Positions 1 through 64,000 of a stretch of 64,000 nt of DNA are shown here, one piece after another. The stretch is from Candidatus Berkelbacteria bacterium. GTDB lineage: Bacteria; Patescibacteriota; UBA1384; 2-12-FULL-50-11. The notes beneath the pieces are model-generated. The model did no database searches. It saw only the letters and a list, made by a program, of their open reading frames with translations, and was not told where the DNA came from. The position numbers and the translations under genes were made by a program. How positions within the stretch are numbered: position 1 is the stretch's first letter; each line of letters begins with the position of its first letter. The DNA lies in contig CP066697.1 in NCBI GenBank assembly GCA_016432625.1, forward strand, positions 392,409 through 456,408. Direction: 5' to 3'.

Positions 1-1035
1 TCTGACAGGAAGGATCGGGATAGCCGCCCGACGCGATAACGACGCAAACCGCGTAGCCACGTCGCCAGCTCGTCGCAAAGGACTCAACCCCACCCTCGAC
101 CGCCGAGTCGAACAGGTCAAAGAGGTCGCCGTTGTACGATCGAACGTAGGCCTGCGTCTCTGGATCACCGGGCCGGGCGTTACACTCCAAGGTTTTGATG
201 CCGTCCTCAGTGATCATTAGACCGGGGTAAAGACAGCCCACAAAAGGCGCTCCCAGGTCGGCCAGAGCCTTTAGAGCCGGCCCAACAATGCTTGAGCAAA
301 TGGGCTCGAGATCGTTGTACTTAAACCCAGGAACTGGGGTAACGCTACCCATGCCGCCGGTGTTTTCGCCACAGCCGCCTTCGTTGATCGTTTTATAGTC
401 TTTCGAAGGTGGGAAAAGAGTCGCGTGTCGACCATCGCAGATGGCATGAATCGAAACTTCCTCACCAATAAGAAAGTCCTCGACAACCACTGTGTCGCCA
501 GCGTCCCCATGGATTCGCTGGATCATGATCTTATTCAACGCGTCCTCGGCCTGAGCTGTTGTATGGCACGGATAAACTCCTTTGCCAAGCGCCAGGCCGC
601 TCGCTTTCACAACCAATGGCCCATTGCACTCACGAATGTATGAGAGCGCTTGATCGAACTGGCGGAAACTTCTGAAAGAGGCGGTTGGTATCCCCGCAGT
701 CTCCATCAATTGCTTCGCGAAGACTTTGGATGATTCGATTGCGGCTGCTCTCTGGGATGGTCCAAAGATCCGTAGGCCGCGACTCATAAAGACGTCAACG
801 ATCCCAGCCGCTAACGCATTGTCCGGTCCGACGACTGTCAGGCCGATATTGTTCTTCGCCGCAAAAACTGCAAGTTCGTCGATTGACAGGGCCGAGATCG
901 GCACGTTTTGGGCGATTTGGTCGGTGCCGGCGTTGCCGGGCGACACAAAGACTTGATTGACCTTGGGCGATTGACAGAGTTTCCACGCCAGCGCGTGCTC
1001 TCTGCCGCCGCTGCCGACGATTAGGATATTCTGTT
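1..1035 (-). CDS. purD: Phosphoribosylamine--glycine ligase (PurD), 5'-partial at the window edge; TTG start at 1035
   Basis: Manual minus-strand translation gives LKQNILIVGSGGREHALAWKL...PLVVKASGLALGKGV...ECNARPGDPETQ, the ATP-grasp PurD motifs. It is absent from the ORF track because it runs off the window edge. Confidence 0.75.
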
Positions 1036-1143
1036 TCAAGGCTTCCTCCGTTGTTAAGACTGCAACCCAACAACACAGCAACCTTAACGTATTTGTGGAC
1101 CTGGCGCGAGAACATTAGACACCTGTTAGCTTGATGCAACGCT

Positions 1144-1947
1144 CTAGCAGACTGCTTCACTCGCCGACGACTCACTATTATTGCTCAAGTAGGTATTAAG
1201 CTCGTTTAGAGTAGAACACACTTTGTTTTTCGGGGCTTGGTTTTGTCCACCAATCGACCAACCTCCTTCCGTACGTTCTATGTGATGCCATAAGACCTCT
1301 GCGTTCTTTCTCCACACCAAACAAGTCTGAAGCATAGACCCAACAGTCGGGTCTGGATTCTCGGTTATTTCGAAATATACAGTAGTTGCTAAGCTCCTGC
1401 CGAAGCCTCCAGGGTTGTTAACCTCTAGTTTTTCAGCTGGATGCAAACTACTTGCGTCATTTAATGACGCTATCTTATCTCTGTGTATATATGCACCCGA
1501 GCCTATAGAATCCCACTTTCGAGCAAGTGTATAGTTAGCTTCAAATTTCGGCGACCGAAGCGTGACTAGAAATGTTTTGGCCATGCCCGGTATACCATTA
1601 TCGGTAGAGGGGTAGGCCATTAGAATCTGTAAGGATGTGCTGCGTAACTTATCAGGAACGTTCTTTTTCTGCGCCTCCCACACCTCCCTTGCTGTCGAAT
1701 TCCATTTAACAACATATTCTGGATCCCAGCCGCAACCACTAGGAAGATGAGCAAGATAAAGCTTGAGGCTTTCTATCAGGGAGAATCCCAACAAAACATT
1801 TCCAGCAAAACCAGCGACGATACTACCGCTTATTGTATGGAGCTTCTGGAGGCAGTCAAAATAACGACCGTCTCGTAACGAAATGCGTGTATCCGACACA
1901 CCCACCGTGTATCCATACATAGTCGGAGTTGAAACTATCCATGTCAT
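1144..1947 (-). CDS. Proteasome-type N-terminal-nucleophile (Ntn) peptidase, HslV/Anbu-like, with a C-terminal extension
   Basis: N-terminus MT-WIVS...SIVAGFAG and SIGSGAY align with HslV TTIVSV...KVIAGFAG and AIGSGGPY. Thr follows Met, as in catalytic Thr1. 267 aa versus ~176 aa for HslV. Lies in a low-GC islet. Confidence 0.5.
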   Translation of the reverse strand: MTWIVSTPTMYGYTVGVSDTRISLRDGRYFDCLQKLHTISGSIVAGFAGNVLLGFSLIESLKLYLAHLPSGCGWDPEYVVKWNSTAREVWEAQKKNVPDKLRSTSLQILMAYPSTDNGIPGMAKTFLVTLRSPKFEANYTLARKWDSIGSGAYIHRDKIASLNDASSLHPAEKLEVNNPGGFGRSLATTVYFEITENPDPTVGSMLQTCLVWRKNAEVLWHHIERTEGGWSIGGQNQAPKNKVCSTLNELNTYLSNNSESSASEAVC

Positions 1948-2065
1948 CTCTCGCGCAAATGTAGCAACTATAATCAGCGATTACTAATCTGAGTGAGCCT
2001 TTGGTTTATCAATCGAGCTGCTTACATGACCTTTACGACGTGGTTTATAGCTGATCGACACACAA

Positions 2066-2575
2066 TCAAACGCCGTGTTCTTTTAGCAAATTCTTTAAAA
2101 AGCCCAGTGCTTCACTCTCAACTAGCTGCGGAGTGATTTCCTTAAGCGTATACTCGCCCCTTGAACCGGCATGGCCTCCATGTCCTTGTCCAATCGTTGA
2201 TTCATGGGACCAAATCTTCTTCGTTCTCCTATTAACACGGAAGCCAAAGCTTGGAACATCCCTGAAGCCATAATTTGGATCTCGTGGATCTTGAGCCTTT
2301 TTTAGCTCGATTTTCAAAGTAATACTTGGTTCTACGGGTAAGCTCTTAACAGAATCCCAGCCAGGATCGTCCTTTATGATATAGGCCTGGTGACCGCGTC
2401 CTTCAAGCTGCGATTTAAACTTATCCAGTGCCGGTTCGATTACTTCGTCTCTCGCTTGGACAAAATCCTGAATGAATTGATCTTCTTCGCTAACTTGAGC
2501 CTTGATCTCCTCGGCTCTCTGAGAGGTCTTGTCATCGTATTTGTCTAGTAGCTCGTCAAGTGAAGCATTGGCCAT
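2066..2575 (-). CDS. Hypothetical protein (169 aa), second gene of the low-GC islet
   Basis: Clean ORF with no recognisable motif; AT-rich like its neighbour. Confidence 0.45.
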   Translation of the reverse strand: MANASLDELLDKYDDKTSQRAEEIKAQVSEEDQFIQDFVQARDEVIEPALDKFKSQLEGRGHQAYIIKDDPGWDSVKSLPVEPSITLKIELKKAQDPRDPNYGFRDVPSFGFRVNRRTKKIWSHESTIGQGHGGHAGSRGEYTLKEITPQLVESEALGFLKNLLKEHGV

Positions 2576-2754
2576 GTGTGAGTTGTATCTGATTCACGAA
2601 AAACGGTCAAGGGTGTGTCCTAGTAGCTCGAAACCCAACGAGAATCTCACTCTATGTAGAACGCGCTTAATAGGTTGGAAGTGTTTTCCCTTATTGTGGA
2701 CCTGAGGGGAGTCGGACCCCTGATCCCTACAACGCGAATGATGAAATGTGGCTG

Positions 2755-2826
2755 TGGACCAGGCGGGAATTGAACCCGCTACTTCCTCAATGCGAATGAG
2801 GCGTTCTACCGATGAACTACTGGCCC
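2755..2826 (-). tRNA. tRNA-Ala (anticodon CGC)
   Basis: Reverse complement is GGGCCAGTAGTTCATCGGTAGAACGCCTCATTCGCATTGAGGAAGTAGCGGGTTCAATTCCCGCCTGGTCCA. Cloverleaf with G3:U70, a T-loop GGTTCAATTCC and anticodon loop TTCGCAT. CCA is not encoded. Confidence 0.8.
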
Positions 2827-2920
2827 TATTAATATGCTCTTCCGGGGCTCGAGCGTTGTAGGTATGCAACAGGCTCTCGCCCGCCGCAAAGGCTCGAACT
2901 AAAGCAGTTTAGTTCTCGCT

Positions 2921-2950
2921 GGCTCTGCGGCCCAGCTGAGCTAACGGCCC
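2921..2950 (-). other. tRNA-like 5' fragment (acceptor plus D-arm only), possible pseudo-tRNA
   Basis: Reverse complement GGGCCGTTAGCTCAGCTGGG..AGAGC is a canonical acceptor/D-arm, but no anticodon or T arm or matching 3' acceptor strand follows. The downstream 8-bp hairpin GAACTAAActgcTTTAGTTC is not anticodon-like. Confidence 0.25.
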
Positions 2951-3010
2951 TCGTTTCCAGCGCCCCTATCTTAACAGATGTGGGTTTCGAGAGTAAGATT
3001 GCTCCGAACA

Positions 3011-3613
3011 ATGTTTGTGCGCAAAATTGACGTTAATTTGCCAGATCAAAGCGTCATTGAGTACGCCGCCAAGTTGATTGATGGCGGCGGCGTTGTGGTT
3101 TTCCCAAGCGATTCCTGTTACGGACTGGCCGCTGACGCCACTAACAGATCGGCAGTCGAACGCCTCTACAAGATTAAGCAGCGCCCGTTCGATAAACAAA
3201 TTAGCTGCATATTCCGTGATCTCGAACAGATTGAGCAGTGGACTGTCGTAGGTAAATCCCAACGAAAAACCCTGGAACGAAACTTACCTGGCCCATTCAC
3301 CTTCGTCTTGCAGGCCAGAGTGGGCTGTCCGCTAGAAGGGGAGACTGTCGGTGTCAGAATTCCCGATAATTCCATTACCAGGGCCTTAGCGCACACCTTA
3401 GGCAAACCGTATACGGCGACGAGCGCGAACATAAGTGGGGAAGAGGTGACCTACGACCTTGACGAGATATTTCGTAATTTTGAGCGACAGATATATCAAC
3501 CTGACCTTATCCTAGACGCTGGCAAGTTGCCACAATACCCGACTTCAGCAGTAGTCGATATCCGTAAAAACCGCCCGGTCATCATTCGTGAAGGCGTCGC
3601 AAAAGTCAGGTAA
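3011..3613 (+). CDS. tsaC: L-threonylcarbamoyladenylate synthase (TsaC/YrdC/Sua5 family)
   Basis: VVVFPSDSCYGLAADATN, RPFDKQISCIF, VRIPDNSITRALAHTLGKPYTATSAN are YrdC-domain motifs. ATG at 3011 preferred over the upstream ORF start. Confidence 0.8.
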   Translation: MFVRKIDVNLPDQSVIEYAAKLIDGGGVVVFPSDSCYGLAADATNRSAVERLYKIKQRPFDKQISCIFRDLEQIEQWTVVGKSQRKTLERNLPGPFTFVLQARVGCPLEGETVGVRIPDNSITRALAHTLGKPYTATSANISGEEVTYDLDEIFRNFERQIYQPDLILDAGKLPQYPTSAVVDIRKNRPVIIREGVAKVR

Positions 3614-3660
3614 AGTACCTGAAATTTCTCCATATATCTGATAAAATTTACAAGTGATTT

Positions 3661-3743
3661 GCCGAAGTGGCGGAACGGTATACGCGGAGGTCTCAAAAAC
3701 CTCTGGGAGCAATCCCTTGTGGGTTCAAGTCCCACCTTCGGTA
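3661..3743 (+). tRNA. tRNA-Leu (anticodon CAA), type II with long variable arm
   Basis: GCCGAAGTGGCGGAACGGTA...GAGGTCTCAAAAACCTC...TGGGTTCAAGTCCCACCTTCGGTA. Anticodon loop CTCAAAA, T-loop GGTTCAAGTCC. Confidence 0.8.
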
Positions 3744-3747
3744 CAGC

Positions 3748-4476
3748 ATGCCTATTAAACAAGTTACCTTCAACGAGGAAGACATTCGCAAGATTTTCGA
3801 ATCAGAGACTGCTGGTAAAAAATTCAAGCGCCTTTTTATCCGTACAACGCGCCAGATACTCGCGCTTGGGTTCTTGTTTGTTTTTTTCTTTACCCTTATT
3901 AACTTCGGCGCTTTTTGGACCAAACTAAAGTATTCTATTGCCGCCCCAACCGAAACTACGCAGTCCGTACCAATTGAGCCACCAAAACCCGTTGTTAATT
4001 ACGCTCCGGAGTTAATCATCCCCAGCATCAACATAACTGCTCCGATAGCGTTGAACATCCAGCCTAGCCAGGTTGTAGAGCAATTACGTAACGGAGTCGT
4101 CCATTACGCTGACACCGCGCTTCCAGGCGAGATTGGCAATGCGGTTATCATCGGCCACTCATCTGACTACCCATGGAGTGTCGGAAATTATAAGAATATC
4201 TTTGCCCTTCTAGACAAACTTGTAATCGGGGACAAAATCACCGTTCCTTACGGCTCACAGCGTTTTGTATACGAGGTAACCGAATCCAAAATCGTTAAGC
4301 CATCAGATTTATCGCCGCTTAAGAAAAGTGACGCACCAAAACTGACGCTCATAACCTGCTATCCCGTTGGTACGTCGCAGAAGCGTTTGGTTATTTCCGC
4401 CAAGCTCATTGAAGGCGAGCCAACGGGCTATCAACTATCTGAGCCGTTTTTGGAAGAATTACCGCGCGCCCGTTAG
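3748..4476 (+). CDS. Sortase-family transpeptidase
   Basis: N-terminal TM segment. NAVIIGHSS (His) and the catalytic-Cys motif LTLITCYP (TLxTC). Start set at the first ATG after tRNA-Leu. Confidence 0.7.
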   Translation: MPIKQVTFNEEDIRKIFESETAGKKFKRLFIRTTRQILALGFLFVFFFTLINFGAFWTKLKYSIAAPTETTQSVPIEPPKPVVNYAPELIIPSINITAPIALNIQPSQVVEQLRNGVVHYADTALPGEIGNAVIIGHSSDYPWSVGNYKNIFALLDKLVIGDKITVPYGSQRFVYEVTESKIVKPSDLSPLKKSDAPKLTLITCYPVGTSQKRLVISAKLIEGEPTGYQLSEPFLEELPRAR

Positions 4477-5174
4477 ATCTGCGGCTTGTCGAGTTCTAAC
4501 TTGTGAACCACGCCGCCTTCTTCGATGAGTATTTCCCAGGACGACGCTCGAAGCATGATACGCGCCGGCATCTCTTCAGCCAAATTATAAATAAGATAAT
4601 CCTGCGGTCCTTCGGGGAAAAATAATCGTATTTCGTCTCTGATCTGGTAGATGTAGCCGGGCCCAAAGCGACGAGCTTGCGTTGGTTGGGTGACAAATCG
4701 GCTAACAAGTGCGTTGTAATCAAGCAGTTCGCCGCTCTCGCTAAGGCTTAAGCCGGTGTCAAAATACGGCTCCACTGTCATTTCGAAGTCTTCAACGATG
4801 GTACCTTTTGGATGAACTGCAACTAGGCGAAAATCTTTTATCAAACCCACCTCCGCTGCTGAGAGTTCAAAGCGCTGCCGCCAATCCTGGAACCCCTCTT
4901 TTTGTAGTAGAACCTCGTAGTTACCCGGCAAAACGCCACGTTTTTGATACGGCACTTCGCGGGCAATTAATTCCCCGTTTAGATAAAGTGAGACGCCGAT
5001 ATACTCCTGTTTGCTTTCAACGGCGACGACAACCGTCTGCTCAAATCGCTTGGTTTCGGGGTTAAAGCGTAGGCCGTTGGCCCAGACAACTGCGATCGAC
5101 GAAAGAATGAAGAATGATGCAACGGCAAGGGCGCCAGCAAGGAAGGTTAGCATCTGACGTCGTTTACGACTCAT
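4473..5174 (-). CDS. Membrane-anchored hypothetical protein, PEGA-like domain
   Basis: N-terminal TM helix. LPGNYEVLLQKEGFQDWRQ resembles the PEGA motif. Confidence 0.4.
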   Translation of the reverse strand: MSRKRRQMLTFLAGALAVASFFILSSIAVVWANGLRFNPETKRFEQTVVVAVESKQEYIGVSLYLNGELIAREVPYQKRGVLPGNYEVLLQKEGFQDWRQRFELSAAEVGLIKDFRLVAVHPKGTIVEDFEMTVEPYFDTGLSLSESGELLDYNALVSRFVTQPTQARRFGPGYIYQIRDEIRLFFPEGPQDYLIYNLAEEMPARIMLRASSWEILIEEGGVVHKLELDKPQI

Positions 5175-5306
5175 GGTCTTACAATGATATCGCCAAAAAG
5201 GTTGGCGGGCTATGGGCGCGTCGTTGAATAATACTTGGGAATTGCTAAGATACCCGAGAATAGTAATCTCTAGATTCGGAGCAAACTCATAATCCGACGA
5301 ATTGGC

Positions 5307-6296
5307 GTGGATCTGGGCACAACCAACATCTTAATCTTCGTGCCTGGCCGTGGCATCGTCATTGATGAACCAGCCGTTGCCGCTATCGACGCTTTTGATA
5401 ATAAGATTGTCGCGTTCGGTGAAGAAGCCCGCAAAATGCTCGGCAAAACTCCAGATTCGATTATCGCGGCTCGTCCGCTGAAAGACGGAGTAATCGCTAG
5501 CTTCAAGATTACCGAGGCAATGTTGCGCTACTTTATTAACCGACTCAGCGGCCGTCTACGTCTATTTCGCCCGGATATTATGGTCGCAGTGCCCGTTGGG
5601 GCCACTTCCACAGAGCGTCGAGCAGTAACGGATGCCTGTATCGCCGCCGGTGCTAAGAACGCTTTTTTAATCAAAGAACCGGTTGCCGCGGCCTTGGGCG
5701 CCAACGTTCCTATCGCCGCTGCTGAGGGACATCTTATAATCGATATCGGCGGCGGGACAACCGAAGTAGCTGTGATTTCGCTTGGCGATGTCGTCGCGGC
5801 GACTTCAGTTAGAGTTGGGGGTAATCGAATTGACGAGGCCATCGCGAGTTTCATCCGTAAAAAGTACTCCTTAATTATCGGCGAGCAGACCGCCGAGGAT
5901 CTGAAAGTACGTATCGGAACGGCGATGCCGCTCAAAAAAGAAATGACTCATGAGCTCTCCGGTACTAACTCGGTTACTGGTTTGCCGGAATCGGTTTTAG
6001 TCAATTCAACAGACGTTATGACCGCGTGCCAAGAGGAACTTAAAGAAATAATCGGTGCTGTTAAAGCCGTTCTGCAGAAGACCCCACCTGAGCTTGCGGC
6101 TGATATCATGGATAAAGGAATGATCATGACCGGCGGGGGATCACTACTTCGCAACTTGGACCAGCTATTCACTAAAGTCACTGGTGTGCCGTGCCAGCTT
6201 GCTGAAGACCCACGACTCTGCGTCGTCAAAGGCACTGGAATTGCCGTCGAGCACCTAGACGAATTCCGCCGCTCCGTTCTGTGGGCCAAACGCTAA
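5307..6296 (+). CDS. mreB: Rod shape-determining protein MreB (actin-like ATPase), GTG start
   Basis: IGVDLGTTNILIF, DIGGGTTEVAVIS, MTGGGSLLRNLD are actin-fold phosphate and adenosine motifs. Confidence 0.9.
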   Translation: MDLGTTNILIFVPGRGIVIDEPAVAAIDAFDNKIVAFGEEARKMLGKTPDSIIAARPLKDGVIASFKITEAMLRYFINRLSGRLRLFRPDIMVAVPVGATSTERRAVTDACIAAGAKNAFLIKEPVAAALGANVPIAAAEGHLIIDIGGGTTEVAVISLGDVVAATSVRVGGNRIDEAIASFIRKKYSLIIGEQTAEDLKVRIGTAMPLKKEMTHELSGTNSVTGLPESVLVNSTDVMTACQEELKEIIGAVKAVLQKTPPELAADIMDKGMIMTGGGSLLRNLDQLFTKVTGVPCQLAEDPRLCVVKGTGIAVEHLDEFRRSVLWAKR

Positions 6297-6302
6297 CAAT
6301 AG

Positions 6303-6908
6303 ATGGATCAGGATACTATCGCGGCATACAACGCTCAGGCTTCCCGGTACGACGAGCAGACGGAGGATTTCTGGGAGCGTTTCCCGGTGAACTTCATCGA
6401 TAAGTTTTCCAAACTAGCGGGGAACAACGTGATAGACATAGGTTGTGGCCCGGGACGGGACGCGTTAATTCTAAAGAAGGCCGGCCGCGACATAATATGT
6501 ATCGACGCAAGCCAGACTATGGTCAATATCTGCCGCAACAAAGGGTTAACAGCTGTGGTTGCCGATCTCCTGGCTCTCCCTTTTGAAAACGAACAGTTTG
6601 ATTCTGCTTGGGCATATACTTCGTTCCTCCATCTTCCAAAAACGGAGATACTTAAAGCGCTAAAGGAAATGAAGCGAGTGGTCAAAACCACCGGCGTATT
6701 TGCGCTTGGAATGATTGAGGGCGATGGGGAGGGCTACGTGAGCAGCGAAAAAATCACATTGCCGCGTTATTTTGCCTACTATCAGCAGAAGGAATTAGAA
6801 GAGATTATAAAAAAAGCTGACTTTAGAATAACCCACCAAGTGGTTTTCGAGCCTAATAAGAGGCGATATCTAAACTACATCCTGAAAAACCCTGATTCTC
6901 AAGTATAA
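6303..6908 (+). CDS. Class I SAM-dependent methyltransferase
   Basis: VIDIGCGPGRDA is SAM-binding motif I. Confidence 0.8.
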   Translation: MDQDTIAAYNAQASRYDEQTEDFWERFPVNFIDKFSKLAGNNVIDIGCGPGRDALILKKAGRDIICIDASQTMVNICRNKGLTAVVADLLALPFENEQFDSAWAYTSFLHLPKTEILKALKEMKRVVKTTGVFALGMIEGDGEGYVSSEKITLPRYFAYYQQKELEEIIKKADFRITHQVVFEPNKRRYLNYILKNPDSQV

Positions 6909-6909
6909 T

Positions 6910-8004
6910 ATGCCTATGACAATTGGGATTGACGCTTCGCGAGCCGTTAAGCAAATTCGCACTGGCGTGGAGCAGTACTCTTGGGAAGTTATCCAACAGC
7001 TTCTAAGGCTCGACAAAACGAACAAATTCATTTTATACGCGCCGCACAATCCAAGAGATCCATTTCCTCTGGGTAGCCGCGCTGAGTGGTGCATTATTAA
7101 ACAACGTCGTCTATGGTCACAAATTGGCCTGGCGCGGGAGCTAAAAAAGAGCCCACCCGATGTCCTTTTTGTGCCGTCGCATGTTATTCCTTTTGCCAGC
7201 CGTGTGCCGGCTGTTGTGACAATTCACGATACGGCATATAAGTACTTTCCTGGTTCATATTCGTACGCCGAGCGTAACTATCTTAACTTCACTACTGCCG
7301 TTTCGATTCGACGAGCAAAAAGGGTGATCGTACCATCGACTTCGACTAAGCGTGATGTCATAAAAGAATATCCGGAGAGTCAGAATAAAATCGTTGTCAT
7401 TCCTCACGGCGTCGACCACGTTACTTTCAATCCGGATATCAAAGCTGACCGTCCAATCAAAGACCCGTACGTATTTTTTGTTGGCCGGATCGAGGATAAG
7501 AAAAATGTCAGGTTACTGGTCGAGGCGTTTGCCTTACTTGCCAAGGAGCGCAAGAACATCCGACTCGTACTGGCCGGAAGTAACGGCTACGGATTCGAGC
7601 GGGTTCAACAGACCATTCGCGCGCTGCCAAAACCGGTGCGCGACCTGATACTTCAGCCGGGTTATATTCCGCGCTACGACCTAACGCGCTACCTCAAACA
7701 TGCCCACGCCTTCGCCTTTCCAAGTATTTACGAGGGGTTTGGCATGCCGATGCTGGAGGCGATGGCCATTGGCACTCCCGTTGTTTGCGCTGACGGATCG
7801 TCATTGCCTGAAGTAGCGGGTGATGCAGCCGTCCTCTTGCCGCCAAACAACCCGTTAGCCTGGGCCGCCGCCTTGAGCAGGATTATTAACCAACCGAAAG
7901 TTGCCGACGAGCTTCGACGCAAAGGTTTTAAGCAGGCAGCAAAATTCACCTGGGAAAAGACCGGACAAGAAACACTTGATACGATCATTGATGTGGCAGC
8001 CTGA
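6910..8004 (+). CDS. Glycosyltransferase family 4 (GT4)
   Basis: C-terminal EGFGMPMLEAMAIGTPVV is the GT4/GT-B signature. Confidence 0.85.
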   Translation: MPMTIGIDASRAVKQIRTGVEQYSWEVIQQLLRLDKTNKFILYAPHNPRDPFPLGSRAEWCIIKQRRLWSQIGLARELKKSPPDVLFVPSHVIPFASRVPAVVTIHDTAYKYFPGSYSYAERNYLNFTTAVSIRRAKRVIVPSTSTKRDVIKEYPESQNKIVVIPHGVDHVTFNPDIKADRPIKDPYVFFVGRIEDKKNVRLLVEAFALLAKERKNIRLVLAGSNGYGFERVQQTIRALPKPVRDLILQPGYIPRYDLTRYLKHAHAFAFPSIYEGFGMPMLEAMAIGTPVVCADGSSLPEVAGDAAVLLPPNNPLAWAAALSRIINQPKVADELRRKGFKQAAKFTWEKTGQETLDTIIDVAA

Positions 8005-8713
8005 CTTCGTACAAATTCTTGGTGTTCGTGTCGATAATATGACCTGGAAGGCTGTCGACAGTTTCGCCCTAAAAGCCCTTTCTGGGAACGAGCCTAATCA
8101 GATTGTTACCGTGAACGGCGAGCATATTCTGGCGGCAAGCAATAATGGGCGACATCGAGACGTTATTAATAATGCCGATGTGGTCGTTCCTGATGCCACA
8201 AATGTTGTTCTGGTAAGTAGGCTCAAAGGAAGAGGTTTGCACCAAACTATTCCAGGTGTTGATTTGGTTTTATGGCTTGCCAAGACCGCCGCCGAAACTA
8301 ACCACACCGTTTTCTTACTTGGGGGCGGCACTGATATTGCGAAAGTTGCAGCGAGCAAATTGCAGAGCATTTTTCCTGGACTTAAAATATCCGGTACCAG
8401 TAGCGCCGATCCTGACGAGTTGGAGGTTATTAAGGAAATTCGTGACGCCTCCTCCGATATTGTTTTCGTTGCTTATGGCGCCCCGAAGCAGGAATATTGG
8501 ATCGCTGAACATAAGGCAGCGACCGGCGCTAAAATTTTGGTCGGAGTTGGCGGGACGTTCGATATGCTATCAGGCGTTTTGCCCCGAGCACCAAAACTAA
8601 TGCGATCACTGCACTTAGAGTGGTTATGGCGCCTTATCATCCAACCAAGCCGAATTGGTCGAATTTGGAACGCGGTTATTGTCTTTCCCTTTAAAGCCCT
8701 TACTACAAAATAG
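7991..8713 (+). CDS. WecB/TagA/CpsF-family glycosyltransferase
   Basis: Begins MWQPDFVQILGVRVDNMTWKAV, the TagA/WecG N-terminal pattern. ATG at 7991 is in frame with the track ORF and overlaps the GT4 stop. Confidence 0.75.
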   Translation: MWQPDFVQILGVRVDNMTWKAVDSFALKALSGNEPNQIVTVNGEHILAASNNGRHRDVINNADVVVPDATNVVLVSRLKGRGLHQTIPGVDLVLWLAKTAAETNHTVFLLGGGTDIAKVAASKLQSIFPGLKISGTSSADPDELEVIKEIRDASSDIVFVAYGAPKQEYWIAEHKAATGAKILVGVGGTFDMLSGVLPRAPKLMRSLHLEWLWRLIIQPSRIGRIWNAVIVFPFKALTTK

Positions 8714-8750
8714 CAATTGCATTACCGCGCTGCTTGCGATAAGATGTATT

Positions 8751-8778
8751 TACCAGGCTAATCGAGCCTGGGCTTTTT
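8751..8778 (+). terminator. Rho-independent terminator after the tagA-like gene
   Basis: CCAGGCTaatcgAGCCTGG followed by GCTTTTTAAAG. Confidence 0.6.
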
Positions 8779-8821
8779 AAAGACAATTACGTTAAACTAA
8801 GCATAAGGAGATCAAAAACAG

Positions 8822-10114
8822 ATGGCCATTTCACCCTTCGCTGCAGCAATCAACCAATTAGCCGATGAGCGTGGTTTACCACGTGAAACTGTCGTGGACT
8901 CAATTCAGGCCGCTGTCGCTGCTGCTTATCGTAAAGAATACGGTCATCAAGAGCAGGAAGTACGTGCCGAGCTTAACGAGGAATCCGGAAAATTTCACGT
9001 ATTCCAGCAATTCGAAGTAGTTGAGCCAGGCGAAGAGGGGATCGAGAACATTCACGCCCAGTTGACCGAGGAAGACGCTCAGAAGATTAAGAAAGGCGCC
9101 AAAGTCGGTGAAATTGTCGAGATCGAGCTTGAGCCACACGAAGAGTTCGGGCGAATTGCCGCTATGACCGCTAAACAGGTTATCTCTCAACGCCTACGTG
9201 AAGCAGAGAAGGAAATTCTCTTTGCCGAATATAAGGATAAGGAAGGCCAACTAATTAACGGTTACGTTCAGCAAGTCGAGGGTCCAAACGTTATTCTTAA
9301 TATCGGCAAACTAAACGGTCTAATGATCGCGTCCGATCAAATCCCAAATCAAAACTATTTCCCGGGCCAGCGACTTAAAGTTTTGGTCTACACCGTTGAG
9401 GAAACCGCCCGCGGACCTCGTGTTCTCGTGACTCGCTCAAGTGCTGATTTCATTAAGAAACTTTTCGAACTAGAGGTTCCAGAGATCGCCGCAGGTTCCG
9501 TTGAAATTAAAACCATCGCCCGTGAAGCAGGTACTCGTACTAAAATGGCCGTCATCTCCACTCAACCAGGGCTTGACCCAGTCGGCTCCTGCGTGGGCCA
9601 GCGCGGTACTCGTGTCCAAGCAGTATTAAGCGAGCTTGGCGACGAGAAGATCGACATCATCCCATTTATAGATTCTGATGAGGAGATGATTATCAACGCT
9701 TTGTCTCCAGCAAAAGTGGAAAAAATCATTTTGAAGAAGAAGGCGAAAATTGCCGCGGTCGTTGTCCCTGAAGATCAGTTGTCGCTAGCCATCGGTAAAA
9801 ACGGCCAGAACGTCCGTTTAGCCAGTAAGCTGACCGGTTGGGAAATCGACATCGTCAAAACAGACGGGACTAAAGCTAGTGCCAAGAAACCTGTCGAAGA
9901 CGCGGCAGAGCTAATCGAAAAATCTGAAGAACACACCGAAGAAGAAGCGAAACAACTTGCCGACGCTGCCGTTGATATGCCCCAAGCCGAGACGGCTGAA
10001 GTGGTTAGCGAGCCAGAAACAACCATCGCTCCTACTGATGCGCCTGCTGAGACGCCTTCGGAAACGACCGAGGAGCAGAGCGAAACCTCTGCCTCAGACA
10101 CCGAAGAAAAGTAA
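8822..10114 (+). CDS. nusA: Transcription termination/antitermination factor NusA with an acidic C-terminal tail
   Basis: VTRSSADFIKKLFELEVPEI, DPVGSCVGQRGTRVQAV, AIGKNGQNVRLASKLTGWEIDI (S1 plus KH domains). AAGGAG RBS 10 nt upstream. Confidence 0.9.
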   Translation: MAISPFAAAINQLADERGLPRETVVDSIQAAVAAAYRKEYGHQEQEVRAELNEESGKFHVFQQFEVVEPGEEGIENIHAQLTEEDAQKIKKGAKVGEIVEIELEPHEEFGRIAAMTAKQVISQRLREAEKEILFAEYKDKEGQLINGYVQQVEGPNVILNIGKLNGLMIASDQIPNQNYFPGQRLKVLVYTVEETARGPRVLVTRSSADFIKKLFELEVPEIAAGSVEIKTIAREAGTRTKMAVISTQPGLDPVGSCVGQRGTRVQAVLSELGDEKIDIIPFIDSDEEMIINALSPAKVEKIILKKKAKIAAVVVPEDQLSLAIGKNGQNVRLASKLTGWEIDIVKTDGTKASAKKPVEDAAELIEKSEEHTEEEAKQLADAAVDMPQAETAEVVSEPETTIAPTDAPAETPSETTEEQSETSASDTEEK

Positions 10115-10185
10115 ACTTTACAAGCCTGTCAAGTTTGCTTTACATTTATTTTGGCCCAACAGGTTAGATTTGGCAGTTCTCACGC

Positions 10186-10213
10186 CTGACATGGCGGGTG
10201 ATATCTGCTAGAA
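10186..10213 (+). promoter_or_regulatory. Sigma70-like promoter for clpC (TGACAT-16-TAGAAT)
   Basis: cctGACATggcgggtgatatctgcTAGAATgct, ~15 nt before the clpC ATG. Confidence 0.45.
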
Positions 10214-10224
10214 TGCTATAAAAC

Positions 10225-12732
10225 ATGAGCAGAGAATTTAACGCTTTTGACAGACTCAGCGAAACGGCTCAGAAAATAATCCACGACTCTGAGGCGATTG
10301 CCCGTTCGATGGATACCGGCATCAATACCGAGCATATTCTCGCGTCGTTGGCGAACAACCCTGGGACAATCTCTTATGATGTCTTGCGAGAGTTGATGAT
10401 CAGCCCGGAGCGGATTTCTTTCGTACTCCATAACCGCAACGCCAACTTAAAACCATCGTACGGCATGTCGCCCGACATAACTCGTATCCTCAAAACCGCA
10501 TTTCAAAAAGCGTATTCATACGGGACTGCCTCCGTCGATACTGAGCACCTATTGCTCGCCATGACCCTAACCAAGGACTGTAACGCTTATCAAGTTTTAA
10601 GTGAGTTAGATATCGATCCAAAGATCCTACGCGACCAGCTAGAGCAGTATTTCGAACAGCTCCGCGCCGGTGAAGAGCAAGGAGCAAGTGAACATGAAGA
10701 AGGCGCTGAGGGAACGACGCCAGAGACTCAACTGCCGCAGTACCCACAAGAACTAACTCGGGGCGGGGGACAGAGCAAGGCGAAAAGTGCCATCGATTAC
10801 TTTACAACCGACCTAACCAAGATGGCCAAGCAGAACAAGCTTGACCCAACAATTGGCCGCGACAAAGAGATGCGACGGATGATTCAAATATTGATTCGCC
10901 GGATGAAAAATAACCCAGTTCTAGTTGGCGAGCCAGGAGTAGGAAAGACCGCGATTGTCGAGGGTTTGGCAACGAGAATCTCCCGAGGCGACGTGCCACA
11001 ACAGCTCTCTGATAAACGAGTTCTGAGTCTCGACTTAGCCTTACTAATTTCTGGTACGACCTATCGGGGCCAATTTGAGGAGAGAGTTAAGAAGCTTGTT
11101 GATGAGATTATTAAAGCCGGCAACGTCATACTCTTCTTAGATGAAATTCATACTATCGTTGGCGCTGGCGCTGCCGAGGGCTCAATGGACCTCGGGACCA
11201 TCTTTAAACCCGCCTTGGCACGCGGCCAACTACGCTTAATTGGCGCTACAACCCTTGATGAGTATCGTAGATATATCGAGAAAGACCCGGCGCTAGAACG
11301 TCGGTTACAACGGGTTGTCGTTGAAGAGCCCTCAGCCGAGGAATCAGTAAGAATACTCGATGGCCTACGCCAAACTTACGAGAAACATCACAGCGTCACG
11401 ATTGATGCCGACGCAATTGCCGCGGCCGTTGAGCTCGGTAAGCGCTACATCAACGATCGTTTCCTGCCCGATAAAGCCATCGACCTGATTGACGAGGCTG
11501 CGGCCGCAACTCAGCTTGAGAGTAATCAGCTGAAAACCTCGAACAAACTCCTTCAACTGGAAGGTGACCGAAAGAAGGCGGTTGATGAGCATAAGCTCGC
11601 CGCGGAGAATTTTGATTACAAAAAAGCCGCCGAATGGCGTGTTCTCGAACTGCGCCTAAATAACGAGATTGAAAAACTAAAAGGCAAACTGCCTAAGCGA
11701 AGTAAGCCCCGCGTCATTACCCGCGAGGATATTGCTCAAATCGTCTCGATGTGGACTGGTATTCCGGTTACCGCTCTTAACCGAGCCGAGAAAATACGCC
11801 TGCATGACCTGGAGAACGCGCTTCGAAAGCATATTATCGGCCAGGATGAGGCGATTCAATCGATAGCTCAAGCGATCAAGCGCTCAGGCGCCGGTGTCGC
11901 CGATCCGAACCGTCCACTGGGCTCGTTTATTTTCTTAGGCCCAACTGGGGTAGGGAAGACTGAGCTAGCTAAAGTGCTGGCACGTGAAGTTTACGGTCGC
12001 GAAGAGGCGCTCGTCAAAATTGATATGAGCGAGTTCATGGAGCGCCATAACGTTTCACGTCTCGTCGGTGCGCCGCCCGGATACGTCGGCTACGAGGATG
12101 CTGGCAAATTAACTGAAACCATCCGTCGCCAGCCATACTCCGTAGTTCTTCTTGATGAGATTGAGAAAGCTCATCCAGATATCTTCAATATGTTGCTACA
12201 GATTATGGAAGACGGCTACCTGACCGACGCCAAGGGTCGCCGCGTCAACTTCCGTAACACAATCATTATCATGACCTCGAATATTGGCATGGCTGAACTT
12301 AACCGACAGGCAGCAATTGGTTTTAAGGTTGGAAAAGAAGCCGATGTTAACGCCCGGTACGAGGAGATAAAGTCGCAGATTAACGACAAGCTAAAAGAGA
12401 ACTTCCGTCCTGAATTTCTTAACCGGCTCGACCGAGTCGTGGTCTTCCGACCGCTTTCCAGCGAAGACGTCAGCAAAATAGTTCAAATCCAAATCGACAA
12501 GCTTTCCAACCGCTTGCTTCCAGAAGGCATCCAGATAGCTGTTGAGGAGTCGGCTCGTGAGTTCCTAGCCGAGAAGGGTTTCGACCCGCAATTTGGTGCT
12601 CGTCACGTTAGAAGGGTTATCACTGAATACATAGAAGATCCGCTTTCCGAGCTGTTACTGAGCGGCAAACTGAACAAAAAGTCGCCGATCCGCGTTTTAC
12701 GTAAAGGCGCAAAATTGACCCTGGTAAAATAA
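10225..12732 (+). CDS. clpC: ATP-dependent Clp protease ATP-binding subunit ClpC (AAA+, two NBDs)
   Basis: Clp_N repeats. Walker [14 protein letters not shown] and [17 protein letters not shown]-like [13 protein letters not shown] ClpP-docking loop (AAIGFKVG). 835 aa. Confidence 0.85.
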
Positions 12733-12845
12733 CCGCCAAAAAAATAGCCCACGAAACACGCTTAGTAAAAGCGGCGTCTATACCTTGACTTTCTCGGTTA
12801 GACCTGTTAGTGTAGGTGCGAACTGCACAGGAGGTGCATGTACCT

Positions 12846-13208
12846 ATGAAACGGATATCAGACACATTCTTCGTCATCGCAGTCGTGGCGTTTGCCGCCG
12901 CTGTTCTCTATGAGTACGGTGAACGGACCCAGCCTTATCTCGCTACTCGCTGGGCAAGCTATGGCCATCAGGCCTGGCTCGTTTTCGCCGTTGCGGTTGG
13001 GCTTGGCTGTTTCTTCGCTGCCATCCAGTGGCTCGTCGAGTCGGTCAAACGAAAACGCCAGCACGATGACGAAACGCTCGTGGAAAAGACCCGAATCGCT
13101 GTTCTGGCCGAGGAGACTGCAAAACTTCTCGAGACAGAGAGCAAGCGAGCCAAGCTGTTCGCCCAAATGGGCGTAAACGGCGCCGGCCAGGTTATCTCAC
13201 GACGTTAG
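12846..13208 (+). CDS. Small membrane protein (2 TM plus coiled-coil), hypothetical
   Basis: MKRISDTFFVIAVVAFAAAVLY...WLVFAVAVGLGCFFAAIQW. ATG at 12846 inside a longer ORF. Confidence 0.45.
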   Translation: MKRISDTFFVIAVVAFAAAVLYEYGERTQPYLATRWASYGHQAWLVFAVAVGLGCFFAAIQWLVESVKRKRQHDDETLVEKTRIAVLAEETAKLLETESKRAKLFAQMGVNGAGQVISRR

Positions 13209-13504
13209 CGACTTTATCCCTCGCGACCCTCACCGAGTCCCCCGTCAATTCTGGCGGGGGCTCATTTTTTTATCTAATTTCGGAGTTCGTTCGGTTTTAC
13301 ACTTTTCCACAGTTTCTTGGTTAAGTTTCGGCTTGTGTTTGGGGATAAGCCGCGAGTGAACACAGCGGCGCACCACAGTGAACGGGAAAAGTATAATTAC
13401 CCCCCCCCTCGACTTTTCACCGTGAACGAGGACTTCCTTATATAACTGCCGCCTTATCAATAAGGTTTGAAAGAGGGCCGCCAGATTGGCGGCCCGTCCA
13501 TGGG

Positions 13505-13741
13505 TTACTCACTAACGACATGAGGAGGAATCTGCCAGACAATCATGCCTCTTAGATCAGCCGCCTCGAGCGCTTGCTTGAGCGTGGTCGCGTTGAGCTC
13601 GCGATACAGCGCCATACGCCACTTCTCGATCTCCTTTTCTTCAAGGCCGAGGGATTGGGCGATTGCCTTGTCGCTTTGGCCGTTGAAGATCGCCGCGTCA
13701 ATTACTCGATTTTCGTTCATATACCACCTCCGTGTGGTCAA
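13505..13741 (-). CDS. Small HTH protein (sigma-70 region-4-like), hypothetical
   Basis: NGQSDKAIAQSLGLEEKEIEKWRMAL resembles a region-4/LuxR-type HTH. Confidence 0.35.
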   Translation of the reverse strand: MTTRRWYMNENRVIDAAIFNGQSDKAIAQSLGLEEKEIEKWRMALYRELNATTLKQALEAADLRGMIVWQIPPHVVSE

Positions 13742-13837
13742 CCTATTTTAACAGATTAGCCGCCTCAAGAGGCGGCTATCGTGGGTAGGCTCGGCGTTGA
13801 GCCATTTGCGCGTCATCCTCGACACGCGGTACGTGAT

Positions 13838-14215
13838 CTAGCGGGCGAACGGTTCGAACGGGATTAAACCCAACCGAGTCGCTGCTCGGAAGGCTTGAAC
13901 CCTGTTGTGCACCTGAAGCTTGTCGTAGATATTCGCCAAGTGGAAATCTACGGTTCGCTTAGATACATAGAGAGCATCGGCAGCCTCCTTGCTGCTATTG
14001 CCCTGAGCGATTAGGCTCAGAACTTCGATCTCCCGTCTGGTCAGCCTGACACCTCTTCTGCAAGGGTCAGGCTTGGAGACGAAAGGGCTTTCACCCTCGT
14101 CCCTCTGGAACGAGCCGTTTTGGCTAGGAACACGATTCCCGGCAGGCGCAAAGCCAACCGGACGAGCTTGAAGTGCAGTAATCAAACAATCCCTCCTGGG
14201 TATTCTCCGCGGCAT
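13838..14215 (-). CDS. LuxR/GerE-family HTH transcriptional regulator
   Basis: LTRREIEVLSLIAQGNSSKEAADALYVSKRTVDFHLANIYDKL is the canonical LuxR C-terminal HTH. Confidence 0.8.
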   Translation of the reverse strand: MPRRIPRRDCLITALQARPVGFAPAGNRVPSQNGSFQRDEGESPFVSKPDPCRRGVRLTRREIEVLSLIAQGNSSKEAADALYVSKRTVDFHLANIYDKLQVHNRVQAFRAATRLGLIPFEPFAR

Positions 14216-14442
14216 CTAGCACACGGATTCTCTAGTTTATAGCAACTAACCATTAGTGTCCAGTAGCCAAATCCCCACATTTTTGCCGTGGCTTAAAAGC
14301 GAACAACCCTTTGCAGGAACTTTTCGGAGGATGCCAGCATGGTCTGTGAGCGAAGCTCACAGTGGCATCCGAGAATAAAAGCTACGAGTCCGCTGGGACG
14401 AGGAGCGGTTCCGAAAAGGTTGTTGTGAGCGCACCTTGACTG

Positions 14443-14458
14443 TTCGGTTTTTGTTCGC
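14443..14458 (+). promoter_or_regulatory. LexA-box-like operator (GTTC-N7-GTTC) in the promoter of the 84-aa gene
   Basis: ccTTGACtGTTCGGTTTTTGTTCGCcatatta. The 16-mer TTCGGTTTTTGTTCGC is identical at three sites, each between a TTGAC -35 and an AT-rich -10. Confidence 0.65.
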
Positions 14459-14482
14459 CATATTAAGAAAAAGGAGGGTAGT

Positions 14483-14737
14483 ATGGAAGAAGTTAAAACG
14501 ACTCTGGGGGAACCAGTTAAAGTTATCGCCAGTTTCTCGCCGCATAAGTTCAAGATTCACTTTTTCAACTGGAAGGAACGAACTTATCCAGTCGAGTCGA
14601 TGAATTTATTCCATATTGAGCGTGATGGCAGTAAGAAGCTTTATCATTTTGCCGTTAGCAGCCGCGGCAATTCTTATGAACTGGTTTTCGATCCAGTAAC
14701 TCTCGACTGGGTTTTGGCTGATATGGTCCAAGTATAA
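14483..14737 (+). CDS. Hypothetical 84-aa protein with a LexA box in its promoter
   Basis: AGGAGG RBS. LexA-box promoter ~25 nt upstream. No TM segment and no known motif. Confidence 0.5.
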   Translation: MEEVKTTLGEPVKVIASFSPHKFKIHFFNWKERTYPVESMNLFHIERDGSKKLYHFAVSSRGNSYELVFDPVTLDWVLADMVQV

Positions 14738-14790
14738 AACTGTGCCCGGCGAAAACGCCGGGCACTTTGACCAGGAGGAAGGGGCGGTTA

Positions 14791-15768
14791 TTAGCCGACC
14801 GCGACCCTCTCTGGTGGGGGAGGAAGCACCTCAGGATGAAGACGGGCCAACTCCTGGAAGAAATTCTGGCGCATACGCGCCAAGGTGTCCTTGAGGGCGT
14901 AACGCTCCAGACGCTTGAGGGCATGGAGAAGCTCATCAGCCTCCACCCGGCCGTGCTGCTTCATTAGCAGCTGTCCGGAACCAAGGAGTAAGGCGCCATG
15001 AACATCATCGTGATAGATGCGTTCTTTGACTCGGTGGAACGCGTTTTGCGCCATACCGACCATCAACTTACTCCAGAGCTCACTTGTGACTTCCTGCTTG
15101 ATCACGTTGTTGAGCGCCCGTATTGAGGTTTCTGCTGTTTTGAGTAGGGTGTTGCCGATCTCGCCATTGCGGACCACCAGCACCTGGATACCGCCGCTAA
15201 AGGCGACCTCAGGTTCGGCGATCCTGACGGTACGGCCACGTCCGTTCCCCTTAAGGAAGTCGTAGATCTTGGCCGCCTCTGGATGAAGCTTGTGAGTTTC
15301 ACCACCAATCGAGTGGATGCCGTAGATCGGGTACAGACTATTGTAAGCCGCCCGGTGATAGCTGCCGCAGAGCAGTGCCCCTATGGCAACCTGAAACCAA
15401 CCGATCTCGGCGTGCGCCCCGGCATCGTTCAAGATGAAGTGCTTACCCTTCTCCACGGTCGGTAGCACCGCCGCCAGCGGCGAGAGCAAACGCTCTTGCT
15501 TACCGGTTTCAGGATTGATCAGCCAGATCGGCTCGATACCGCGGGCAATGGCGACCAAGTCGCCGCTTGTTGCCGCTGATAAAGCGCCAGAGGCGTTTTT
15601 GGGGTCGTGACGCGGCAGCAATAGCCGCCGTTTGATCTCCGGCAGGGATTCAACACCCTCGACGTTCATTCCTTCCTTGACTGCCAGCTCCACGGCGGCT
15701 TTGGCAGTAGTAGGGATATGGGTGTCGTGGCCAGAACCCTTAGTGTGGACGAGTAGTTTTGGTCTCAT
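14791..15768 (-). CDS. plsX: Phosphate acyltransferase PlsX
   Basis: [10 protein letters not shown] matches [32 protein letters not shown] matches [34 protein letters not shown] matches DGFTGNVLLKTLEG. Confidence 0.7.
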   Translation of the reverse strand: [325 protein letters not shown]

Positions 15769-15858
15769 AATTGCTGTCTCCGGTTTCCAGAACTGGAAAG
15801 TACGTTGGACAATTATACAACGAATCTTGTCCGAGATTAAGATTTCCGCCTCTTGTTT

Positions 15859-15874
15859 TTCGGTTTTTGTTCGC
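15859..15874 (+). promoter_or_regulatory. LexA-box-like operator in the divergent plsX/dinB intergenic region
   Basis: ctcTTGTTTTTCGGTTTTTGTTCGCcttagatagaagtATG (TTTC-N7-GTTC, one mismatch in the first half-site). Confidence 0.6.
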
Positions 15875-15887
15875 CTTAGATAGAAGT

Positions 15888-17150
15888 ATGCGCAAGATAC
15901 TTCACGTCGACATGAACAGTTACTTTGCGACGATGGAGCAGCAAGCTTACCCCAATTTGCGAGGGCTACCGATCGGCGTGGCTGGCAAGGGTAGGGGAGA
16001 GCGAACAGTCGTAACCGGCGCCTCGATTGAGGCTAAGCGTTACGGCGTTAAATCAGGTATGTCCACGTGGGAAGCCTTGAGGCTTTGTCCCGGGCTAATA
16101 ATCGTTCCAGCGTGTTATGACCGCTACATTTTCTCCTCAAAACGGATTTTCGCTCTGCTCGAACGTCTCAGCCCAACAATTGATGTTTTCTCGATCGACG
16201 AAGCGTTTGCGGACCTGGGGGAGGATATAACCTGGGAAGAAGCTGCCAAACTTGCCCAGCAGTTTAAAGCACTAATAAAAAGCCATATCGGGTCGTGGGT
16301 AACCTGTTCGATCGGTATCTCTTACGGTAAAACACTCGCCAAACTCGCCTCGGAGCTAAAAAAACCTGACGGCCTGACCCTTGTCCGTCCTGAAGATTTT
16401 GCGGCTATCGCCGAAAAGACTGCCATTGAGGAGCTCTGCGGTATCGGCTATCGTTTGCGGCCTAGATTGAATCAGATGGGTATTTTCACGATCAAAGAGC
16501 TGGGGGATATGCCAAAAAATATGCTACTAGAAGCTTTCGGAGAGTTTACCGGCACTTGGCTGCATAATATTGGCAACGGCATCGACAACAATCTTTTGCG
16601 TTCGTTTCGCTCCTTGCCTCAGGAAAAATCAGTCGGCCACTCTTACACCTTGCCACAAGACGTTCATACCTTAGGAGAAGCTAAAAAGGTTTTATTGCTG
16701 CTCAGCGAGCGAGTCGGCGTCCGTTTGCGCCGCAAAGGCTTGATCGCCCGGGGTGTGGCGGTTTATCTGCGTTTTTACGACCGAAGCGGTTGGTCTAAAA
16801 GTGCCTTGCAAAAAAGCTTTTTTAATGACGGACGAGAGATCTACCAAGCCGCCGAGCAATTGCTCGAAATATTCAACAACTCCATCAAACCGGTTCGCCT
16901 CGTCGCCGTGACGGCCACAAACCTGGTACAACAGACCGAAATAACCCAGTCTTTATTCACGGAGGATAAGGAGTACGAGGAGTTAATTCGAGCCGTAGAT
17001 AAGGTTAACAACCGCTACGGCGAGTTTACGGTGTTCCGGAGCAGCTTAGCGACAATCAAACGGAGGATTTTCAACTTGCCCGACGGTCGTAATAAACGGA
17101 TCTACTTGCCACAAATAACTGAAGTGAATCCGTTTACTAAACGGATCTAA
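15888..17150 (+). CDS. dinB: DNA polymerase IV (Y-family translesion polymerase DinB)
   Basis: MRKILHVDMNSYFATMEQQAYPNLRGLPIGV matches E. coli DinB MRKIIHVDMDCFFAAVE. SIDEAFADL, AKLASELKKPDG. Confidence 0.9.
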   Translation: MRKILHVDMNSYFATMEQQAYPNLRGLPIGVAGKGRGERTVVTGASIEAKRYGVKSGMSTWEALRLCPGLIIVPACYDRYIFSSKRIFALLERLSPTIDVFSIDEAFADLGEDITWEEAAKLAQQFKALIKSHIGSWVTCSIGISYGKTLAKLASELKKPDGLTLVRPEDFAAIAEKTAIEELCGIGYRLRPRLNQMGIFTIKELGDMPKNMLLEAFGEFTGTWLHNIGNGIDNNLLRSFRSLPQEKSVGHSYTLPQDVHTLGEAKKVLLLLSERVGVRLRRKGLIARGVAVYLRFYDRSGWSKSALQKSFFNDGREIYQAAEQLLEIFNNSIKPVRLVAVTATNLVQQTEITQSLFTEDKEYEELIRAVDKVNNRYGEFTVFRSSLATIKRRIFNLPDGRNKRIYLPQITEVNPFTKRI

Positions 17151-17222
17151 CCGACTACCACACCCTTTCCAAGCCACTAATTGCGCGGTATGCTACCCCC
17201 TGCCTGAAAAGGAGTTCCTTCT

Positions 17223-17849
17223 ATGCCGACTGATACTGAACTTGCTCGTCCATCAGATTCCGCCAAGGTTTTGAAGATCGTGCGGAACACGCCCGGTCAA
17301 AAGTACCTCATTGGCGAAGTTAACAACCTGTTTGTTGCGGCAGCGGTTCGCGAGAGCGACGGCCAGCTGCTCATCTGCCAGATGCCACACGAGGCCAACA
17401 ACAACTTGCGAGGTGCCCCGGTGCTGCCAGCTGTACGCACCGACACACCCGCACTGAACGGCGCCGCACTGCTCGCGGCACACCTCAACGACTCTTTCGG
17501 TCTTGAGGCATTTCCGATCCAACCGATCGGACACCACATCAGAACTGGCCAATGCCGGTTCCACCCTGAGGGCCCGCGCGACGTCTTTCACACCTTCTGG
17601 ATCTGCGTGATCGAGGGGGACCAGGACATCCGAAGGCTCTACGGCTACCAGTGGGCGAACTTTTGCCGTCCAAAAGACTTTCGAACGCTCGTGCACGCCG
17701 GTGGTGTTCCAACAGAGGGCATTCTCGACCAGATCGAGTTCAACAACCTTGGCGTCTCCGCCGACCGTCACCCCTTCGACGTTCTAAGCAACATCGCCAA
17801 ATACGCCGAATCCATCCACGACGGCGAGCTACTCAAGTCTATCTTGTAG
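17223..17849 (+). CDS. Hypothetical protein (208 aa), locally GC-rich
   Basis: AAAAGGAG RBS. ~60% GC against ~48% background. No recognisable motif. Lies between dinB and lexA. Confidence 0.45.
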   Translation: MPTDTELARPSDSAKVLKIVRNTPGQKYLIGEVNNLFVAAAVRESDGQLLICQMPHEANNNLRGAPVLPAVRTDTPALNGAALLAAHLNDSFGLEAFPIQPIGHHIRTGQCRFHPEGPRDVFHTFWICVIEGDQDIRRLYGYQWANFCRPKDFRTLVHAGGVPTEGILDQIEFNNLGVSADRHPFDVLSNIAKYAESIHDGELLKSIL

Positions 17850-17960
17850 GGCTCGTCCCAACTTCACGAAAGCCGCCTGGAATTATCCAAGCGGCTTTCT
17901 CCGCATTCAGATCGCCAACAGATACTTGTTGTCGAGGTACATGTAAGTGCTATTGACACG

Positions 17961-17976
17961 TTCGGTTTTTGTTCGC
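17961..17976 (+). promoter_or_regulatory. LexA-box-like operator in the lexA promoter (autoregulation)
   Basis: ctaTTGACacGTTCGGTTTTTGTTCGCtacgttagtactaacATG. Confidence 0.65.
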
Positions 17977-17991
17977 TACGTTAGTACTAAC

Positions 17992-18597
17992 ATGTTAACA
18001 CCAAAGCAAAAGCAGATCTTAGATTTTATTGAGAGTTTTATTGATGAGAACGGGTACTCACCAAGTTATCGAGAGATCGCTGAACATTTCGGCTTCTCTT
18101 CGGTCGCGACCGTCGCTGAACATGTCGAGAATTTACGATTAAAAGGCTACTTGTCCAGCGAAGCCGGTTATCGTTCACTCCAGGTAAAAGAAGTCGCCGT
18201 TGAGCCAGACTCAGGTTTTGACGTTTTGAATATTCCGCTTATGGGCGCGATTCAAGCCGGAAAGCCGATTGAGGCGATCCGGACCAGCGAAACTCTAGAG
18301 ATTCCCCGCGATATGATGGCACGAAACGTTTTTGCCCTGAGGGTAAAAGGTGACTCGATGATCGATGATGGTATTTTAGACGGTGACTATGTTGTAGTTG
18401 AGCCGTGCCAGAGCCCCAAAAATGGTGACATCATTGTCGCCTTGATAGATAAAGACGATGTAACGCTAAAGCGCTTTTATCGGGAAAAGGATCACATACG
18501 TTTGCAGCCAGCCAACAAGAAGTACCAGCCAATTCGAGTTAAAAAAGTAACGATTCAAGGTAAGGTGCGAGGTGTCATTCGAAAATTTCGCGGTTAA
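17992..18597 (+). CDS. lexA: LexA repressor (S24 peptidase)
   Basis: N-terminal winged HTH (GYSPSYREIAEHFG). Ala-Gly cleavage site (AIQAGKP). GDSMIDDGILDGDYVVV (Ser) and TLKRFYRE (Lys) catalytic dyad. ATG at 17992 inside a longer ORF. Confidence 0.9.
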   Translation: MLTPKQKQILDFIESFIDENGYSPSYREIAEHFGFSSVATVAEHVENLRLKGYLSSEAGYRSLQVKEVAVEPDSGFDVLNIPLMGAIQAGKPIEAIRTSETLEIPRDMMARNVFALRVKGDSMIDDGILDGDYVVVEPCQSPKNGDIIVALIDKDDVTLKRFYREKDHIRLQPANKKYQPIRVKKVTIQGKVRGVIRKFRG

Positions 18598-18643
18598 ATA
18601 AGTTTTTAGCGAGTACAGCTCAGAGATTTAGGGAATAGAAAAA

Positions 18644-18665
18644 GGGCCGCTCCGAGGAGCGGCCC
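18644..18665 (+). terminator. Terminator hairpin after lexA
   Basis: GGGCCGCTCCgaGGAGCGGCCC. Confidence 0.5.
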
Positions 18666-19175
18666 TGCCAGTCAACCTGTCCTGGCTTGCCCGTGCTGCA
18701 TCCGAATCAGCTTGGTTTTACCCCGTAGTCCAGCTCAACCTAACGGGGTGAGGGTAGGAAAGAAACCGTGGGGGTCGCGCAACACCTGGAAATTCCTACA
18801 AGAGGAACCCCCGAAGCGTATATAGCGACCCAGCCTCGGGCCAGAGACCCCCTATGAAGAGGGCGTATGTATGAGGGGGTCTGGCTGAGCTAGCTGGCCT
18901 TGACTCGTAAGCCAAGTACTCCTTTGACCGCAATAGAGTTTTACCGGCTGCTCACATCGAGATTTTGCCTTGGTTGGCATGTTTTCGGATGTTTGTATAA
19001 GGAACGAAGCCAAGCCTGCTGGAATTGCTGAAGGCCTGACGCGACTCGCTATGATTGCTTGGCAACACAGCTAGGCAATAGTATGGCGGATGCTCGTCGA
19101 CAAGTCAAGTAGCGTACTGTCGATAATTTTCGGAATTGAATACTTAAACGGCGCTGTGGTATATGTCAAAGGTGA

Positions 19176-19421
19176 ATGGCACGCAAAGGCGAACGAAAAT
19201 TGTTTTTGTTTGGTAGATACTCCTTGGCCCTCCTACTACCTAAACGCTGGCTTACAGAGCTTGGTGCCAAAGCAGGTACGATCGTCTCACTAGAAATGGA
19301 CAGGGCGCGTAAACGAATTGTCGTGCGCTTTGGCGCGGAGCAACCAAGTATAAAATCGAGGAAGTCAGCAGATCATAAAAGTAGCGACGAACCAGACTGG
19401 GAACCGATCAAGGAACTTTGA
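19176..19421 (+). CDS. AbrB/MazE/SpoVT-type swapped-hairpin DNA-binding protein (81 aa)
   Basis: YSLALLLPKRWLTELGAKAGTIVSLEMDRARKRIVV fits the SpoVT/AbrB fold pattern. Confidence 0.45.
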   Translation: MARKGERKLFLFGRYSLALLLPKRWLTELGAKAGTIVSLEMDRARKRIVVRFGAEQPSIKSRKSADHKSSDEPDWEPIKEL

Positions 19422-19475
19422 GACTCACGACAACTTTCCCTAGGGACATTAAGTCCCGGCGGGTATACTGAATCC

Positions 19476-20000
19476 ATGGCACGCGACATGGATTTTCGAA
19501 GACCAACGCGGTCGGTGGTAAATACTGCCCCCACCACACACGGAAAAAAACCTCGCCGCACGACGTGGCCAATGCTGATGCTAGTGGTCGGGCTCGGCCT
19601 TGCTGCCGTTGGTCTTTTTGCTAGTTATTACAACAGCTCCTCCGACTCCGTTAAGCCGACGACTACAACGGACACACCCGTAACCTCGGATGAACCTAGC
19701 GGTAATTCAGCCGATGTATTTTCAAATAAAAATACTGCTTTCGAAGTCAAGATCTACGACTCGGGTGCCGGCGACGAAGCGGTAGACTCTACCACGGCAC
19801 TACTAACTGAAAAAGGATACACGGTTAAAAAGCTGGGCAAATCACAGTTTGTTTACGACAAGACTTACATTTGGCACATTCAAACTAGGCTGTCCGAGGC
19901 TCAAACAATCGGCGCTTTATTGCAGGGTAGGGAAGTCAGTTATAAAGAATCGCAGAACTCAGGTGGCTTCGAATTGTTAATTTACCTGGGCAAACAATAG
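19476..20000 (+). CDS. Membrane protein with a LytR_C (cell-envelope-related) domain
   Basis: TM helix, Thr/Ser-rich linker, then VKIYDSGAGDEAVDSTTALLTEKGYTV...FELLIYLGK, the LytR_C pattern. Confidence 0.55.
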   Translation: MARDMDFRRPTRSVVNTAPTTHGKKPRRTTWPMLMLVVGLGLAAVGLFASYYNSSSDSVKPTTTTDTPVTSDEPSGNSADVFSNKNTAFEVKIYDSGAGDEAVDSTTALLTEKGYTVKKLGKSQFVYDKTYIWHIQTRLSEAQTIGALLQGREVSYKESQNSGGFELLIYLGKQ

Positions 20001-20022
20001 CTTTTTAAGGTAAACTGAATAC

Positions 20023-20145
20023 ATGTTAGGTCTAACTCCACCAACAAGTTACGCCAACCAACGAGTCGGCGTTTTCACTGCGAGCAAACCTTCGCGAGAA
20101 GAAAAACGCTGCAACGAGTCAAGAGGGAATAAATGCTCGGTTTGA
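20023..20145 (+). other. 40-codon uORF whose first 18 codons duplicate the NYN gene N-terminus
   Basis: MLGLTPPTSYANQRVGVF is encoded twice, at 20023 and 20133, with 11 nucleotide differences that are all synonymous. The uORF then diverges and stops (TGA) 13 nt after the main ATG. Confidence 0.4.
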
Positions 20146-20660
20146 CACCTCCGACAAGTTACGCGAATCAACGCGTCGGCGTTTTTATCGATATCCAGAA
20201 CATGTACTACAGCGCCCGGGCGATGTATGACAGCCACGTCAACTTCGGCAAAATACTTGAGCACGCCGTTAACAAGAGGCAACTTATTCGCGCTATTGCT
20301 TACGTCGTTCGTTCAGACGCGCCGAAGGAGCAAACTTTCTTTGACGCTTTGGAGAAAGTCGGCCTAGAGATCCGTTCTAAAGACATCCAGATTTTTCCCG
20401 GTGGTGAAAAGAAAGGCGACTGGGACGTTGGCGTTGCCGTTGATGCAATTAAAATTGCTGACCGTCTCGACGTGGTTGTTTTGGTCACCGGCGACGGAGA
20501 TTTCTTACCGCTGGTCACATATCTCAAGGAGAATAAAGGGTGCCGCGTTGAAGGCATCGCGTTCGGTCGTAGTACTTCTTCCCGGCTAATCGAGGCTCTC
20601 GATCACTTTTACGACCTGGACGCAAACGCTAAAGATTATTTGATCAAAACGAAACACTAA
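20133..20660 (+). CDS. NYN/LabA-like domain protein (DUF88)
   Basis: VGVFIDIQNMYYSARA, VVLVTGDGDFLPLV are LabA/NYN nuclease-fold motifs. Confidence 0.7.
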   Translation: MLGLTPPTSYANQRVGVFIDIQNMYYSARAMYDSHVNFGKILEHAVNKRQLIRAIAYVVRSDAPKEQTFFDALEKVGLEIRSKDIQIFPGGEKKGDWDVGVAVDAIKIADRLDVVVLVTGDGDFLPLVTYLKENKGCRVEGIAFGRSTSSRLIEALDHFYDLDANAKDYLIKTKH

Positions 20661-20677
20661 AAAATGCGGGGGGACAG

Positions 20678-21400
20678 ATGCTTAAGGCACGAGAATTAAC
20701 TGTTTTTGATAAGGCGATTCCTGTTCTCACGAACATAAACTTAGAGATAAAACGTGGCGAAGTAGCGGCGTTTATCGGCCCAAACAACGCTGGCAAGTCG
20801 GCACTTCTTCGGGCACTAGCCGGTGGTTTCGAGCACTACGACGGAGAAATTCGAGTTGGCAGCTACTCTTTGAAGAACAGTGAGAAGGCAAAAACGCAGC
20901 TCGGCTACCTGTCATCTCCAGTTGCCTTCGAGAACTATTTGACTGGACTCGAATGGCTGGAAGTAGTAAGCGCCGCTTATCATTTAGCGCCGCCTAAACG
21001 AATCGAGGCAATTCTAAATTTGGCCGATAAGTTGAACTGCAAAGATAGTCTTTACACCATCTTAGATAGCGCTGATGAGTCAACTAAACAAAAGGTTGGA
21101 CTGATCGCCTCGCTCTTGCATCAGCCGTCAGTTGTACTCTGGGACGAGCCAATAAACAGCCTTGATCCAACGTCCCAACAGGAGGTTTCCGAGTTGGCGC
21201 GGCGGGTGTCGAGTGATGGCGCTGCCGTTTTAATTGCCACCAACAACTTGCCTTGGGCCGAGCGTGTTGCCGAGAGATTTTTCATTATGGATCAGGGTGA
21301 AATTCTATCTGACGGCACTTTATCGCAGCTAAAAAGCCTTTCCCGTGCTGAAGATCGAGATTTATTGACAATTTATAACAGCGTTCTACATGGGCAGTGA
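20678..21400 (+). CDS. ABC transporter ATP-binding protein
   Basis: Walker A GPNNAGKSALL, Walker B VVLWDEP. The signature motif region is degenerate. Confidence 0.8.
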   Translation: MLKARELTVFDKAIPVLTNINLEIKRGEVAAFIGPNNAGKSALLRALAGGFEHYDGEIRVGSYSLKNSEKAKTQLGYLSSPVAFENYLTGLEWLEVVSAAYHLAPPKRIEAILNLADKLNCKDSLYTILDSADESTKQKVGLIASLLHQPSVVLWDEPINSLDPTSQQEVSELARRVSSDGAAVLIATNNLPWAERVAERFFIMDQGEILSDGTLSQLKSLSRAEDRDLLTIYNSVLHGQ

Positions 21401-22775
21401 GAAGATCTTGTGGCGCCTGCACGCTCGTCGGTTTCTACGGAGTTTCAACGAAGAGCCTTTCCCTAGGTTTGTTCTACTTATACTGGTAGCTGCAGCGGCA
21501 GCATTGGTAATGGCGGGATTTTACTATATCGGTGCTTCGGCCGTGGGAGAGGGCAGCACCGCCTTCTTGAGCGTTAACCTGGCGCTACTAATAACGATCG
21601 GCTTCTTTGTTGGTATTACGCCTCTAAGAACCTCGATGGCCATAACGCAGCTCCCTATTAGTCGCCGAGCAATTCAGTGGGACGGCATTATCGGATTGAT
21701 GCGGCTGCCTTTAGTAATCACTTTAGTAATGACAGTCCCATTTTATGTCGGCAGGTCCTCAAACGGTTATTACTCTTTTGTGGAAATTTTACTGTTAATT
21801 TTAAGTATCCTGGTGGTGGCGTTGTCGTGTTATATCGCTGCGAACAGCGCCTCTCAGCTACTAAAAGCCTTAACACACAACAGTTTCGTTCGTTTTATGG
21901 CGATGATAAGTGTTCTAATCCTGATGTTGGAGTTTTTTTCCAGGTCGAACCAAGCCGTGAGCGCCTTAGAGCGGACTTTCAACTCGATTAGCTCGGGGGA
22001 AGCTTTGCTCGTCATACTGGCTTCGGTTGGAATAATCGGCGCTGCTGTTACGGCAATTGAAGCTAGCGAACCAGTAATTACCAAACATCGTCGTTCGCCA
22101 TTTTGGAGTCTTATGACCCACCATCGAAACTTTAACAATATTCCTAGTCTAGGTGAGTCCGTATTTATTAGAGAACTGCTATTTTTCCTTAGAAACGTTA
22201 CAACCCATTTAATAATCGCCGTGATTCTTGTGTTGTTTCTACTCACCCAGGCTTTGGGCGCTAGCTTGTTTAACTCCCCTGTGCTTGGATTCTTGATCTT
22301 GGGTGTGGCGTTAGGTTTGATTAGCTACTTCGTCAGTTTTCCTAGTGGTAGGAGGTTCTATGCGTCAGGGGTGAGGCTATCTCACTTGCCACTTAATCGT
22401 CGGCAGACCTACTGGGGCAGTTTCGCTGCAAGCGGCTTAATTACCGTCCTTCTGGGAGGCGTATTGGCACAACTGGCACTAGAGCAGCTAGAAATGGCTG
22501 GGCCGCTAACTCTGCTCGTACTTGTCTCAATACCGCTGTCACTGCATTGTTTGGCCTTTAACTCTGGAGTAAGAGTCGGAGACCGCAACGACGAACTGAC
22601 ACTACTCGACGAAGGGTTAGGGATAATTCTTATTTTTGCATCGATCGCGTTTGCGCTTGTGTTATTTAGCTTCCTTAACGGCGCTAAGCCCTCAGAAGCC
22701 ATCGCTATCAGTGTCGTTTGGGCGCTAGTTTACTCCTTCGGCGGGTTACTTTTGCTTAAAAACTCTCGAGCTTAA
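21390..22775 (+). CDS. Polytopic membrane protein, probable ABC-2-type permease partner
   Basis: About ten predicted TM segments. Overlaps the ATPase stop. Confidence 0.5.
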   Translation: MGSEKILWRLHARRFLRSFNEEPFPRFVLLILVAAAAALVMAGFYYIGASAVGEGSTAFLSVNLALLITIGFFVGITPLRTSMAITQLPISRRAIQWDGIIGLMRLPLVITLVMTVPFYVGRSSNGYYSFVEILLLILSILVVALSCYIAANSASQLLKALTHNSFVRFMAMISVLILMLEFFSRSNQAVSALERTFNSISSGEALLVILASVGIIGAAVTAIEASEPVITKHRRSPFWSLMTHHRNFNNIPSLGESVFIRELLFFLRNVTTHLIIAVILVLFLLTQALGASLFNSPVLGFLILGVALGLISYFVSFPSGRRFYASGVRLSHLPLNRRQTYWGSFAASGLITVLLGGVLAQLALEQLEMAGPLTLLVLVSIPLSLHCLAFNSGVRVGDRNDELTLLDEGLGIILIFASIAFALVLFSFLNGAKPSEAIAISVVWALVYSFGGLLLLKNSRA

Positions 22776-22801
22776 GGGTAGGCTTAGCTACAATTAAGAT
22801 A

Positions 22802-22867
22802 ATGAGAATAGTTATTTGGCTAATTATCGCCTTGTTTATTATTAGCTCTGTCATCATCTTCTTCTAA
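22802..22867 (+). CDS. Candidate 21-aa hydrophobic micro-protein, TAATG-coupled to cca
   Basis: MRIVIWLIIALFIISSVIIFF. Its stop overlaps the cca ATG. Confidence 0.2.
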   Translation: MRIVIWLIIALFIISSVIIFF

Positions 22868-24234
22868 TGATTAGCGCCCCAGTGTGGCTCGGGGAATTGA
22901 TTAAGGCATTTCATAGTAAAGGCCATACTGCTTATGTAGTTGGTGGGGCTGTTCGTGACGAGTTGCTCGATAAGACGGTTCAGGAATGGGACATCGCGAC
23001 CGACATGACCCCCGACGAGACCGAAAAATTGCTTCACGATATAAGAGCAAAGAGTATTGGCACCGTCGGTAAGCGCTTCGGCACAATCACGGCACAATTT
23101 CACGGTGAAACAGTAGAAATAACGACGTTCAGAACCGAGCAGTACGAGGTTTCCTCGCGCAAGCCCGAAACGAAATTTGGTAATGATCTCAAAGACGATT
23201 TATCGCGAAGAGATTTTACGATTAACGCTATAGCTTACGACCCAATTAAACTTGAGTTGATCGATCCATTTGGCGGCCAGGATGATCTGAAGAAAAAGAT
23301 TGTCCGCGCCGTTGGCAGCCCGAACCAGCGCTTCGGCGAAGATCCGCTCCGAATGCTTCGGGCAATACGCTTTGCCGCGCAGTTAGATTTCGAGATTGAA
23401 CCGGAAACAATGCAGGCGATCATCGATGAACGAGAGCACTTTGGTATCTTATCGGCAGAACGCATTAGCCAAGAAATCGATAAGATTCTTCTCAGCCCCC
23501 GACCTAGCTTGGGAATTACGCTTCTAGTTGAGAGTCGTCTGATTGAATATATCCTGCCCGAATTATTGCCATCGATTAATTTAGAGTTTGAGGCACACGA
23601 GCATAAGGATATTTACCACCATATTCTACAAGTACTCGATCAAACACCGCCTAAACTGCCCTTGCGCTGGTGCGCCCTACTACACGACATTGCTAAGCCG
23701 TTAACCCGGCAAAAAATTGACGGTGAATTTCACTTTTTGGGTCATGAGAATCTCGGCGGCAAAATGGCGCGTACAATTCTTACCCGTTTGAAATACCCTA
23801 ACGATTTCATTAAGTACCTGGTGCACATAGTACGTCAGCATCAACGTATTCCTGGCTACGACGGCGCTTGGTCCGATGGGGGAGTGCGACGTTTTGTCCG
23901 TGACGCCGGTGAGGCGCTAGACGACCTGTTTACCTTTGCCGAGGCCGACCAGAGCGGCAAGAACGAGAAAAAATTAGCGCTTTATCGCTCTCGACGCGCC
24001 GAACTAAAAGAACGGATCGACAAGCTCGAGAAAGAAGCCGAGATAGCCAAGATCAAAAGCCCGCTAGACGGTGCGGAACTTATGGAGATATTCAAGCGAC
24101 CTGCCGGGCCGTGGATTAAACCAATCAAAGAGCATCTACTTGCCCTCGTGTTGGACGGTAAGTTAGGCGAAAAAGACAAGAAAGAAGCAACAGATATAGC
24201 CCGTATGCTAATAAAAAACCTTTCCTCACAGTAG
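22867..24234 (+). CDS. cca: CCA-adding tRNA nucleotidyltransferase with HD domain
   Basis: GGAVRDELLDK...DIATDMTPDE is the pol-beta NTase head. HD domain HHILQV...LLHDIAKP. Confidence 0.8.
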   Translation: MISAPVWLGELIKAFHSKGHTAYVVGGAVRDELLDKTVQEWDIATDMTPDETEKLLHDIRAKSIGTVGKRFGTITAQFHGETVEITTFRTEQYEVSSRKPETKFGNDLKDDLSRRDFTINAIAYDPIKLELIDPFGGQDDLKKKIVRAVGSPNQRFGEDPLRMLRAIRFAAQLDFEIEPETMQAIIDEREHFGILSAERISQEIDKILLSPRPSLGITLLVESRLIEYILPELLPSINLEFEAHEHKDIYHHILQVLDQTPPKLPLRWCALLHDIAKPLTRQKIDGEFHFLGHENLGGKMARTILTRLKYPNDFIKYLVHIVRQHQRIPGYDGAWSDGGVRRFVRDAGEALDDLFTFAEADQSGKNEKKLALYRSRRAELKERIDKLEKEAEIAKIKSPLDGAELMEIFKRPAGPWIKPIKEHLLALVLDGKLGEKDKKEATDIARMLIKNLSSQ

Positions 24235-24274
24235 GCTTGGCAGCACCTCGAGAATTCGTTACCCTACTAAAGAG

Positions 24275-25387
24275 ATGGAAGGGGATTTTGTTATTAAGCC
24301 GCCCGTTACTCCGCAGAAGTCGCCAAAGAGATTCAAGGCTTGGCTTGTTAGCCATAAAAAAATAGTGATTATCGCCGTAATTGCCCTGCTTGTTTTAGTG
24401 CTATCAGCTTTTACTTGGTTTGGACGAGACGAAGGACCGGTGGAGGCGTCTAAAGTTCAGCCCACCAGCGAGCCGAAAGAGCTTCCGAGTCTTATAAACG
24501 GTGTTGTTGTTGATAGGAGTATTTACAATCGCCACCCAGTGGCGGTGATGATCGAGAATTCGCCGGCGGCGCGGCCGCAAACAGGGCTGACAAGCGCTGA
24601 TGTTGTCTACGAGGCGGTCACCGAGGGCGGCATAACGCGTTTCATGGCGCTTTATTCTATTAACCTTCCGACAAAGGTTGGCCCCGTCCGTTCAGCTCGA
24701 AGCTACTTTATTGACTACCTGAGCGAATATGACGCCTTTTACGCTCACGCCGGCGGCTCCCCAACGGCCCTGTCGCGCATTGGGGAATATAAAATCAAAG
24801 ATTATCCCCATTCTAACGACGCTTACTGGCGAGAGCCACGTAAGGGCGTAGCAAGCGAGCACACATTGTTCGCTGACGTGTCGAAGATATTCAATTTGGG
24901 CGTCGAGAAAAAAGGCTGGAGCGCCACTGCGGATTTCAAGAGCTGGTTATTTAAAGACGCTTCCGCTACGCCTGCCCCGGCGGCGGCCGTAAATATTAAA
25001 TTCTCCTCAGCACAGTTCAATGTAGTGTGGAATTTCGATCCAGTTACCAAGCTCTATAGCCGATCGATGGGTGGGGCTGTCCACAAGGATGCCACTAGCG
25101 GCGAGCAAATCACCGCAGCGGCCGTTCTGGCTCTTAAGGTGTCGCATTCTGCCAATCCAGCCTACAAGGGCACTGGTAAGGAATCTGAATGGAATATGAG
25201 CACTATCGGCGAGGGCGAAGCTATGTTATTTCAAGACGGGACTGCCGTCAATGCGACGTGGAAAAAGCCCGCGCGAACTGAGAGAACACGTCTCTACGAC
25301 AAGGCCACCGGCGCTGAGCTTAAGATCAACCGCGGTCGGATTTGGGTTGAGATCGTGCCCCAAGAGGGTAGTTATAGTCAAGGCTAA
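24275..25387 (+). CDS. DUF3048-family (YerB-like) secreted or membrane-anchored protein
   Basis: N-terminal TM. RPQTGLTSADVVYEAVTEGGITRFMALY resembles the DUF3048 core. Confidence 0.5.
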   Translation: MEGDFVIKPPVTPQKSPKRFKAWLVSHKKIVIIAVIALLVLVLSAFTWFGRDEGPVEASKVQPTSEPKELPSLINGVVVDRSIYNRHPVAVMIENSPAARPQTGLTSADVVYEAVTEGGITRFMALYSINLPTKVGPVRSARSYFIDYLSEYDAFYAHAGGSPTALSRIGEYKIKDYPHSNDAYWREPRKGVASEHTLFADVSKIFNLGVEKKGWSATADFKSWLFKDASATPAPAAAVNIKFSSAQFNVVWNFDPVTKLYSRSMGGAVHKDATSGEQITAAAVLALKVSHSANPAYKGTGKESEWNMSTIGEGEAMLFQDGTAVNATWKKPARTERTRLYDKATGAELKINRGRIWVEIVPQEGSYSQG

Positions 25388-25400
25388 AAGAACTGCACAC

Positions 25401-25429
25401 AAAAGGACCTCCTTGCGGAGGTCCTTTTG
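25401..25429. terminator. Bidirectional terminator between convergent genes
   Basis: AAAAGGACCTCCttgcGGAGGTCCTTTTG. Confidence 0.6.
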
Positions 25430-25442
25430 CTAACCAGTCGGC

Positions 25443-26171
25443 TTATAAGCCGGCCATTTTCAAGACCTGGTTTACATAGGTCGTTGAATGGTTGTAGGCG
25501 AACAGCGCTCGACGATAGTCACCACTTGAAGCACCGTTACGGGCTAAAAGCTTTGAGCTACCGTAGAGACAGTCGCGAGCATCGTTGATGTTCTTGACGC
25601 CGTCGCCGTTACCGTCCTCTTGATATGATCGCCAGGTGCCGGGCATAAACTGACACGGTCCACGAGCACCGACAGTGGAGCCGCCTTCGAAATACATTCG
25701 TTGGCCAGACTCAACTTTCCAAACCGCGAACAGAAGACTTGCAGGAATGCCGTATTTGGCAGCTGCTTGGCTTGCCAGGGCAAACTTGTCGTTATCTCCT
25801 AGTTCGGCCGGTTTAGACACCGTCGATTTAGACTGCGAGGCTTTTTTGGCCTCTCGCGCGACGCGAACACGGCGTTGATACTCAGATTCCTTAAGCTCAA
25901 TCTGGACAGTTTTAACCGGAACATCAACGACTTTGTCGTTAAGGGCCAAGGTTAACTCAGACTCAAATTGAACGATCTCCGTTACCGGAGTTGGAACTTC
26001 TGTTGAGTAGGCAGCGGTCACAGCACCGACTGGAATAACCAGAGGTATTGTTAACGCCATCAACATTACGTTCTTAGCGCGCTGCAGTTTTTTAACGTTC
26101 TTTCGTACGACTTTCTTAACCCTCCCTATTTGCCGCACCGATTGACGGTGAAGCTGGGTTAAGTTCATCAC
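25443..26171 (-). CDS. Lytic transglycosylase (SLT domain) with N-terminal membrane anchor
   Basis: LLFAVWKVESGQRMY...GARGPCQFMPGTW is the SLT catalytic Glu plus Q-F-M motif. Confidence 0.75.
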   Translation of the reverse strand: MMNLTQLHRQSVRQIGRVKKVVRKNVKKLQRAKNVMLMALTIPLVIPVGAVTAAYSTEVPTPVTEIVQFESELTLALNDKVVDVPVKTVQIELKESEYQRRVRVAREAKKASQSKSTVSKPAELGDNDKFALASQAAAKYGIPASLLFAVWKVESGQRMYFEGGSTVGARGPCQFMPGTWRSYQEDGNGDGVKNINDARDCLYGSSKLLARNGASSGDYRRALFAYNHSTTYVNQVLKMAGL

Positions 26172-26388
26172 TTCGTCCTAGCTACCCGAAAGCAACTAGA
26201 ACTTTTATTTTCACTCCTTTACTTATGCCCACTTGGGGCGTACCTCCGGGTTACGCCTTTGCGCCAGTTACCTGACTTCTTATCCTTAAATAGGATAATA
26301 AAAAGGCTTCCCACAGAAGCGTCAACTATGATAACAGGTGTGAGTTTTTCAGTCAACCCTTTAGGGCGGTATTTGCTACAATCAACGC

Positions 26389-26721
26389 ATGAACGATTGT
26401 TTGTTCTGCAAGATCATCCGCGAAGAGCTGGAGAGCAAAAAAGTGCTCGAAACTAGCCACTACGTGGCGTTCCACGATATTCACCCCAAAGCCCCAGTTC
26501 ATGTATTAATTGTCCCCAAGCGTCACGTCGAGCGACCGGAAGAGCTTCGTGCTGACGAGATCCACGATATGTTAGTTGGTAGCGAGGAAGTCGCCCAAAT
26601 CACAGGAGTCAAAGAATCGGGCTATCGTTTGTTATTCAATGTCGGCCAACACGCCGGACAAGAAATTGACCACGTTCATATGCACCTCATTGGTGGTACG
26701 GTTTCTAAAGCGTTGTATTAA
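26389..26721 (+). CDS. HIT-family (histidine triad) nucleotide hydrolase
   Basis: C-terminal IDHVHMHLIGG is the HxHxHxx motif. Confidence 0.85.
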   Translation: MNDCLFCKIIREELESKKVLETSHYVAFHDIHPKAPVHVLIVPKRHVERPEELRADEIHDMLVGSEEVAQITGVKESGYRLLFNVGQHAGQEIDHVHMHLIGGTVSKALY

Positions 26722-26725
26722 GGAA

Positions 26726-26960
26726 AACCCCCCGCGGCCGCAGCGTTGGGGGGTGTCGTTTAATCCGTGATGTAGTCGCTCATGGCACGGTCCTGTGTAG
26801 AGCAACTCCCTTCGACACTCCGGGTGTGCCCAACCGCTTGAGGTGAGTTGGGGAACCTGTTCGAGTACTCTCGGATCTCCTACGAACATTGGTGGATCCA
26901 AAGTATCTTTAGCGCTCGGCCCAGTAGGGTATTGCTTCCTGCTTACCAAAGAACACGACA
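26726..26960 (-). ncRNA. Candidate small RNA with its own promoter and terminator, class unknown
   Basis: Minus strand has TTGACT-17-TAGAGT near 26960 and a G6/C6 hairpin plus U-tract at 26726-26760. The ~200 nt between them have no credible ORF. Confidence 0.25.
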
Positions 26961-27205
26961 ACTCTACCTTAAATCAGACAGAAAGTCAAGGTTCTAAGGG
27001 TGAAAAATGTAGTCGAAAAACCGCGAGCCATGCACCTGTGATGACAGGATCAGCGAGCGGTGTTTCCCCAGCCGCTGGGGCAGCGTGCAGGGGGTGGAGT
27101 GAAGAGGTAGGGGGACAGCTTCGCAACTCGGTCCCCCTACCTCTTCAAAGAGTCCGAGGTTACGCTTAACTTAAAGCAAATTTATTGCTACAATAATTCC
27201 TACAT

Positions 27206-27427
27206 ATGGAAGATCGTTACGAGCGCCGTTCGCGCGGTGAAGGTTCATCAAGTGGCCCGATGTCTGTCGAAGTAATGCTTCGCCGCTTTTTCCGTGACGT
27301 CCAACAGTCGGAGATCATGACCGAGATCAAAAAACGCCGATTCTTCGAGAAGAAAACATCCCGCAATAAACGTCGCGCCGTTGCTCAAGTGCGCGCCGTC
27401 CGCCGCAAAACCAAACGCGGCTACTAA
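27206..27427 (+). CDS. rpsU: 30S ribosomal protein S21
   Basis: ...VMLRRFFRDVQQSEIMTEIKKRRFFEKKTSRNKRRAVAQ.. is the bS21 pattern. Confidence 0.85.
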   Translation: MEDRYERRSRGEGSSSGPMSVEVMLRRFFRDVQQSEIMTEIKKRRFFEKKTSRNKRRAVAQVRAVRRKTKRGY

Positions 27428-27429
27428 CT

Positions 27430-27879
27430 ATGATCGAACGCATTGAAGCAGAACTGCTTGAAGCCATGAAGAGCGGGGATACATCTAAGCGCGAGACATT
27501 GCGCATGCTCAAATCTTCTTTGAAAAACGCCGAGATCGAAAAGGGGACTGAGCTTGGCGACGAAGAGGTTATTTCTGTTATTCAAAAGGAGGTTAAGCGA
27601 CGTAAAGAAGCCTTCCAGTCTTATCAGGACGCCGGCCGGCCAGAACAGGCCAAACTCGAAGAGGAAGAAGCGACGATTCTTGGCGCCTACTTGCCAGAAC
27701 AGATGTCGGAAAGTGATCTTCGAGCCTTGATAAGCGAGTACTTAGCTAAAAACCCTGTTGCCCCCAACGAAATCGGCAAAGCCATGGGAGCTTTGAGCGC
27801 TGAACTTAAGGGCAAGGCTGACATGGGCCTGGTTTCACGATTGGTTCGAGAACTTGTTACCGGTACCGGCACAGCGTAA
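27430..27879 (+). CDS. yqeY: GatB/YqeY-domain protein
   Basis: Conserved rpsU-yqeY pairing. All-helical YqeY-like sequence. Confidence 0.75.
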   Translation: MIERIEAELLEAMKSGDTSKRETLRMLKSSLKNAEIEKGTELGDEEVISVIQKEVKRRKEAFQSYQDAGRPEQAKLEEEEATILGAYLPEQMSESDLRALISEYLAKNPVAPNEIGKAMGALSAELKGKADMGLVSRLVRELVTGTGTA

Positions 27880-27888
27880 GGTAAGCCC

Positions 27889-28254
27889 ATGGGGCAAGCA
27901 GCCGAGTTTACATTTACTAACGAGACCGGCGCTACTATCAACGAGGCAGAAATTCGAAACCATCTTCAGTTAATCTTGCGGCGATTAGATTACCCTGTTA
28001 AATTTAAAGCTGAAGTAGTATTTGTGGGGGACGAGAAAATAACAACGCTTAACGCCAAGTTTCGAGAACAAAATAACGCAACAGACGTTTTGAGTTTTGC
28101 TGATCCGGAAGGCTCAGAATCACTCGGTTCTATTGTGATCAGTCTCGAGACCGCAGATCGCCAGGCCAAAGAAGCCGCCGTACCGCTTGAAACAGAAGTC
28201 AAAACCCTCGCCGGCCATGGGCTGCTACATCTACTGGGTTACGATCATAAATAA
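27889..28254 (+). CDS. ybeY: rRNA maturation endoribonuclease YbeY
   Basis: HGLLHLLGYDH is the zinc motif H3xH5xH. Confidence 0.85.
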   Translation: MGQAAEFTFTNETGATINEAEIRNHLQLILRRLDYPVKFKAEVVFVGDEKITTLNAKFREQNNATDVLSFADPEGSESLGSIVISLETADRQAKEAAVPLETEVKTLAGHGLLHLLGYDHK

Positions 28255-28294
28255 CCATGAAACGAGGGGGAATGCCTGAACAGGTAGGGGAGCG

Positions 28295-29533
28295 ATGACA
28301 CGGGACAACTTAATCGTTGGCGTTGACATTGGCACCTCTAAAATAGCCGTCTGTGTTGGCACGATGAACGAAGGCGTCATGCATATCGTCGGCGTCGCTT
28401 CTGTTAACCATAACGGTCTGCGTAAAGGCGTAGTTACCGATATTGAAGAAACGGTCTCGGCCCTGTCACATGCCTTAGAAGAAGCAGAACGGATGGCTGG
28501 TTCAAGTTTGGCACATGCCTACATCGGCGTCAGCGGTAACCATATCGAAACAATGCCCGCCAAGGGCGTGGTAGCTGTTTCCAAACCTAACGGCGAGATC
28601 GACGCTAGCGATGTGGCGCGAGTTATTGATGCCGCTAAAACTGTTGCCCTGCCGCAAAATCGTGAACTGATTCACGTTTTTCCACATCACTTTGTCGTTG
28701 ATGGCCACGAAGACGTTCGTGACCCGATCGGTATGAACGGCATCAGGCTTGAAGTGGAAGCGCTAATAATCAGTAGCTCCGCCTCTGCTTTACGTAACTT
28801 GATTAAAACTGTTGATCAAGCCGGACTAGAAATTGACGGCGTCATTTTCGCGCCGCTTGCGACCGCCAAAGCCATCACCACTAAATCGCAGCGTGAGACG
28901 GGCGTTGTGGTAATCGATCTTGGCGCTGGCTCAACTAATATGGCTGTTTTTGAGGAGGGCGAGCTGCTCCACGCCGCGAGTCTCCCGATCGGCTCTAAAC
29001 ATATCACTAATGATATTGCGATCGGTTTACGTAAGAATCTGGACGTCGCTGAGGCGATCAAGCTTAAATACGGCTCGTGCATCCCAGAGAATATCCGCGA
29101 GACCGAAACAATCAACCTTTCGGTGCTTGATCCAGCTGAAGATGAGAAAGTTTCTCGCCGTCACGTCGCCGAAATTATCGAGGCACGTATTAGTGAGATT
29201 TTCCAAATGGTTAAAGAAGAGCTGCAAAGAATTGGCAAAGACGGTTTATTGCCAGCCGGCGCTGTATTTACAGGTGCGGGCGCTAGTCTTGAAGACCTCT
29301 GCGAACAGGCTCGAAAACAGCTACGTCTTCCCGCTGAATTAGGGTTTCCGACAGCTCAAATGAGCGGCATGATTGACAAAATTGACAATCCAATCTACGC
29401 TACCAGCGTTGGACTGGTTCTCTGGGGAATGGATGAGGGGCAGGGAGCGACTCCTAGAACATTGCTAGACTTTGGAAAATTAGGAGGGGTGTTAGATAGG
29501 TTCCGAGGAATACTTCGGAACTTTACGAATTGA
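28295..29533 (+). CDS. ftsA: Cell division protein FtsA
   Basis: LIVGVDIGTSKIAV, VIDLGAGSTNMAVF actin-fold motifs. Followed directly by ftsZ. Confidence 0.9.
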   Translation: MTRDNLIVGVDIGTSKIAVCVGTMNEGVMHIVGVASVNHNGLRKGVVTDIEETVSALSHALEEAERMAGSSLAHAYIGVSGNHIETMPAKGVVAVSKPNGEIDASDVARVIDAAKTVALPQNRELIHVFPHHFVVDGHEDVRDPIGMNGIRLEVEALIISSSASALRNLIKTVDQAGLEIDGVIFAPLATAKAITTKSQRETGVVVIDLGAGSTNMAVFEEGELLHAASLPIGSKHITNDIAIGLRKNLDVAEAIKLKYGSCIPENIRETETINLSVLDPAEDEKVSRRHVAEIIEARISEIFQMVKEELQRIGKDGLLPAGAVFTGAGASLEDLCEQARKQLRLPAELGFPTAQMSGMIDKIDNPIYATSVGLVLWGMDEGQGATPRTLLDFGKLGGVLDRFRGILRNFTN

Positions 29534-29566
29534 CCGAAGTACGCTACAAATCTCTTAATTTAACCT

Positions 29567-30850
29567 ATGGATAAAGAAAGCTTAGACACTCTTGCAAATA
29601 TTAAAGTCTGCGGTGTTGGTGGTTCCGGCGGAAATGCAGTCGCCCGAATGATCGCCGCTCGAGTTCGTGGTGTCGAATTTATTGCGATCAATACTGACGC
29701 CCAAGCGCTAATCAATAACCCAGCGCCGACCAAGGTTCAGATCGGCAAAGAAACCACTCGTGGCTTAGGTGCCGGTGCTGATATTGAAATTGGACGCAAG
29801 AGCGCCGAAGAGAATAAAGATGAGATTTACGAGGTCCTAAAAGGGGCCGATATGGTTTTCGTTACTTACGGAGCCGGTGGCGGTACTGGTACGGGCGCAG
29901 CGCCGTTGGTTGCTCAAATCGCTAAAGAATTAGGCGCGTTGACTGTCGGCGTTGTCACCAAACCGTTCAGTTTTGAGGGATTGCGCCGCAAGAAAATGGC
30001 CGAGATCGGCATCGAAGAGTTGCGCGACAAGGTTGATACGCTAATCACTATCCCTAACGACCGCTTGCTGCAGGTCATCGACAAGAAAACCTCGCTCCCT
30101 GACGCCTTTGGAATCGTCGACGATATCCTTCGCCAAGGTGTTCAGGGTATTTCAGATCTTATTATCGTGCCGGGTATTATTAACGTCGACTTTGCTGACG
30201 TTCGTACTATCATGCATGACGCCGGCTCCGCCCTCATGGGTATCGGCCGCGCTTCAGGAGAGAACCGAGCGATTGAGGCTGCGCGCCAAGCCATCGACTC
30301 ACCGCTGCTTGAGCTTTCAATCGACGGCGCTATGGGTATCCTTTATAACATCACCGGCGGCCCTGATATGACGATGTATGAGGTCGAGGAAGCCTCAAAA
30401 GCCATTACTGAAGCCGCTCACCCTGAAGCCAACATTATCTTCGGAGCAATTGTTGACGACGCGATGTCTGGTGAGATCAAGATCACGGTCATCGCCACAG
30501 GTTTTGAATCTGAAATGGCTAAACAGCCGCCTAAACGCCGCACTATTGATGAAGGAATGGGCATGGGCATTAGGCCAGCAGCGCCGACTCAGGGAACTGG
30601 CGGCTTCACATCGGTGCCGTTCTTTGGATCCTCAAACCAACCGACGAACACCCCGAGCTCACCGATGGATTACGAGCCTATGATCGATACCAGGCCGACC
30701 AATCGCCCGGAGCGCGACACTCGCTCACCGTTTGGCAACCGCCAGGAACCTAAAGCCGAACCAGATCGAACAGAAGCGCCGCCTCCAAAAGATAAAGACT
30801 CAGATGACGAGTTCGACGTCCCCGCGTTCATCAGGAGAAAATTACGTTAG
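29567..30850 (+). CDS. ftsZ: Cell division GTPase FtsZ
   Basis: [20 protein letters not shown] tubulin signature, NTDAQAL. Confidence 0.95.
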
Positions 30851-31057
30851 TAATTTCGAGTGATCGAGCGAACGCGAGAATCAGACGCAAACTTCGCTAA
30901 CTCCCGAACTTAAGCCGTACAATATCCGAACAAACGCTAAAATTGAACCATATGTAGCTATTGCCCTTGACAGCCGTACGTTTAGACGTCAAAAGTGGAA
31001 GAGTCGGCACTAAAGATGCCCGCAAGGGGGCGAACAATTTTGTTTTAAAGGGGGAAG

Positions 31058-34000
31058 ATGGCCAAACAGAAAGACAAGTTTCATGATATTGCGCTGAAGC
31101 CAGTGGAGATTTCGGTTGATCTGTCAGACAGAGAGGGTAAGCCAAGCAAAGGCCTCAAACTTAACCGCCACTTTACCAAGAAGGGTAAAGATATATACGC
31201 CGACATTACCTGGGATAAGCGGACTTCCATCATTACTGACGAAAAGGGTAACCTAATCTCCCAGATTAACGACCTCGAGACACCAAGCACCTGGAGTCAA
31301 CTCGCGACCGACATCTTAGCTTATAAGTATTTACGCAAAGCCGGCGTGCCTACTCCCGAGGGCCGCGAAACCAGCGCCAAGCAGGCCGTTTACCGCATAG
31401 CACACAGCTTTGCCGATTTCGGCGAGAAGTTTGGTTATTTCGCTTCCAAAGACGACCGTATGACTTTTGAGGAAGAGTTGAGTTATCTGTTAATCACTCA
31501 GCGAGCCGCCTTTAACTCTCCTGTGTGGTTCAATGTCGGCCTGCATCATCAATACGGCATTCAAGGGCAGGGTGGGGGATTCTATTGGAATTTCGCCGAA
31601 GAGAAAGTGCTCGAAACTGAAACCGCTTATCGCAACCCTCAATGTTCGGCCTGCTTTATCTTGGCCGTTAGAGACTCCTTACCAGACATTTTTGAACTGA
31701 TTAAGACCGAATCGCATATCTTTAAGTATGGTTCCGGCTCCGGTGCCAACTTCGCCCCTTTACGCAGCCGCTTCGAGAAGCTCTCCGGCGGCGGTAAATC
31801 ATCCGGCATGATGAGTTTCCTCAAGGTCTTCGACCGAGCGGCCGACTCTGTTAAGAGTGGCGGTACGACTCGCCGTGCAGCCAAGATGGTTGTTGTCGAT
31901 CTGGATCACCCAGAGATTGAGGACTTCATTAACTGGAAGGTTCGTGAGGAACGCAAAGTCCAAGCAATGATTGAGGCCGGTTATCCATCTGATTTTAACG
32001 GTGAGGCCTACGGCACTGTTTCTGGCCAAAATTCTAATAACTCAGTGCGCGTGACGGATGAGTTTATGAAAGCCGTCGAAAATGATGGTGAGTGGTCAAC
32101 TCGCACTCGCACTAACGGCGACATCTACAAAACCTACAAGGCCCGTGAACTAATGGATATGATCGCTAAAGCCGCTTGGCAGTGCGCCGATCCAGGAATG
32201 CAGTTCGACACTACCGTTAATGAGTGGCATACCTGCCCCAATACTAACCGTATTAACGCCTCAAACCCGTGTAGTGAGTATATGTTCCTCGATGACTCGG
32301 CCTGTAACCTAGCTTCAATTAACGTTGCGAAATTTGTTGATGAAGCTGGTAATTTCGACATTGCCGGTTATCGTCACGCCTGCCGCACGGTCTTTATCGG
32401 TCAAGAAATTGCCGTTGATTTCTCGGCGTACCCAACTAAAGCCATTGCCCAAAATAGTCACGACTACCGCCCGCTAGGACTAGGCTATGCCAACCTCGGC
32501 ACCCTACTGATGCTACGAGGCGTCCCGTACGACTCTGAACAAGGCCGAGCTATCGCTGGGGCCTTAACGGCTATAATGTGCGGCCACGCCTACAAAACTA
32601 GCGCCGAGATCGCCGCCGTCAAAGGGCCGTTCAACGGTTACGCAAAAAATCGTGCCCCAATGTTAAACGTTATGCGTAAACACCGGGCAGCTGCTTACCG
32701 GCTTGACGAAAAAGCTTGTCCAAACGATATCTTAGAAGCCGCCAGGCAAGATTGGGACGAAGCCGTGGCGCTTGGCGAGCAATTCGGCTACCGCAACGCC
32801 CAAGCTACAGTCATCGCGCCGACGGGAACAATCGGCCTACTAATGGACTGCGATACTACCGGCATCGAACCCGACTTCGCCCTAGTTAAATATAAAAAGC
32901 TCGCCGGCGGTGGCGGTATGAAAATTGTTAACAACGCCGTAACTCGCGCTTTGGCAAATCTTGGTTACACGCCCGAGCAACAGAAAGACATCCTGACTTA
33001 CGCTCTCGGCAACGGCACCCTAAACAGCGAGACGCCGATTAATCGTTCGTCCCTGCTCGCTAAAGGATTAACTGAGGACGAAATTGCTGCTGTGGAGCGT
33101 AATTTGCCAGCTGCTTTTGATATCCGACACTCTTTCAACCGCTACGTTGTTGGAGACGCAGCAATGGAGCGCCTTGGCGTTACCAGTGAAGATGAGGCTG
33201 ATCCAGGATTTTCTCTTCTAAATAAACTTGGTTTCAGCGAGATTGAGATCGAGCAAACAAACCAAGTTATCTGTGGCACACAGATGCTTGAAGGTGCGCC
33301 CCATCTTAAAGAAGAGCATTATCAAGTGTTCGACTGCGCCAATAAATGCGGCGCTCACGGTACTCGTTTCTTGAGCCCAATGTCACACGTTAAGATGATG
33401 GCCGCTGTTCAGCCGTTTATTTCCGGTGCCATCTCTAAAACCATCAACATGCCGCATGAAGCCACCGTGGAGGAAGTGAAGGACGTTTACATGCAATCGT
33501 GGAAGCTCGGCGTCAAGGCCATGGCCCTGTACCGCGACGGCTCTAAACTTAGCCAGCCGCTGAACGTTCAAAAGAAAAAAGACGAGGACAAGCCCGAGGC
33601 AGTTGAGACGCCCGCGGCTGGTATCTTTGTGCCACGGCGCCGCCGTTTGCCTGACGAGCGCAAAGCCGTGACACATAAATTCAACGTTGGTGGCCACGAA
33701 GGCTATCTAACGCTCGGATTCTTCGAGGACGGCACCCTGGGCGAGATCTTCATTACCATGTCCAAACAAGGCAGCCTTATCTCCGGGCTGATGGATGCCT
33801 GGGCCGCAACGCTATCCGTGGCGATGCAGTACGGAGTACCAGCCTCAACTTGGGTGCGTAAGTTCATGAACGCCCGGTTTGAGCCGTCTGGCTTCACTAA
33901 GAACCCTCAAATCAGGATTGCGAAGTCGATCATTGATTATGTCGCGCGTTACATTGGCTTGAAATGTTTGACGCCAGAGGAGCAGTACGAACTTGGCCTA

Positions 34001-34285
34001 ATTAACGAAGCGCCTAATCTTGTAAGTGACAGCGCTCCCAGCGTCAACACTACCGCACCCGTAGTGGAACAGGTTACTCAAGAGGAAGCCGCACCAACCA
34101 GCGAGCCCCTAATCTCACCGGTATCAGCTCCGAGTAATCAAGCCGAGCTGCCGATCGTGGATGGGGAAAAATCTAAATCAAGTGACGCACCAATTTGTGC
34201 GAAATGTGGCAGCTTAATGCGGATGAAAACCGGCTCTTGCTACACCTGCACTAACTGCGGCAATACTTCCGGCGGCTGCGGATAG
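31058..34285 (+). CDS. nrdJ: Class II (adenosylcobalamin-dependent) ribonucleotide reductase NrdJ with a C-terminal Zn-ribbon
   Basis: NPCSEYMFLDDSACNLASIN is the class II active-site Cys/Glu region. C-terminal CAKCGSLMRMKTGSCYTCTNCG. Confidence 0.85.
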   Translation: MAKQKDKFHDIALKPVEISVDLSDREGKPSKGLKLNRHFTKKGKDIYADITWDKRTSIITDEKGNLISQINDLETPSTWSQLATDILAYKYLRKAGVPTPEGRETSAKQAVYRIAHSFADFGEKFGYFASKDDRMTFEEELSYLLITQRAAFNSPVWFNVGLHHQYGIQGQGGGFYWNFAEEKVLETETAYRNPQCSACFILAVRDSLPDIFELIKTESHIFKYGSGSGANFAPLRSRFEKLSGGGKSSGMMSFLKVFDRAADSVKSGGTTRRAAKMVVVDLDHPEIEDFINWKVREERKVQAMIEAGYPSDFNGEAYGTVSGQNSNNSVRVTDEFMKAVENDGEWSTRTRTNGDIYKTYKARELMDMIAKAAWQCADPGMQFDTTVNEWHTCPNTNRINASNPCSEYMFLDDSACNLASINVAKFVDEAGNFDIAGYRHACRTVFIGQEIAVDFSAYPTKAIAQNSHDYRPLGLGYANLGTLLMLRGVPYDSEQGRAIAGALTAIMCGHAYKTSAEIAAVKGPFNGYAKNRAPMLNVMRKHRAAAYRLDEKACPNDILEAARQDWDEAVALGEQFGYRNAQATVIAPTGTIGLLMDCDTTGIEPDFALVKYKKLAGGGGMKIVNNAVTRALANLGYTPEQQKDILTYALGNGTLNSETPINRSSLLAKGLTEDEIAAVERNLPAAFDIRHSFNRYVVGDAAMERLGVTSEDEADPGFSLLNKLGFSEIEIEQTNQVICGTQMLEGAPHLKEEHYQVFDCANKCGAHGTRFLSPMSHVKMMAAVQPFISGAISKTINMPHEATVEEVKDVYMQSWKLGVKAMALYRDGSKLSQPLNVQKKKDEDKPEAVETPAAGIFVPRRRRLPDERKAVTHKFNVGGHEGYLTLGFFEDGTLGEIFITMSKQGSLISGLMDAWAATLSVAMQYGVPASTWVRKFMNARFEPSGFTKNPQIRIAKSIIDYVARYIGLKCLTPEEQYELGLINEAPNLVSDSAPSVNTTAPVVEQVTQEEAAPTSEPLISPVSAPSNQAELPIVDGEKSKSSDAPICAKCGSLMRMKTGSCYTCTNCGNTSGGCG

Positions 34286-34323
34286 GGGATACGAAGGAAG
34301 CTCACTGGACCAAACAGTGAGCT

Positions 34324-34986
34324 TCAGATCAGGTTGTAGTTGTCCGGAAACTCTACGGGAGAATTTAGGTCTCCATCCCATTGAATTTGGCTCCGAACAA
34401 CGAGATCTGTGACGAGAGGCTGAAACACCAGCTCTGTTTCATTGACCCGCTTCTGGAGAGTTTCTGCCGTGTCAGTAGGCAGAATCTCAACCGGAATCCG
34501 GCAAATGGCAGGACCTTCGTCGTACCTGGGCGTGACGAAGTGCATCGTCACGGCGGATTTAGTCAGGCGATGAGCCTTGTACGCCTCAATGACAGCCTCA
34601 TGAACGTGGTGCCCATACATTCCCTTACCACCAAATTCAGGAAGTGGCCCAGGATGAATATTGAGCGTTCGACTGGGGGCAAAACCTCCAAAGGGCTTGA
34701 GCCACCCAGAGAGCGCCACCCAATCTGGATCAAAATGGCGCAGAACCGATCCGTAGCCCTCGTCGTCGTAAGGTCCAGCAAAGTGTCGAAACTCAACTCC
34801 GAGCCGGTGCGCTCGCTCGAAGACACCGCCATGAGCGTGATTAGAGACAACGCCGACAATCCCAGCCGACAGCTTCCCTGACCGGGAGGCAACGACCAGA
34901 TTCTCAAAACCGCTGCCGCCAGACACGGCAGTACCACTGGCGAAAACCAACAATTTCACGGAACACCTCCTAAAGCTTAGTAACAA
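34324..34986 (-). CDS. purN: Phosphoribosylglycinamide formyltransferase PurN
   Basis: KLLVFASGTAVSGGSGFENL, HVHEAV, NIHPGPLPEFGG are PurN motifs. The true start may be the internal GTG. Confidence 0.75.
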   Translation of the reverse strand: MLLSFRRCSVKLLVFASGTAVSGGSGFENLVVASRSGKLSAGIVGVVSNHAHGGVFERAHRLGVEFRHFAGPYDDEGYGSVLRHFDPDWVALSGWLKPFGGFAPSRTLNIHPGPLPEFGGKGMYGHHVHEAVIEAYKAHRLTKSAVTMHFVTPRYDEGPAICRIPVEILPTDTAETLQKRVNETELVFQPLVTDLVVRSQIQWDGDLNSPVEFPDNYNLI

Positions 34987-35045
34987 TAACGTTGATAGTT
35001 AGCAACTAGCTTGGTAATAAAAGATACAACTGTTAAAAATAAGTA

Positions 35046-35594
35046 ATGAAGATCTACACGCGAGCAGGCGACGGGGGAGAGACGGGCTTGCCGGGCGGCA
35101 GGCGACTTAAGAAAACCGACGAGGTATTCAAATGCCTCGGAGATTTGGACGAGGCTAACGCAGGTCTGGGTTTGGCCATTAGCCAAATAGACGCCGAAAA
35201 TCTGAAATTTCCCGTCCAACAGCTGTACGAACTTCAGTCTAATTTACTGTCGATTGGCGCCTTGATCGCCTCAGACGACCCATTACGAAGCCCAATATTA
35301 AAGCGTCTAGACAAGTTAACCGACAAGCTAGAATCGCAGATTGACGATTGGGATAAAAGGCTACCGCCGCTGAAGAATTTTATTTTGCCCGGCGGCTCAC
35401 AATCGGGCGCTAGTCTACACTTCTGCCGCACTTTAATTCGCCGCGCTGAGCGTTCGTATCAAGCGTTAACGGACGAAAAAGTAAAGATTATTGTCGTTGG
35501 TCGTTATTTAAACCGCCTTAGTGACTACTTATTCCAAGCGGCTCGCTTCGCCAATCATCTAGCAAATTATCGTGAACAAATCTGGCAGCAATAG
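35046..35594 (+). CDS. PduO-type ATP:cob(I)alamin adenosyltransferase
   Basis: MKIYTRAGDGGETGL...VFKCLGDLDEANA is the PduO N-terminal signature. Confidence 0.8.
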   Translation: MKIYTRAGDGGETGLPGGRRLKKTDEVFKCLGDLDEANAGLGLAISQIDAENLKFPVQQLYELQSNLLSIGALIASDDPLRSPILKRLDKLTDKLESQIDDWDKRLPPLKNFILPGGSQSGASLHFCRTLIRRAERSYQALTDEKVKIIVVGRYLNRLSDYLFQAARFANHLANYREQIWQQ

Positions 35595-35621
35595 CTGTAA
35601 GATTCGCCATTAAAACCCTTG

Positions 35622-35800
35622 ACTCTAATAATCAGGTTTGGTACTATGCCAGCGTAAATTAAAAGGTCTGAAATCTTCCTGTGTCGCTGGAAGTATCGGT
35701 TAAGTTTGCCGAGATAGCCCCCTCCCGTCTCGACAGCTTGCCGGTACTTTTAGCAACACAGCCTAAAAAGACCTCCCTCGCGGAGGTCTTTTTAGTTGGG
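35622..35800 (+). promoter_or_regulatory. Promoter plus structured leader ending in an intrinsic terminator (riboswitch or attenuator candidate) upstream of the ECF-S-like gene
   Basis: cccTTGACTctaataatcaggtttggTACTATgcc, then a ~140-nt leader (GCCAGCG...CGCTGG stem; CGAGA...TCTCG hairpin), then AAAAAGACCTCCctcgcGGAGGTCTTTTTA ~50 nt before the ATG. Confidence 0.35.
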
Positions 35801-35847
35801 GGAAGGATGCTTGTGATTTTTTAGCGAGTCGGTATGCTGGAAACTAC

Positions 35848-36402
35848 ATGTCTGCGACTACTCAACTCGGAAAACCATCGGCGCTAGCGCTTATTGTAAT
35901 ATCAGTTATTGGCCGTCTGATTCCGCACCCAGCCAACTTTACGCCGCTCGGCGCCACAGCACTTTTTGGCGGCTCCAAACTGGAGCGCCCCTGGAATTAT
36001 TTGGCACCACTTTTCGTGCTGTTCGTAACAGACCTAATCATCGGACTGCACGGCACAATGCCCTACGTGTACGGCGCATTCGTCTTAAACGTTTGGTTAG
36101 GCGAGAGGCTTCTTAGTAAACGTCCTAAAATGTTGCGGGTAGCCGGAGTTGGCCTAACGGGAGCGGTGATGTTTTTCATCATCAGCAATTTCGGAGTCTG
36201 GATGGAGGGAGTGCTCTACCCGAAAACTTTGCTCGGCCTTATCGATTGTTATATTGCCGCCCTGCCTTTCTTCACTAACACATTAGCCGGTGATTTAATC
36301 TTTGCAGTTAGCTTCTTTGCCCTGTATCAATTTGCCGAAAATCGCTCGCTGACACAAAAATTTGACAAAACTGTTGTCGAATGGCTAGTTGTAAATAGAT
36401 GA
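35848..36402 (+). CDS. Six-TM membrane protein, ECF-transporter S-component/BtuM-like (substrate unknown)
   Basis: 184 aa with six hydrophobic helices. Downstream of the leader and adjacent to the B12-dependent genes. Confidence 0.4.
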   Translation: MSATTQLGKPSALALIVISVIGRLIPHPANFTPLGATALFGGSKLERPWNYLAPLFVLFVTDLIIGLHGTMPYVYGAFVLNVWLGERLLSKRPKMLRVAGVGLTGAVMFFIISNFGVWMEGVLYPKTLLGLIDCYIAALPFFTNTLAGDLIFAVSFFALYQFAENRSLTQKFDKTVVEWLVVNR

Positions 36403-36683
36403 GTATGGTCAAACTTCTAGATTTTTGGGCAGCTTGGTGTGGTCCGTGTAAGATAATGAACCCGATTATTGAAGAGATCGAGAAAGAGTTTGTTGGCAAG
36501 ATCGTTATCGAAAAAGTTGATGTGGATGCAGCCGAGAATCAACAGAAAGTGCAGGATTACCAAGTCGGGGCAATGCCTACCTACATCATTGAGGCTAACG
36601 GGGAAGTAGTTGAACAATTCATCGGGGCGCAACCAAAATCCACTTTAGTTAAAGCTCTGAATCACGCGCTCGAAAACAACTAG
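36399..36683 (+). CDS. trxA: Thioredoxin (short form)
   Basis: WAAWCGPCK active site. 94 aa and lacks the usual first beta-strand and helix. ATGA overlap with the upstream membrane-protein gene. Confidence 0.8.
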   Translation: MSMVKLLDFWAAWCGPCKIMNPIIEEIEKEFVGKIVIEKVDVDAAENQQKVQDYQVGAMPTYIIEANGEVVEQFIGAQPKSTLVKALNHALENN

Positions 36684-39600
36684 GATAATTCTGAGAAGAT
36701 TTCACAGAGTTCGCAGCCTTGGTCAAACGAATCGCGAGCGTGGATAAATGTGTCAGCGGCAAGGATCTTTTCGTAAGTTTCTTTGACGTCTTTGGCAAGG
36801 CTGTCAATTTCGTCGTTTGTGATTCGAAAGGGTTCTTCACGGAAAGTGTGCTTGTCGTCCAGAAACTTTAGAGCGAACTCAGCGGCGTGATACGGGAAAT
36901 GCCGATCTTCGCGAGCGAGTAACGCATAAAATACTAACTGCTCTTTCAACTTGCCGTCTGATGACTTCGTCTGTCCCTCAATTTGAGAACGAGTTTTCGC
37001 CTGAGCGCCAGTCTTATAGTCGACGACCTTAACTGTTCGAGCAAGCGGATCGATAATATCAAGTCGGTCGTACTTACCGCTAACCCAAATCGAATCTAAC
37101 ATCACGTGGTGACTCGCAAAACTATACTCTACGCCGACAGGTGGTAATTCGTCTTTTGTTTTAACGTGGAGGTAGTACTCCTCAAGAAGATTTTTAGCCT
37201 GAGTAATAATTGCCGTCTTGCCGCGGAAGAACTCAAAATGCCGCGAAGCTTGTTCACAATAATTTAGTAGAGCAGTTTTAGTTGGAAGGGTTTTACGCGT
37301 TCGAAATTGTTTATAGAACAGCTCCAGAGCGCGATGCAGAATATCGCCGTAAATTAAACGCGGGTCGGGGCGGCTCGGAAAGCGTAGGACAGATTTTAAT
37401 AGATATTGTTTAGGACAGGTTTTATATGTCTCATAATCCGTGAACGTAAATGGTTTTTCTCGAATTAATTCGCGGATAACTTTCTTCTCTTCATTACGAA
37501 CGAAAACCGCTTGGTTAGGAGTAATTGCGGTAGTAAGAATTTCATTAGCCTGCGAGACGCTTGGCTCATACGACTCTCTTTCTAGGTGCGACTCAACTTC
37601 GGAGACGAACTGACTCGGTAGGACCTCACGACCCTCCTCATCGTATTTAGAGTAGCTTAAGTACAATTGATTCTTGGCGCGGGTCATCGCCACATAGAAA
37701 AGTCGGCGCTCGTCTTCAATCGGCGATTCATCCCAATCGTCTAGATTAACAATTGATCCTGGAAGCTTGATGAGCTCTCGTTTGCCGCGATCGTTCCAAG
37801 ATTTCGTACTAACGTTTGGCAGAAAAACCGTGTCAAATTCTAAGCCTTTAGCGCCATGAACGGTATTCACAAAAACCCCTTCAACTTTAGGCCCGAGGCG
37901 GTGAACTGGTAGCCGGACACGATATTGACGCAGCAAGTCTATGTAGTCCAAAAACTCTTCCAGCCCACTTCCTGGGTTTTGAATACTGAAACGTTTCGCT
38001 TCGTTGATAAATGCTTTAATGATTTCCAGGCGCTCTAAAGCGTCTCTTTGTTGACTTACTTCTTTTAGGATTCTCGAAGACGAAATGATCTCCTCAAAGA
38101 ATTCCGGCAGGCTTAGCATTCGCACCCGTTGCTGATAGTTGCCTAGCGTCTCGAGTGCTGCGCGCAACGTCTTGTTTTCTTTAGCACTAAGCGCGAGAAA
38201 ATCGATAGCCTTCTGCCACGACTTAGTTTCGTGGAAAGCACGTGCCAGACGGGCCAGAACGATAGGGGAGAGTGTGGTGATTAAATTCAGCGCTGGGGCA
38301 ACGTAGATTGGGTCACTCATATCATTAATGGCCCTTAGCAGACCAACGATCTGACGTACATCTGGCTCGTTCATTAAATTAGTGCTTTCAACGCCAGCTA
38401 CTGAGATGCCACTTTTTGCCGCAAATTCGCGGAAACTCTTTACTTCGTCGTTACGCCTAAGGAGTACAGCGACTTCTTGAGGGGGCAGATTTTTATCGAA
38501 GCGCTTTTTAATTTGCGCTACTATCCACGCGTATTGCGCTTCCGCCGAGGCAGTATTTATAAGTTTCAGTTCAGACTTATCGTTACTACGTGTTGGTGAA
38601 AGTATCGTCTTAAGTTCTGGCAAGAACCTAGTTAGTTGATAATTATTACGGTTAATTAACGCCGTGGACGCATCTAGGATTCGTTTAGCGCTACGATAAT
38701 TTTCCGTTAGGCTGATAACTTTTAGCGCTGGGTATTTCCTAACAAAGCGAAGCATGTTGGCAACGGAAGCGCCCTGAAATCGATAGATAGCTTGCTTGTC
38801 ATCGCCGACAACACAAAGGTTGGGGTTGGGGAAAAATTCGGCTAGTGATTCGACGAGTGAATTTTGGGCGTTGTTAGTATCTTGATACTCATCAACCAAA
38901 AAGTACTGAAATCGTTCCTGGTAGTACGCTATGACGTCCGCTTCCTCCTGCAGGCCCTGTACGGCAAAGATTATCATATCCTCATAGTCATAGAGGTTTC
39001 GTCTTTTTAATTCCTTCTGATAGGCAGCGTAAACTCGTGATAGCTCAACGTTCAATGCTTCAGCGCGCTTTATAGCCTGACGCTGCAATTCAGTGATTCT
39101 CTTCGCGGTTAACTTACTCTTAGCTTCCTTGCGGGCAAGTTGAGCAAGTGTTTCAGGTAAAACGTTTTCTTGTTTGGCCTTACGGATTGCTTCGGCGATG
39201 CTCGGAACGTGAAAGGTCGGTGCCCGAACTGGTCGAAGGGCAATTAGCGAGGTATCGTGCTCAACAATACGGTGGATAATCTGCAGGCGTTCCAATTCGC
39301 CGACCTGCATCGCTTCAACGGCAAAACCGAAGACGTAGGGGAATGTGGTGATGACTTCATTCGCAAACCCATGGAAGGTCGCCACCGTGACTTGGTAAGC
39401 GTCTGAACCAATAATCTTTTCTAACCGACTCCTTAAGGCCGTGACGCCCGCTTCAGTAAAGGTGAGCGCTAGGATATTGCGGGCATTAAGTTGGGTCTGG
39501 TTAAGAATCTCAGCAATACGCATTGCCACGACCTGGGTTTTGCCGGTTCCCGGGCCGGCCACGACCATAACCGGGCCTTCGATCGTCCGAACGGCTTTTT

Positions 39601-39700
39601 TTTGCGCCGGATTAAGACGGGCGAATTCGCGTTCGAAAACCTGGTTCTTTTTTGCTGTATTCATCAGGGTCAGACTACCGAGTTTGCCTAGTAATGCCAA
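36680..39700 (-). CDS. UvrD/AddA-like SF1 DNA helicase fused to a C-terminal PD-(D/E)XK (RecB-family) nuclease
   Basis: Motif I VVAGPGTGKTQV, motif II FLVDEYQDTN. C-terminal RLDIIDP...VVDYKTG nuclease motif and a CELCEI cysteine pair. Confidence 0.75.
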   Translation of the reverse strand: MALLGKLGSLTLMNTAKKNQVFEREFARLNPAQKKAVRTIEGPVMVVAGPGTGKTQVVAMRIAEILNQTQLNARNILALTFTEAGVTALRSRLEKIIGSDAYQVTVATFHGFANEVITTFPYVFGFAVEAMQVGELERLQIIHRIVEHDTSLIALRPVRAPTFHVPSIAEAIRKAKQENVLPETLAQLARKEAKSKLTAKRITELQRQAIKRAEALNVELSRVYAAYQKELKRRNLYDYEDMIIFAVQGLQEEADVIAYYQERFQYFLVDEYQDTNNAQNSLVESLAEFFPNPNLCVVGDDKQAIYRFQGASVANMLRFVRKYPALKVISLTENYRSAKRILDASTALINRNNYQLTRFLPELKTILSPTRSNDKSELKLINTASAEAQYAWIVAQIKKRFDKNLPPQEVAVLLRRNDEVKSFREFAAKSGISVAGVESTNLMNEPDVRQIVGLLRAINDMSDPIYVAPALNLITTLSPIVLARLARAFHETKSWQKAIDFLALSAKENKTLRAALETLGNYQQRVRMLSLPEFFEEIISSSRILKEVSQQRDALERLEIIKAFINEAKRFSIQNPGSGLEEFLDYIDLLRQYRVRLPVHRLGPKVEGVFVNTVHGAKGLEFDTVFLPNVSTKSWNDRGKRELIKLPGSIVNLDDWDESPIEDERRLFYVAMTRAKNQLYLSYSKYDEEGREVLPSQFVSEVESHLERESYEPSVSQANEILTTAITPNQAVFVRNEEKKVIRELIREKPFTFTDYETYKTCPKQYLLKSVLRFPSRPDPRLIYGDILHRALELFYKQFRTRKTLPTKTALLNYCEQASRHFEFFRGKTAIITQAKNLLEEYYLHVKTKDELPPVGVEYSFASHHVMLDSIWVSGKYDRLDIIDPLARTVKVVDYKTGAQAKTRSQIEGQTKSSDGKLKEQLVFYALLAREDRHFPYHAAEFALKFLDDKHTFREEPFRITNDEIDSLAKDVKETYEKILAADTFIHARDSFDQGCELCEIFSELS

Positions 39701-39779
39701 GTGAAATAAGCGGGCGGCCTCGTAGGCTTGGCAGAAGACCCAAGGGATGGTAAGATTGCTCTTACAACGTTAAGGTTGT

Positions 39780-40262
39780 GGCTTTCTTCCTTCGGGAAGG
39801 GCGCAGCACCTGACAGTTCGGATCGATCATAGGCAAGGAGTGCAGCTCTCTCTTGACCCGTACTCGCCTCGAAAGAGATGGAGATTAGGTTGGCAACTGC
39901 ACACTTCCCTTTATGGCGGTTTAGCGCTTCAAGCGCTCTCGACGGTAGCTTCGGATTGGCCGACTGCTGTTTCAGTTAGGGCAGGCGAAAGCTTCCCTTC
40001 AACCGCCCGCTATGGCGCCGTGCTTCTCCTGTTGCGGGAAGGGGCCTCCAAAGGCGCTACCAACGAAACCGCTGCCTCCTGGGCAAACGAAGCCGTTGGA
40101 CTTGAATCGATCATCGATCCGCCGCGTCCGAGTGGGACTGGGCAACCGTCGGCCTGTCCGACACTTAGCCCCTCCCCTCGACGCGGGACCGCTCCCAAGA
40201 CCCTGACGGCCTGGACCCTTCAACCACGAAGAGCCCAACGCCGTCGGGGCTTCTTCATATAA
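39780..40262. ncRNA. GC-rich (~60%) non-coding block, candidate structured RNA (RNase P RNA or tmRNA not confirmed)
   Basis: ~480 nt with only a Pro/Arg-rich spurious ORF. Many GC helices. Weak resemblances to RNase P CR-II/CR-III on the minus strand did not add up to a full model. Confidence 0.25.
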
Positions 40263-40280
40263 TTAGGGTAAAATGCACCT

Positions 40281-40985
40281 ATGAAACCCGCCATAATCGC
40301 CGAAACAAACGACTACCTCGTCATTAATAAGCCAGCCGGTATGGCGACTGAGCCGCCATCTGACAGACCCACGCTACGCGATTGGCTAATTGAGGCGGGG
40401 CAGATAAGAGCAGGGGAGTGGGCGGAAGATAAAAGATGCGGCGTTGTTCACCGGCTCGACACCGACACCTCAGGCGTAATTCTGTGGGCCAAAAGCGAAT
40501 CGGCACAAGCATCCTTGCAACAGCTGTGGCAGGGGAGACAGGTTAAAAAGACTTATCTTGCCCTCGTGGCTGGCCGTAGCGAGCAAACGGGCGTCATTGA
40601 GGCCGCCATAGAACGTGACAACCGTAACGATCGACAACGCGTTACACATTTACCGACCACTAAAAGCCGAAGCGCTATTACAGAATATAAAACGCTGGGA
40701 CACGCAAAAGTGGGGGAGAGGGAAGTGAGCTTAATATCCGCTCACCCGATTACCGGGCGAACTCATCAAATACGTGTCCACCTAAAATCGATCGGCCACC
40801 CAATAATTGGTGACAAACTCTACGGCGAGAAGTCTTCAGACGAAATTTCTAGAACCTTGGGTTTAAAACGGCAATTCCTTCATGCCTTTAGTCTCGAATT
40901 ACCAGATAACAAAACCTATCAAGCGAATTTGCCGTCGGAACTCACAGAACCTTTGAGAGTACTCGACCTTCTTGGTAAAATATAA
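40281..40985 (+). CDS. RluA-family pseudouridine synthase
   Basis: HRLDTDTSGVILWAK carries the catalytic Asp. Confidence 0.85.
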   Translation: MKPAIIAETNDYLVINKPAGMATEPPSDRPTLRDWLIEAGQIRAGEWAEDKRCGVVHRLDTDTSGVILWAKSESAQASLQQLWQGRQVKKTYLALVAGRSEQTGVIEAAIERDNRNDRQRVTHLPTTKSRSAITEYKTLGHAKVGEREVSLISAHPITGRTHQIRVHLKSIGHPIIGDKLYGEKSSDEISRTLGLKRQFLHAFSLELPDNKTYQANLPSELTEPLRVLDLLGKI

Positions 40986-41012
40986 CTCACCACTAAACCT
41001 ACTAAGGAGAAC

Positions 41013-42077
41013 ATGGCATATCACGCAGTAATCATGGCGGGCGGTACCGGCACTCGTCTTTGGCCACTCAGCCGCAAGGATTCACCGAAACAATTCCAGA
41101 AGTTTATCGGCGACAAAACTCTGATCCAACAAACCTACGATCGCATTATTCAGTGTATCCCGGCCGAAAATATCTGGGTGATGACCGGAGAGCAGTACGT
41201 TGACCTCGTGAAAGCCCAGTTGCCGGAAGTTGACGTATCGCGAATTATCACCGAGCCAGTTGGTCGCAATACAGCGCCAGCAACTGGATTAGCAATGCTT
41301 CGTATTGCCGAGATTGATCCACAGGCAATTGTCTTTGGCTTGTTGCCAGCCGACCACTACGTCGGCAAGATTGAGGTTTTTACCGCTGCTGTGAAGTCGA
41401 TTTTAAGCTTCTTGGAAAATCACCGCGAGTTTGTCGTGACAATTGGCATCAACCCAACCGAACCAAATACAGGGCTGGGATATATCGAGATGGGCGAGCA
41501 GCTAGAAAAAATTGGCGATAACAAGATTTTTAAAGTCGAGTCCTTCCAAGAAAAGCCAGATTTAGAAACTGCCCAGAAATACGTCGAGCAGTGGGAGTAC
41601 CTTTGGAACGGCGGCTACTATCTGTTTAGCGTGCGGGAGATGATCGAACATTATCGTCGTTTAGCGCCGGAGATCCTGGAAAAGCTCGAAAAATTTGTCG
41701 AGAACCCTAGCGACACAGAATTATATAAAACCATCCCCGCCGAACCGATAGACAAAGCAATCGCCGAGAAACTCGACAGCCTAGCCGTTGTGCCTGTGGA
41801 CATGGACTGGAGCGATATCGGCAATTGGGCAACACTTCAGGAGATCCTCGGTGGAAATGGAGCCTTAAAACAAGTGATTTTAGGGCATCACATCGGAATA
41901 AACACCGACCGTTCGTTTGTCTTCGGTAACAAAAAACTGATTGCAACCGTTGGGCTAGAGGACATAGTTGTGATAGAAACTGAGGATGCAATCCTGGTTG
42001 CTCACCGCGACGCTGTACAGGACGTAAAGAAAGTTGTAGAACAACTTCAGGAACAAGAAAAGCACGAGTATCTGTAG
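41013..42077 (+). CDS. Mannose-1-phosphate guanylyltransferase
   Basis: AVIMAGGTGTRLWPLSRKDSPKQF is the nucleotidyltransferase signature. Confidence 0.75.
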   Translation: MAYHAVIMAGGTGTRLWPLSRKDSPKQFQKFIGDKTLIQQTYDRIIQCIPAENIWVMTGEQYVDLVKAQLPEVDVSRIITEPVGRNTAPATGLAMLRIAEIDPQAIVFGLLPADHYVGKIEVFTAAVKSILSFLENHREFVVTIGINPTEPNTGLGYIEMGEQLEKIGDNKIFKVESFQEKPDLETAQKYVEQWEYLWNGGYYLFSVREMIEHYRRLAPEILEKLEKFVENPSDTELYKTIPAEPIDKAIAEKLDSLAVVPVDMDWSDIGNWATLQEILGGNGALKQVILGHHIGINTDRSFVFGNKKLIATVGLEDIVVIETEDAILVAHRDAVQDVKKVVEQLQEQEKHEYL

Positions 42078-42085
42078 AGGGAGAT

Positions 42086-43345
42086 ATGTTAAGACACAAA
42101 TTCTGGATCGGCCTCGTATTCATCCTAGCTATTATCGGCCTCGGCGCTCACACTAGTTTGCCATCTACAGAAAACTTGTTTGGCCGGCCGGTAAAAATAA
42201 GCCAAGGTTTGGATCTGCAGGGTGGAGTACGCCTTGTATACGAGCTCGATTACTCCAAAACAACGAATGAAGACCGAACTGAGGCCATAAATTCGACGGT
42301 CAAGGTTATTGAACGAAGGGTAAATAGTACCGGCGTTGCTGAGCCAACGATTCAGCCAGGAAAATTGGGCAAGAGTGATGTCGTTACTGTAGAGCTGCCG
42401 GGAATAGAGGACGTCAACAAGGCTATCGACCTGATTGGTAAGACTGCCCAGCTAGAGTTTAGAGAGGCGGGGAGTGAAGAGAACCAAGAGTGGCTGCCAA
42501 CAGGACTGAGTGGCAAGCAACTTGATAAAGCTACGGTGACTTTCGATCAAACAACCAATCGGCCGCAAGTCAGCATGAAATTCAACAGCGAAGGCACCAG
42601 GCTCTTTAGTGAAATTACGGAGCGTAATATCGGTAAACCGGTTGCTATTTTCCTTGATGACGAGATAATTTCCGCCCCAACGGTGCAGCAAAAGATCGTT
42701 GAGGGGGAGGCGGTGATCACTGGTGACTTTACCTTAGATGAAGTTAAAGACTTGACCAATCTGCTGAACGCCGGCGCCTTAGACGTGCCTATTAAACTAG
42801 TCGAACAGCGAACTGTAGGCGCGACGCTTGGCGAAGAGTCGGTCAAAAAAAGTCTTGTTGCTGGCTTGATTGGTCTTAGTTTAGTAGTCCTATTTATGCT
42901 TCTAAATTACCGTTTAGCAGGATTAATTGCCGTCCTGGCATTAAGCGGATATGCCATTATTACTTTCGCCATCTTTAAATATATTCCTGTAACCCTAACG
43001 TTGGCTGGACTCGCAGGATTTATTCTCTCTATCGGTATGGCGGTTGATGCCAATATCTTAATCTTTGAGCGTTTACGCGAGGAGCTTGCTGCCGGCAGAG
43101 ACTTGAAAGTCGGCTTAAGCGAGGCGTTTCGTCGAGCCTGGCCGTCGGTGAGGGATTCAAACATGGCAACGCTTATTACTTGCGCCATTTTATTCTTTAC
43201 CACTACCGGTTCGATCAAAGGGTTTGCCTTAACGCTGGCTATCGGCGTGCTGATTTCAATGTTCAGTTCGATTACTGCGAGCCGTAGTTTCTTGCGGTTA
43301 TTTGCCAAGTTACCGGTATTTGCTAGAGGGTTGGAGAAAATATGA
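42086..43345 (+). CDS. secD: Protein translocase subunit SecD
   Basis: Periplasmic domain plus six C-terminal TMs. GLDLQGG motif. Confidence 0.85.
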   Translation: MLRHKFWIGLVFILAIIGLGAHTSLPSTENLFGRPVKISQGLDLQGGVRLVYELDYSKTTNEDRTEAINSTVKVIERRVNSTGVAEPTIQPGKLGKSDVVTVELPGIEDVNKAIDLIGKTAQLEFREAGSEENQEWLPTGLSGKQLDKATVTFDQTTNRPQVSMKFNSEGTRLFSEITERNIGKPVAIFLDDEIISAPTVQQKIVEGEAVITGDFTLDEVKDLTNLLNAGALDVPIKLVEQRTVGATLGEESVKKSLVAGLIGLSLVVLFMLLNYRLAGLIAVLALSGYAIITFAIFKYIPVTLTLAGLAGFILSIGMAVDANILIFERLREELAAGRDLKVGLSEAFRRAWPSVRDSNMATLITCAILFFTTTGSIKGFALTLAIGVLISMFSSITASRSFLRLFAKLPVFARGLEKI

Positions 43346-43472
43346 GGACAAAAAACAGCAACGATCTTAGGCCGCGTCAAAAGCCTGCTGACTTTTGCGC
43401 TCCCGCTCGACTACGCGTCTGCGCGAAGCCTAAGACCATTTCTGTTTTTCTTATCAGAAAAGAAGGGGGCGA

Positions 43473-44399
43473 ATGATTTACCGATTTCTGGGAAAGAAAA
43501 AACTTTTTTGGTTCGCCTTATCCGTAGCCTTAATGATTCCCGGAATTATTGCGCTAAGCGTCTGGAAATTGCCATTTGGCATTGACTTCCGAGGCGGGGC
43601 AGTAATTGAGCTCGCCTTTGAGAAGCCAGTAGCAGAAGGGGAGTTGCGCACAAAAATAACAGGTATGCAACAGGTTCAGGGAGCTCAGATCGCCAGCACA
43701 GGGGAGAACACTTACTTAATTAAGACCTTGCCAATCGAACAGAGTAATTATCGTTCTTTAGTCGAGGAATTAGGGAAAAGTTATGGGAAAGTGACCGAGA
43801 AACAATTTCAAAACGTCGGACCGTCCGTTAGCAAGGATTTAACCCGGAAAGCCGTTATCGCCGTAGTTCTGGCATCGCTACTAATCGTCATGTACCTCGC
43901 CTATTCCTTCCGCGGCGTTACGTACCCCGTCTCCTCGTGGAGATTTGGTGTTGTAGCGGTCGTCGCCTTGCTACACGACCTTGTCATTGCTACAGGAGTT
44001 TTCTCGATCTTAGCGCACTTCTTTCACTTTGAAGTTGACGCGTCGTTTATCACCGCCCTTCTAACAATCATGGGCTTTTCGGTTCACGACACAATTGTTG
44101 TTTTCGATAGAATCAGAGAGAACCTTAGTAGTCACAGGGATGCTGGCGGCCAAAATTTCGAGTTGATCGCTGATGAGTCCCTGTCCCAAACCCTAAATCG
44201 ATCACTGGCAACCAGCTTAACGGTGATCTTTACCTTAACGGCACTGACCGTACTTGGTGGCGAAAGTATTCGTGCCTTCGTCGTCACACTTCTAGTTGGA
44301 ATAGCGATCGGAACCTACTCGTCCATTTTTACCGCGACACCGCTTTTAGTTGTTTGGCAAAACCGCGTATTGCGCCGCACGTCAGCGACAAAAATTTAA
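43473..44399 (+). CDS. secF: Protein translocase subunit SecF
   Basis: GIDFRGG motif. Six TM segments. Confidence 0.85.
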   Translation: MIYRFLGKKKLFWFALSVALMIPGIIALSVWKLPFGIDFRGGAVIELAFEKPVAEGELRTKITGMQQVQGAQIASTGENTYLIKTLPIEQSNYRSLVEELGKSYGKVTEKQFQNVGPSVSKDLTRKAVIAVVLASLLIVMYLAYSFRGVTYPVSSWRFGVVAVVALLHDLVIATGVFSILAHFFHFEVDASFITALLTIMGFSVHDTIVVFDRIRENLSSHRDAGGQNFELIADESLSQTLNRSLATSLTVIFTLTALTVLGGESIRAFVVTLLVGIAIGTYSSIFTATPLLVVWQNRVLRRTSATKI

Positions 44400-44868
44400 C
44401 GCGGCTGACAATTTCACCGTGCGATTTTGGATTGCGGACGGACATTGAGTCGTCTAAAAATAAAAAACGCGTCCTAGGCCAAATTTGACCTAAAGTTATA
44501 TTTTACAGGTATAAAACATATACTTATCAACGACCGGGCGCGTCAGAACAGGTGATTACCGATAAGGGCAATATGCTAACGGGGTTGCTGTTGGGATAGC
44601 GATAGCGACAACAAGCCCCGACAGCACGATGAGAATTACAACAGAAGAAATGTCGCACAATGTATCTTGTGCGACATAAAGTAGCAAAATATCATTTATT
44701 GGCTTTTCGAGAGACCCTTCAAATAAGGGCTTAATTCAGGTGAACGAGCAGCCGGTATCCAAGAGTACCGGGGAGGGTTTCCGGAAACTTTACAAAAATT
44801 ATTTCACTCATATCCCCTCCCTCCTCTGCCGCGAAAAGGGGAGGGGGACTTAAAAAGAAATTTATTAG

Positions 44869-47838
44869 TTATAATTCGTCAATTGGCTGCAGGCCTGAAT
44901 CAGTTGGTTTAGATGTCGCTTTACTCTCGTTCGTCAGGCCTAGGGTCTCGGCTTGATCCCAGGTTATTAAGCGATCTTGGGCACTTTGTTCGATGTCTCC
45001 CCTACTCCAATCATCGCCGCCAGCTTTTTTCTGCTCGCTCTCCCCTATTTCCTGGGCGATGTGCTTCTCGATAATTGGGGCTGTTTCTTCAGCAATAACG
45101 CCTTCGCGAACAGGCGGAGTAACCACAACGTCCCGCACCTGTTCAACTGGTGAGGGGTCGACGTCGTTTTCAACCTGTCCATCAGGTTCATTTTTTAGCT
45201 CACCGCTGCCAGTGACGGCGTACCAATTGCGACTGAAACGGTCTTTTAGAATCTCAATCTTCGAGCCTTTTGGTAGTGACGGCGTCGTCTCTTGCTCGGG
45301 CTTTTTGGCGACATTAGTTGGTTCTGCGTTAGCAAAACCCTTGTCCTGAGGTGTCACATTACCCGGACCGGCCAACGTCACGGTACTACCTTCCCCGGCC
45401 GCCTTGCCAGCTTCAACCGCGCTCAAGTCAATCGGCGCTGACCACTCGGCGATATAATCTTCAACGTCTGTTTTAGACATACTGAATTGCTCGCGGCTGG
45501 ATTCTACCACCTGGCTCACTACGTCCGTTTTATCCGCCGGCGGCGGTAAAGTGTTGGCGGAAAATGCCGGCGCCGTAACGCCGTCGATCGCCATCTTAAT
45601 ATAGATCTGCCTATTTGGTAGATTAACTAAATCGTTGACGTCAAATACCGGCTCAAACTCACTCTTCATTGCCTCGGCGTCGTTCGATCCGACACGGAAC
45701 GAGACCATTGTTCCGACGTTGCCAAAAACCGCATCGCGCACTGTCTCCGGCATCTGAGCGATATATTGGTTGACCATGACAAGATTGAGGCGATACTTGC
45801 GCGCTTCACTGAGGATTGTGGCGAAAGAATCCGTGGCAAAGTTCTGAAACTCATCAACATACAAATAGAAGTCTCGCCGATCGGCCTCGGCAATACGTGT
45901 TCGTCCCATCGCCGCTAACTGAATCTTTGTTACTAACATCGAACCAAGCAAGGCCGAGTTATCCTCGCCGATTTTTCCGGTCGACAAATCCGCCAGTAAA
46001 ATCTTGCCGTTATTCATGACTTCATCCATACGCATTGTTGATTTCGGTTGACCAACAATATTACGGATGGTTGAGCTTGAGAGAAATTGACCGACTTTAT
46101 TTTGAATCGGCGCAATCGCTTCTTGGCGGAATTTTGGTTCGTATTTTTCGTACTCATTAACAAAGAAGTCGCGAATCACCGGGTCCTTCACTTCATTAAT
46201 AACTAAGCGGCGGTAAGAATTATCCGTTAGGATCCGCATCACGCTAAGTAGCGTCGAGTTGGGATACTCGAGCACTGCGAGAATTGAGTTGCGCAGGATG
46301 TATTCAAGACGCGGCCCCCAAGATTCGCCGAAGATTTTTTTGAAGATACCGACGACGCCGGAAGCGATGACGTTCTTCATTTCTGGGTTGTTGTCGAAGT
46401 TCTCCAGGACGTTAAAGCCGACCGGAAACTCGTGATCAGCCGGGTTAAAGTAAACCACGTCGGGGATTCTATCGGCGGGCAAGAAGGCTAATACGTGATC
46501 AATAAGCTCGCCGTGCGGATCAACAACCGCCACGCCTCGCCCTTCCCGGATATCATCGTAAATCATATTCTCGATAAATGTGGATTTTCCTGTACCCGTT
46601 TTACCGATAATGTAAGCATGCAGCCTCCGGTCATGTCGTTTAATGCCGAATTTTGTGATGTTATTACGGAAATTAGTCTGGGCAAGCACTGTTAAGTCGT
46701 CGGCTGGCACGCTACCGAGAACAGGCAAGTTAGAGGGCGGTTCCCCTTTCTTCGCTCCAGCCCAAGCAATGGTTGGCGTCGATACAGTTTCAGAAGGAAA
46801 GTGATAAAGCGTTGCGAGCTCCGTAATGTTGAGAATAATGTCCCTATCCCCCATCGCCCGGTGTTTAAATAGGTCCAGGACGCTGCGGTCGGTAACCATG
46901 TCTTTAACGATGAAGGCGTTTAGATTGAGCGTATTGAACTGCTTATAGGCCCCGACGACTTGTTCTAGCTTGGCTTTAGCAACATGTTCTTCACTAGCCG
47001 CGGCAAGAATACGGACATTAGCCTCGAACCCAAGCTTGGTGATTTTTTCCTCAATCGCTTTTATCGCCTGCTGCTCTGGCCCGCCGAGTTCGTTGTCCTT
47101 CTTGTCTTCCTTCTTTTCCTCCCCGCCCCCCTCGGGCGAGATGATTTGCTTAAAGAAGCCGACAAATAATTCTTTGCTTTCATTTACGAGTAGCTCAGTG
47201 ACACCCTTTGGTTTTTTAGGTGGTTCTTTGAGGTTCTTCACTTCATCACGCCCTAAGTCCTGCCAGTCATCATCAGCAGGACGAACAATGGTTTGGATCC
47301 AAACTTCTTCATCACCCGTTAAGCTGCTTAAGACTCCCGTGGTCGTAGCGAGCGGATCAACTTCGAAGTTAAGAAACGTTTTAATTGGGAAAGCTGTCGG
47401 CCGCTTTAAAGTTAACTCAGTGGCAACGAACCGCTTCTCTTCCGGCAGAGTAACGTAGTCTTCCTCCGGCCCGATTTCTTTGATTTCAATATTAGGGTAT
47501 TGGGCAAAGATCTGACTAACAACAAAATCTTTTAGATTAGCCGGAACGTAGACAAAGAATGTAATGCTCTGCCGGCGCGAGACAATCTCCAGGCTGATAC
47601 GTGGTTGCTCGGTAGCACCCTCCCTAAAAATTCCGTGTAGGGCAGCAAAGAATTGCTCTGCCGCCTCAGGCTTAGCAGTGTTATTCTTAGGTACCGAAAG
47701 TGAGAGTAAGGTATATTCATCGAGACCGCCAGGCCAGCTTTCCTTGGAGCTGCTGCCTTTACTTGTCCGTTTCCAAAGCCATACGGCTCCAACAATCAGT
47801 AAAGCGCTGAAGACAAGATTAATCACCACAAACGTCAT
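44869..47838 (-). CDS. Membrane-anchored P-loop ATPase, TraG/VirD4/TrwB coupling-protein-like (paralog 1, 989 aa) with a long acidic disordered tail
   Basis: N-terminal TM. Walker A HAYIIGKTGTGKST. VAVVDPHGELID and VVYFNPADHEFPVGFNVLE match the coupling-protein DPKGE / fnP..NPL pattern. Walker B FYLYVDEFQNF. Confidence 0.55.
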   Translation of the reverse strand: MTFVVINLVFSALLIVGAVWLWKRTSKGSSSKESWPGGLDEYTLLSLSVPKNNTAKPEAAEQFFAALHGIFREGATEQPRISLEIVSRRQSITFFVYVPANLKDFVVSQIFAQYPNIEIKEIGPEEDYVTLPEEKRFVATELTLKRPTAFPIKTFLNFEVDPLATTTGVLSSLTGDEEVWIQTIVRPADDDWQDLGRDEVKNLKEPPKKPKGVTELLVNESKELFVGFFKQIISPEGGGEEKKEDKKDNELGGPEQQAIKAIEEKITKLGFEANVRILAAASEEHVAKAKLEQVVGAYKQFNTLNLNAFIVKDMVTDRSVLDLFKHRAMGDRDIILNITELATLYHFPSETVSTPTIAWAGAKKGEPPSNLPVLGSVPADDLTVLAQTNFRNNITKFGIKRHDRRLHAYIIGKTGTGKSTFIENMIYDDIREGRGVAVVDPHGELIDHVLAFLPADRIPDVVYFNPADHEFPVGFNVLENFDNNPEMKNVIASGVVGIFKKIFGESWGPRLEYILRNSILAVLEYPNSTLLSVMRILTDNSYRRLVINEVKDPVIRDFFVNEYEKYEPKFRQEAIAPIQNKVGQFLSSSTIRNIVGQPKSTMRMDEVMNNGKILLADLSTGKIGEDNSALLGSMLVTKIQLAAMGRTRIAEADRRDFYLYVDEFQNFATDSFATILSEARKYRLNLVMVNQYIAQMPETVRDAVFGNVGTMVSFRVGSNDAEAMKSEFEPVFDVNDLVNLPNRQIYIKMAIDGVTAPAFSANTLPPPADKTDVVSQVVESSREQFSMSKTDVEDYIAEWSAPIDLSAVEAGKAAGEGSTVTLAGPGNVTPQDKGFANAEPTNVAKKPEQETTPSLPKGSKIEILKDRFSRNWYAVTGSGELKNEPDGQVENDVDPSPVEQVRDVVVTPPVREGVIAEETAPIIEKHIAQEIGESEQKKAGGDDWSRGDIEQSAQDRLITWDQAETLGLTNESKATSKPTDSGLQPIDEL

Positions 47839-50258
47839 CGTGTAGAAAGCGCTCTTGAGGCCGTACCCACACTCTGACTTTCAAAAACTACTGGGGATTT
47901 GGCAAAAGTTGAGCGAGTATTATTGCGGATCCAATCGGCCATTTGTTTACTGCCTTCGTTAGGACTTTTGACACCGTTCATACTAAAGGGTTTGGTTGGT
48001 GCCAAATCAACCAAAAGCTTAACATATGCCTGGAAACGATCAAGGTTGGTAAGGTCTTCTGCGGTGACTCCGGGCAATTCATGCGACAGGAACTCAGCAT
48101 CATCGGCACCAATTCGATAGCTAATCAGGGTGCCGACGTTCCCGATCACAGCGTTACGAATTTGCTCAGTTAGTTGGGCGAAATATTGGTTGGTAATATT
48201 TAAATTAAGTCGGTATTTGCGAGCCTCGGCCAGAATAGTTGCAAATGAGTCGGTCGTGAAATTTTGAAATTCATCAACGTATAAATAGAAGTCTCGTCTT
48301 TGATCCTCTGGCACATCAGCTCTACCGAATGCCGCAACCTGTAATTTAGAGACCAAAATCAGCCCCAGTAAATTAGAGTTAATTTCACCAATTTTGCCCT
48401 TGGCTAAGTTCACAAATAGAATCTTGCCAGAGTCCATCATCTCGCGGAAATTAAATGACGACTCTTTCTGGCCGATGATGTTGCGCATCAGTTCGTTCGT
48501 CATGAACCGACCGAATTTGGAGATAAAGTAGTTATACATTTCCGACTTATGAAAATCGGCCGTTTTGGCTAGTTGCTGTTCCCAGAATGCTTTGACGACA
48601 GGGTCGGTCACTTGCGAGACAGCGTAACTTCGAAAGGCGTCGTCGGTAAACAGCCTAGGAATATCGATTAGTGTTCCGCCGCCGGGCAGGCTCATGACGG
48701 TTAAGGCGGCGTTACGTGCCCAGTGTTCCCATTGTGGTCCAACGATTCCGGTGCGATTTGGGTCGAATAATTTGTAGAAGATTTCGATTACTTCTTGAAT
48801 TAGAAAATCCTTTTCTTCGGGACGTGAGTATTCAAGTAGGTTTAGGCCTAACGGATAAGACGTATCAGACGGGTCGAAAAGTACAACGTCTTTCGCTCGT
48901 TCGGTCGGTACTTTTTTGATCAGTTGCTCAATCGCATCACCCAGCGGGTCAATAAAACATAACCCCTTACCTTGGTACATATCCTGCTCAATCATACTTT
49001 CAAACAAGGTTGTTTTACCGACGCCGGTTTTACCAATCATAAACACGTGGCGCCGCCGATCGTCTTCTTTCAAATGAACCATAGTGGTCGCCCCGCGATA
49101 GTTCGTTTCACCAATTACCACGCCATCACTGGGCAAATCTGCTGGCGGCGGCAGACTTCGCGAGAGTTGCCATTTGACCCCGGGCGTTTCGAGCGCTCTC
49201 GTTGGCAGATGGAAGATACTGGAGAGCTCCTCGGCGTTTAGAATCATTTTTGGAGCGTTGGAAAACATTCGAAATAAATAATCGCGTCCCAGACGATTCG
49301 GCGCGATAATGCGGTACTTCAAGGAGTTAAATTCCGCCGCATGGAATTGGGAGAATGCAGCAATTATGACTTTTAGATTGCTCTCAGCAGACGATTCGTC
49401 CTCAGCGGTAGTCAGCACTCGCAGTATCGCTTCGAAGCCAACCTTAGCGCCCTTTTCCTGCAAGGCCTTAATTAGCTCTTCTTGCTGAGATGAGAGGTGG
49501 ATCTTCTCCCTAACGTCGCCTTGCGGTTTAGCCTGATCGAAGACTAAGCCAATCGCACGGCCGATGCGACTTCGCCCAACAAGATGAGCCCGATTCTGTA
49601 GAACTTCCTGTCCAGCCATGTGTGTATGGTGACGCCAGCGCTCGTTAGTTGGGCGGATCAGGAGTTGGATGCTTGCCGTTTCATCACTCTTCATTTTCGT
49701 TAGGGCGTTTGTCAGCGCCGAAAGCGGATCGGTTTCTAGGTATTGATAGGTCTTTAGCGGCAAGACGAAACTTTTTGACTGTTCAAATACGGCACCCGCC
49801 ACGGCTTTAGCGTGTGGCCCAAAAAGCTTAGGCGGCTTGTTCGAACTTACTTCAGCGTGCGGAAAATAGCTGTGCAGTTGTCGCTCGACTATATTCTTTA
49901 TTCGCTTTGGGCAAACGATCGAAAAATGGATAACACCACCGACCGCTGTTACTTCAAAAGAGATATGCGCCGGTGTACTGAAAAGCCAGTCAACAAAATT
50001 ACGTTGATGGATGATTGTGGTCAACGACGAGTAAAACTGCTCCATTGGGGCGATAAGATCTTTGAAATCTTTTACTGGCTCGCCAGAAACAGGTTGAGTG
50101 GCATCTCGCGGCAACGAGACAGTTAGGCACACCAAAGAATTAACATCTCTAACCATCTCTTGTTTTTGGGCACGTAATAGGTAGAACATCAAGCCAATCG
50201 GTAGCCCGACAACAATAATTCCGATTGCCCAGACCAAGTAGTTACCTAGGAACTCCAT
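47835..50258 (-). CDS. Membrane-anchored P-loop ATPase, TraG/VirD4/TrwB coupling-protein-like (paralog 2, ~807 aa)
   Basis: Same architecture: HVFMIGKTGVGKTT, LCFIDPLGDAIEQ, VVLFDPSDTSYPLGLNLLE, FYLYVDEFQNF. ATGA overlap with paralog 1. Start taken at MEFLGNYLVWAIG. Confidence 0.55.
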   Translation of the reverse strand: MEFLGNYLVWAIGIIVVGLPIGLMFYLLRAQKQEMVRDVNSLVCLTVSLPRDATQPVSGEPVKDFKDLIAPMEQFYSSLTTIIHQRNFVDWLFSTPAHISFEVTAVGGVIHFSIVCPKRIKNIVERQLHSYFPHAEVSSNKPPKLFGPHAKAVAGAVFEQSKSFVLPLKTYQYLETDPLSALTNALTKMKSDETASIQLLIRPTNERWRHHTHMAGQEVLQNRAHLVGRSRIGRAIGLVFDQAKPQGDVREKIHLSSQQEELIKALQEKGAKVGFEAILRVLTTAEDESSAESNLKVIIAAFSQFHAAEFNSLKYRIIAPNRLGRDYLFRMFSNAPKMILNAEELSSIFHLPTRALETPGVKWQLSRSLPPPADLPSDGVVIGETNYRGATTMVHLKEDDRRRHVFMIGKTGVGKTTLFESMIEQDMYQGKGLCFIDPLGDAIEQLIKKVPTERAKDVVLFDPSDTSYPLGLNLLEYSRPEEKDFLIQEVIEIFYKLFDPNRTGIVGPQWEHWARNAALTVMSLPGGGTLIDIPRLFTDDAFRSYAVSQVTDPVVKAFWEQQLAKTADFHKSEMYNYFISKFGRFMTNELMRNIIGQKESSFNFREMMDSGKILFVNLAKGKIGEINSNLLGLILVSKLQVAAFGRADVPEDQRRDFYLYVDEFQNFTTDSFATILAEARKYRLNLNITNQYFAQLTEQIRNAVIGNVGTLISYRIGADDAEFLSHELPGVTAEDLTNLDRFQAYVKLLVDLAPTKPFSMNGVKSPNEGSKQMADWIRNNTRSTFAKSPVVFESQSVGTASRALSTR

Positions 50259-50259
50259 A

Positions 50260-50553
50260 TTAGGCACCGGTATCCATGACCTGCCCAACGCGATCCTCTA
50301 AATCAGACAGGCTTGCTACTGCAATATTGGCGTCGATTTCGTTTTCCAAAAATGGGGTAACAGCCTCAGTATTAACCGTCGGCTCAGGTCCGTCCTTATA
50401 TTCCACACTCCTGGGAGCAGGTCCAACTTCAGCCGGTACGTAACCACTAACAGCTTCAGGCGGCTTTGCTTCGGACACAACAGGCTTAACCTCACCAGGT
50501 GAGAATGATTCATTAGACGTTCTTAACTCAAAGCGTTCCCCCTCGCGCTGCAT
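50260..50553 (-). CDS. Small acidic Pro/Glu-rich protein (97 aa), first gene of the ATPase operon
   Basis: Low-complexity sequence. Abuts the ATPase start. Confidence 0.35.
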   Translation of the reverse strand: MQREGERFELRTSNESFSPGEVKPVVSEAKPPEAVSGYVPAEVGPAPRSVEYKDGPEPTVNTEAVTPFLENEIDANIAVASLSDLEDRVGQVMDTGA

Positions 50554-50578
50554 TAGGTTTAATATATCAGAAAGTAAC

Positions 50579-51712
50579 CTAACGCGGGGCGTTTAAGACG
50601 CTCTGAAACTCCACATCGAAGTTTCCTTCCTTGATGCAAGATCGTACACGCTCCATTAACCGTAGAATTACCCATAAGTTGTGATAACTTAACGCCCTGC
50701 CTGCCAGAGTCTCGCCGGTGGCATAAAGGTGGCGAAGGTAGTCGCGAGTAAAGGTCTTACACATTCGACAGCCGCACTCAGTGTCCAACGGGCTGCGGTC
50801 GTTGCGGAAGGATGAGTTCATAATATTAAATTGCCCTAGTGCTTCGGTCCAAAAAACGCCGTGACGCGCCAGACGGGTTGGCAAGACGCAATCAAACATG
50901 TCGAAGCCACGCGCCACCATGCGGATTATATCCTCTGGATAACCAATGCCCATCAAGTAATGCGGTCGAGACGGATCTAAATGGTTGGCGACGTAATCAA
51001 CTGCTTTGTTAATTTTATCTTTGCCTTCACTGGCTATCGCCACACCGCCAACTGCAATGCCATCGAACGGCAGGTCTTGGATCTCTCTCGTAGATTGCAA
51101 CCGCAAGTCCTCAAACAGGCCACCCTGAATTATGCCGAATAATCCCCTCCCCGACTCCCCCATTTTTTGCTGTTGCCAATAGTCTGTCGAGCGCCTGGCC
51201 CAGTTGGTGGTCCGTATAACTGCTGACTGAACGCGCTTTTCGGTGGCCTCAATTGGCGGACAGTCATCAAGCGGCATGACTATATCGCTGCCCAGTTTTC
51301 TTTGAATGTCTAACACTGACTCCGGTGTAAACTCATGTTTGCCACCATCAAGATGCGAGTAAAAACGCACTCCATCGTTTGTAGTCTTGGCGGTTTTTGC
51401 CCTGGTTGCCCCTAAGGAATAGGCTTGATACCCACCTGAGTCGGTCAAAACCGGCCCGTTCCACTGAGTCCATTTGGCAAAACCTCCAGCCTCGGCTATA
51501 TGCCCAGCCCCGGGACGCAAGTGCAGATGGTAAGTATTCCCCAAAATGATTTCAGCTCCCAACTCTTGAACCTCCCAAGGGAATAAAGTTTTAACCGCGC
51601 CCGAAGTGGCAACGGGCATAAAGACAGGGGTCTGAATAATACCGTGTGGCGTTACGAGCTCGCCAGTTCGGGCAAGGGAATTTTTCTGTTTATGTAAAAC
51701 TTTAAAAAACAT
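50579..51712 (-). CDS. tgt: Queuine tRNA-ribosyltransferase (tRNA-guanine transglycosylase)
   Basis: TPVFMPVATSGAVK, LGNTYHL, Zn site CGCRMCKTFTRDYLRHL. Confidence 0.9.
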   Translation of the reverse strand: MFFKVLHKQKNSLARTGELVTPHGIIQTPVFMPVATSGAVKTLFPWEVQELGAEIILGNTYHLHLRPGAGHIAEAGGFAKWTQWNGPVLTDSGGYQAYSLGATRAKTAKTTNDGVRFYSHLDGGKHEFTPESVLDIQRKLGSDIVMPLDDCPPIEATEKRVQSAVIRTTNWARRSTDYWQQQKMGESGRGLFGIIQGGLFEDLRLQSTREIQDLPFDGIAVGGVAIASEGKDKINKAVDYVANHLDPSRPHYLMGIGYPEDIIRMVARGFDMFDCVLPTRLARHGVFWTEALGQFNIMNSSFRNDRSPLDTECGCRMCKTFTRDYLRHLYATGETLAGRALSYHNLWVILRLMERVRSCIKEGNFDVEFQSVLNAPR

Positions 51713-51804
51713 TTCTATTACGCAGGGGCCAGGGGCCTAATTGCGAGGCGGCCCCTAGGCCCCTAGAACCCCTACCCTGCACGCTACCCACAGGGGTGCG
51801 GTGA

Positions 51805-51848
51805 AAAACCGGCTCGTAACCTGCTTTTGGGTTAGACTCGCCGGTTTT
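51805..51848 (-). terminator. Terminator after the histidine-phosphatase gene
   Basis: Minus strand AAAACCGGC-26 nt-GCCGGTTTTTCACC. Confidence 0.45.
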
Positions 51849-51862
51849 TCGATTCATTGATA

Positions 51863-52384
51863 TTACAAGCTCGCCGCAGGCGTCAATTTCTGACACTCAA
51901 CAAGCTTATGACCAGCAAAAACCAACCGGTACATCTCGGCTTCGAGGCACGGAAAGTCCTTCTCTTCGTCAGTTAAGTCAAAGGCTTCCAGTCCGCCTTG
52001 AATAACATCCTGATGCGTCGTGCAGACAATGTGGCAACCGGCGTGTTTCGTAATTAGCTCATCGAAAAACTTCGGAATGATATTCTCTAAGGCCTGGTAA
52101 TCTCCGGGGCTATAAATTTCATACAGTTCTTGTTTCTGCTCAATTTCCCGCGGGATCTTTGCCACTTCCTCAATTACTTCAGCTGTCTGAATCGTCCGAA
52201 GTCTTGGGCTTGAGTAAATAGCAACTGGAGCAAAATTAGCGATATACTCCCCTACCTTTTTAATTTGGTCTCTCCCCTCTTGCGTCAGTACCCGTTCACC
52301 GTCAATCGTTGGGTCTAGCAAATAAGTCCGGTCGGTCTCGCCGTGACGCACCAGGAAGATAATGGTTTGAAATTTTTCGTCCAT
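51863..52384 (-). CDS. Histidine phosphatase family protein (phosphoglycerate-mutase-like)
   Basis: IFLVRHGETD is the RHG motif. Confidence 0.7.
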   Translation of the reverse strand: MDEKFQTIIFLVRHGETDRTYLLDPTIDGERVLTQEGRDQIKKVGEYIANFAPVAIYSSPRLRTIQTAEVIEEVAKIPREIEQKQELYEIYSPGDYQALENIIPKFFDELITKHAGCHIVCTTHQDVIQGGLEAFDLTDEEKDFPCLEAEMYRLVFAGHKLVECQKLTPAASL

Positions 52385-52477
52385 ATATAGATTTTACAGG
52401 AGAAGTCACGCTTTAGGGAGGGTGAAAGCAACAGGGCCTGTCTTGCGACAGGCCCTGGGGCACGGATGTTGGAAGCG

Positions 52478-52984
52478 CTACTTGCGTAGGAAAATGCGAT
52501 TGCCGATGGCCCCACGGCCCGACGGCAGAACAATCTCCACTTCGCAGTACTTGCCCCACATGGTTTTACCGACCATGGGGTAGCGGAGCTGGCATTGCGA
52601 CCGCAGGACACGACTCACAAACAGAGCGGTCACGACTAGGTTGCTGATCATCTCATCCTGCCACCACTCAGCGTAGTACGACTCGATGGTTGTTGAGACC
52701 TCGATGTTATCAAACACACCTTCGTAATGCTTGACGACATCTTTCATGGCGAACTTGCCCGCTTCGACTACTGTGTCGAAACTGACAGCAAAGCCATAGT
52801 CAGCCCGTACCACCTCGGCAACAAGTTGCCGGGCAGTGTTTAGTCCGGTCTCGACCAGCGCGCCCAACGGCGCGTTACCCTCTACTGGAGCTTTGGCGTA
52901 GTTCAGCGCTGCCGTCTGAGTCTGGCGATTAGCCCAGACGGCATTAAGGTGCTCGTCTGGCACCGATCGACATGATTCTTCAGA
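52478..52984 (-). CDS. Hypothetical protein (~168 aa), divergent from the FabH-like gene
   Basis: Clean ORF, no motif, GC-rich. Confidence 0.35.
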   Translation of the reverse strand, partial: SEESCRSVPDEHLNAVWANRQTQTAALNYAKAPVEGNAPLGALVETGLNTARQLVAEVVRADYGFAVSFDTVVEAGKFAMKDVVKHYEGVFDNIEVSTTIESYYAEWWQDEMISNLVVTALFVSRVLRSQCQLRYPMVGKTMWGKYCEVEIVLPSGRGAIGNRIFLRK

Positions 52985-53157
52985 CATTTCCACATTTCAC
53001 CAATAAGTGCGAGATTTCGCGGGTTTTACGTCGCGATGAACGAATTTTACGCTGATATTGAAGGTTAATCAATGAGGTAGTCCCGTATATTTTACTCAGT
53101 AAATATGAGAGAATGCGCCTACAGTTGCAGCGCAACTTACATTAGGAGGTTAGGCCA

Positions 53158-54231
53158 ATGACTGGCACGACAACAATCATCGCCACAGGCGAAGCCACTC
53201 CAAGGCCAGCCGAGATGGTGTGTAATCTCGAAGTAATGGATATCCTCGCCGAAAACGGCGTGGAGATCCCGCCGAAACGGCGGGAAAACTACGACAAGGA
53301 TTTCCATGGGATAAAATCGCGGTGGTTAACTCCACCTTGCGTTTCGTCCTACGACTTGGCTCTTGAGGCCGGTATCAACGCCTTCCGTCAAGCCGCTAAC
53401 GTAGATCCTGACTTCAGCCCTTCAAAGGTGATGGCTGTCCACAGCGGTGGCTCATCACCTCACTCGCTCTACTCAGGGGTCTCGAATAAGCTCCAATACA
53501 GCTTGTTCGTTCCGCCCTGCTTCGCTGAAGCTCGAGACGATTCACTGGCATGCACGAGTGCTGTTGACGCCTTGTTGCTGCTTGACTCCCGTTTGCGGCA
53601 TCTTGCTGTCATGGAGGAAATTGAGGAACCGATCTATGGTTGCGTCGTAATTGGCGAAGCTATTGGGACGGTTTCCAACCAGCCGGACAGCACCAACTAT
53701 ATACTTTGGGGTTGTGGCGGCTCGGCACTCGTCGTCAAACACGATCCTAGGGATGGGCGGAAGGTCGGTATCAGGCGTTCGCGTAACATCTCCGACGGTC
53801 AGTTTGCGCATTGGTTTGAAGCCGTGGGCATCGGTACCGATCCGAGATACCTAGGCGTTCGACCCAACGCTACGATGGGCGAAAAAGGTATGTACGGCCG
53901 CGAGGTTCAAGAGTACATCATGGACGTCATCGCACCGTATTGCGCCGAGTTTGTCGCGAAATGCGGTGTTGACCCCGCCAGCTCCACGAGTCATCTCTGT
54001 GGGCACAACCCAACGTACGACGGCGCGAAGTCGTTCGGCATCAAAGCTGGCTTTGCATACGAGCGCATCCATAGTGTCGCCGATGATCGTGCCAACACGT
54101 CGTCGACCTCGCCGTTTCTCAACTACCACACAGCTCGCACGCTTGGACTGATTAAAAGGGGGGATAACGTCTTCCTGGTTGGTTACGGCGCCGGTCCTTC
54201 GGCTGCGTTCCTCTACTACATCGAGCCCTGA
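53158..54231 (+). CDS. FabH-like (KAS III/thiolase-fold) condensing enzyme, divergent
   Basis: Candidate Cys-His-Asn triad: SLACTSAVDAL (Cys), HLCGHN (His), ANTSSTSPFL (the Asn of GNTSSAS). Confidence 0.55.
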   Translation: MTGTTTIIATGEATPRPAEMVCNLEVMDILAENGVEIPPKRRENYDKDFHGIKSRWLTPPCVSSYDLALEAGINAFRQAANVDPDFSPSKVMAVHSGGSSPHSLYSGVSNKLQYSLFVPPCFAEARDDSLACTSAVDALLLLDSRLRHLAVMEEIEEPIYGCVVIGEAIGTVSNQPDSTNYILWGCGGSALVVKHDPRDGRKVGIRRSRNISDGQFAHWFEAVGIGTDPRYLGVRPNATMGEKGMYGREVQEYIMDVIAPYCAEFVAKCGVDPASSTSHLCGHNPTYDGAKSFGIKAGFAYERIHSVADDRANTSSTSPFLNYHTARTLGLIKRGDNVFLVGYGAGPSAAFLYYIEP

Positions 54232-54337
54232 GATGGGCTCCCTCGCCAACACCCCCTAGCTCTAGCAGTTAGGGGGTGTTCCTGTAAACTTGATTAGACC
54301 GTGCACCTTTCAGTTGCGTGGCAGACAGGAGCAACTC

Positions 54338-55207
54338 ATGGAAAACCCCTTCATCATTCTCTGGGAGTGGACCTTGGGTTGGCTTAAAAGGCTCGCCCTC
54401 TACCGCTTCCCGGACCGAGTCGATTTCGCTTTCGGAATGTTCACTACATTCATCGTCCTACAACTGATCCTCGGCCGGTATGGCCTTTTCTACCTGCTCA
54501 GCTGGTGGCCAGACGCCCAACGGGTTCAGTTCGAGAACACCCCTCTTGCCTACTTGGGCTGCTTCCTCGCCTTCCATATGGGCGTGGCCTTCTTCGAGTT
54601 TGGATTCCACCGGTACATTCTTCATAAGGTGTTCTGGAGATTTCTCCAAGGATTAGCCCGGAAGCATCGCAAGCATCACGGCTTAACCTACGGTGACGCC
54701 TACCCGATCACCGAGCCAAAGCAGATCGAATCCTCGGCGTTCCCCGCGTGGACTTTGGCGGCCTTCTGGGGATTCTTCGCCGTCGTGGCGTTAATCCCCT
54801 TGCAGCTCATCTTCCCCTCCCTGCCGTGGCTCATCAGCGGCGGGGCGGCGGTTGCGTGGTCGTACTGGCTTTACGAGGTGAAGCACGCCGTAGAGCACCT
54901 CGACTACGACAGGTGGTGGAAGTGGTGCGTTGAGCGATCCGATCGCCTTGGTCAAGTGGCAAAAAAAGTCTATTGGTACCACCGGATACATCACTTTATC
55001 CCTGAGATAAATGAAGCAATCGGCGGATTTATGGGCTTTGACTTCCCCGGATGGGTGTTCCGAACCAGCTTCGTTCCTGAACACATTCCGGCGGTTGGGG
55101 CCAAGTTTGACCCTAGCTCGTTCAAGTACCCGCCTCCACGTTGGCCGGTTAACGTGCTCGACAAGGTAGTTGACGCTCGTGAAAAACAGCTTCAAGGAAG
55201 AGCATGA
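54338..55207 (+). CDS. Fatty-acid hydroxylase/sterol-desaturase-superfamily integral membrane protein
   Basis: Histidine boxes HRYILH, HRKHH, HAVEH, HRIHH. AGGAG RBS before the ATG at 54338. Confidence 0.65.
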   Translation: MENPFIILWEWTLGWLKRLALYRFPDRVDFAFGMFTTFIVLQLILGRYGLFYLLSWWPDAQRVQFENTPLAYLGCFLAFHMGVAFFEFGFHRYILHKVFWRFLQGLARKHRKHHGLTYGDAYPITEPKQIESSAFPAWTLAAFWGFFAVVALIPLQLIFPSLPWLISGGAAVAWSYWLYEVKHAVEHLDYDRWWKWCVERSDRLGQVAKKVYWYHRIHHFIPEINEAIGGFMGFDFPGWVFRTSFVPEHIPAVGAKFDPSSFKYPPPRWPVNVLDKVVDAREKQLQGRA

Positions 55208-55253
55208 AAGAAGAGCTTCCGAAATTCTGTAGTGACCGTACGTCAATGAACTC

Positions 55254-55280
55254 CACGACCCCGCCCACAAGCGGGGTCGT
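55254..55280 (+). terminator. Terminator after the hydroxylase gene
   Basis: CGACCCCGCccacaaGCGGGGTCG. Confidence 0.5.
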
Positions 55281-55656
55281 ACCATATTACAAAAGAATAA
55301 ACGCTAAAATGTGTATACTAATAATGAGTCCTTTCGGGGGCTCGCAGAGAGACGGTCTGTCTTCTCTGGGTTAGGGATCGTGTCCGCGTTCGTGATCGGT
55401 CCGTTGTCCGTTTTGATAAGTTAGAGCGTACCTGGCAACAATACGTGACCGTGTTCGTCGATAGTTGCTCGTTTGTTCGTTAAGTTTTGGGATTGTTGCT
55501 TGAGCCCAGCTACAACCCTGTCGTGGGGCAAATGGGTTCCCGTTTTGCTAGCGGAGTTTGCGCTTCGTAATGAACCTTGTTGATCACAAGTGTTCAGCAC
55601 AACCTTGGTACATACACGACAAAGAAGTCCTCGACACGCAAATGTCGAGGCTTCTT

Positions 55657-56049
55657 TTAATCCTTCAGGATTTTGGGGATTTCCGATTGCGGTACTTTAC
55701 GAACTTCAATCTTGGCCTTTCCCTGTGAACTAGCCTTCATCAAACGGTGCAGACCATCCAAAATCAGCCAACGCCCCCGCCAGTGCATGATGTCAATTGG
55801 ATGCGATAGATCAGCCTTCTGCGTCCGGTCGTACTCGCCTTGGTATTTTTTAGGGTTTTTCAACACTTCATCGGGCTTCAGGTTGTAATATCCATCCGGC
55901 TTCGTCCACAGAAATGGAACGTCGAAATGCCAAACTAACTCGTCTATATCCATTTCTTCGACTGGAAGATCGAGTGCCCAGACTTTCTTTTCGTCCCAGT
56001 CAAAATCAAACCCAACTTCTTTAATAATTTTCGGTGGTTGCCTGCTCAT
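55657..56049 (-). CDS. ParB/sulfiredoxin-fold (ParB-N-like) domain protein, hypothetical
   Basis: RWLILDGLHRLMKA resembles the ParB-N DGxHR motif. Confidence 0.35.
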   Translation of the reverse strand: MSRQPPKIIKEVGFDFDWDEKKVWALDLPVEEMDIDELVWHFDVPFLWTKPDGYYNLKPDEVLKNPKKYQGEYDRTQKADLSHPIDIMHWRGRWLILDGLHRLMKASSQGKAKIEVRKVPQSEIPKILKD

Positions 56050-56507
56050 CAGTCACCCACAACGCCGCCCATAAAACGGGCTTCGTAAACTAAACCGTCC
56101 TTGAAATGTATCTGCTCCATACCATCAAAGCGCTCAACACTTCCTTCGGTTTTGTTACTGTATCGCCAGTCACCTTCTACTAACAATCCCGGTCCCCTGA
56201 AAGGTCTATCTTCGGGCATCTTCATTAGAGCTCGTTTCAGGAATCCATAAAGCTCGCCAACATTGACGTCGCTATCGAGCGGGTAGCCGTAGTACGTCAT
56301 TATCCAAATCGGCACGTTTTTTAGCGATACGATATCGCGGCCGCCAAATTTCACTCCGCCGACCCAACTGTCGTGGAATCTCCAGTCGCCACGTTCGTAG
56401 ATAATCGTTTCCGAGTTGTCAGAATTTTTTAGAATCTTTGTGGATTCATTTCCATAACCATTCTTATTGGCCTCAAGCAAAAATACCCGGAGTTCTTCGA
56501 TGTTCAT
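56049..56507 (-). CDS. Hypothetical protein (152 aa)
   Basis: Operonic with ATGA-type junctions. No motif. Confidence 0.35.
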   Translation of the reverse strand: MNIEELRVFLLEANKNGYGNESTKILKNSDNSETIIYERGDWRFHDSWVGGVKFGGRDIVSLKNVPIWIMTYYGYPLDSDVNVGELYGFLKRALMKMPEDRPFRGPGLLVEGDWRYSNKTEGSVERFDGMEQIHFKDGLVYEARFMGGVVGD

Positions 56508-57043
56508 AATGACTCAAAATTTATCGCGTTTTTTACACTCTCTGTTTCTTCCGGCGTCAGTAGCCTCGTTATTTTCGCTACTTCCTCGGGGTCTGGCAAT
56601 CCAATCCCAGAACCGTTTTCACGGGTATATAACGTAACGTGTGTTGGCTGGTTGAGAAAATCCATCCCGAGTGCTTGACGCATACCGTCGAAAAATTCCT
56701 GCAAGTTTTTTGCTTGGCACATCACGACGACAGTCTTCTTGTCCCGCTCTTCAGCCAATCGGAACTCGTCTTTGAACTGTTCAATTGAAATCGGAAACTG
56801 TTTTAACAATCGACTAGCTTCTTCTAAAATCGTCTGCTCGGCGTCCTCTTCCGAAACACCTTTAAGCTGAGCCATTTCTGGCGCGTACTTTTTGACACAA
56901 AAAATACTCATATGGAATTCCGATTTTTTAACTAATGTTTCGCCATCAATTTCTAATGTCGACGCAATTAGAGGCGTCTCATAAGGCAAGCCCACATAGC
57001 CCCCTGCATAACGGTATCCAGCAAGAAGGTTCTCGCTAGCCAT
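56504..57043 (-). CDS. 2H phosphoesterase superfamily protein (LigT/2'-5' RNA ligase-like)
   Basis: Two H-x-T/S-x motifs: FHMSIF and THVTLY. Confidence 0.5.
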   Translation of the reverse strand: MASENLLAGYRYAGGYVGLPYETPLIASTLEIDGETLVKKSEFHMSIFCVKKYAPEMAQLKGVSEEDAEQTILEEASRLLKQFPISIEQFKDEFRLAEERDKKTVVVMCQAKNLQEFFDGMRQALGMDFLNQPTHVTLYTRENGSGIGLPDPEEVAKITRLLTPEETESVKNAINFESL

Positions 57044-57572
57044 TTAAGTAACCTTTTAGATTCGTAGCCGCAATATTGCGCATACTAAAAGAATTCTTCT
57101 CCTCTTGACCCATTTCGGCGAATGTTTTGTCACGGCCATCTGGACAAAAAATTGGGTCCCAGCCAAAACCTGTCTCGCCGCGCGGCGCAACGATTGTCCC
57201 TTCAATCACTCCTTCAAAATACTCAATCTTGCCACCTTCCGAAGCGTAGCCGATAATCGTTTTGGCTTGAGCTTTGGCGTTGCCGAGTTTCGTAGCAATT
57301 TCGGCCAAACCGTCATTGCCAACAGTTTTCAAAAACCATTTAATCAAAGGTCCGGGTAAACCCTTCAAACAATCGAGATAAAGCGAAGTATCTTCGACAA
57401 TAAATCCGGCTTTTTTATGTTTTAGAGCTTCTTCTAATTTTGCTTTAATTATTTCGTGCGCATCGATGTTTTGAATCTCCGGCAGGTCAATGTCCATTTG
57501 TTCAACGTCGGGAATAATAGATTTAATTTCTGCAAATTTATTGGCGCTGCCTGTAATGAAAAATAAGGCCAT
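57036..57572 (-). CDS. rdgB: Non-canonical purine NTP pyrophosphatase (RdgB/HAM1)
   Basis: FFITGSANKFAE, EDTSL, GFGWDPIF. Start set at MALFFITGS. Confidence 0.75.
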   Translation of the reverse strand: MALFFITGSANKFAEIKSIIPDVEQMDIDLPEIQNIDAHEIIKAKLEEALKHKKAGFIVEDTSLYLDCLKGLPGPLIKWFLKTVGNDGLAEIATKLGNAKAQAKTIIGYASEGGKIEYFEGVIEGTIVAPRGETGFGWDPIFCPDGRDKTFAEMGQEEKNSFSMRNIAATNLKGYLNG

Positions 57573-57991
57573 CAAAACTCCGTTAGCTCTATAAGCGTTT
57601 CGGGTGTAGTGCTGTAGTCGCGGTACCTCAACCATTCGGGGGTAACTTTAAAATATCTGGTTTCAGGAATATCGAAGAACTTACTTGCTCCCGGGTTCTT
57701 TTTGACAAAAATATTTTTCAGCTCCTCCATCTCTTCACCATCAACTTCCGTCGCTACCCCTTCGTACTGGACCGTAGCGTCCTCCCAGCCAATGACCACC
57801 GCAACGTTAGGATTGGCCTTGAGGTTTGGGTATTTGCGATAGGTTGAGAACGTATCAAAGATCAGCTCGAAGTTGTCAGTTTCGGCAAACTCAATCGCGG
57901 CAGCTTCGGGTTTGCCTGTCTTTGACGAAGTAGCCAAGACACAAACTTGATGACGCTTTATAAACTCCAGAATCTCTATTTTTGTTTTCAT
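57572..57991 (-). CDS. Pyridoxamine-5'-phosphate-oxidase-like FMN-binding split-barrel protein
   Basis: CVLATSSKTGKPEAAAIEF...VAVVIGWED is the PNPOx-fold pattern. Confidence 0.6.
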   Translation of the reverse strand: MKTKIEILEFIKRHQVCVLATSSKTGKPEAAAIEFAETDNFELIFDTFSTYRKYPNLKANPNVAVVIGWEDATVQYEGVATEVDGEEMEELKNIFVKKNPGASKFFDIPETRYFKVTPEWLRYRDYSTTPETLIELTEF

Positions 57992-58005
57992 TTTCCAAAT
58001 TTATT

Positions 58006-58728
58006 TCACGAAGCAAGCTCTTTGAGCTGGGTAGGTATCCCAGACTTATTACCAATTTTTTGAGATAGGTTAATCATTATTTTTTGCAGCACATCGCTTA
58101 CCATCACCAGTTCCTCTTTACTAATAACTACCTGGTCACTATGAGCGGCTGCAATACGTTTTGCATATATCTCCCGCAGTTTCTCTTGGTTGAAGACTTT
58201 ATATTTATCCTGAATATCTTGTGTGAATAGTGAGAAATCAAAAAATTCTTTTTGGCTTATACCAAGCACGTGCTCGTAGTCTTGCAACCTACTCTTCAAG
58301 TCTTTTTTTGAAAACACCTTTAGATAATTTGTTACGAGTGAGAGGAGAGGTTCGGTTGGAGAAGAATGTCTTAATGCAACCTCCATACTGTCCTCCAGGA
58401 ATGCATCGAATATGCCGCACATCATTACTAGGCTGTAATTATAAACCCATGAGAGGTAGCGAGCAGCTTTATTAAGGTTTGTAAAATATTGCTCTTCTAT
58501 CTTTGCGTACATCCTATCTATATCATCCTCAGTAGGAGGCTTCAGAAACATTTTTGGGTTAGAGAGGATCTCTTTTGTCGTCTCTCGCAGCTCGTCGGTC
58601 ATTTCTTTAGCTATGCACATTTGCGCGTGTGGGGTTAACGCATGATTTTCTACGCGATTGACAAACTGGTAACATTCTACAATCCTTTTAATGTAATCTA
58701 ATTCTTTAAGCATAGGGTCGCAAGACAA
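58006..58728 (-). CDS. Hypothetical protein (240 aa), AT-rich, possible HEPN-like Rx4H motif
   Basis: No clear family. KRIAAAHSD contains R-x4-H. Lower GC than its neighbours. Confidence 0.3.
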   Translation of the reverse strand: MSCDPMLKELDYIKRIVECYQFVNRVENHALTPHAQMCIAKEMTDELRETTKEILSNPKMFLKPPTEDDIDRMYAKIEEQYFTNLNKAARYLSWVYNYSLVMMCGIFDAFLEDSMEVALRHSSPTEPLLSLVTNYLKVFSKKDLKSRLQDYEHVLGISQKEFFDFSLFTQDIQDKYKVFNQEKLREIYAKRIAAAHSDQVVISKEELVMVSDVLQKIMINLSQKIGNKSGIPTQLKELAS

Positions 58729-58778
58729 AAAGCCCCGCGGTGAGGCGGGTACTTTTTGTGTTCATTCTTTGAATTCTC

Positions 58779-59168
58779 TTACTTTAGTTCGACAGTCGCG
58801 CCGGCTTCTTCGAGACGTTTCTTGGCAGCTTCGGCGTCGTCTTTCTTCATCATGCCGAGCTCCTTAGGAGCGGCATCGACGAGGTCTTTAGCTTCCTTCA
58901 GCCCAAGCTCCTGTTTGATTTCGCGAACAGCCTTAATGACCGCGATCTTTTGATCGCCGGAAGCAGCGAGTACGACATTGTACTCAGATTTTTCTTCAGC
59001 GGCCTCAGAACCAGCGGCGGCACCAGCGGCTGCGGGTGCGGCGCCAGCAGCCATAACTGGCATGGCGGAAACGCCGAACTTCTCTTCGACGGCCTTCACT
59101 AATTCGGACAGTTCCATTACCGACAATTCGGCGATCTGGTCAATCAATTTGTCTGTTTTATCACTCAT
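58779..59168 (-). CDS. rplL: 50S ribosomal protein L7/L12
   Basis: Ala-rich hinge. C-terminal domain [11 protein letters not shown]...[10 protein letters not shown]. Confidence 0.9.
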
Positions 59169-59904
59169 TATTCTCCTTTACTTCTTCCTTATTATTAACT
59201 TCTTCATCCTGAGCGGAGTCGAAGGATTCTTTTTCTTCTTTAATCTCACTTTCTTCTGTGGATACTTCTGCATTTTCTTCGCTAGTTTGTGCAGGAGTCT
59301 CTACAGTTTCAGTTTCTTCTTTTGGTTGCCCTGATTCAGCATTAGCTGCTTCTGTAACTTCTGTTTTTGCTTCCTCCACAACTGGCGAAGCCGGTTGTGA
59401 ACTCTTAACTGCCTCGACCACAAAAGCAAATTTCTGCATCGGATAATTCAAAGAATATGCTAGCGATCCGATTAAACCGCCAAGGCGGCCGACCAACTGT
59501 GCTTGAAGAGTCTCTTTGTTTGGCAGTGAAGCCAGTGTTTTGACTTGGGAGGCATCGAAGAAACTACCATCGATCCAGCCCCCTAAAACTTCCAGCGCTT
59601 CGGTTTCTTTACCGAATTCAACCAAAGTTTTAGCGGCAGTTACTTCATCTTGGAAACCGTAAGCTAAGGCCAAGGTTTTTTCAGGGATGTCAATCTCTCG
59701 CCCCAGGCGCTTTAAAATTAGGCGCAGCAGGTTGTTGGAAAGCATTTTGATCTTGCCGTTTTGCTCGAAAGTTTTAGTGCGCAGTTCGTCGTTAGCTTTC
59801 ATATTAAGCTTGGTGTAGGCAACGATCAGGGCGACACGTGACTCCTGCAGGTCGGTGACCAGCGATTCAACTAAAGCTTCTTTTTGGGCTCTCACCAGTG
59901 GCAT
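59161..59904 (-). CDS. rplJ: 50S ribosomal protein L10 with a ~70-aa acidic C-terminal extension
   Basis: [42 protein letters not shown]. Overlaps rplL. Confidence 0.8.
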
Positions 59905-60029
59905 GGATTGAAAATCTCCTTATATACGAAGCAAGGAGAACTTTGGTTCTGCCCTCGGTAGGATTTACGGCTTGGGGCAGGCTGCCCGGCCACCTACTTT
60001 CTTCGTAGCTAAGGCATTGTCGCAAAAAG

Positions 60030-60560
60030 TTAGTTCAGGGTCAAGATGGCGTTAAGGTGTTCGGCGCCGATACGGCCCGGGAAAAAAGCTTTGAAATAAC
60101 CACCGCGTATATAATAGGTAGCGGGCATCGTCGCGAACCAGGCCTTCGAGGTTGCGCCCTCAGCATCGTAAAGTGTTTCAAAGGTGAGGTTATATTTCTT
60201 GAGTGCCTCATCAGCCTGCTCTTTATTATTTTTAACATTAACGTAGACGACGTTAATGTCTGGGTGTGCCGCAGCGAACGCACTAATGACGGGCAGGCCG
60301 ATGGCACACTCGCCGCATGTCGCATCCCAAAGTGTGATGAGAGTTTTATCAGGCACGGAGGAATCAATTGTCACGATCTTACCGTCGCCGTCCTTCAGTG
60401 TGACAGGCTTAATTGCCTCATTAACTAAGTACGGCTTGATTAATTCGCTGGCTTTTTTGTTATCGGTATAGCTTGGGCCAGTGTTAAAGACCGAGAGCCC
60501 AATTGCTATGGCAATAACTACCAGCAAGAAACCAATCGGCAGGATTAACCGCCGCGTCAT
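60030..60560 (-). CDS. TlpA/ResA-like thiol-disulfide oxidoreductase, membrane-anchored
   Basis: N-terminal TM. WDATCGEC CxxC motif in a thioredoxin fold. Confidence 0.65.
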   Translation of the reverse strand: MTRRLILPIGFLLVVIAIAIGLSVFNTGPSYTDNKKASELIKPYLVNEAIKPVTLKDGDGKIVTIDSSVPDKTLITLWDATCGECAIGLPVISAFAAAHPDINVVYVNVKNNKEQADEALKKYNLTFETLYDAEGATSKAWFATMPATYYIRGGYFKAFFPGRIGAEHLNAILTLN

Positions 60561-60563
60561 GAC

Positions 60564-61487
60564 TTAAAGCGAGTTTAGATCTATTGAAACGGAAGGGCTG
60601 ATACTGGCCGACAGATGAGCCGTCTCGATCCGTGATTTAGGTAGGGTCGCAAAAATTGCGCGAATGTTTTCCAGCAGTTTTGCGTCGTCCCAAGAGACTT
60701 TGCCAACAATTTGGTGAACTTGGTTCTGGGCGTCAATGCGGTACTCGACTTTGCCAGCGTTGATTTCTTCGATGGTTTTCTTTGGGTCGTTAGTAACCGT
60801 GCCGGATTTCGGATCGGGCATTTTGCCTTTAGGGCCGAGAATTTTGGCAATTTTACCAACTTTAGGCATCAACTCCGGCGAAGCTAAGGCGATATCAAAA
60901 TCAATCCTTTTGGTCTTGGCGATCTCTTCTATTTTGTTTTCATCTAGAACAATAATATTTTTTTGTTTGCCTGAACCGTGCGGCAGATGGAACAAGCCTT
61001 TCGGTGATTCAGAAACGACTTTGCCCTTCTTCTTGATAAGTTTTAGGTGCACCTCAATCGAGCCGTCAAATTTACTTAAAGAAACTTTCTTAACTAACGT
61101 CACTGCTTCGTCTAGCGGGTAACGCTTGCCAGCTTCGACTTGATTCTTTGCCTGGTGGTATTTTTTGGAGCGTAGTTTTGCCTTCTTAGATACGACCTTT
61201 TTACTCTCGGTTTTCTTAGCGCCCTTTTTCGTTGCCGGTTCGTTTAGTTCTTTGGCAATCTCATTGTCAGTATTAATCGCCGCGATCTCGGCAGGAATAT
61301 CAGCATCAACATCAGCGCCTTCCTCGGCCGCTAAGCCCTTCTCCGCCTCTTCGTCGGGGCTTGAAGCCGCCTCGTCTATCGAGGCTTCGCTGTGGTGGCG
61401 ACTTAAACCTTCGGCTTCCCGTTCGGAATCCTTCTCGAGTTCAACCGGATTATCGTCCTGTACTGTCTTGGTGTTTTTCTTTGGCAT
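60564..61487 (-). CDS. rplA: 50S ribosomal protein L1 with a ~115-aa N-terminal acidic/Lys-rich extension
   Basis: The core KRYPLDEAVTLVKKVSLSKFDGSIEVHLKL aligns with the uL1 N-terminus. The first 38 nt overlap pth. Confidence 0.75.
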   Translation of the reverse strand: MPKKNTKTVQDDNPVELEKDSEREAEGLSRHHSEASIDEAASSPDEEAEKGLAAEEGADVDADIPAEIAAINTDNEIAKELNEPATKKGAKKTESKKVVSKKAKLRSKKYHQAKNQVEAGKRYPLDEAVTLVKKVSLSKFDGSIEVHLKLIKKKGKVVSESPKGLFHLPHGSGKQKNIIVLDENKIEEIAKTKRIDFDIALASPELMPKVGKIAKILGPKGKMPDPKSGTVTNDPKKTIEEINAGKVEYRIDAQNQVHQIVGKVSWDDAKLLENIRAIFATLPKSRIETAHLSASISPSVSIDLNSL

Positions 61488-62025
61488 TGAATGTTATCGC
61501 TGATAGATTTTGTTCGTCAATTGATTGTATCAGGTAGGAAACCACTCGGTCAATGACAGAGCCTAACTCTTTTTCTTCCTCCTCCGTAAACGGCGCCAAG
61601 ACGTAATCAGCTAATTCTACAAATTTCGCGTCCCTGCCAACACCAACACGAATCCGCCAATATTCCGGGCCGATTGCCTCGTCGATGGATTTAATACCGT
61701 TGTGCCCTCCACTTGAGCCGCCAAGTTTCACGCGAACTTCGCCAAAAGGAATTTCGACGTCATCGTGGATGACCCAAATATCCTCGTGGTCTAAGCCGTG
61801 CTTTTGTTTGATTTTATTTGCGACAACTCCCGATTCGTTAACGTAGGTGAGCGGCTTCAAAATCTCAACGTCGCCACTCTTGAAATATTGGGCCGGTATA
61901 TAACCACCCTCGTTAAATTCCCCGTGGAGTTTGTGAACTAAAGCCTCAACAATCCGGAAACCGATGTTGTGACGGGTTCTGTCGTACTTACGGCCAGGAT
62001 TGCCTAAGCCAATTATTGCTTTCAT
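61450..62025 (-). CDS. pth: Peptidyl-tRNA hydrolase
   Basis: MKAIIGLGNPGRKYDRTRHNIGF. Confidence 0.9.
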   Translation of the reverse strand: MKAIIGLGNPGRKYDRTRHNIGFRIVEALVHKLHGEFNEGGYIPAQYFKSGDVEILKPLTYVNESGVVANKIKQKHGLDHEDIWVIHDDVEIPFGEVRVKLGGSSGGHNGIKSIDEAIGPEYWRIRVGVGRDAKFVELADYVLAPFTEEEEKELGSVIDRVVSYLIQSIDEQNLSAITFNAKEKHQDSTGR

Positions 62026-62106
62026 TTATTCGCGATCCTCCCCATCGCTTAAGAGGACGAGGATGCCGATAACGACAACTACGCCCACAATCACTAGGGA
62101 AAACAT

Positions 62107-62418
62107 TTACATACCTGGGAAGTTGAAGTCTTTTAAGATCGGCTGTAAACGCGCGGCGGACTCGCTCTGCGCTTTGGCCATCGCTTGGCCGATCGTGTCT
62201 TTAAGGTTGCTTTCAAGCTGATTTTTATTGCCAGCGTCGAGCGCCTCATCGGCGATAGTTATCTCGACTATTTTCATCTCACCGTTCACGATGACGCCAA
62301 CAGTACCGTCAGTGGAGCGGGCTTCGATCTCTAAATTTTTGAGTTGTTTCTGTACATCCTTTGCCTTTTTCTGCAATTGGTACATGTCTTTCATTTGTCC
62401 GAAACTTGGTAATGCCAT
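62107..62418 (-). CDS. ybaB: Nucleoid-associated protein YbaB/EbfC
   Basis: MALPSFGQMKDMYQLQKKAKDVQKQL...GLPFDPGM-like C-terminus (FNFPGM). Confidence 0.85.
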   Translation of the reverse strand: MALPSFGQMKDMYQLQKKAKDVQKQLKNLEIEARSTDGTVGVIVNGEMKIVEITIADEALDAGNKNQLESNLKDTIGQAMAKAQSESAARLQPILKDFNFPGM

Positions 62419-62485
62419 GAATTCCTTTCTTTGTTAGTAGTGCGCTCGCTTCTTACGAAATGCTAGGAGCAATTTTAGCATTTCC

Positions 62486-62572
62486 CTAAGCTTCCGTTCG
62501 GCAGTTGTCGATTGTCCACCGGACATTCGACATTTGCTGCCTCATCATCTGTCCGAAACTTGGTAATGCCAT
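62486..62572 (-). other. 28-codon uORF formed by a duplicate of the ybaB 5' end
   Basis: The 23-mer tgtccgaaacttggtaatgccat occurs at 62396-62418 (the ybaB start) and again at 62550-62572. The upstream copy encodes MALPSFGQMMRQQMSNVRWTIDNCRTEA*. Confidence 0.3.
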
Positions 62573-62599
62573 ATTTTCCTTTCTGAGTTAAAGCAAACT

Positions 62600-63592
62600 C
62601 TACCTGTAATTGATTTTACCTTGTGCGACGTGCTTTCGGTAGGCCTCGAGGAAAGGCTCGATCTCGCCGTCCAAGATATCTTGCACCGCCGAAGTCTCGT
62701 AGCCACTCCGCAGATCCTTAACCAACTGATACGGCTGTAAGACGTAAGAACGGATTTGGTTGCCCCATGAAGCTAAGACGGGTTCGCCGCGATGCTTTTG
62801 TTCTTCAGCTCGGTGCTTCTCGTCGTCGAGCAGTTGTAGTTTACCTTGTAGAATTTTTAAGGCCTGGTTTTTGTTTTGAAGCTGAGACCGTTCGTTCTGG
62901 CACGTCACAACGATCCCCGTCGGAAGGTGAGTCAAGCGTACGGCTGAGTCAGTAGTGTTAACGCCCTGTCCGCCGTGACCACCAGCTCGGTAAACATCGA
63001 TCTTTAATTCATCCGGTTTGATCGCTAATTCGCTGCGCTCAATTTCAGGTACTACTTCGACTAAGGCAAACGAGGTGTGCCTGGCCTTATCGGAATCAAA
63101 TGGACTAATGCGAACCAAACGATGCGTGCCATTTTCGCCTTTAAGCCGCCCATACGCTCGGAAACACTGAATGAAAAGGGTCGCGTTTTTAATGCCGGCC
63201 TCCTCGCCTTCGACACGATCAAGCAGTTGAACTTTGCAGTCAGCTTTTTCGGCGTATCGCATGTACATTCGCAAGAGCATTTCAGCCCAGTCCTGAGCTT
63301 CGGTACCGCCGGAGCCGGCGTGAACCGACAAGAAAGCTGAAGAATTGTCATGGGCGCCTGTGTACGTTGCTTCATCCTCAAGTTCCTCAAGCTCAGCTTC
63401 TGTTTCTGCCAGATCAAACCGCAAGATAATATCGTCTAAATGTTTCAGCTCTTGCGCGGTCTTGGCAGCACGTTCGTGATCCTCCCAGAATTTAGGATCG
63501 GCCATTTCCTGCTGAATTGCCGCCATCCGTTCACGCTTGGATGAGATATCTAAAATTGCGTCCAGTTCTTTTTTGCGATCGTCAGTGGCCAT
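62600..63592 (-). CDS. prfB: Peptide chain release factor 2, uninterrupted (no programmed frameshift)
   Basis: SPF tripeptide (RISPFDS). GGQ motif (HGGQGVNTTDSAVRLTHLPTG). Confidence 0.8.
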   Translation of the reverse strand: MATDDRKKELDAILDISSKRERMAAIQQEMADPKFWEDHERAAKTAQELKHLDDIILRFDLAETEAELEELEDEATYTGAHDNSSAFLSVHAGSGGTEAQDWAEMLLRMYMRYAEKADCKVQLLDRVEGEEAGIKNATLFIQCFRAYGRLKGENGTHRLVRISPFDSDKARHTSFALVEVVPEIERSELAIKPDELKIDVYRAGGHGGQGVNTTDSAVRLTHLPTGIVVTCQNERSQLQNKNQALKILQGKLQLLDDEKHRAEEQKHRGEPVLASWGNQIRSYVLQPYQLVKDLRSGYETSAVQDILDGEIEPFLEAYRKHVAQGKINYR

Positions 63593-63636
63593 GTGTTTAT
63601 TTTATCCTGTTACCTTTTACTTAAAAATGCCTAACA

Positions 63637-63665
63637 AAAAACACCCTTTCGGGTGTCTTTTGTTT
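63637..63665. terminator. Bidirectional terminator
   Basis: AAAAAACACCCtttcGGGTGTCTTTTGTTT. Confidence 0.5.
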
Positions 63666-63675
63666 CTTGGCCTAG

Positions 63676-64000
63676 TTAGGCAAGAAGAGCGGCTTCCTTC
63701 TTAGCAAGCATAAGCTTGCGAAGACCGGCAGCAGCGACAGCAGCTAAGCCAGCAAACAGGTAGATTTCTCCACCGGCTTTAGGCAGGCTGGTTGTCTTTT
63801 CAGCAGCAACCTTGGTGGTCACGCAGTTAGCGTTCGCACGGGCAGCAGCTGAAGAGCTAGCCGAAGCAGAAGCAGCGGCGGCAGCAGCAGCGCTTGAAGC
63901 GCTTGTGCCTGGGCAGTTCTGGAGGCTAGTAACCGTTTGGTTACCAGTTGAACCAGAAGCAGCCGCAGCGGCGGCAGCAGCGGCAGCGGCGTTTGAGCCA
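63676..64000 (-). CDS. C-terminus of a probable cell-wall-anchored surface protein (5'-partial)
   Basis: Ala/Ser-rich low-complexity region, then LPKAGG, a hydrophobic helix and an RKLMLAKKE tail. A sortase gene is present at 3748. Confidence 0.4.
   Translation of the reverse strand, partial: GSNAAAAAAAAAAASGSTGNQTVTSLQNCPGTSASSAAAAAAASASASSSAAARANANCVTTKVAAEKTTSLPKAGGEIYLFAGLAAVAAAGLRKLMLAKKEAALLA

Follow-up and report, generated by a model that had tools for sequence, protein, structure and literature searches.

How did two genes come to lie between purD and a tRNA-Ala(CGC) gene in this Berkelbacteria genome? tRNA genes are classic landing sites of mobile DNA, and integrase-less remnants of such DNA are common. 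The initial annotation had read the locus as the scar of a site-specific integration at the tRNA, bounded by att repeats. We analysed the window, by which we mean the whole stretch of 64,000 nt containing this islet; its features between purD and the conserved neighbour Sua5 are as follows.

2–1039, minus strand: purD, first 346 codons, running off the window (Pfam GARS_N and GARS_A)
1093–1110, minus strand: copy 1, the repeat of a tRNA-Ala 3' end nearest to purD, attR-like, reading ...CTCGCGCCAGGTCCACAA in the tRNA sense (repeat search)
1144–1947, minus strand: ORF1, 267 aa (homologs, family profile, AlphaFold2 model, Foldseek)
2066–2575, minus strand: ORF2, 169 aa (homologs, predicted structure)
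2694–2740, minus strand: copy 2, 3' half of an older tRNA-Ala(CGC) (alignment, repeat search, tRNA-like-domain models)
2741–2754, minus strand: short spacer from the end of the functional tRNA to copy 2 (sequence reading; L174 and L177 have spacers of 13–31 nt in a like arrangement)
2755–2826, minus strand: functional tRNA-Ala(CGC), 'type A' (Rfam, 66.3 bits; ARAGORN)
2827–2921, minus strand: genome-specific DNA upstream of the tRNA (no blastn homology to relatives)
2922–2950, minus strand: 5' relic (acceptor strand and D arm) of a tRNA-Ala of the type found in the relative L174, GGGCCGTTAGCTCAGCTGGGCCGCAGAGC (alignment to L174)
3011–3613, plus strand: Sua5/YrdC (threonylcarbamoyl-AMP synthase), synteny anchor (conserved flanking gene)

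The purD gene starts at 1039 with TTG on the minus strand, and the entire gene is present in L001. Non-coding gaps within the islet are at most 119 bp.

The pattern TGTGGACCWGRSG has exactly three matches in the 64-kb window (1094–1106, 2695–2707 and 2753–2765), all on the same strand, and none in 100 dinucleotide-preserving shuffles, confirming the three occurrences of a 13-mer first reported for this locus. A repeat search widened the family to 18 nt, at 1093–1110 (TTGTGGACCTGGCGCGAG), 2694–2711 (TTGTGGACCTGAGGGGAG) and 2752–2769 (CTGTGGACCAGGCGGGAA), the third copy being the 3' end of the functional tRNA-Ala(CGC). Copy 1 matches that end in 12 of 13 positions in direct orientation; for a 12/13 match to the terminal 13-mer of the tRNA, on the same strand and within 1.75 kb, the chance expectation is ~0.001. 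Copies 1 and 2 (2694–2711) share 15 of 18 bases, and their first 11 are identical, a run that covers 3 nt beyond the tRNA end; outside the 8-mer common to the copies, the probability of at least 7/10 identities between these two is 0.0035. In the tRNA sense both read CAGGTCCACAA, and the functional tRNA ends in CTGGTCCACAG. Moreover, their acceptor strand CAGGTCC pairs with the GGGCCTG of the L173 tRNA and not with the GGGCCAG of the present one. The repeat sequences thus point to copies 1 and 2, rather than the functional tRNA end, as the pair that brackets the two genes.

Copy 2 is not a short repeat: it is what remains, on the 3' side, of another and older tRNA-Ala(CGC). This half consists of 44 nt corresponding to tRNA positions ~30–73 plus the trailer CAA, and contains an anticodon loop TTCGCGT (CGC), the acceptor strand CAGGTCC and, between them, a T arm AGGGG/CCCCT; the attL-like partner to copy 1 is formed by its final 18 nt (2694–2711). 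The differences between its T stem and that of the functional tRNA are compensatory, and tmRNA tRNA-like-domain models match its T arm and acceptor with E = 3.5e-4. The functional tRNA has the acceptor GGGCCAG/CTGGTCC with a G3:U70 pair and ends in ...GGTCC-A followed by CAG, CCA not being encoded. Copy 1, 54 nt ahead of the start codon of purD, is hybrid-like: its core is that of copy 2 and its upstream 7 nt resemble the T stem of a different tRNA-Ala, a make-up that a P-O-B' junction would be expected to show. The 64 nt upstream of copy 1 (tRNA sense) are weakly like tRNA positions 12–32 (empirical p = 0.018). With so weak a similarity and no T arm, we rejected copy 1 as the end of a near-full-length decayed tRNA and keep the resemblance as a hint. 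Neither copy 1 nor the stretch upstream of the tRNA matched an Rfam family.

Loci of relatives were found with Sua5 as the synteny anchor. purD was discarded for this purpose, as scans of GTDB genomes and JGI metagenomes returned only 44–58% identical matches; the purD loci of the candidate phyla radiation (CPR) that we checked have no conserved tRNA neighbour, except for a contig later recovered as L175. In L174, L175 and L176, tRNA-Ala(CGC) lies 113 bp from purD and both ORF1 and ORF2 are absent, bearing out the expectation that purD and the tRNA would be close neighbours where the islet is missing. L174 and L175 represent the nearest relative whose sequence crosses the locus, yet they are distant comparators, with 71% identity to the window in Sua5 and 58% in purD. 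No homologs of ORF1 or ORF2 were found in the syntenic relatives L173, L174, L177, L178 and L181. L177, L178 and L181 lack purD entirely, and these three and L174 differ in content between tRNA-Ala and pgi. Three other contigs of the same population are 100% identical to the window, with no presence/absence polymorphism seen.

The homology of the window to L174 is interrupted at 1091/1092, 2 nt short of copy 1, and at 2931/2932. The genome-specific segment is therefore 1092–2931 and takes in the functional tRNA and ~105 nt upstream of it, so that the extent first assigned to the scar did not hold. Part of this upstream DNA (2827–2921) gave no blastn match in the relatives; it contains a hairpin, GAACTAAA-CTGC-TTTAGTTC, and a degenerate tRNA 5' fragment, GAGCCTGTTGC (2866–2876), which aligns with 5' units of L173 and L177. 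A longer stretch, GAGCCTGTTGC...CCTACA (2853–2876), was considered as the missing 5' portion of the tRNA behind copy 2, separated from it by insertion of the present tRNA. This was largely rejected because the stretch aligned with 5' units that are repeated in L173 and L177, and because its complementarity to copy 2 runs 4 nt into the would-be anticodon loop. The 29-nt relic at 2922–2950 represents a third tRNA-Ala type at the locus: it agrees with the L174 tRNA in 15/15 positions at the 5' end, belongs to an unbroken homology (window 2932–3617 versus L174 9923–10607) and keeps the ancestral distance to the conserved promoter-like box near Sua5 (2966–2999).

The tRNA types do not follow the phylogeny. 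The functional tRNA is identical to that of L177 in 72/73 positions, and L177 Sua5 is only 68% identical; it is ~94.5% identical to the L181 tRNA. It differs from those of L173 and L174, the closest relatives, although L173, the nearest of all, has 89% identity in Sua5 (its contig ends inside the tRNA). Immediately upstream of purD, L174 has a 12-nt repeat that duplicates the 3' end of the tRNA of L174 itself. As this repeat matches the L174 tRNA in 12/12 positions, including T-stem bases unlike those of the window copies, it is not simply the ortholog of copy 1. Its presence at nearly the same place means that copy 1 could be older than the islet and, together with the similar relics carried by the relatives, indicates that the locus is a recurrent, multi-event hotspot and not the single clean scar proposed by the initial annotation.

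The compositional deviation of the islet is modest. GC content of 1107–2694 is 45.2%, compared with 49.3% (sd 2.5) for sliding windows of the same length, placing it at the 5th percentile, and GC3 of ORF1 and ORF2 is 0.43–0.44 versus ~0.50–0.55 for most genes, below all genes except two in another low-GC stretch. The reported AT-richness of the interior is thus real, but the tetranucleotide distance is unremarkable, 10% of windows being equally deviant (p ~0.10), and synonymous codon use is low for ORF1 (z = -2.05, next to last in a ranking against 37 window genes) but ordinary for ORF2 (z = +0.35). Relatives carrying the same two genes without a repeat were not found, GC and GC3 lie below the background, and the core idea of an integrated islet survived.

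No gene for an integrase, excisionase or other recombinase was found among the called genes of the islet or ~9 kb to either side (PF00589 absent), as had been stated before, and neither ORF matched a recombinase family in Pfam, PHROG, PADLOC or NCBIfam. A prophage or phage-satellite origin found no support, PHROG giving no match below E = 0.097 for either ORF. A search of IMG/VR with the copy-2 T-arm/acceptor sequence, the present tRNA 3' end, ORF1 and ORF2 returned no match, and thus no attP-bearing element by att sequence or by either protein. With regard to an IS element or MITE, the islet contains no transposase. A weak inverted repeat (1122–1148 with 2847–2873, 27 nt, 70% complementary) and a shorter one (2723–2735 with 2853–2865, 13 nt, 92% complementary) both overlap self-complementary tRNA-like sequence.

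In Islander, a regenerated tDNA and a displaced fragment mark the ends of an island, with tandem arrays and, more rarely, 5' fragments (only 159/3919 islands) also described (PMC4383910). Compared with such tRNA/tmRNA-targeting, tyrosine-integrase islands (Islander/TIGER; Williams 2002; Hudson et al. 2015, PMC4383910), our islet likewise has an intact tRNA at one end, a tDNA fragment in direct orientation at the other, foreign cargo and an empty site in relatives, the last resting on a distant comparator with its own 12-nt repeat; the site also appears reused, with several fragments, as in tandem arrays. It differs in having no tyrosine integrase inside, in its two genes and 1.6 kb, and in its att partner, which would be the relic 3' half of an older tRNA-Ala, of a sequence type other than the functional tRNA at that end. 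The locus also has 5' relics on the other side. Typical islands are far larger than this. tRNA fragments left by integration are pervasive (PMC9897764), and partial tRNA genes marking old integrations have been described that, like those here, can be mistaken for tRNA genes by a tRNA-finding program (van der Gulik et al. 2023, PMC9897764). The examples in that work flank elements of 9–23 kb or larger, whereas here at least three types of one isoacceptor are nested at one locus.

Both ORFs are intact, real genes with homologs. ORF1 has 27 detected homologs, and the family alignment keeps an N-terminal M-T-W-I-V, D19, K35, G49 and G-S-G at 149–151; T2 is at least 90% conserved, and D19, K35, G49, G149 and G151 are invariant in 25 family sequences. 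Matched by position, we take these to be the counterparts of the proteasome Thr nucleophile, Asp17, Lys33 and Gly47. The family profile retrieved HslV from the PDB (E = 2.4e-4), and Foldseek with the AlphaFold2 model (pLDDT 87.8, pTM 0.88) returned 20S beta subunits at E ~2e-8, probability 1.0 and target-normalised TM 0.58–0.75. The model therefore predicts the alpha-beta-beta-alpha Ntn fold of proteasome-beta/HslV, and we regard ORF1 as a predicted orphan, unclassified Ntn hydrolase of this kind. It had no match in Pfam (E <= 0.1) or NCBIfam (E <= 0.01), including the Proteasome PF00227 and HslV models, and no family in PHROG or PADLOC. The public gene call for ORF1 appears to trim the catalytic N-terminus.

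ORF1 invites comparison with the orphan prokaryotic proteasome homologs HslV, BPH, Anbu and PPH/AAH/RPC/DPH (Fuchs et al. 2021, PMC8665760), of which PPH and AAH are patchily distributed and associated with mobile DNA (PMC8665760). It resembles them in its predicted proteasome-beta fold, in a Thr directly after Met and in the conserved Asp, Lys, Gly and G-S-G, and it resembles PPH and AAH in its patchy distribution and ties to mobile DNA. It differs in lacking a Pfam or NCBIfam match, in a C-terminal extension of ~60 aa (many family members end in Cys) and in having no adjacent gene for a partner ATPase. The surroundings of its homologs are variable and unrelated: a phage integrase lies ~5 kb from one of them, and another is inside a nuo cluster.

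ORF2 belongs to an uncharacterised family of ~160–180 aa proteins with ~300 cluster representatives at E <= 1e-3 and the conserved motif HESTIGQGHGGHAGSRG. Its predicted structure, in which a long N-terminal helix precedes a beta sheet (pLDDT 84), had no fold match in the PDB, and ORF2 had no family in PHROG, PADLOC, Pfam or NCBIfam. In its closest homolog's locus, the gene immediately follows an AbiLi/AbiLii pair (AbiL system). A conserved ORF1–ORF2 gene pair was rejected, since the two never occur together in homolog loci.

We favour, with a probability of about 0.6, the view that the two genes at 1107–2693 came as cargo with a small integrative element, or are what is left of a larger one, that inserted site-specifically in the 3' end of tRNA-Ala(CGC). 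The element would have entered the tRNA then beside purD by a crossover in or near CAGGTCCACAA, a stretch made up of the 3' strand of the acceptor, the discriminator base and the 3 nt that follow, which would therefore have been duplicated. One copy would have stayed joined to the old tRNA 3' half (copy 2, attL-like) and the other would have become joined to the purD leader (copy 1, attR-like). Later loss of the recombinase gene would have fixed the islet where it is. Separately, a complete tRNA-Ala(CGC) of another type, with a short spacer, would have overwritten 29 nt at the 5' end of the old tRNA, and because of this the functional tRNA would end 58 bp from copy 2 with only a near-copy of the repeat. 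The 5' relic at 2922–2950 would be older still than the overwritten tRNA. We infer both the joining by a tRNA-targeting recombinase and this order of events. The original proposal of integration with att repeats is thus supported by the empty site and the direct repeats, but with copies 1 and 2 as the likely att pair and an older tRNA half as the probable partner.

Several other histories deserve weighing. An unlikely but appreciable possibility is that segment 1092–2931 arrived from other Berkelbacteria in one or more steps by homologous or homology-facilitated illegitimate recombination, anchored on the 5' end, anticodon loop and 3' end of tRNA-Ala, so that the tRNA fragments would be debris of an overwritten resident tRNA and not att sites. 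That the segment holds the functional tRNA and ends inside the 5' relic of the resident one speaks for such replacement, as do the mismatch of tRNA type and phylogeny, the absence of a recombinase and a layout (complete tRNA, 12–31 nt spacer, old 3' fragment) common to the window, L174 and L177 that simple att duplication would not yield. However, conservative site-specific recombination predicts bracketing repeats identical over 11 nt including 3 non-tRNA nt, which independent decay of debris does not, and all tRNA fragments at the locus lie in direct orientation relative to the tRNA, as in integrase-made islands. We consider it improbable that the tRNA-Ala(CGC) beside Sua5 was serially overwritten by incoming DNA bringing its own complete tRNA-Ala(CGC), with cargo such as ORF1 and ORF2 riding along, and that each event left relics of the previous gene, a 5' one towards Sua5 and a 3' one towards purD. 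If true, this would amount to a self-replacing 'tRNA cassette' mobility without a recognisable integrase, nested in the window and paralleled in L174, L177 and L173.

It is distinctly improbable that both genes are ancestral and that relatives lost them by deletion between direct repeats. The L174 arrangement (tRNA, 31 nt, a single 3' copy, purD) is indeed what repeat recombination would leave, but several independent losses would be needed for L174, L177, L178 and L181, which lack both genes and differ between tRNA-Ala and pgi. ORF1 and ORF2 homologs are also rare and scattered over unrelated contexts, GC3 is below that of neighbouring genes, and the L174 copy fits its own tRNA rather than copy 1. 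Very improbable, finally, is a role of the repeats as functional RNA or DNA signals, for example processing or regulatory elements mimicking the tRNA 3' end in a tRNA-to-purD read-through transcript. The window and L174 do each carry a copy of their own tRNA 3' end upstream of the purD leader even though the tRNAs differ; yet copy 1 has no Rfam family or conserved structure, its spacing to purD is not kept (54 nt in the window, 70 nt in L174) and L177, L178 and L181 have no purD. Furthermore, the copies are identical rather than complementary to the tRNA 3' end, and copy 2 is clearly half of a tRNA and not a designed signal.

Altogether, the islet is most likely an ordinary, decayed mobile-element remnant in a locus rearranged several times, and as an islet it is routine. 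Its cargo includes what appears, from conserved residues, to be a member of an unclassified proteasome-like Ntn-hydrolase family with its catalytic constellation intact. The locus also shows that the att partner need not be the tRNA now present, and that both island callers and tRNA annotation can be misled by the remaining halves of older copies of an isoacceptor. To our knowledge, mobile elements in CPR genomes are poorly described, and the locus documents tRNA-targeted integration scars and a variable hotspot (Sua5/tRNA-Ala ... pgi) in a very small CPR genome.

The islet locus, from a Candidatus Berkelbacteria metagenome-assembled genome, is matched at 100% identity by three Logan contigs, one from each of three sequencing runs. 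Read along the minus strand, Sua5/YrdC (divergent) is followed by tRNA-Ala(CGC), ORF2, ORF1 and purD, ORF1 and ORF2 being the two genes of the islet:

3011-3613, plus strand: Sua5/YrdC, the divergent flanking gene
2755-2826, minus strand: functional tRNA-Ala(CGC)
2066-2575, minus strand: ORF2, identical to NCBI protein HZB70_00665
1144-1947, minus strand: ORF1
start at 1039, minus strand: purD

No close relatives of purD were found in GTDB genomes or JGI metagenomes, where its best matches are 54% and 58% identical, respectively. Sua5 has closer relatives; their contigs are syntenic with the window, and in all of them tRNA-Ala(CGC) adjoins Sua5.

Syntenic relatives of the window locus (L numbers denote retrieved contigs; percentages give Sua5 identity)
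L174, L175, L176: 71%; purD starts 113 bp past the tRNA 3' end; without ORF1 and ORF2
L177: 68%; tRNA, then a 90-aa ORF and other genes; without purD
L178, L179: 61%; tRNA, 41 bp, then pgi
L181: 61%; two unrelated genes converging on the tRNA

The initial annotation had read the locus as an insertion between tRNA-Ala and purD, and the first three relatives, in which purD lies by the tRNA with no islet, fit this. The ORF1 and ORF2 proteins gave no tblastn match at any of these relatives' loci. By blastn, window 432-1091 corresponds to L174 9150-9805 (purD and its leader) and window 2932-3617 to L174 9923-10607 (Sua5 with its promoter box, plus 19 nt from the 5' end of the L174 tRNA), so that 1840 bp in the window (1092-2931) stand against 117 bp in L174. 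ORF1 and ORF2 were gained here, or are at least absent from every syntenic relative examined, and the genome-specific segment is larger than the islet first delineated and includes the functional tRNA. The purD 5' leader itself is conserved (window 1040-1090, L174 9755-9805) though the purD proteins are 58% identical; its shared elements, TACGYTAAGGTKGC ... TTAACA-CGGAGG, have hairpin potential. No Rfam family matched the leader (1040-1090), which may be regulatory.

A degenerate 13-mer was first described at three places, and it does occur at exactly three sites (1094, 2695 and 2753), all on one strand, and in none of 100 shuffles; a repeat search extended the family to 18 nt. A 12/13 match to a tRNA terminus on the same strand within 1.75 kb is expected by chance about 0.001 times. 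At 2753-2765 the repeat forms the 3' end of the functional tRNA (tRNA-sense end ...CCCGCCTGGTCC-A-CAG). Copy 2, 58 bp away, is far longer than the 13-mer: from 2740 to 2694, in tRNA sense, it reads CATTCGCGTTGTAGGGATCAGGGGTCCGACTCCCCTCAGGTCCACAA and comprises a CGC anticodon loop, the 3' strand of the anticodon stem, a variable loop, a T arm (AGGGG/CCCCT), the acceptor strand CAGGTCC and then the discriminator A. Its T stem differs from that of the functional tRNA (GCGGG/CCCGC) by compensatory changes, and the arm is matched by tmRNA tRNA-like-domain models (E = 3.5e-4). The acceptor strand complements not the GGGCCAG of the present tRNA but GGGCCTG, the 5' end of tRNA-Ala(CGC) in L173, the closest relative found (Sua5 89% identical). 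Copy 2 thus derives from an older tRNA-Ala(CGC) gene, of which it preserves the 3' half. Copy 1 (1093-1110) also carries the CAGGTCC strand. Over 18 nt it has 15 matches to copy 2 and 14 to the functional tRNA, and 11 nt are identical between copies 1 and 2 (CAGGTCCACAA, 3 nt of it past the tRNA end) where the functional tRNA reads CTGGTCCACAG. The pair bracketing ORF1 and ORF2 is therefore copies 2 and 1. The proposed tRNA-3'-end repeats stand, with att partners and boundaries in need of correction. A tRNA 5' relic lies at 2922-2950 (GGGCCGTTAGCTCAGCTGGGCCGCAGAGC). It agrees with the L174 tRNA at each of the first 15 nt and continues as a D arm into which 4 nt are inserted; its distance to the Sua5 promoter box is that of the real tRNA in L174, L178 and L181.

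Type A, as the functional tRNA is termed, agrees at 72/73 positions with the tRNA of L177, whose Sua5 is only 68% identical, and has about 94.5% identity to the L181 tRNA, but differs from those of L173 and L174, with both the acceptor and anticodon stems changed relative to L173 (Sua5 89%). Thus tRNA type does not follow Sua5 relatedness, a mismatch suggesting that the tRNA gene itself was replaced by horizontal transfer. In L174 the 3' end of its own tRNA is repeated 12/12 (GTGGACCGTATC, plus strand, 9825-9836) 31 nt past the tRNA and directly upstream of the purD leader (about 7e-6 expected by chance). In L177 the tRNA is followed after 13 nt by a 32-nt piece derived from another tRNA-Ala type (at 9639-9666) and, 0.9 kb beyond, by a 40-nt 3' piece (8701-8740), the two bracketing the 90-aa ORF. 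Window, L174 and L177 thereby share a layout of tRNA-Ala(CGC), 13-31 nt, then a 12-32-nt tRNA-Ala 3'-end fragment (lengths from the relatives), which indicates recurrent events in separate lineages. Furthermore, extra units lie between the tRNA-Ala 5' end and the Sua5 promoter box in the window (2827-2950; two units, one of foreign tRNA type), L173 (46-115; one unit) and L177 (9739-9919; a 55-bp tandem repeat, 3.3 copies), each opening with 11-15 nt from the 5' end of a tRNA-Ala, then a hairpin and A/T-rich sequence; none was found in L174, L178 or L181. They could be duplications of promoter plus tRNA 5' end, or scars of 5'-side integration. The tRNA-Ala gene itself has undergone more than one replacement or extension, and the relics, the mismatch in tRNA type and the relatives' fragments and units together make the interval from Sua5/tRNA-Ala to pgi a variable hotspot. 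The whole tRNA-Ala(CGC)-pgi interval is variable, beyond the islet alone. Within it purD is patchy (in the window and L174, absent from L177 and L178), the genes between purD and pgi differ (a GDSL lipase with a 414-aa gene vs genes of 418 and 430 aa), and GC in the purD region (53-60%) exceeds the window mean. L178 503-5944 appears to be a second variable site at a tRNA gene in the lineage: a serine resolvase gene and several small unannotated ORFs lie by tRNA-Ala(GGC), between DUF378 and iPGM.

The islet had been called visibly AT-richer, and its GC is indeed low (45.2% for 1107-2694 vs a mean of 49.3%, sd 2.5, for equal-size windows; 5th percentile), as is GC3 in the two ORFs (0.43 and 0.44, lower than all genes bar two in a low-GC stretch at 57-60 kb). 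Codon use is low for ORF1 (z = -2.05) but ordinary for ORF2, and the tetranucleotide distance is not unusual (p ~0.10); the contrast is modest, and weak beyond GC and GC3. The window's lowest GC (down to 41%) and the most deviant tetranucleotide composition are at 55800-59900, adjoining ribosomal protein L10, where a DUF5680 protein, a Ham1-family NTP pyrophosphatase, a 240-aa protein (weak, sub-threshold RiboL-PSP HEPN match) and a 179-aa protein without family are encoded; this stretch, too, may have been acquired.

The family of ORF1 counts at least 27 proteins (258-291 aa) and has no model in Pfam, NCBIfam, PHROG or PADLOC. M1, T2 and W3 are at least 90% conserved in a conserved M-T-W-I-V N-terminus, D19, K35, G49, G149 and G151 are invariant, and many members have a C-terminal Cys. 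These residues, mapped by position only, resemble the Thr1/Asp17/Lys33/Gly47/Ser129 set of proteasome-type Ntn hydrolases. The family profile matches HslV (E = 2.4e-4), and a confident AlphaFold2 model (pLDDT 87.8) matches 20S beta subunits in Foldseek (E ~2e-8, probability 1.0); by profile and predicted fold, the family is an unclassified proteasome-beta/HslV-like one. With its start at Met10, the public gene call P0001 (258 aa) would lack the conserved N-terminus, including the putative catalytic Thr, which favours the ATG at 1947 as start codon. ORF1 homologs occur in unrelated contexts: in a nuo cluster, after an alpha-2-macroglobulin gene, ~5 kb from a phage integrase and beside dnaG. Many orphan proteasome homologs, some of them phage-spread, have been described by Fuchs et al. 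(PMC8665760). ORF2 represents an uncharacterised family of ~160-180 aa (300 cluster representatives at E <= 1e-3) with the conserved motif HESTIGQGHGGHAGSRG; its model (pLDDT 84) found no fold match in the PDB. Its closest homolog (locus L004, 152-2489) directly follows an AbiLi/AbiLii abortive-infection pair, a position hinting at a link with defence islands. Homologs of ORF1 and ORF2 did not co-occur at the other homolog loci compared.

Conservative site-specific integration, with the 3' end of the older tRNA-Ala as target, is the best-supported explanation, at a probability of about 0.6. Crossover would have fallen in or near CAGGTCCACAA, making copy 2 attL (resident tRNA 3' half, core, islet) and copy 1 attR (islet, core, purD leader). 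In copy 1 the 7 nt upstream of the core, TCGCGCC, are nearer another tRNA-Ala T stem (TCCCGCC) than copy 2's TCCCCTC, as would be expected of an element-derived arm. In a separate event, a complete type A tRNA with a short spacer would have replaced about the first 29 nt of the older tRNA; either event may have come first. The main rival, which we consider unlikely, is that the 1092-2931 block was replaced without a recombinase, by homologous or illegitimate recombination on conserved tRNA stretches, which would account both for the position of the functional tRNA within the block and for the recurrence, in three lineages, of a tRNA followed by a short spacer and an old 3' fragment. Ancestral presence of ORF1 and ORF2 with loss in the relatives requires several independent losses and is more doubtful still, and a functional role for the repeats, which found no structural support in an Rfam search, seems highly improbable.

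Site-specific integration at a tRNA gene, as initially annotated, is thus largely right apart from att partners and boundaries, with recombinase-mediated joining the best-supported reading. The Islander principle is that island ends are marked by a regenerated tDNA and its displaced fragment (PMC4383910); the integration reading matches this and departs from the definition in one tested feature, the integrase. None was found in the islet or within about 9 kb on either side, in agreement with the initial annotation. "Decayed remnant" fits only the mobility machinery: both cargo genes are intact, so decay hit that machinery and not the cargo. Altogether, this is an islet of a well-known kind, lying at a tRNA hotspot and lacking an integrase; the more interesting leads are the nested relics of several tRNA-Ala(CGC) types, found to either side of the gene, and the cargo family, which is unclassified and proteasome-like.

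Follow-up and report, generated by a model that had tools for sequence, protein, structure and literature searches.

The locus considered here raises the question of which regulator, if any, reads three identical copies of a 16-mer placed in three neighbouring promoters, and whether their direct-repeat form points to kinship with the LexA of Alphaproteobacteria. The stretch of DNA analysed (the window, 64 kb in all) belongs to a Patescibacterium (CPR), and the nearest related loci carry the labels Patescibacteria, Saccharibacteria or Berkelbacteria; its LexA, Orf84 and ribonucleotide reductase have 100% identity to proteins of an NCBI MAG named Candidatus Berkelbacteria. As the earlier note had it, TTCGGTTTTTGTTCGC occurs in exact form at 14443-14458, 15859-15874 and 17961-17976, always on the + strand; no further match exists in the 64-kb window, even with 3 mismatches, and this is the sole strand-collapsed 16-mer with at least three occurrences in the 64 kb. 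Base composition gives it an expected copy number of 3e-5, and a probability of about 5e-10 for two further copies by chance. Identity among the 45-nt flanks of the three copies is 18-38%, which is the random level, and the copies are therefore not the product of a recent segmental duplication. The genes behind them had been listed as lexA, dinB and an 84-aa ORF, an order that must be reversed: the copy at 14443 precedes the 84-aa ORF (orf84), that at 15859 precedes dinB, and that at 17961 precedes lexA (Table 1).

Table 1. Features of the locus, with positions in the window
Feature	Position	Strand	Description
Orphan conserved element	13278..13349	+	Between two terminators; PWM scores 16.7 and 11.2
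orf84 promoter	14436..14464	+	-35 TTGACT 14436-14441; putative operator GTTCGGTTTTTGTTCGC 14442-14458; -10 CATATT 14459-14464
orf84	14483..14737	+	84-aa all-beta protein; Shine-Dalgarno AAAGGAGGG
dinB promoter	15853..15882	+	-35-like TTGTTT 15853-15858; putative operator TTTCGGTTTTTGTTCGC 15858-15874; -10-like TTAGAT/TAGATA 15876-15882
dinB	15888..17150	+	Y-family (Pol IV-like) translesion DNA polymerase; Pfam IMS, IMS_C, IMS_HHH_1
lexA promoter	17953..17982	+	-35 TTGACA 17953-17958; putative operator GTTCGGTTTTTGTTCGC 17960-17976; -10 TACGTT 17977-17982
lexA	17992..18597	+	Winged-HTH and S24 self-cleaving domain; Pfam LexA_DNA_bind, Peptidase_S24
Candidate fourth LexA site	30904..30931	-	GTTCGG-ATATT-GTACGG-CTTAA-GTTCGG, three pentamers 11 bp apart
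Class II (B12-dependent) ribonucleotide reductase	31058..34285	+	Pfam Ribonuc_red_lgC, Ribonuc_red_2_N, TSCPD

The placement of the sites between -35 and -10 elements, also proposed earlier, can be read directly from the sequence at all three promoters. A generic sigma-70 promoter scan accepts the orf84 promoter only (TTGACT-17-CATATT), and not those of dinB and lexA (the latter TTGACA-18-TACGTT), whose -10 hexamers are weak (3/6). The PWM scores of the three operators are 20.3 for orf84, 19.0 for dinB and 26.6 for lexA, the last being the highest in the window; in shuffled sequence, about 1.25 hits per window reach a score of at least 12. Three further hits, scoring 14.8-16.3, lie in coding sequence at 18087 (within lexA), 42262 (within secD) and 9935, and were treated as chance or doubtful matches. 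The lexA operator lies 16 nt before the ATG, and the same promoter architecture is found in relatives. With its ATG at 17992, the lexA mRNA is probably leaderless, as is probably that of dinB, since its ATG lies only some 6-7 nt past the -10.

The LexA scores 199.7 bits against the TIGR00498 equivalog model (cut-off 111) and matches LexA chains in the PDB (E 3e-33); Ala89-Gly90, Ser122 and Lys160 are all present in invariant alignment columns, and the LexA is complete, with cleavage site and catalytic dyad. DinB matches the NCBIfam Pol IV models at E 3e-82, yet falls under their curated cut-offs. In relatives, dinB at first appeared to be split by a 29-nt insert, a reading rejected when all-frame translation gave an intact dinB after a short upstream ORF and hairpin. 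The third protein, Orf84, matched no Pfam, NCBIfam or PHROG family, and its AlphaFold2 model (pLDDT 94) has no relative in the PDB. In relatives, orf84 lies directly upstream of dinB and opens an orf84-dinB operon, and remoter homologues are placed between dinB and either the operator or lexA; in the window, plsX separates the two genes and dinB has an operator copy of its own. Of 12 close relatives, 11 have an operator similarly placed ahead of their orf84 homologue, and the twelfth (L004) has a degenerate copy. Judged from this gene order and promoter conservation, orf84 is a putative conserved SOS partner of dinB.

The comparative data also define the motif itself. Among 80 related loci, 52 lexA-promoter sites have TTCGG-N6-TTCGG inside TTGACA...TAnnnT, whereas the Firmicutes loci of the same set have CGAAC-N4-GTTYG instead. 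In these 52 sites, where the repeat has an 11-bp period, TTCG carries 1.5-1.8 bits per base and the next G 0.76-0.94 bits, against 0.17 bits for the base ahead of TTCG (G 42%, C 31%). Across the phylum, the conserved unit is thus TTCGG repeated every 11 bp, and not GTTC. A site of this kind stands at the same promoter position in about 50 of about 65 Patescibacteria-type lexA genes. A search for the core with no promoter requirement returned 31 sites in 856 kb on two strands, 30 of which are preceded by TTGAC; the first downstream ORF is lexA, orf84 or dinB in 27, and two others (L006, L008) have lexA further downstream. Across 120 metagenome loci, the gene that comes first after the operator is lexA (54), orf84 (9), a radical-SAM/HhH repair protein (7), dinB (4), an HNH gene (3), or recA, rarA, a DinB_2-family gene or RlmE (2 each), and ten further loci have an inserted four-helix-bundle gene followed by lexA or dinB. 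Absence of the motif upstream of lexA and recA in related genomes had been named as grounds for giving up the SOS reading; the motif is present before both.

Taken together, the lexA-promoter sites of relatives, the adjacent TTGAC and the SOS genes downstream argue that the three 16-mers are very probably SOS boxes, that is, putative operators for the LexA encoded at 17992-18597. One site lies in the promoter of lexA, the motif recurs at damage genes (dinB and orf84 here; recA, rarA and radical-SAM genes in relatives), and a cognate LexA is encoded alongside. LexA generally regulates its own gene. Binding of the 16-mers by this LexA is suggested by their co-occurrence. The operator would consist of a head-to-tail TTCGG repeat with an 11-bp period, or one helical turn, taking the form GTTCGG-TTTTT-GTTCG in this lineage, and a LexA dimer would bind both pentamers. 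As the operator fills the whole -35/-10 spacer, bound LexA would be expected to exclude RNA polymerase. Upon DNA damage, RecA filaments would stimulate self-cleavage of LexA at Ala89-Gly90 through Ser122/Lys160, and lexA, dinB and orf84 would be derepressed.

The earlier note had assigned the sites to the alphaproteobacterial type, GTTC-N7-GTTC (Fernandez de Henestrosa 1998; Erill 2004; both cited by PMC4951493), and had suggested either convergent evolution or an unexpected affinity of this LexA. That the sites are such boxes, with a LexA related to or laterally acquired from an alphaproteobacterial lineage, would agree with several observations. Both are head-to-tail repeats with a TTC core that overlap the promoter; two of the three sites fit GTTC-N7-GTTC, and the 11-bp period is that of the Sphingomonas lexA operator. 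The third site, at dinB, reads TTTC...GTTC, however, and the degenerate GTTC-N7-GTTC pattern by itself is not enriched in the window (2 found versus 2.5 expected). With dinB departing from it and the base before TTC so poorly conserved, GTTC is not the tetramer held constant. It is the G following TTCG that is conserved here; this G is absent from the Sphingomonas operator, GTTCC-N6-GTTCC-N6-GTTCT, in which C or T follows GTTC.

The protein also speaks against an alphaproteobacterial affinity. In the recognition-helix alignment that had been proposed as a check, the window LexA reads SSVATVAEH where the Sphingomonas protein reads SKSGVHRLI (SSVATVAEHVENL versus alphaproteobacterial SKSGVHRLISAL), and the two are unlike. 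Overall identity to this one alphaproteobacterial sequence is 40%, falling to 31% in the DNA-binding domain, and the window LexA is without the alphaproteobacterial linker insert of about 22 aa. The same domain is 37% identical to that of Bacillus and 42-62% identical to those of other users of the TTCGG operator, all of which share a helix of the form S-x-A/S-T-V-H/A-x-H that differs from the alphaproteobacterial one.

A further argument for lateral acquisition concerns the Acidobacteriota. The LexA box of Acidobacterium capsulatum is reportedly alphaproteobacterial in type and due to lateral acquisition of an alphaproteobacterial lexA, a result attributed to Mazon et al. 2006 (Microbiology 152:1109). 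Contigs with a LexA labelled Terriglobales, the order of A. capsulatum, carry, ahead of lexA, the sequence TTGACATTTCGGTTTTTGTTCGC, within which the window 16-mer is found unchanged, and in a rough neighbour-joining tree the Terriglobales LexAs adjoin the alphaproteobacterial sequence. These Terriglobales-labelled proteins nevertheless possess a helix of the Patescibacteria type, ATVHxH, and the identity of their DNA-binding domain to the alphaproteobacterial one is just 33%. An alphaproteobacterial origin is thus very unlikely.

Other parallels are known. The work of Sanchez-Osuna, Barbe and Erill 2017 (Environ Microbiol 19:3465-3474) on Patescibacteria is cited in PMC7739468 among the cases in which LexA evolved direct-repeat recognition. 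The convergent evolution envisaged by the earlier note agrees with the literature as cited there, while the alphaproteobacterial affinity is not supported. By that description, the superphylum is the same, the LexA box is likewise a direct repeat, and a small SOS regulon is built around lexA and translesion synthesis. This genome is probably a new instance of the Patescibacteria motif and, as the direct-repeat type has already been reported for the group, the finding holds but is for the most part ordinary.

The Gram-positive SOS box (Cheo box), CGAAC-N4-GTTCG, offers a second parallel, in that its half-site GTTCG is almost the pentamer seen here. The recognition helices are similar as well (S-S/T-S-T-V-H in Firmicutes versus S-V/L-A-T-V-A/H here), with overall identities of 40-47%. 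In Gram-positives the box is an inverted repeat whose halves are 4 bp apart, evident in the Firmicutes loci and in Bacillus, whereas the window sites have 6 bp between pentamers, no inverted CGAAC repeat, and both halves in the same orientation, as the distinction drawn earlier between direct repeat and palindrome requires. From the pentamer and the Gram-positive-like helix, it follows that the arrangement of half-sites, rather than the specificity of the monomer, is the likeliest evolutionary change.

It might also be supposed that the repeat serves another regulator as its operator, such as the GerE/LuxR-type proteins encoded at 13505-14215, or that it is an intrinsic promoter-spacer element, its association with lexA being coincidental. 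Immediately before orf84 there are indeed two LuxR-family genes, in a synteny that close relatives share. The operator, however, is widespread with lexA, while luxR is nearby in close relatives only; the downstream genes have classical SOS functions, and the motif is absent from the other promoters of the window. We regard this explanation as very unlikely. Although a relaxed search (up to 3 mismatches) has 1.2 matches expected and gave three or more in 14 of 100 shuffles, the view that the 16-mer recurs by chance, or as what is left of a small mobile or duplicated element, and plays no part in regulation has a negligible probability and is refuted by the comparative data: the copies are exact, have unrelated flanks and identical positions within promoters, and the motif is kept at the orthologous promoters of dozens of genomes.

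Returning to the SOS boxes, the regulon that they serve would be small. The helicase-nuclease at 36680 (36680-39700) had been predicted as a member and has no site upstream; recA and uvrA, also predicted, are not in the 64-kb window. A candidate addition is the class II ribonucleotide reductase, whose -35 TTGACA (30967) lies 36 nt from an upstream array that gives two overlapping PWM hits (14.4 and 12.9). Arrays of CCGAAC/CCGTAC with 11-bp spacing were found by pattern match just upstream of the -35 in four of six relatives (L203, L204, L207, L208); L205 has a degenerate copy and L206 none. LexA may bind this array, and the reductase is a candidate member of the regulon.

The orphan element upstream of the locus has no gene downstream. 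Its layout comprises a LexA-like box TTTCGGAGTTCGTTCGG, DnaA-box-like 9-mers TTTTACACT and TTTTCCACA, TTGGTT, a second box TTTCGGCTTGTGTTTGG and GGATAAG, and it is kept in six relatives (L001, L003, L004, L010, L012, L165). It is not a known RNA, since the Rfam matches in the window are two tRNAs only. The lexA promoters of relatives, too, contain DnaA-box 9-mers at fixed offsets, and the layout of the element matches these composite promoters of DnaA box and operator. It is tempting to combine these observations, if only as a tentative and rather doubtful proposal. TTCGG-N6-TTCGG and the ATVHxH-helix LexA might form one family that extends beyond the Patescibacteria to genomes labelled Terriglobales (Acidobacteriota), Longimicrobiales (Gemmatimonadota) and Binatia; composite lexA promoters, with a perfect DnaA-box 9-mer at a fixed offset, might be under dual DnaA/LexA control; the class II ribonucleotide reductase might also come under LexA, by way of a reversed array of two or three units that precedes the -35; and 13278-13349 might be a stand-alone composite copy. 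Sanchez-Osuna et al. 2017 may already contain this, in part or in full.

The core finding is an added instance of a published motif class, and not a new mechanism. Correction of the motif unit from GTTC to TTCGG matters in that it decides whether kinship with alphaproteobacterial LexA is inferred. The pairing of DnaA and LexA boxes at lexA promoters and the operator in Acidobacteriota-labelled contigs are worth following up, and Orf84 is a candidate Pol IV accessory protein. For an uncultured bacterium with a reduced genome, the locus provides a consistent SOS regulon made up of lexA, dinB, a small dinB partner and possibly ribonucleotide reductase.

Exact copies of TTCGGTTTTTGTTCGC were found on the forward strand of the window at the same three places that an earlier note had reported, and no further match was present in the window with up to three mismatches allowed. 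The order of genes given in that note (lexA, dinB, then the 84-aa ORF, orf84) was wrong and is corrected in the table below. TTCGGTTTTTGTTCGC is the sole 16-mer with at least three occurrences in the window, the copy number expected from base composition being 3e-5, and the flanks of the three copies (45 nt on each side) share 18-38% identity, which is the random level. This confinement of conservation to the operator itself argues for selection and not for recent duplication. The lexA product contains LexA DNA-binding and S24 peptidase domains, exceeds the cut-off of the NCBIfam equivalog model for LexA, can be aligned over its whole length with LexA proteins of solved structure and retains Ala89-Gly90, Ser122 and Lys160, while the dinB product is a Y-family polymerase. 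Comparative genomics gives good support to reading the three sites as SOS operators.

Features of the window discussed in the text, with positions counted from its first nucleotide
Feature	Position	Strand	Detail
Orphan element	13278-13349		Between two convergent terminators
Operator of orf84	14443	+	Upstream of orf84 (84-aa ORF, 14483-14737); fills spacer of promoter-like pair TTGACT-17-CATATT
plsX	14791-15768	minus	Between orf84 and dinB
Operator of dinB	15859	+	Upstream of dinB (ATG 15888); fills spacer of promoter-like pair TTGTTT, then TTAGAT/TAGATA
Putative -10 to start region, dinB	15876-15890
208-aa ORF	17223-17849		Between dinB and lexA
Operator of lexA	17961	+	Upstream of lexA (ATG 17992); fills spacer of promoter-like pair TTGACA-18-TACGTT
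Putative -10 to start region, lexA	17977-17994
Candidate fourth LexA site	30904-30931	minus	GTTCGG-ATATT-GTACGG-CTTAA-GTTCGG
Class II ribonucleotide reductase (RNR)	31058-34285	+	Downstream of candidate site
Two large adjacent genes	44869-50288	minus	989 and 817 aa
Direct repeat, ~23 bp	62396-62418, 62550-62572		Copies 154 bp apart

The proposal that each operator lies between a -35 and a -10 element stands in that the spacer is filled at all three promoter-like pairs, but a generic sigma-70 scan accepted only one of the three promoters, that of orf84. Two sites match the strict form GTTC-N7-GTTC, and the one at dinB starts with TTTC. The start codons of dinB and lexA fall 6-10 nt past their putative -10 hexamers and no Shine-Dalgarno sequence precedes either start in the window, so both mRNAs are probably leaderless. 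The Shine-Dalgarno sequence of orf84 is AAAGGAGGG, and the lexA promoters of relatives include both leaderless-like and Shine-Dalgarno-containing forms.

Comparison across relatives defines the repeat unit. Among 80 lexA loci taken from species-representative genomes, a direct repeat set within TTGACA ... TAnnnT almost always precedes Patescibacteria-type lexA (for example, TTGACACGTTCGGTTTTTGTTCGCTACGGT, TTGACATCTTCGGTTATTTTTCGGTATTAT and CTTCGGTAAATTTTCGGTATATAAT), and the Firmicutes loci carry CGAAC-N4-GTTYG. In a weight matrix built on 52 direct-repeat sites from related lexA loci, TTCG holds 1.5-1.8 bits per base in both repeats and the G that follows holds 0.76-0.94 bits, with only 0.17 bits in the preceding base (G 42%, C 31%); this makes TTCGG, recurring every 11 bp, the repeat unit. 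The GTTC form is peculiar to this lineage and goes with minor changes in the recognition helix. When the core TTCGG-NN-TTTGTTCG was looked for on both strands of 856 kb, regardless of promoter context, 31 matches were obtained, 30 of them preceded by TTGAC; the first downstream ORF was lexA, orf84 or dinB for 27, and lexA lay further downstream in two more (L006 and L008). These results answer the refutation test set by the earlier note: away from promoters the motif is uncommon, and related genomes do carry it ahead of lexA.

A metagenome scan with TTGAC-N0-3-KTTCGGTTTTTGTTCG yielded at least 120 loci. The first downstream gene among the 120 loci listed was lexA in 54, orf84 in nine, a radical-SAM/HhH protein in seven, dinB in four, HNH in three, and RecA, RarA/MgsA, RlmE or a DinB_2-family protein in two each, both RlmE loci running on into orf84-like and dinB genes. 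At ten further loci among those listed, a 23S-rRNA-IVP four-helix protein is inserted ahead of lexA or dinB. By this census of downstream genes among the loci listed, the operator marks DNA-damage genes.

The host is a Patescibacterium: its LexA, orf84 product and reductase match proteins of a metagenome-assembled genome named Candidatus Berkelbacteria at 100% identity, and the closest genomes bear the labels Patescibacteria, Saccharibacteria or Berkelbacteria. In close relatives, orf84 is followed directly by dinB and then by lexA, and in one distant relative the genes run lexA-orf84-dinB. Of 12 relatives, 11 have the operator upstream of orf84 and the twelfth, L004, has a degenerate copy; dinB usually lacks its own operator (exceptions are L003, L015 and L004). 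In the window, plsX separates the two genes and dinB has its own operator. No Pfam, NCBIfam or PHROG family matched the 208-aa ORF, and none of 200 related loci, where dinB directly precedes lexA, has a counterpart; the ORF resembles an insertion specific to this lineage and may be co-transcribed with dinB. Only 18 close homologues of orf84 were found in a large protein database, and more distant ones turn up repeatedly between dinB and either the operator or lexA. The predicted structure of its product is a confident all-beta meander for which no solved structural relative was found, and we infer a candidate Pol IV accessory protein.

Translation of dinB may be a further point of control in relatives. 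A short ORF upstream of dinB in L001, L003/L015, L004, L011 and L012 mimics the DinB N-terminus (e.g., MRKILHVD...), and its stop falls within an ATGA at the start codon of dinB. In five folded relatives (L003/L015, L004, L009, L012 and L013), the start-codon region pairs with dinB codons 4-8 in hairpins of -13.6 to -21.6 kcal/mol, with z-scores of -4.9 to -7.1 in four and -3.1 in L003/L015, and with stems whose sequence varies from genome to genome. Together, the upstream ORF and hairpin suggest translational coupling or attenuation of dinB in these relatives; the corresponding hairpin of the window is weak (-7.7 kcal/mol, z -1.65).

A candidate fourth LexA site, consisting of two overlapping matrix matches, precedes the class II ribonucleotide reductase gene. 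Among six relatives, pattern matching places reversed CCGAAC/CCGTAC arrays with 11-bp spacing immediately ahead of the -35 TTGACA in four; the copy in L205 is degenerate and L206 has none. These arrays comprise two or three CCGAA/CCGTA pentamers and lie ~150-190 nt before the RNR start in L203-L208; the TACGG variant unit also occurs in some lexA operators (e.g., L011 and L022). Since the orientation and the placement upstream of the -35 differ from those of the three main sites, LexA binding at this array is plausible but not established. A conserved TGAACCATATGTAGC, which may resemble an NrdR box, lies between the array and the -35. The 2017 study of Patescibacteria LexA may have reported regulation of the reductase.

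DnaA boxes accompany the operator in relatives. The perfect 9-mer TTATCCACA/TGTGGATAA occurs at fixed offsets from it (L081-L200 and L016-L078), either ~8 nt ahead of the -35 or 27-29 nt past the operator, and is ~200 times denser there than elsewhere in these loci. Of the 120 metagenome loci listed, 52 contain it; 47 of these have it at lexA, and no dinB or orf84 locus has it. It is absent from the window's own lexA promoter. The orphan element of the window reads TTTCGGAGTTCGTTCGG (a LexA-like box), then GGTTTTACACTTTTCCACAG (two DnaA-box-like 9-mers), TTGGTT (a -35-like hexamer), TTTCGGCTTGTGTTTGG (another LexA-like box) and GGATAAG. It is kept in six relatives (L001, L003, L004, L010, L012 and L165), has no conserved gene downstream, and looks like a composite promoter of DnaA boxes and LexA operator.

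Elsewhere in the window, the 989- and 817-aa genes carry weak TrwB/TraG-type type IV secretion coupling-protein domains, and the ~23-bp direct repeat, in a 574-bp intergenic region, contains GCATTACCAAGTTTCGGAC on the minus strand.

Like the alphaproteobacterial system, the window operator is arranged head to tail with a period of one helical turn, and the earlier note had applied the alphaproteobacterial label with its implied kinship. Neither the label nor the kinship is supported. An alphaproteobacterial lexA, from a Sphingomonas replicon in a plasmid collection, carries GTTCCATATAAGTTCCGCGTCTGTTCT, in which three GTTC units lie 11 bp apart, each followed by C or T. Identity between its product and the window LexA is 40% overall and 31% across the DNA-binding domains, and the Sphingomonas protein has a linker insert of ~22 aa that is missing from the window LexA. 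In its DNA-binding domain the window LexA shares 37% identity with Bacillus and 42-62% with the other proteins that use this operator. The recognition helices also differ (SKSGVHRLISAL in Sphingomonas, SSVATVAEHVENL in the window and SSSSTVHGHLARL in Bacillus). On these comparisons, the window system is not a member of the alphaproteobacterial LexA-box family. The window pentamer resembles GTTCG, the half-site of the Gram-positive palindrome, and this likeness suggests that monomer specificity was kept as the arrangement of half-sites changed. The literature consulted describes direct-repeat recognition as having evolved independently several times in LexA, with the 2017 Patescibacteria study of Sanchez-Osuna et al. 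among the examples (PMC7739468, PMC8565304, PMC4951493). The motif class has thus already been described for the superphylum, and the operator is a new instance of it.

Finally, the identical operator was found in contigs of 60-72% G+C whose LexA clusters are labelled Terriglobales (Acidobacteriota), Binatia and Parcubacteria SG8_24. TTGAC-(N)-TTTCGGTTTTTGTTCG occupies the same promoter position in L123, L173, L126, L111 and L033 and in at least 27 metagenome loci with a G+C of at least 0.60, and a Longimicrobiales genome carries TTTCGGTCCCTGTTCGG. An ATVHxH recognition helix is common to the LexA proteins of all four groups, and these high-GC operators may bear on the published "alpha-like" LexA box of Acidobacterium.

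Follow-up and report, generated by a model that had tools for sequence, protein, structure and literature searches.

An NYN-domain gene of Candidatus Berkelbacteria with its first 18 codons encoded twice: a possible insertion that duplicated the gene's own start

Introduction

In Escherichia coli, e14 and phage 21 insert into icd, and the inserted DNA supplies a replacement for the 3′ end of the gene. The native end displaced by such an event stays nearby, and the replacement differs from it mostly by silent changes. A further point of comparison from E. coli is the rpsO-pnp leader, in which a hairpin lies before an RNase gene that is located downstream of rpsO.

Structurally, the closest described kind of event to the one considered here is insertion with long target duplication. 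In these insertions, a segment that relatives lack is bordered by repeats of more than 30 bp, and the relatives have the repeat once; no transposase is involved, and the known cases come mostly from naturally competent bacteria (PMC2853133).

Here we describe a locus in a 64-kb stretch of DNA from Candidatus Berkelbacteria (the window, by which we mean the whole stretch analyzed) in which the start of a gene for an NYN-domain protein is encoded twice. The source of the window is a metagenome-assembled genome. Our preferred reading, to which we assign a probability of about one half, is that this lineage acquired an insertion of 110 nt at the 5′ end of the NYN gene, in which 59 nt of the gene's own start were duplicated, and that this converted a leaderless gene into a leadered one preceded by an upstream open reading frame (uORF).

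Results

The start of the NYN gene is encoded twice

The locus contains the following features.

19476-20000, plus strand: upstream gene encoding a LytR_C-domain protein (ORF; Pfam PF13399), its stop codon 22 nt before copy 1
20009-20022, plus strand: promoter-like box GGTAAACT, kept in relatives, with a -10 hexamer TAAACT at 20011-20016, then GAATAC before the ATG
20023-20076, plus strand: copy 1, the ancestral NYN start and first 18 codons, severed from the gene (sequence, translation)
20023-20145, plus strand: uORF of 40 codons plus stop, encoding MLGLTPPTSYANQRVGVF and then TASKPSREEKRCNESRGNKCSV, with TGA at 20143-20145 (ORF list)
20077-20132, plus strand: spacer of 56 nt between copy 1 and copy 2
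20121-20127, plus strand: Shine-Dalgarno-like AAGAGGG, 5 nt before the NYN ATG (read from the sequence)
20133-20186, plus strand: copy 2, the recoded first 18 codons, continuous with the rest of NYN (translation)
20133-20660, plus strand: gene for the NYN-domain protein, 175 aa (ORF; Pfam PF01936)

Both copies encode the peptide MLGLTPPTSYANQRVGVF, with 11 of 54 nucleotides different and all 18 codon pairs synonymous. Nine of the differences fall at third codon positions and two at first positions; the latter belong to Leu codons (TTA/CTC and CTA/TTG) in which the third position is changed as well. At the 11 variable positions, copy 1 reads T,A,C,A,T,A,A,C,C,A,C and copy 2 reads C,C,T,G,A,T,G,G,T,C,T. 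The full repeat takes in the 6 nt before each ATG (GAATAC for copy 1, GAATAA for copy 2) and measures 59 nt, with 81% identity and a period of 110. A first-pass annotation, made from the sequence alone, had reported two copies of one peptide separated by 11 silent differences, and our codon-by-codon comparison bears this out; the span that it gave, 20023-20187, begins correctly and runs one base too far, the right end being 20186.

Copy 2 is preceded by AAGAGGG-AATAA, and the TAA directly before the NYN ATG closes the main frame. The uORF and the NYN ORF overlap by 13 nt, such that TGA ends the uORF 10 nt past the NYN ATG. The first-pass annotation had placed the uORF stop 13 nt inside the main ORF, which agrees with our coordinates (uORF, 20023-20145; NYN start, 20133), and had read this overlap as typical of translational coupling; the stop-inside-start geometry is real and compatible with coupling. 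The uORF product has no Pfam match, and its exact peptide is absent from a collection of 15 billion proteins. When the window was compared with itself by peptide words, this was the sole case of a peptide of at least 7 residues recurring nearby with many nucleotide differences, and it was likewise the only such repeat, with peptide kept and bases changed, across 772 kb of related CPR loci. The repeat is far beyond chance.

Positions 19950-20260 occur without a single difference in two independently assembled Logan contigs from other sequencing runs. A neighboring gene is carried by a third run, and the NYN protein is on record in two NCBI entries. Since the independent Logan assemblies are identical, an assembly artifact is excluded, and with it the concern, raised at first pass, that the duplicate might prove absent. 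Assembly error or strain mixing belongs to a group of explanations, together with bypass from UUC to UUU over 110 nt, a frameshift fusion, and a DGR repeat pair, that we regard as extremely improbable. The metagenome-assembled source lends artifacts some initial plausibility, and the last codon of each copy is a Phe codon, with a single tRNA serving both. However, the putative take-off and landing codons, UUC and UUU, are not identical as bypass of the T4 gene 60 type requires, the take-off codon is followed by ACU, which is no stop, and the gap holds a normal Shine-Dalgarno sequence and ATG; the TAA right before that ATG closes the main frame. As for a DGR pair, the differences are not confined to the adenines of either copy.

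The upstream copy occupies the ancestral start position

The NYN protein matches Pfam PF01936 (LabA/DUF88 type) with E=4e-36 and 125 bits, against a cut-off of 24.2. Its residues 14-163 cover profile positions 1-145 of 145, and the protein is a putative RNase, an activity taken solely from the family name. The nearest relative on record is locus L003; exact look-ups of the NYN protein, its ABC neighbor, and cluster members returned the same population or L003 and L084 only, with nothing closer. The NYN protein and its L003 ortholog share 98% of amino acids and 78% of nucleotides, whereas the flanking proteins show 62-70% identity and synonymous divergence has reached saturation (pS 0.8-0.9), indicating unusually strong purifying selection on NYN. 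The gene order LytR_C then NYN is kept in relatives. The N-terminal tail varies among NYN orthologs.

A single NYN start is found in L003, L084, L004, L005, L164, and some 160 further NYN loci, and the 110-nt arrangement is thus specific to this Berkelbacteria lineage among ~165 other NYN loci. In L003, L084, L004, and L005, the ATG of NYN follows a GGTAnAnT box at a distance of 6-8 nt and has no Shine-Dalgarno sequence. Copy 1 shows the sequence layout by which leaderless mRNAs are recognized: TAAACT, 6 nt, ATG, and no Shine-Dalgarno sequence. The same passage from -10 box to ATG occurs at several window genes, such as those at 19476, 26389, 40281, 51863, and 62600, and leaderless-type and Shine-Dalgarno-type (GGAG/GAGG) starts are both common among window genes.

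With the -10-to-ATG spacer excluded, the copy 1 box and codons 1-6 match L003 at 29 of 30 positions. Copy 1 has 7 of 16 codons in common with L003, and copy 2 has 3 of 16. Relative to all sampled relatives, the 110 extra bases consist of the 56-nt spacer and the second 18-codon copy. Because copy 1 sits in the orthologous start position behind the relatives' box, it is the gene's own displaced start and not a piece of a paralog. The truncated paralog proposed in the first-pass annotation accordingly finds no counterpart: a motif scan of the window and the related loci detected no second NYN gene or fragment beyond the two local copies, and no other NYN-family protein from the 768,791-nt contig was present among the matches listed. 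A full-length second NYN gene at this position in relatives, which would have indicated simple pseudogenization, is not seen either, as each relative has one copy.

Silent-only divergence and the origin of the copies

Among single substitutions in codons 2-18, 27% are silent, and the probability that 11 of 11 random differences would be silent is P = 6.7e-7. For a duplication formed in place, we modeled copy 1 as neutral and copy 2 as accepting silent changes only, with a per-difference silent probability of 0.43. Under this neutral-relic model, 11 of 11 synonymous differences have P = 9.5e-5, or P = 0.010 for codons 7-18 alone. We therefore reject the idea of a relic that arose in place and has decayed neutrally since.

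The two parts of the repeat stand in different relations to L003. In codons 2-6, copy 1 differs from L003 at 2 positions, copy 2 differs from L003 at 6, and the copies differ from one another at 6; in codons 7-18, the corresponding counts are 9, 11, and 5. The copies are thus closest to each other in codons 7-18 and not in codons 2-6, and their mutual closeness in the former fits a duplication that followed the split from L003. The pattern in codons 2-6 would fit a nucleotide-level constraint on a leaderless 5′ end, acting on copy 1 only. Moreover, the likeness of the copy 1 box and codons 1-6 to L003, despite saturated synonymous sites, points to continuing nucleotide-level constraint there. 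If codons 2-6 do reflect promoter or 5′-end constraint, the case for protein-level constraint on copy 1 is left with a weaker P = 0.01. Protein-level selection on both copies, as claimed at first pass, holds to the extent that their divergence was filtered at the protein level; the functional leader peptide that was also proposed there is a candidate reading.

Another origin could yield the same silent-only pattern. Copy 1 might be a young and functionless remnant, translated by chance, left by homology-facilitated illegitimate recombination after DNA uptake. The incoming DNA, from a related Berkelbacteria lineage, would have carried its own upstream region, Shine-Dalgarno sequence, and NYN gene, with a crossover inside NYN and an illegitimate join after resident codon 18; the silent differences would date from a time when each allele was a complete gene in its own lineage. 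A diverged allele of this sort explains silent-only divergence without any uORF constraint, such that the pattern alone is no proof of present selection on the uORF peptide. The identity of NYN to L003 (78% nt, 98% aa) is enough for a homology anchor, and the prevalence of naturally competent bacteria among hosts of long-target-duplication insertions (PMC2853133) is in keeping with uptake. Furthermore, copy 2 has fewer L003 codons (3/16) than the gene body (39%; P=0.07), and copy 1 (7/16) is ortholog-like.

We nonetheless hold a diverged allele to be unlikely, although far from negligible. A spacer-like start led by a Shine-Dalgarno sequence occurs in 0 of ~165 NYN loci and in none of the viral contigs scanned. 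In every relative whose N-terminus is similar, LytR_C and the leaderless-type box immediately precede NYN, and the spacer shows neither. Within NYN itself, the GC3 profile and sliding identity against five orthologs revealed no signature of import, with neither a GC3 shift nor a mosaic profile. On the strength of the clustering in codons 7-18, the lack of a GC3 shift or mosaic, and the absence of a donor-like start among 165 loci, duplication in place with copy 1 still protein-constrained seems slightly favored over an imported diverged allele.

Sequence and folding of the spacer

Neither the window nor any of 174 loci gave a significant blastn-short match to the 56-nt spacer, and its three reading frames gave noise only in tblastn. 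Viral contigs scanned with the NYN protein and a 24-nt spacer pattern yielded nothing convincing. The spacer is not similar to the 80 nt that precede copy 1 in the window (19/60 identities; p=0.73), and its similarity to the L003 intergenic region is weak, with p=0.025 before correction for six tests. This somewhat greater nearness to L003 is a point in favor of a diverged allele. A resemblance of the spacer's reverse complement, FSSREGLL, to a ribosomal protein S15 motif was taken as chance (E about 2).

The spacer folds with z-scores of +0.4 and -0.7, and the whole leader with z -1.3, none of which indicates significant structure. Rfam gave no hit with E<=1 in 19800-20400, and in the whole window two tRNAs alone reach the gathering score. 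A promoter and terminator scan of the spacer found nothing above chance; the sole terminator-like hit, with a 5-bp stem at chance level, lies inside the copy 2 coding sequence. Lacking structure, terminator, and upstream similarity, the spacer supports neither classical attenuation nor simple tandem duplication. Attenuation had been suggested alongside coupling in the first-pass annotation, and we find neither a terminator nor alternative hairpins nor any significant structure on which it could operate. Beyond the geometry of the locus, there is no positive sign of a regulatory device, and nothing in the sequence pointed to a signal or ligand.

In a simple tandem duplication, a 110-nt unit made up of the LytR_C end, the intergenic region, and 18 codons would have been copied and then left to neutral decay. 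In a compact genome, a small duplication can spare both genes only if it straddles the boundary between them, and there is a faint resemblance of the spacer to the intergenic or LytR_C-end sequence of relatives. Yet the spacer is unlike its own upstream 56-80 nt, as the comparison above indicates, while the adjoining coding repeat is 80% identical, and neutral decay of copy 1 is the model rejected in the preceding section. We consider this course of events very unlikely.

Start-region duplications at other loci

Self-BLAST of the window identified two short dispersed direct repeats only, both of them on gene starts. The second involves the following gene.

62107-62418, minus strand: YbaB-family gene, starting MALPSFGQM behind AGAAAGGAA (second window repeat)

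The Shine-Dalgarno sequence and nine codons of this gene recur 154 nt upstream, where the ATG at 62572 opens a 28-codon ORF. Its relatives L168-L170 carry this start once, and in the window it is the upstream copy that holds the ancestral position, 27 nt after a release-factor (RF) gene. The YbaB spacer is strongly structured (z = -3.8) and unrelated to the NYN spacer; a mobile element shared by the two loci was ruled out, the two spacers being unrelated. Two further points count against a diverged allele here. The YbaB spacer cannot be aligned to the well-conserved 3′ end of the RF gene that would be expected of a syntenic donor, and two rare events would be needed inside 64 kb.

In two other CPR lineages, represented by L047 and L145, the NYN 5′ UTR and ATGATTAARCA are duplicated with periods of 190 and 188, respectively. 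The upstream copy adjoins a long hairpin (z = -4.9 and -3.1) that shares homology with the hairpin native to the rpsO-NYN intergenic region of L162, a locus whose NYN is 92% identical to that of L047 and which has no duplication. We considered and rejected a mobile MITE as the identity of the L047/L145 element (element X), since homology to the native L162 hairpin extends over its right arm and the sequence downstream; no tRNA or tmRNA was found in it. A LexA-like 22-nt match at window position 113 was judged to be chance. None of the other genes in the 772 kb of related loci was found to have its start region duplicated.

Start-region duplication recurs, and in this small sample it may be enriched at NYN. 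The recurrence gives more weight to an origin in place and, to some extent, to function. One function would be that of a leader peptide, with the first 18 residues of the uORF or its nascent chain under selection, for example as a sensor through which the NYN protein, as a putative RNase, would detect ribosomes bearing its own N-terminus and adjust its mRNA. If the duplication occurred in place, copy 1 has taken silent changes only (P=9.5e-5; 0.010 for codons 7-18) and no indels. NYN starts are duplicated in three CPR lineages, as against none of the other genes in 772 kb, and purifying selection on NYN is extreme.

However, the uORFs of L047 and L145 have 4-6 residues in common with NYN, and the YbaB pair has 9 common residues only, which fall where orthologs are conserved in nucleotide sequence as well; the peptide itself is thus not generally needed. 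In addition, the N-terminal tail of NYN orthologs is variable, no intermediate lineage is on record in which the uORF has been kept over time, and no such mechanism is known in bacteria for the NYN family. We give a functional leader peptide only a slim chance. Similarly doubtful is a broader proposal in which start-region duplication is a recurring way of rebuilding 5′ ends in CPR, the N-terminus encoded by the NYN uORF is kept by selection, and translation from the decoy start controls the amount of the putative RNase. In this proposal, the NYN protein might recognize its own nascent N-terminus or start region, which would make the uORF autoregulatory, with a copy of the regulated protein's N-terminus as its sensor.

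Discussion

A model for the displaced start

Under the preferred reading, an insertion with duplication of the gene's own start, the ancestral NYN gene, like that of all sampled relatives, had its ATG 6-8 nt past a -10-like box, the arrangement of a leaderless mRNA. The insertion would have parted the box and copy 1 from the gene, with the spacer bringing a Shine-Dalgarno sequence and copy 2 running into NYN. The copy 1 box may still drive transcription, placing the mRNA 5′ end at or near the 20023 ATG. Ribosomes would then read the 40-codon uORF and terminate 10 nt past the NYN ATG, and NYN would be initiated from its own Shine-Dalgarno sequence, helped or gated by termination and reinitiation. 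The net effect would be the conversion of a leaderless gene into a leadered one whose output can depend on the uORF. We infer transcription from the copy 1 promoter, uORF translation, and coupling from the sequence layout.

If the upstream copy is a scar, the locus offers a clean case from nature in which a single step turned a leaderless gene into a leadered one dependent on a Shine-Dalgarno sequence. It would also imply that long-target-duplication insertions occur in Patescibacteria, where the mechanisms of genome change are poorly known. If instead selection maintains the copy as a peptide, it would represent a new type of uORF, in which the N-terminus of the downstream gene product is encoded a second time, and the gene behind it would be among the most conserved in these organisms (98% aa identity, against 62-70% for its neighbors). 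In practical terms, gene callers skip both the NYN uORF and its ybaB counterpart, such that start-site and promoter annotation at loci of this kind is easily wrong.

Comparison with known systems

As in the trp, his, and pheST attenuators, a short ORF precedes a structural gene on what is putatively the same transcript. Unlike those systems, the NYN leader has no regulatory codon runs, alternative hairpins, intrinsic terminator, or significant structure. The likeness to the rpsO-pnp leader is limited to L047, L145, and L162, in which a long intergenic hairpin separates NYN from rpsO upstream; in the window, by contrast, NYN follows LytR_C and the spacer is unstructured. Translationally coupled ORFs are closer in layout, with the uORF ending 10 nt past the NYN ATG, within coupling range, and the Shine-Dalgarno sequence inside the uORF. 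Coupling usually joins two distinct cistrons, whereas this uORF, whose translation is predicted, copies the downstream gene's own start.

Prophage and island attachment duplications share other traits with the locus: NYN stays intact, its new gene end is silently diverged, and the displaced fragment is nearby. They differ in that the NYN duplication affects the 5′ and not the 3′ end, that only 56 nt separate the copies, where the attachment-site cases have a complete integrase-bearing element, and that there is no recombinase gene. The comparison with insertion with long target duplication is the closest, although not complete. The NYN insert is about 51-56 nt of non-coding sequence, as opposed to a restriction-modification gene complex; its duplication is at a gene 5′ end; and its repeats are 19% diverged, by silent changes only, in contrast to published repeats that are near-identical (44/46, for example; PMC2853133). 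What the NYN locus has in common with these insertions is a pair of 59-nt repeats, longer than 30 bp, represented by a single copy without the spacer in L003, L084, L004, L005, and L164, together with the lack of a transposase or integrase and a repeat that overlaps the end of a gene.

A second start-region duplication in the window

The NYN gene, a putative RNase gene (PF01936), is not the only gene in the window whose start region is repeated. We found a second such duplication on the minus strand, at the gene encoding YbaB/EbfC, where the Shine-Dalgarno (SD) sequence AGAAAGGAA and codons 1-9 (MALPSFGQM) are present again 154 nt upstream. The features of this locus are as follows.

62388-62590, minus strand: start-region duplication, repeating the SD and first nine codons
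62107-62418, minus strand: YbaB/EbfC gene
62572-62486, minus strand: upstream ORF of 28 codons, opened by the repeated start

Three relatives compared at this locus (L168-L170) carry the YbaB start in single copy, and judged against them the upstream copy occupies the ancestral position. The spacer between the copies contains an extended -10-like motif (TGCTAAAAT) and is predicted to form two strong hairpins (fold z-score, z=-3.8).

Initiation signals and other features of the window

At many window genes a TAnAAT-like box lies exactly 6-7 nt upstream of the ATG and no SD is present; at others a GGAG-type site is clear. Leaderless and SD-led initiation seem to operate side by side in this genome. 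Examples of starts preceded by the box are listed here.

19476, 20023, 26389 and 40281: TAnAAT-like box before ATG
51863, minus strand: TAnAAT-like box before ATG
62600-63592, minus strand: TAnAAT-like box before ATG

The neighboring genes at 19476 and 20023 also have a 17-nt start context in common, GGTAWACTGAATMCATG.

Elsewhere in the window, a palindrome with a perfect 17-bp stem (TGAAGAGGTAGGGGGAC...GTCCCCCTACCTCTTCA; 27100-27147), not followed by a T-run, lies ~60 nt 5' of a small basic ORF starting at ~27207, which from its basic sequence we take to be a putative ribosomal protein S21 gene. Two large adjoining minus-strand genes (44869-47838, 989 aa; 47835-50288, 817 aa) are paralogous across a region containing RRDFYLYVDEFQNF (122 nt, 71% identity).

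The NYN gene and its spacer

Conservation of the NYN protein (20133-20660) is exceptional for an uncharacterized protein: its identity is 98% to the nearest relative on record (L003) and 95% to a further Berkelbacteria relative (L084), whereas neighboring proteins reach just 62-70% and 42-60%, respectively, with synonymous sites saturated. LexA, 88% identical to its counterparts in L004 and L005, stands out in a comparable way.

The reverse complement of the NYN spacer encodes FSSREGLL (20082-20105, minus strand), similar to the conserved ribosomal protein S15 motif DFSSRRGLL. NYN is preceded by rpsO, the gene for S15, in many other CPR lineages. The resemblance is probably due to chance, since a match of this kind has E ~2 in the window alone.

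NYN duplications in other CPR lineages

Start-region duplications of NYN also occur in two further CPR lineages.

L047 2268-2497 (L158, the same): period 190
L145 2230-2520: period 188

In L047 and L145, the duplicated unit comprises the NYN 5' UTR and first four codons, in near-identical copies. A long hairpin of ~115 nt, closed by the stem CCCCGCAC...GTGCGGGG and with z-scores of -4.9 and -3.1, respectively, begins straight from the upstream start copy; it gave no match to Rfam or tRNA. Translation of the short ORFs created by these duplications, MIKHPALNSADKLNVKGI and MIKHPAPSPN, would open the hairpin stem. In L162, to which L047 is most closely related, the homologous hairpin is smaller and the duplication is absent.

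An AT-rich segment of ~126 nt in L051 (58-183) ends on both sides in perfect 13-nt inverted repeats (CCCCGCACCTTTT...AAAAGGTGCGGGG). The outer 8 nt of these termini correspond to the stem that closes the L047/L145 hairpin; TTGACCCCGCAC is found in L066 and L147 as well.

In L125, a tandem duplication (2694-2929; period 124 nt; 112 nt with 2-3 differences) begins at the NYN 3' end. It is a gene-end duplication in the NYN family, at the opposite end from the start-region cases.

Follow-up and report, generated by a model that had tools for sequence, protein, structure and literature searches.

A covariation-supported hairpin RNA family, uncatalogued in Rfam 15, in a B12 gene cluster of CPR bacteria

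Described RNAs with a similar location or a similar loop

Cobalamin riboswitches of the families RF00174 (Cobalamin) and RF01689 (AdoCbl-II) occupy the slot upstream of DUF6580-type transporter genes within nrdJ/pduO clusters, in the orientation of these genes and followed by a terminator or ribosome-binding-site region. The RNA described here comes from a 64-kb stretch of Candidatus Berkelbacteria DNA that was analysed as a whole (hereafter the window) and shares this location, its neighbours in an nrdJ cluster being pduO on one side and a BtuM-like DUF6580 gene on the other. Unlike the cobalamin riboswitches, it consists of one helix and has no B12 box, four-way junction or kissing-loop partner. 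Membership of their clan (CL00101) was rejected, since the leader gave no covariance model match and displays neither a GCCACUG B12 box nor a multi-helix junction; the DNA form of the box, GCCACTG, is absent from 35595-35847, in agreement with the initial annotation.

Two other described RNAs share parts of the architecture. The Phe leader (RF01859), which gave the best Rfam score, is likewise a long hairpin followed by an intrinsic terminator; the window RNA, however, contains no conserved leader peptide or Phe codon run and is found in an unrelated context. Guanidine-II (mini-ykkC) riboswitches are a known case of a conserved-loop hairpin that acts as a sensor, and they comprise two short tandem hairpins whose ACGR tetraloops kiss each other. 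The window RNA resembles them in that conservation is focused in the loop of a covarying stem upstream of transporter genes, whereas it forms one hairpin with a very long stem and a C-rich loop of 8-11 nt that is unable to self-pair.

The closest resemblance in the loop itself is to C-rich small RNAs (sRNAs) of Firmicutes. In S. aureus RNAIII and RsaE/RoxS, unpaired UCCC/C-rich motifs bind Shine-Dalgarno sequences and block the initiation complex (PMC2790875). Similar to RNAIII with its hairpins 7, 13 and 14, to RsaE/RoxS and to other Rsa RNAs (PMC2790875), the window RNA is predicted to be a short transcript with its own promoter (P1) and Rho-independent terminator, both of which are predicted in all subtypes, with a second promoter (P2) for the downstream genes in type A (subtypes are defined below). 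As in the Firmicutes RNAs, conservation is highest in an unpaired UCCC/CCCC stretch that sits in a hairpin loop and has complementarity to Shine-Dalgarno sequences; in the 17 homologues it is the CCCCUCC of the apical loop. The differences are a single loop on a stem of 30-45 bp, as opposed to several short hairpins or linkers, and an occurrence in CPR/Patescibacteria at a fixed position beside a B12 transporter gene. Rfam revealed no homology to RsaE or another catalogued sRNA beyond chance terminator matches, and the window RNA can be an analogue of RsaE/RNAIII-type sRNAs at most, not a member.

Searches at the gathering score of Rfam 15 yielded no family for this RNA, and no cobalamin riboswitch in the window or in the homologous loci L001-L005, in keeping with the initial annotation, which had assigned the leader to no class. 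Scans at E<=10 of window positions 35500-35900 and of positions 2700-3000 of homologous locus L002 returned no TPP, cobalamin or other riboswitch match and gave only a sub-threshold Phe_leader, terminator look-alikes and miRNA-precursor hairpins, whereas the same scans did find cobalamin families in 24 other DUF6580 loci. Our literature searches retrieved no published account of this RNA or of CPR/Patescibacteria riboswitches or sRNAs of such a kind. By the Rfam scans, a degenerate member of a known family is effectively refuted as an explanation. The B12-related genomic context would suit a cobalamin riboswitch, but neither the window leader nor L002 matches the cobalamin or TPP models at E<=10. 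The Phe_leader match reaches 27.6 bits, half of the gathering score of 55, and its alignment covers only the generic hairpin and terminator, without a conserved leader open reading frame (ORF). The TPP riboswitch (RF00059), which is defined by a pyrimidine-sensor arm (CUGAGA) and a pyrophosphate-sensor arm, had been brought up in the initial annotation by way of the 11-mer ATGCCAGCGTA, the sole resemblance to its consensus, yet this segment turned out to be the -10/discriminator region of the promoter.

The B12 locus and its homologues

The RNA element is sited in the 253-nt spacer between pduO and DUF6580 (Table 1). The start of trx overlaps the DUF6580 stop codon by 4 nt, which suggests that the two genes are co-transcribed. 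An AlphaFold (AF2) model of the DUF6580 protein reached a pLDDT of 94, and Foldseek matched it to the ECF S-components FolT and BtuM with a TM of ~0.6 and a probability of 1.0, at E-values of only 0.02-0.5. Cobalamin or AdoCbl-II riboswitches are present in 24 of the 60 DUF6580 homologous loci in other phyla, often directly upstream of the gene; examples in DUF6580 or nrdJ/pduO contexts include L007, L015, L027, L038, L040 and L044. Judging from these riboswitches and from the modeled S-component-like fold, DUF6580 is very probably a corrinoid transporter. A literature search on DUF6580 found nothing. Together, nrdJ, pduO, the BtuM-like DUF6580 gene and the thioredoxin gene appear to be a set for B12 scavenging and deoxynucleotide synthesis in reduced-genome organisms.

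Table 1 Features of the RNA element and its gene neighbourhood in the window.
Feature	Position	Strand	Basis
nrdJ, B12-dependent class II ribonucleotide reductase, head of the cluster	31058..34285	+	NCBIfam NF005122 and TIGR02504, above cut-offs
purN-like gene, between nrdJ and pduO		-
pduO, PduO-type ATP:cob(I)alamin adenosyltransferase, upstream neighbour of the RNA	35046..35594	+	Pfam PF01923; TIGR00636 above cut-off
P1 -35 hexamer, TTGACT	35619..35624	+	Promoter scan
P1 extended -10, TGG TACTAT	35639..35647	+	Promoter scan; TG before second hexamer
P1 -10 hexamer, TACTAT	35642-35647	+
GC-rich discriminator GCCAGCG with predicted transcription start (~35654-35656)	35648..35656	+	Position relative to -10 box
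A/U-rich 5' segment that differs in length and sequence between homologues	35657..35678	+	Alignments
Long hairpin of ~33 bp with three small bulges, core of the RNA family	35679..35761	+	MFE and centroid folds, covariation
Helix half GUAUCGG with conserved U.G wobble, pairs with CCGGUAC	35693..35699	+	Invariant in types A and B
Apical loop AGCCCCCUCCC	35716..35726	+	Homologue alignments
CCGGUAC, 3' partner of GUAUCGG	35741..35747	+	Alignments, covariation
Intrinsic terminator: A-run, GACCUCC, loop CUCGC, GGAGGUC, U5	35765..35793	+	Fold
P2, TTGTGA, 16 nt, TATGCT, candidate promoter of DUF6580-trx	35811..35838	+	Type A conservation
DUF6580, membrane protein with ECF S-component / BtuM-like fold	35848..36402	+	Pfam PF20221, E 1.5e-48
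trx, thioredoxin	36399..36683	+	Pfam PF00085; synteny kept in homologous loci

From DUF6580 relatives and one metagenome pattern scan, we obtained 17 distinct homologues, all of them from CPR/Patescibacteria and in bins that carry the labels Berkelbacteria, Saccharibacteria or Patescibacteria. The pattern scan gave two true matches (L092 and L094) next to three GC-rich chance matches (L091, L093 and L095). The homologues fall into type A (the window, L001, L081, L084, L086, L087 and L089), type B (L090, L094 and L096), type C (L002, L003, L004 and L098) and variants (L099, L005 and L097), with L100 being the same contig as L099. The initial annotation had proposed a check for homologous leaders upstream of the same membrane-protein family, and these exist and covary: all 17 copies lie between pduO and DUF6580, in clusters of the order nrdJ...pduO-RNA-DUF6580-trx, and on the same strand. 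This placement directly upstream of DUF6580 is as expected of a cis-regulator and is a point against a trans-acting sRNA. In L089 an extra ORF is found between pduO and the RNA, and the RNA remains beside DUF6580.

We built a covariance model on types B and C, and it recovered all 17 homologues, with 61-83 bits on the + strand vs 23-37 bits on the - strand. It detected no second copy elsewhere in the 64-kb window and none in 75 more distant DUF6580 loci. On viral contigs a loose pattern gave >120 chance matches, and the covariance model found no real instance in 80 loci among the matches listed. The RNA is not universal, as the 195-nt spacer of L013, a more distant Berkelbacteria locus of the order RNR-CobA-like-DUF6580-trx, is unstructured (z -0.28).

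Hairpin, promoters and terminator

The core of the RNA is a hairpin of 83 nt. The CGAGA/UCUCG hairpin of the initial annotation exists as the tip of this longer structure in MFE and centroid folds and by covariation, with CGAGA (35710-35714) and UCUCG (35728-35732) forming its invariant apical part. On the other hand, the closing helix that had been drawn between GCCAGCG (35648-35654) and CGCUGG (35685-35690) had to be given up. It is absent from the MFE and centroid folds, and in seven related leaders it shows 0 compensatory changes and 9/42 broken cells. CGCUGG covaries with UUUUAGC of the 3' strand of the long hairpin, while GCCAGCG comprises the 7 nt directly 3' of the -10 box and is therefore the discriminator/start region, probably largely untranscribed from P1. 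Compared with shuffled sequences, the whole leader folds with a z-score of -4.9 to -5.2, and none of 200 shuffles was as good.

The apical loop of the window RNA is 11 nt long. Its core, CCCCUCC, resembles the ribosomal anti-Shine-Dalgarno sequence and is unchanged in 17/17 homologues, where it is closed by a G-C pair. The stems are wholly different among types A, B and C while this core stays fixed, and the loop sequence occurs only once within the 64-kb window. A second fixed element is the wobble helix, whose consensus GURUCG/CGRUAC is present in all types; in L084 and L087 the wobble of GUAUCGG is replaced by U-A. The distance from this helix to the loop is 19 nt in type A vs 5-7 nt in types B and C. 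The consensus structure is a single unbranched helix, and the anti-Shine-Dalgarno-like C-rich loop on its rigid stem is the only universally fixed single-stranded element.

Covariation supports the helix throughout. Aligned types B and C show double, compensatory changes at 16 of 26 pairs, with 94.8% of cells paired, vs 80% in shuffles (0/500 reach the observed value) and ~45% when the partner strand is slid. Type A is 95.7% paired with five compensatory pairs. The type A core is 90-98% identical, compared with 58-72% for the flanking coding sequences, and judged by these identities it is under strong purifying selection that exceeds the selection on neighbouring genes. Overall, this is a real and strongly conserved RNA family of CPR bacteria, supported by covariation, uncatalogued in Rfam 15 and situated in a B12 gene cluster.

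The strand of the RNA is the + strand, as indicated by the U.G wobbles and the strand-asymmetric covariance model scores. The same data bear on an explanation at the DNA level, in which the hairpin would have no dedicated RNA function and would be a palindrome or operator, a repeat or, for pduO, a strong bidirectional terminator or an insulator. In the window pduO has no other terminator before P1, and several short-read contigs break inside the hairpin, as they do at long inverted repeats. Nevertheless, we consider this explanation very improbable, as G.U and U.G pairs are mismatches in DNA or on the other strand, the asymmetric loop is invariant across lineages with differing stems, and the element has a dedicated conserved promoter. 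A dispersed repeat can also be dismissed, since the window has a single copy and 75 other loci have none. A leader peptide was also considered and rejected: the 47-codon ORF at 35681-35824 is not preserved in homologues, where indel lengths are not divisible by three and the loop is read in differing frames.

P1, the 30-45 bp hairpin and the terminator are common to all homologues. The promoter scanner found P1 as it had been read in the initial annotation, a near-consensus, TG-extended TTGACT-17-TACTAT with a 17-nt spacer. The hexamers are conserved in the homologous loci, with TTGAC invariant and TTTGGTAYTAT kept in type A leaders, while the sequence of the spacer varies. The scanner re-detected P1 at the homologous place in L084, L005, L089, L002, L100 and L096. 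For the 5' segment between the predicted start and the hairpin, the homologue alignments displayed no conserved structure.

The strong intrinsic terminator proposed before the coding start is evident in the fold as a GC-rich stem-loop and U-run (35770-35793) preceded by an A-run (35765-35769). In L001, L081, L084, L086, L087 and L089 the terminator stems differ yet stay complementary, and a T-run follows in every case. The pattern scanner missed the window terminator, probably due to pairing of the A-run with the T-run, and it detects the equivalent terminators in L002, L100 and L096. An additional terminator upstream of P1 in L089 leaves the RNA bracketed. In type C the segment between hairpin and terminator is variable in length and sequence.

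A second promoter, P2, is predicted between the terminator and the DUF6580 ATG. In all type A leaders the 50 nt from terminator to ATG hold TTGnnn-16-TATGCT with constant spacing and variable spacer sequence, ending 9-15 nt before the ATG (9 nt in the window). The scanner reported P2 at the homologous place in L084, L005 and L089, compared with 0.3-0.4 expected by chance; with 8/12 matches, the window copy is just under the cut-off. A (C)GGTATGCT or GGTATACT box as in P2 also stands before other genes in the window, at distances that suit a promoter or a leaderless transcript. No Shine-Dalgarno sequence was found before DUF6580 in the window or in type A leaders, and P1 read-through transcripts would thus be poorly suited for translation. 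Taken together, the conservation of P2, the missing Shine-Dalgarno sequence and the L089 terminator before P1 argue for the RNA being a transcription unit in its own right, with DUF6580-trx expressed from P2 as an almost leaderless transcript.

In L002, L100 and L096, which represent types B/C and a variant, the scanner detects P1 and the terminator only, and the ATG of type C is preceded by a Shine-Dalgarno-like AGGAAG box. The DUF6580 gene of types B and C may depend on terminator read-through. Both observations are points against an sRNA reading and in favor of a cis-acting leader.

A free-standing RNA or a leader of DUF6580

The initial annotation proposed the leader as a candidate riboswitch or attenuator of unknown class. 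One part of this proposal stands, as the RNA is conserved, structured, absent from Rfam and always upstream of DUF6580 on the same strand. The other part fits poorly with a single near-perfect hairpin without junction or pocket, with the missing conserved antiterminator and with a P2 located past the terminator. The element looks more like a free-standing regulatory RNA than a riboswitch.

Our tentatively favored reading, which is possible and not yet probable, is a free-standing sRNA whose C-rich loop would pair with G-rich Shine-Dalgarno sites by analogy with RsaE and RNAIII. Most P1 transcripts would end at the intrinsic terminator and yield a stable RNA hairpin of ~140 nt (+ strand, roughly 35654-35793), while P2 would drive separate transcription of DUF6580-trx into an almost leaderless mRNA. 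The stem, long and rigid, would present the anti-Shine-Dalgarno-like loop, and pairing of the loop with G-rich ribosome-binding sites of target mRNAs would block initiation.

Within the cluster, nrdJ (AAAGGGGGAAGAUG) is a candidate target, joined in relatives by trx (GGAGG, GGGGG). Over 7 bp the loop matches G-run ribosome-binding sites, that of nrdJ among them, and the trx ribosome-binding sites of relatives are G-rich, but such complementarity is generic. As the 64-kb window also contains no extended trans target of the loop, the assignment of nrdJ and trx as targets remains putative. The GGGAGGGG sites at 44813 and 54813 were rejected as targets because they are not gene starts. Within the leaders we found no universal cis partner of the loop either: the possible partners, which are the ORF start, an arm of the terminator, a G-run past the terminator and a GGAGG on the 5' side, each occur in some lineages only.

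The length of the stem deserves attention, as 30-45 bp is far longer than the display of a seed needs and is a point against the sRNA reading. Such a duplex would be an RNase III substrate and suggests that the RNA may work differently, for instance by binding a protein or by being processed. The RNA might then be a decoy or sponge, or a processed stable RNA, with no role for base pairing: an RNA-binding protein (e.g. a KH-type poly-C binder) would recognize the loop and the wobble helix, or RNase III would cut the duplex. This would account for a sequence that is itself fixed in the GURUCG/CGRUAC helix and in the loop, beyond what pairing demands, for the ~45 nt of helix that are invariant in type A and exceed the needs of base-pair maintenance, and for the lack of a specific RNA target in the loop-partner survey and the 64-kb window. 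We regard it as unlikely, however. It is wholly conjectural, the examined loci share no conserved gene for an RNA-binding protein in the cluster, and the type-dependent distance between helix and loop is awkward for a single footprint.

The sRNA reading must above all be weighed against a cis-acting leader of a new class, either a riboswitch or a factor-dependent attenuator, that would functionally replace the cobalamin riboswitch of the DUF6580 family. P1 transcripts would either end at the terminator or continue into DUF6580-trx, with the hairpin or its loop sensing a corrinoid-related signal or binding a factor. Besides the invariable position upstream of DUF6580, which is kept even in L089, and the loci in which only P1 and the terminator were detected, the comparison with cobalamin riboswitches speaks for such a leader. 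These often lie directly upstream of DUF6580, and in L044 an AdoCbl-II riboswitch occupies the same syntenic slot, in the order nrdJ-pduO-riboswitch-small secreted protein-DUF6580. This equivalence of slots keeps a cis-acting, B12-related role alive. In L094, moreover, a U-run comes after the hairpin itself, and a 5' hairpin could, as we read that sequence, compete with its base. The loops of L002 and L099 show complementarity to the terminator's G-rich 3' arm (-18.5 kcal/mol).

The cis leader is nonetheless doubtful in our view. The loop-terminator complementarity is absent in L003, L004, L084, L087 and L089, and in most members the terminator is separate from the hairpin. Neither the leader folds nor the loop-partner survey of homologues gave a conserved alternative pairing between hairpin and terminator or a conserved antiterminator. 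A near-perfect helix with a loop offers no junction, internal loop or conserved pseudoknot for a corrinoid, and the Rfam scans of the window leader and L002 at E<=10 gave no cobalamin, TPP or other riboswitch signal. P2 of type A, lying past the terminator, would bypass the control, yet it is in type A that sequence conservation is strongest; the variable hairpin-terminator region of type C likewise fits poorly with a leader. The more specific proposal that a new cis-regulatory class, responsive to corrinoids directly or via a factor, displaced the cobalamin riboswitch before DUF6580 in one CPR branch seems quite improbable.

If the RNA is an sRNA, the strategy of setting a C-rich loop against Shine-Dalgarno sequences would reach far outside the Firmicutes. 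A cis element would instead represent a new way to achieve B12-dependent control, and a corrinoid-responsive class, should it exist, would have a far simpler architecture than the cobalamin riboswitch, with one long helix and a C-rich loop. Finally, the ties of DUF6580 to cobalamin riboswitches, in combination with its ECF S-component / BtuM-like fold, suggest a testable role for this protein family as a corrinoid transporter.

Cobalamin riboswitches at DUF6580 loci

In the 64-kb window, two tRNA genes were the only Rfam matches at gathering score. Some other loci encoding DUF6580, the likely corrinoid transporter, carry cobalamin riboswitches. In CPR bins of the Microgenomates type, DUF6580 comes after a gene whose 100-135 amino acid product is a secreted or membrane protein, and an AdoCbl-II riboswitch precedes that gene. 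This set adjoins nrdJ and pduO, and together they form a compact B12-uptake and RNR module. The Bacteroidota-type loci L027, L038 and L040 each contain two cobalamin riboswitches closely flanking the DUF6580 gene, one upstream and one downstream.

Features of the window and of the compared DUF6580 loci
Feature	Sequence	Position	Strand	Remark
tRNA gene	window	2755-2826	-	Rfam gathering score
tRNA gene	window	3661-3743	+	Rfam gathering score
Candidate promoter/leaderless-start sites	window	35811-35850, 17180-17225, 19455-19478		shared -10 box
Shine-Dalgarno-like segment and mini-ORF	window	35798-35824
nrdJ 5′ region	window	30960-31057
Inverted repeat	window	44810-44850
AdoCbl-II riboswitch	L009	2344-2422		Microgenomates-type CPR bin
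AdoCbl-II riboswitch	L019	2384-2453		Microgenomates-type CPR bin
AdoCbl-II riboswitch	L044	2491-2562		Microgenomates-type CPR bin
Paired cobalamin riboswitches	L027, L038, L040	~2580-2860 and ~3490-3740
Extra segment before DUF6580	L090	1720-2000
NrdJ	L098	1-1269		1521 aa

Transcription and translation starts

In the window, the promoter that appears to drive DUF6580 ends 9 nt 5′ of the ATG of this gene. Neither the DUF6580 start codon nor that of pduO, its upstream neighbor, is preceded by a Shine-Dalgarno sequence. The -10 box of the DUF6580 promoter, GGTATGCT or GGTATACT, recurs 6-24 nt 5′ of other start codons in the window. Many mRNAs of this Berkelbacteria genome may be leaderless or nearly so.

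Immediately 3′ of the terminator of the conserved hairpin RNA lies GGGGGAAGG, which is rich in G and resembles a Shine-Dalgarno sequence. A mini-ORF of five codons (ATG CTT GTG ATT TTT TAG) comes next and overlaps the -35 box of the candidate DUF6580 promoter. The G-run of GGGGGAAGG is common to the window and the type A homologue L001 only, and the mini-ORF is not conserved. In the type B homologue L090, ~250 nt of extra sequence with two more strong hairpins separates terminator and DUF6580.

Words resembling or complementary to the RNA loop

The 5′ region of nrdJ, which heads the cluster, contains a -35-like box (CCCTTGACA) similar to that of the RNA's promoter. G5 runs occur there twice, as AAGGGGGCG and as the ribosome-binding site AAAGGGGGAAG. 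Both runs are complementary to the loop of the RNA; the ribosome-binding site of the L100 homologue reads AAAGGAGGGTGG. C-rich and G-rich words of the loop also reappear elsewhere in the window, in an inverted repeat (TCCCCTCCCTCC...GGGGAGGGGGA) that precedes an A/T-rich stretch and looks like a terminator hairpin separating convergent genes.

NrdJ intein and contig ends in relatives

NrdJ of the Berkelbacteria relative L098 contains an intein with HNH/NUMOD3 homing-endonuclease domains. Three independent short-read contigs (L082, L083 and L085) end, at position 1 of each, within or just past the long hairpin, which probably reflects assembly breaks at this long inverted repeat. Through such breaks, the RNA could be under-represented in assemblies.
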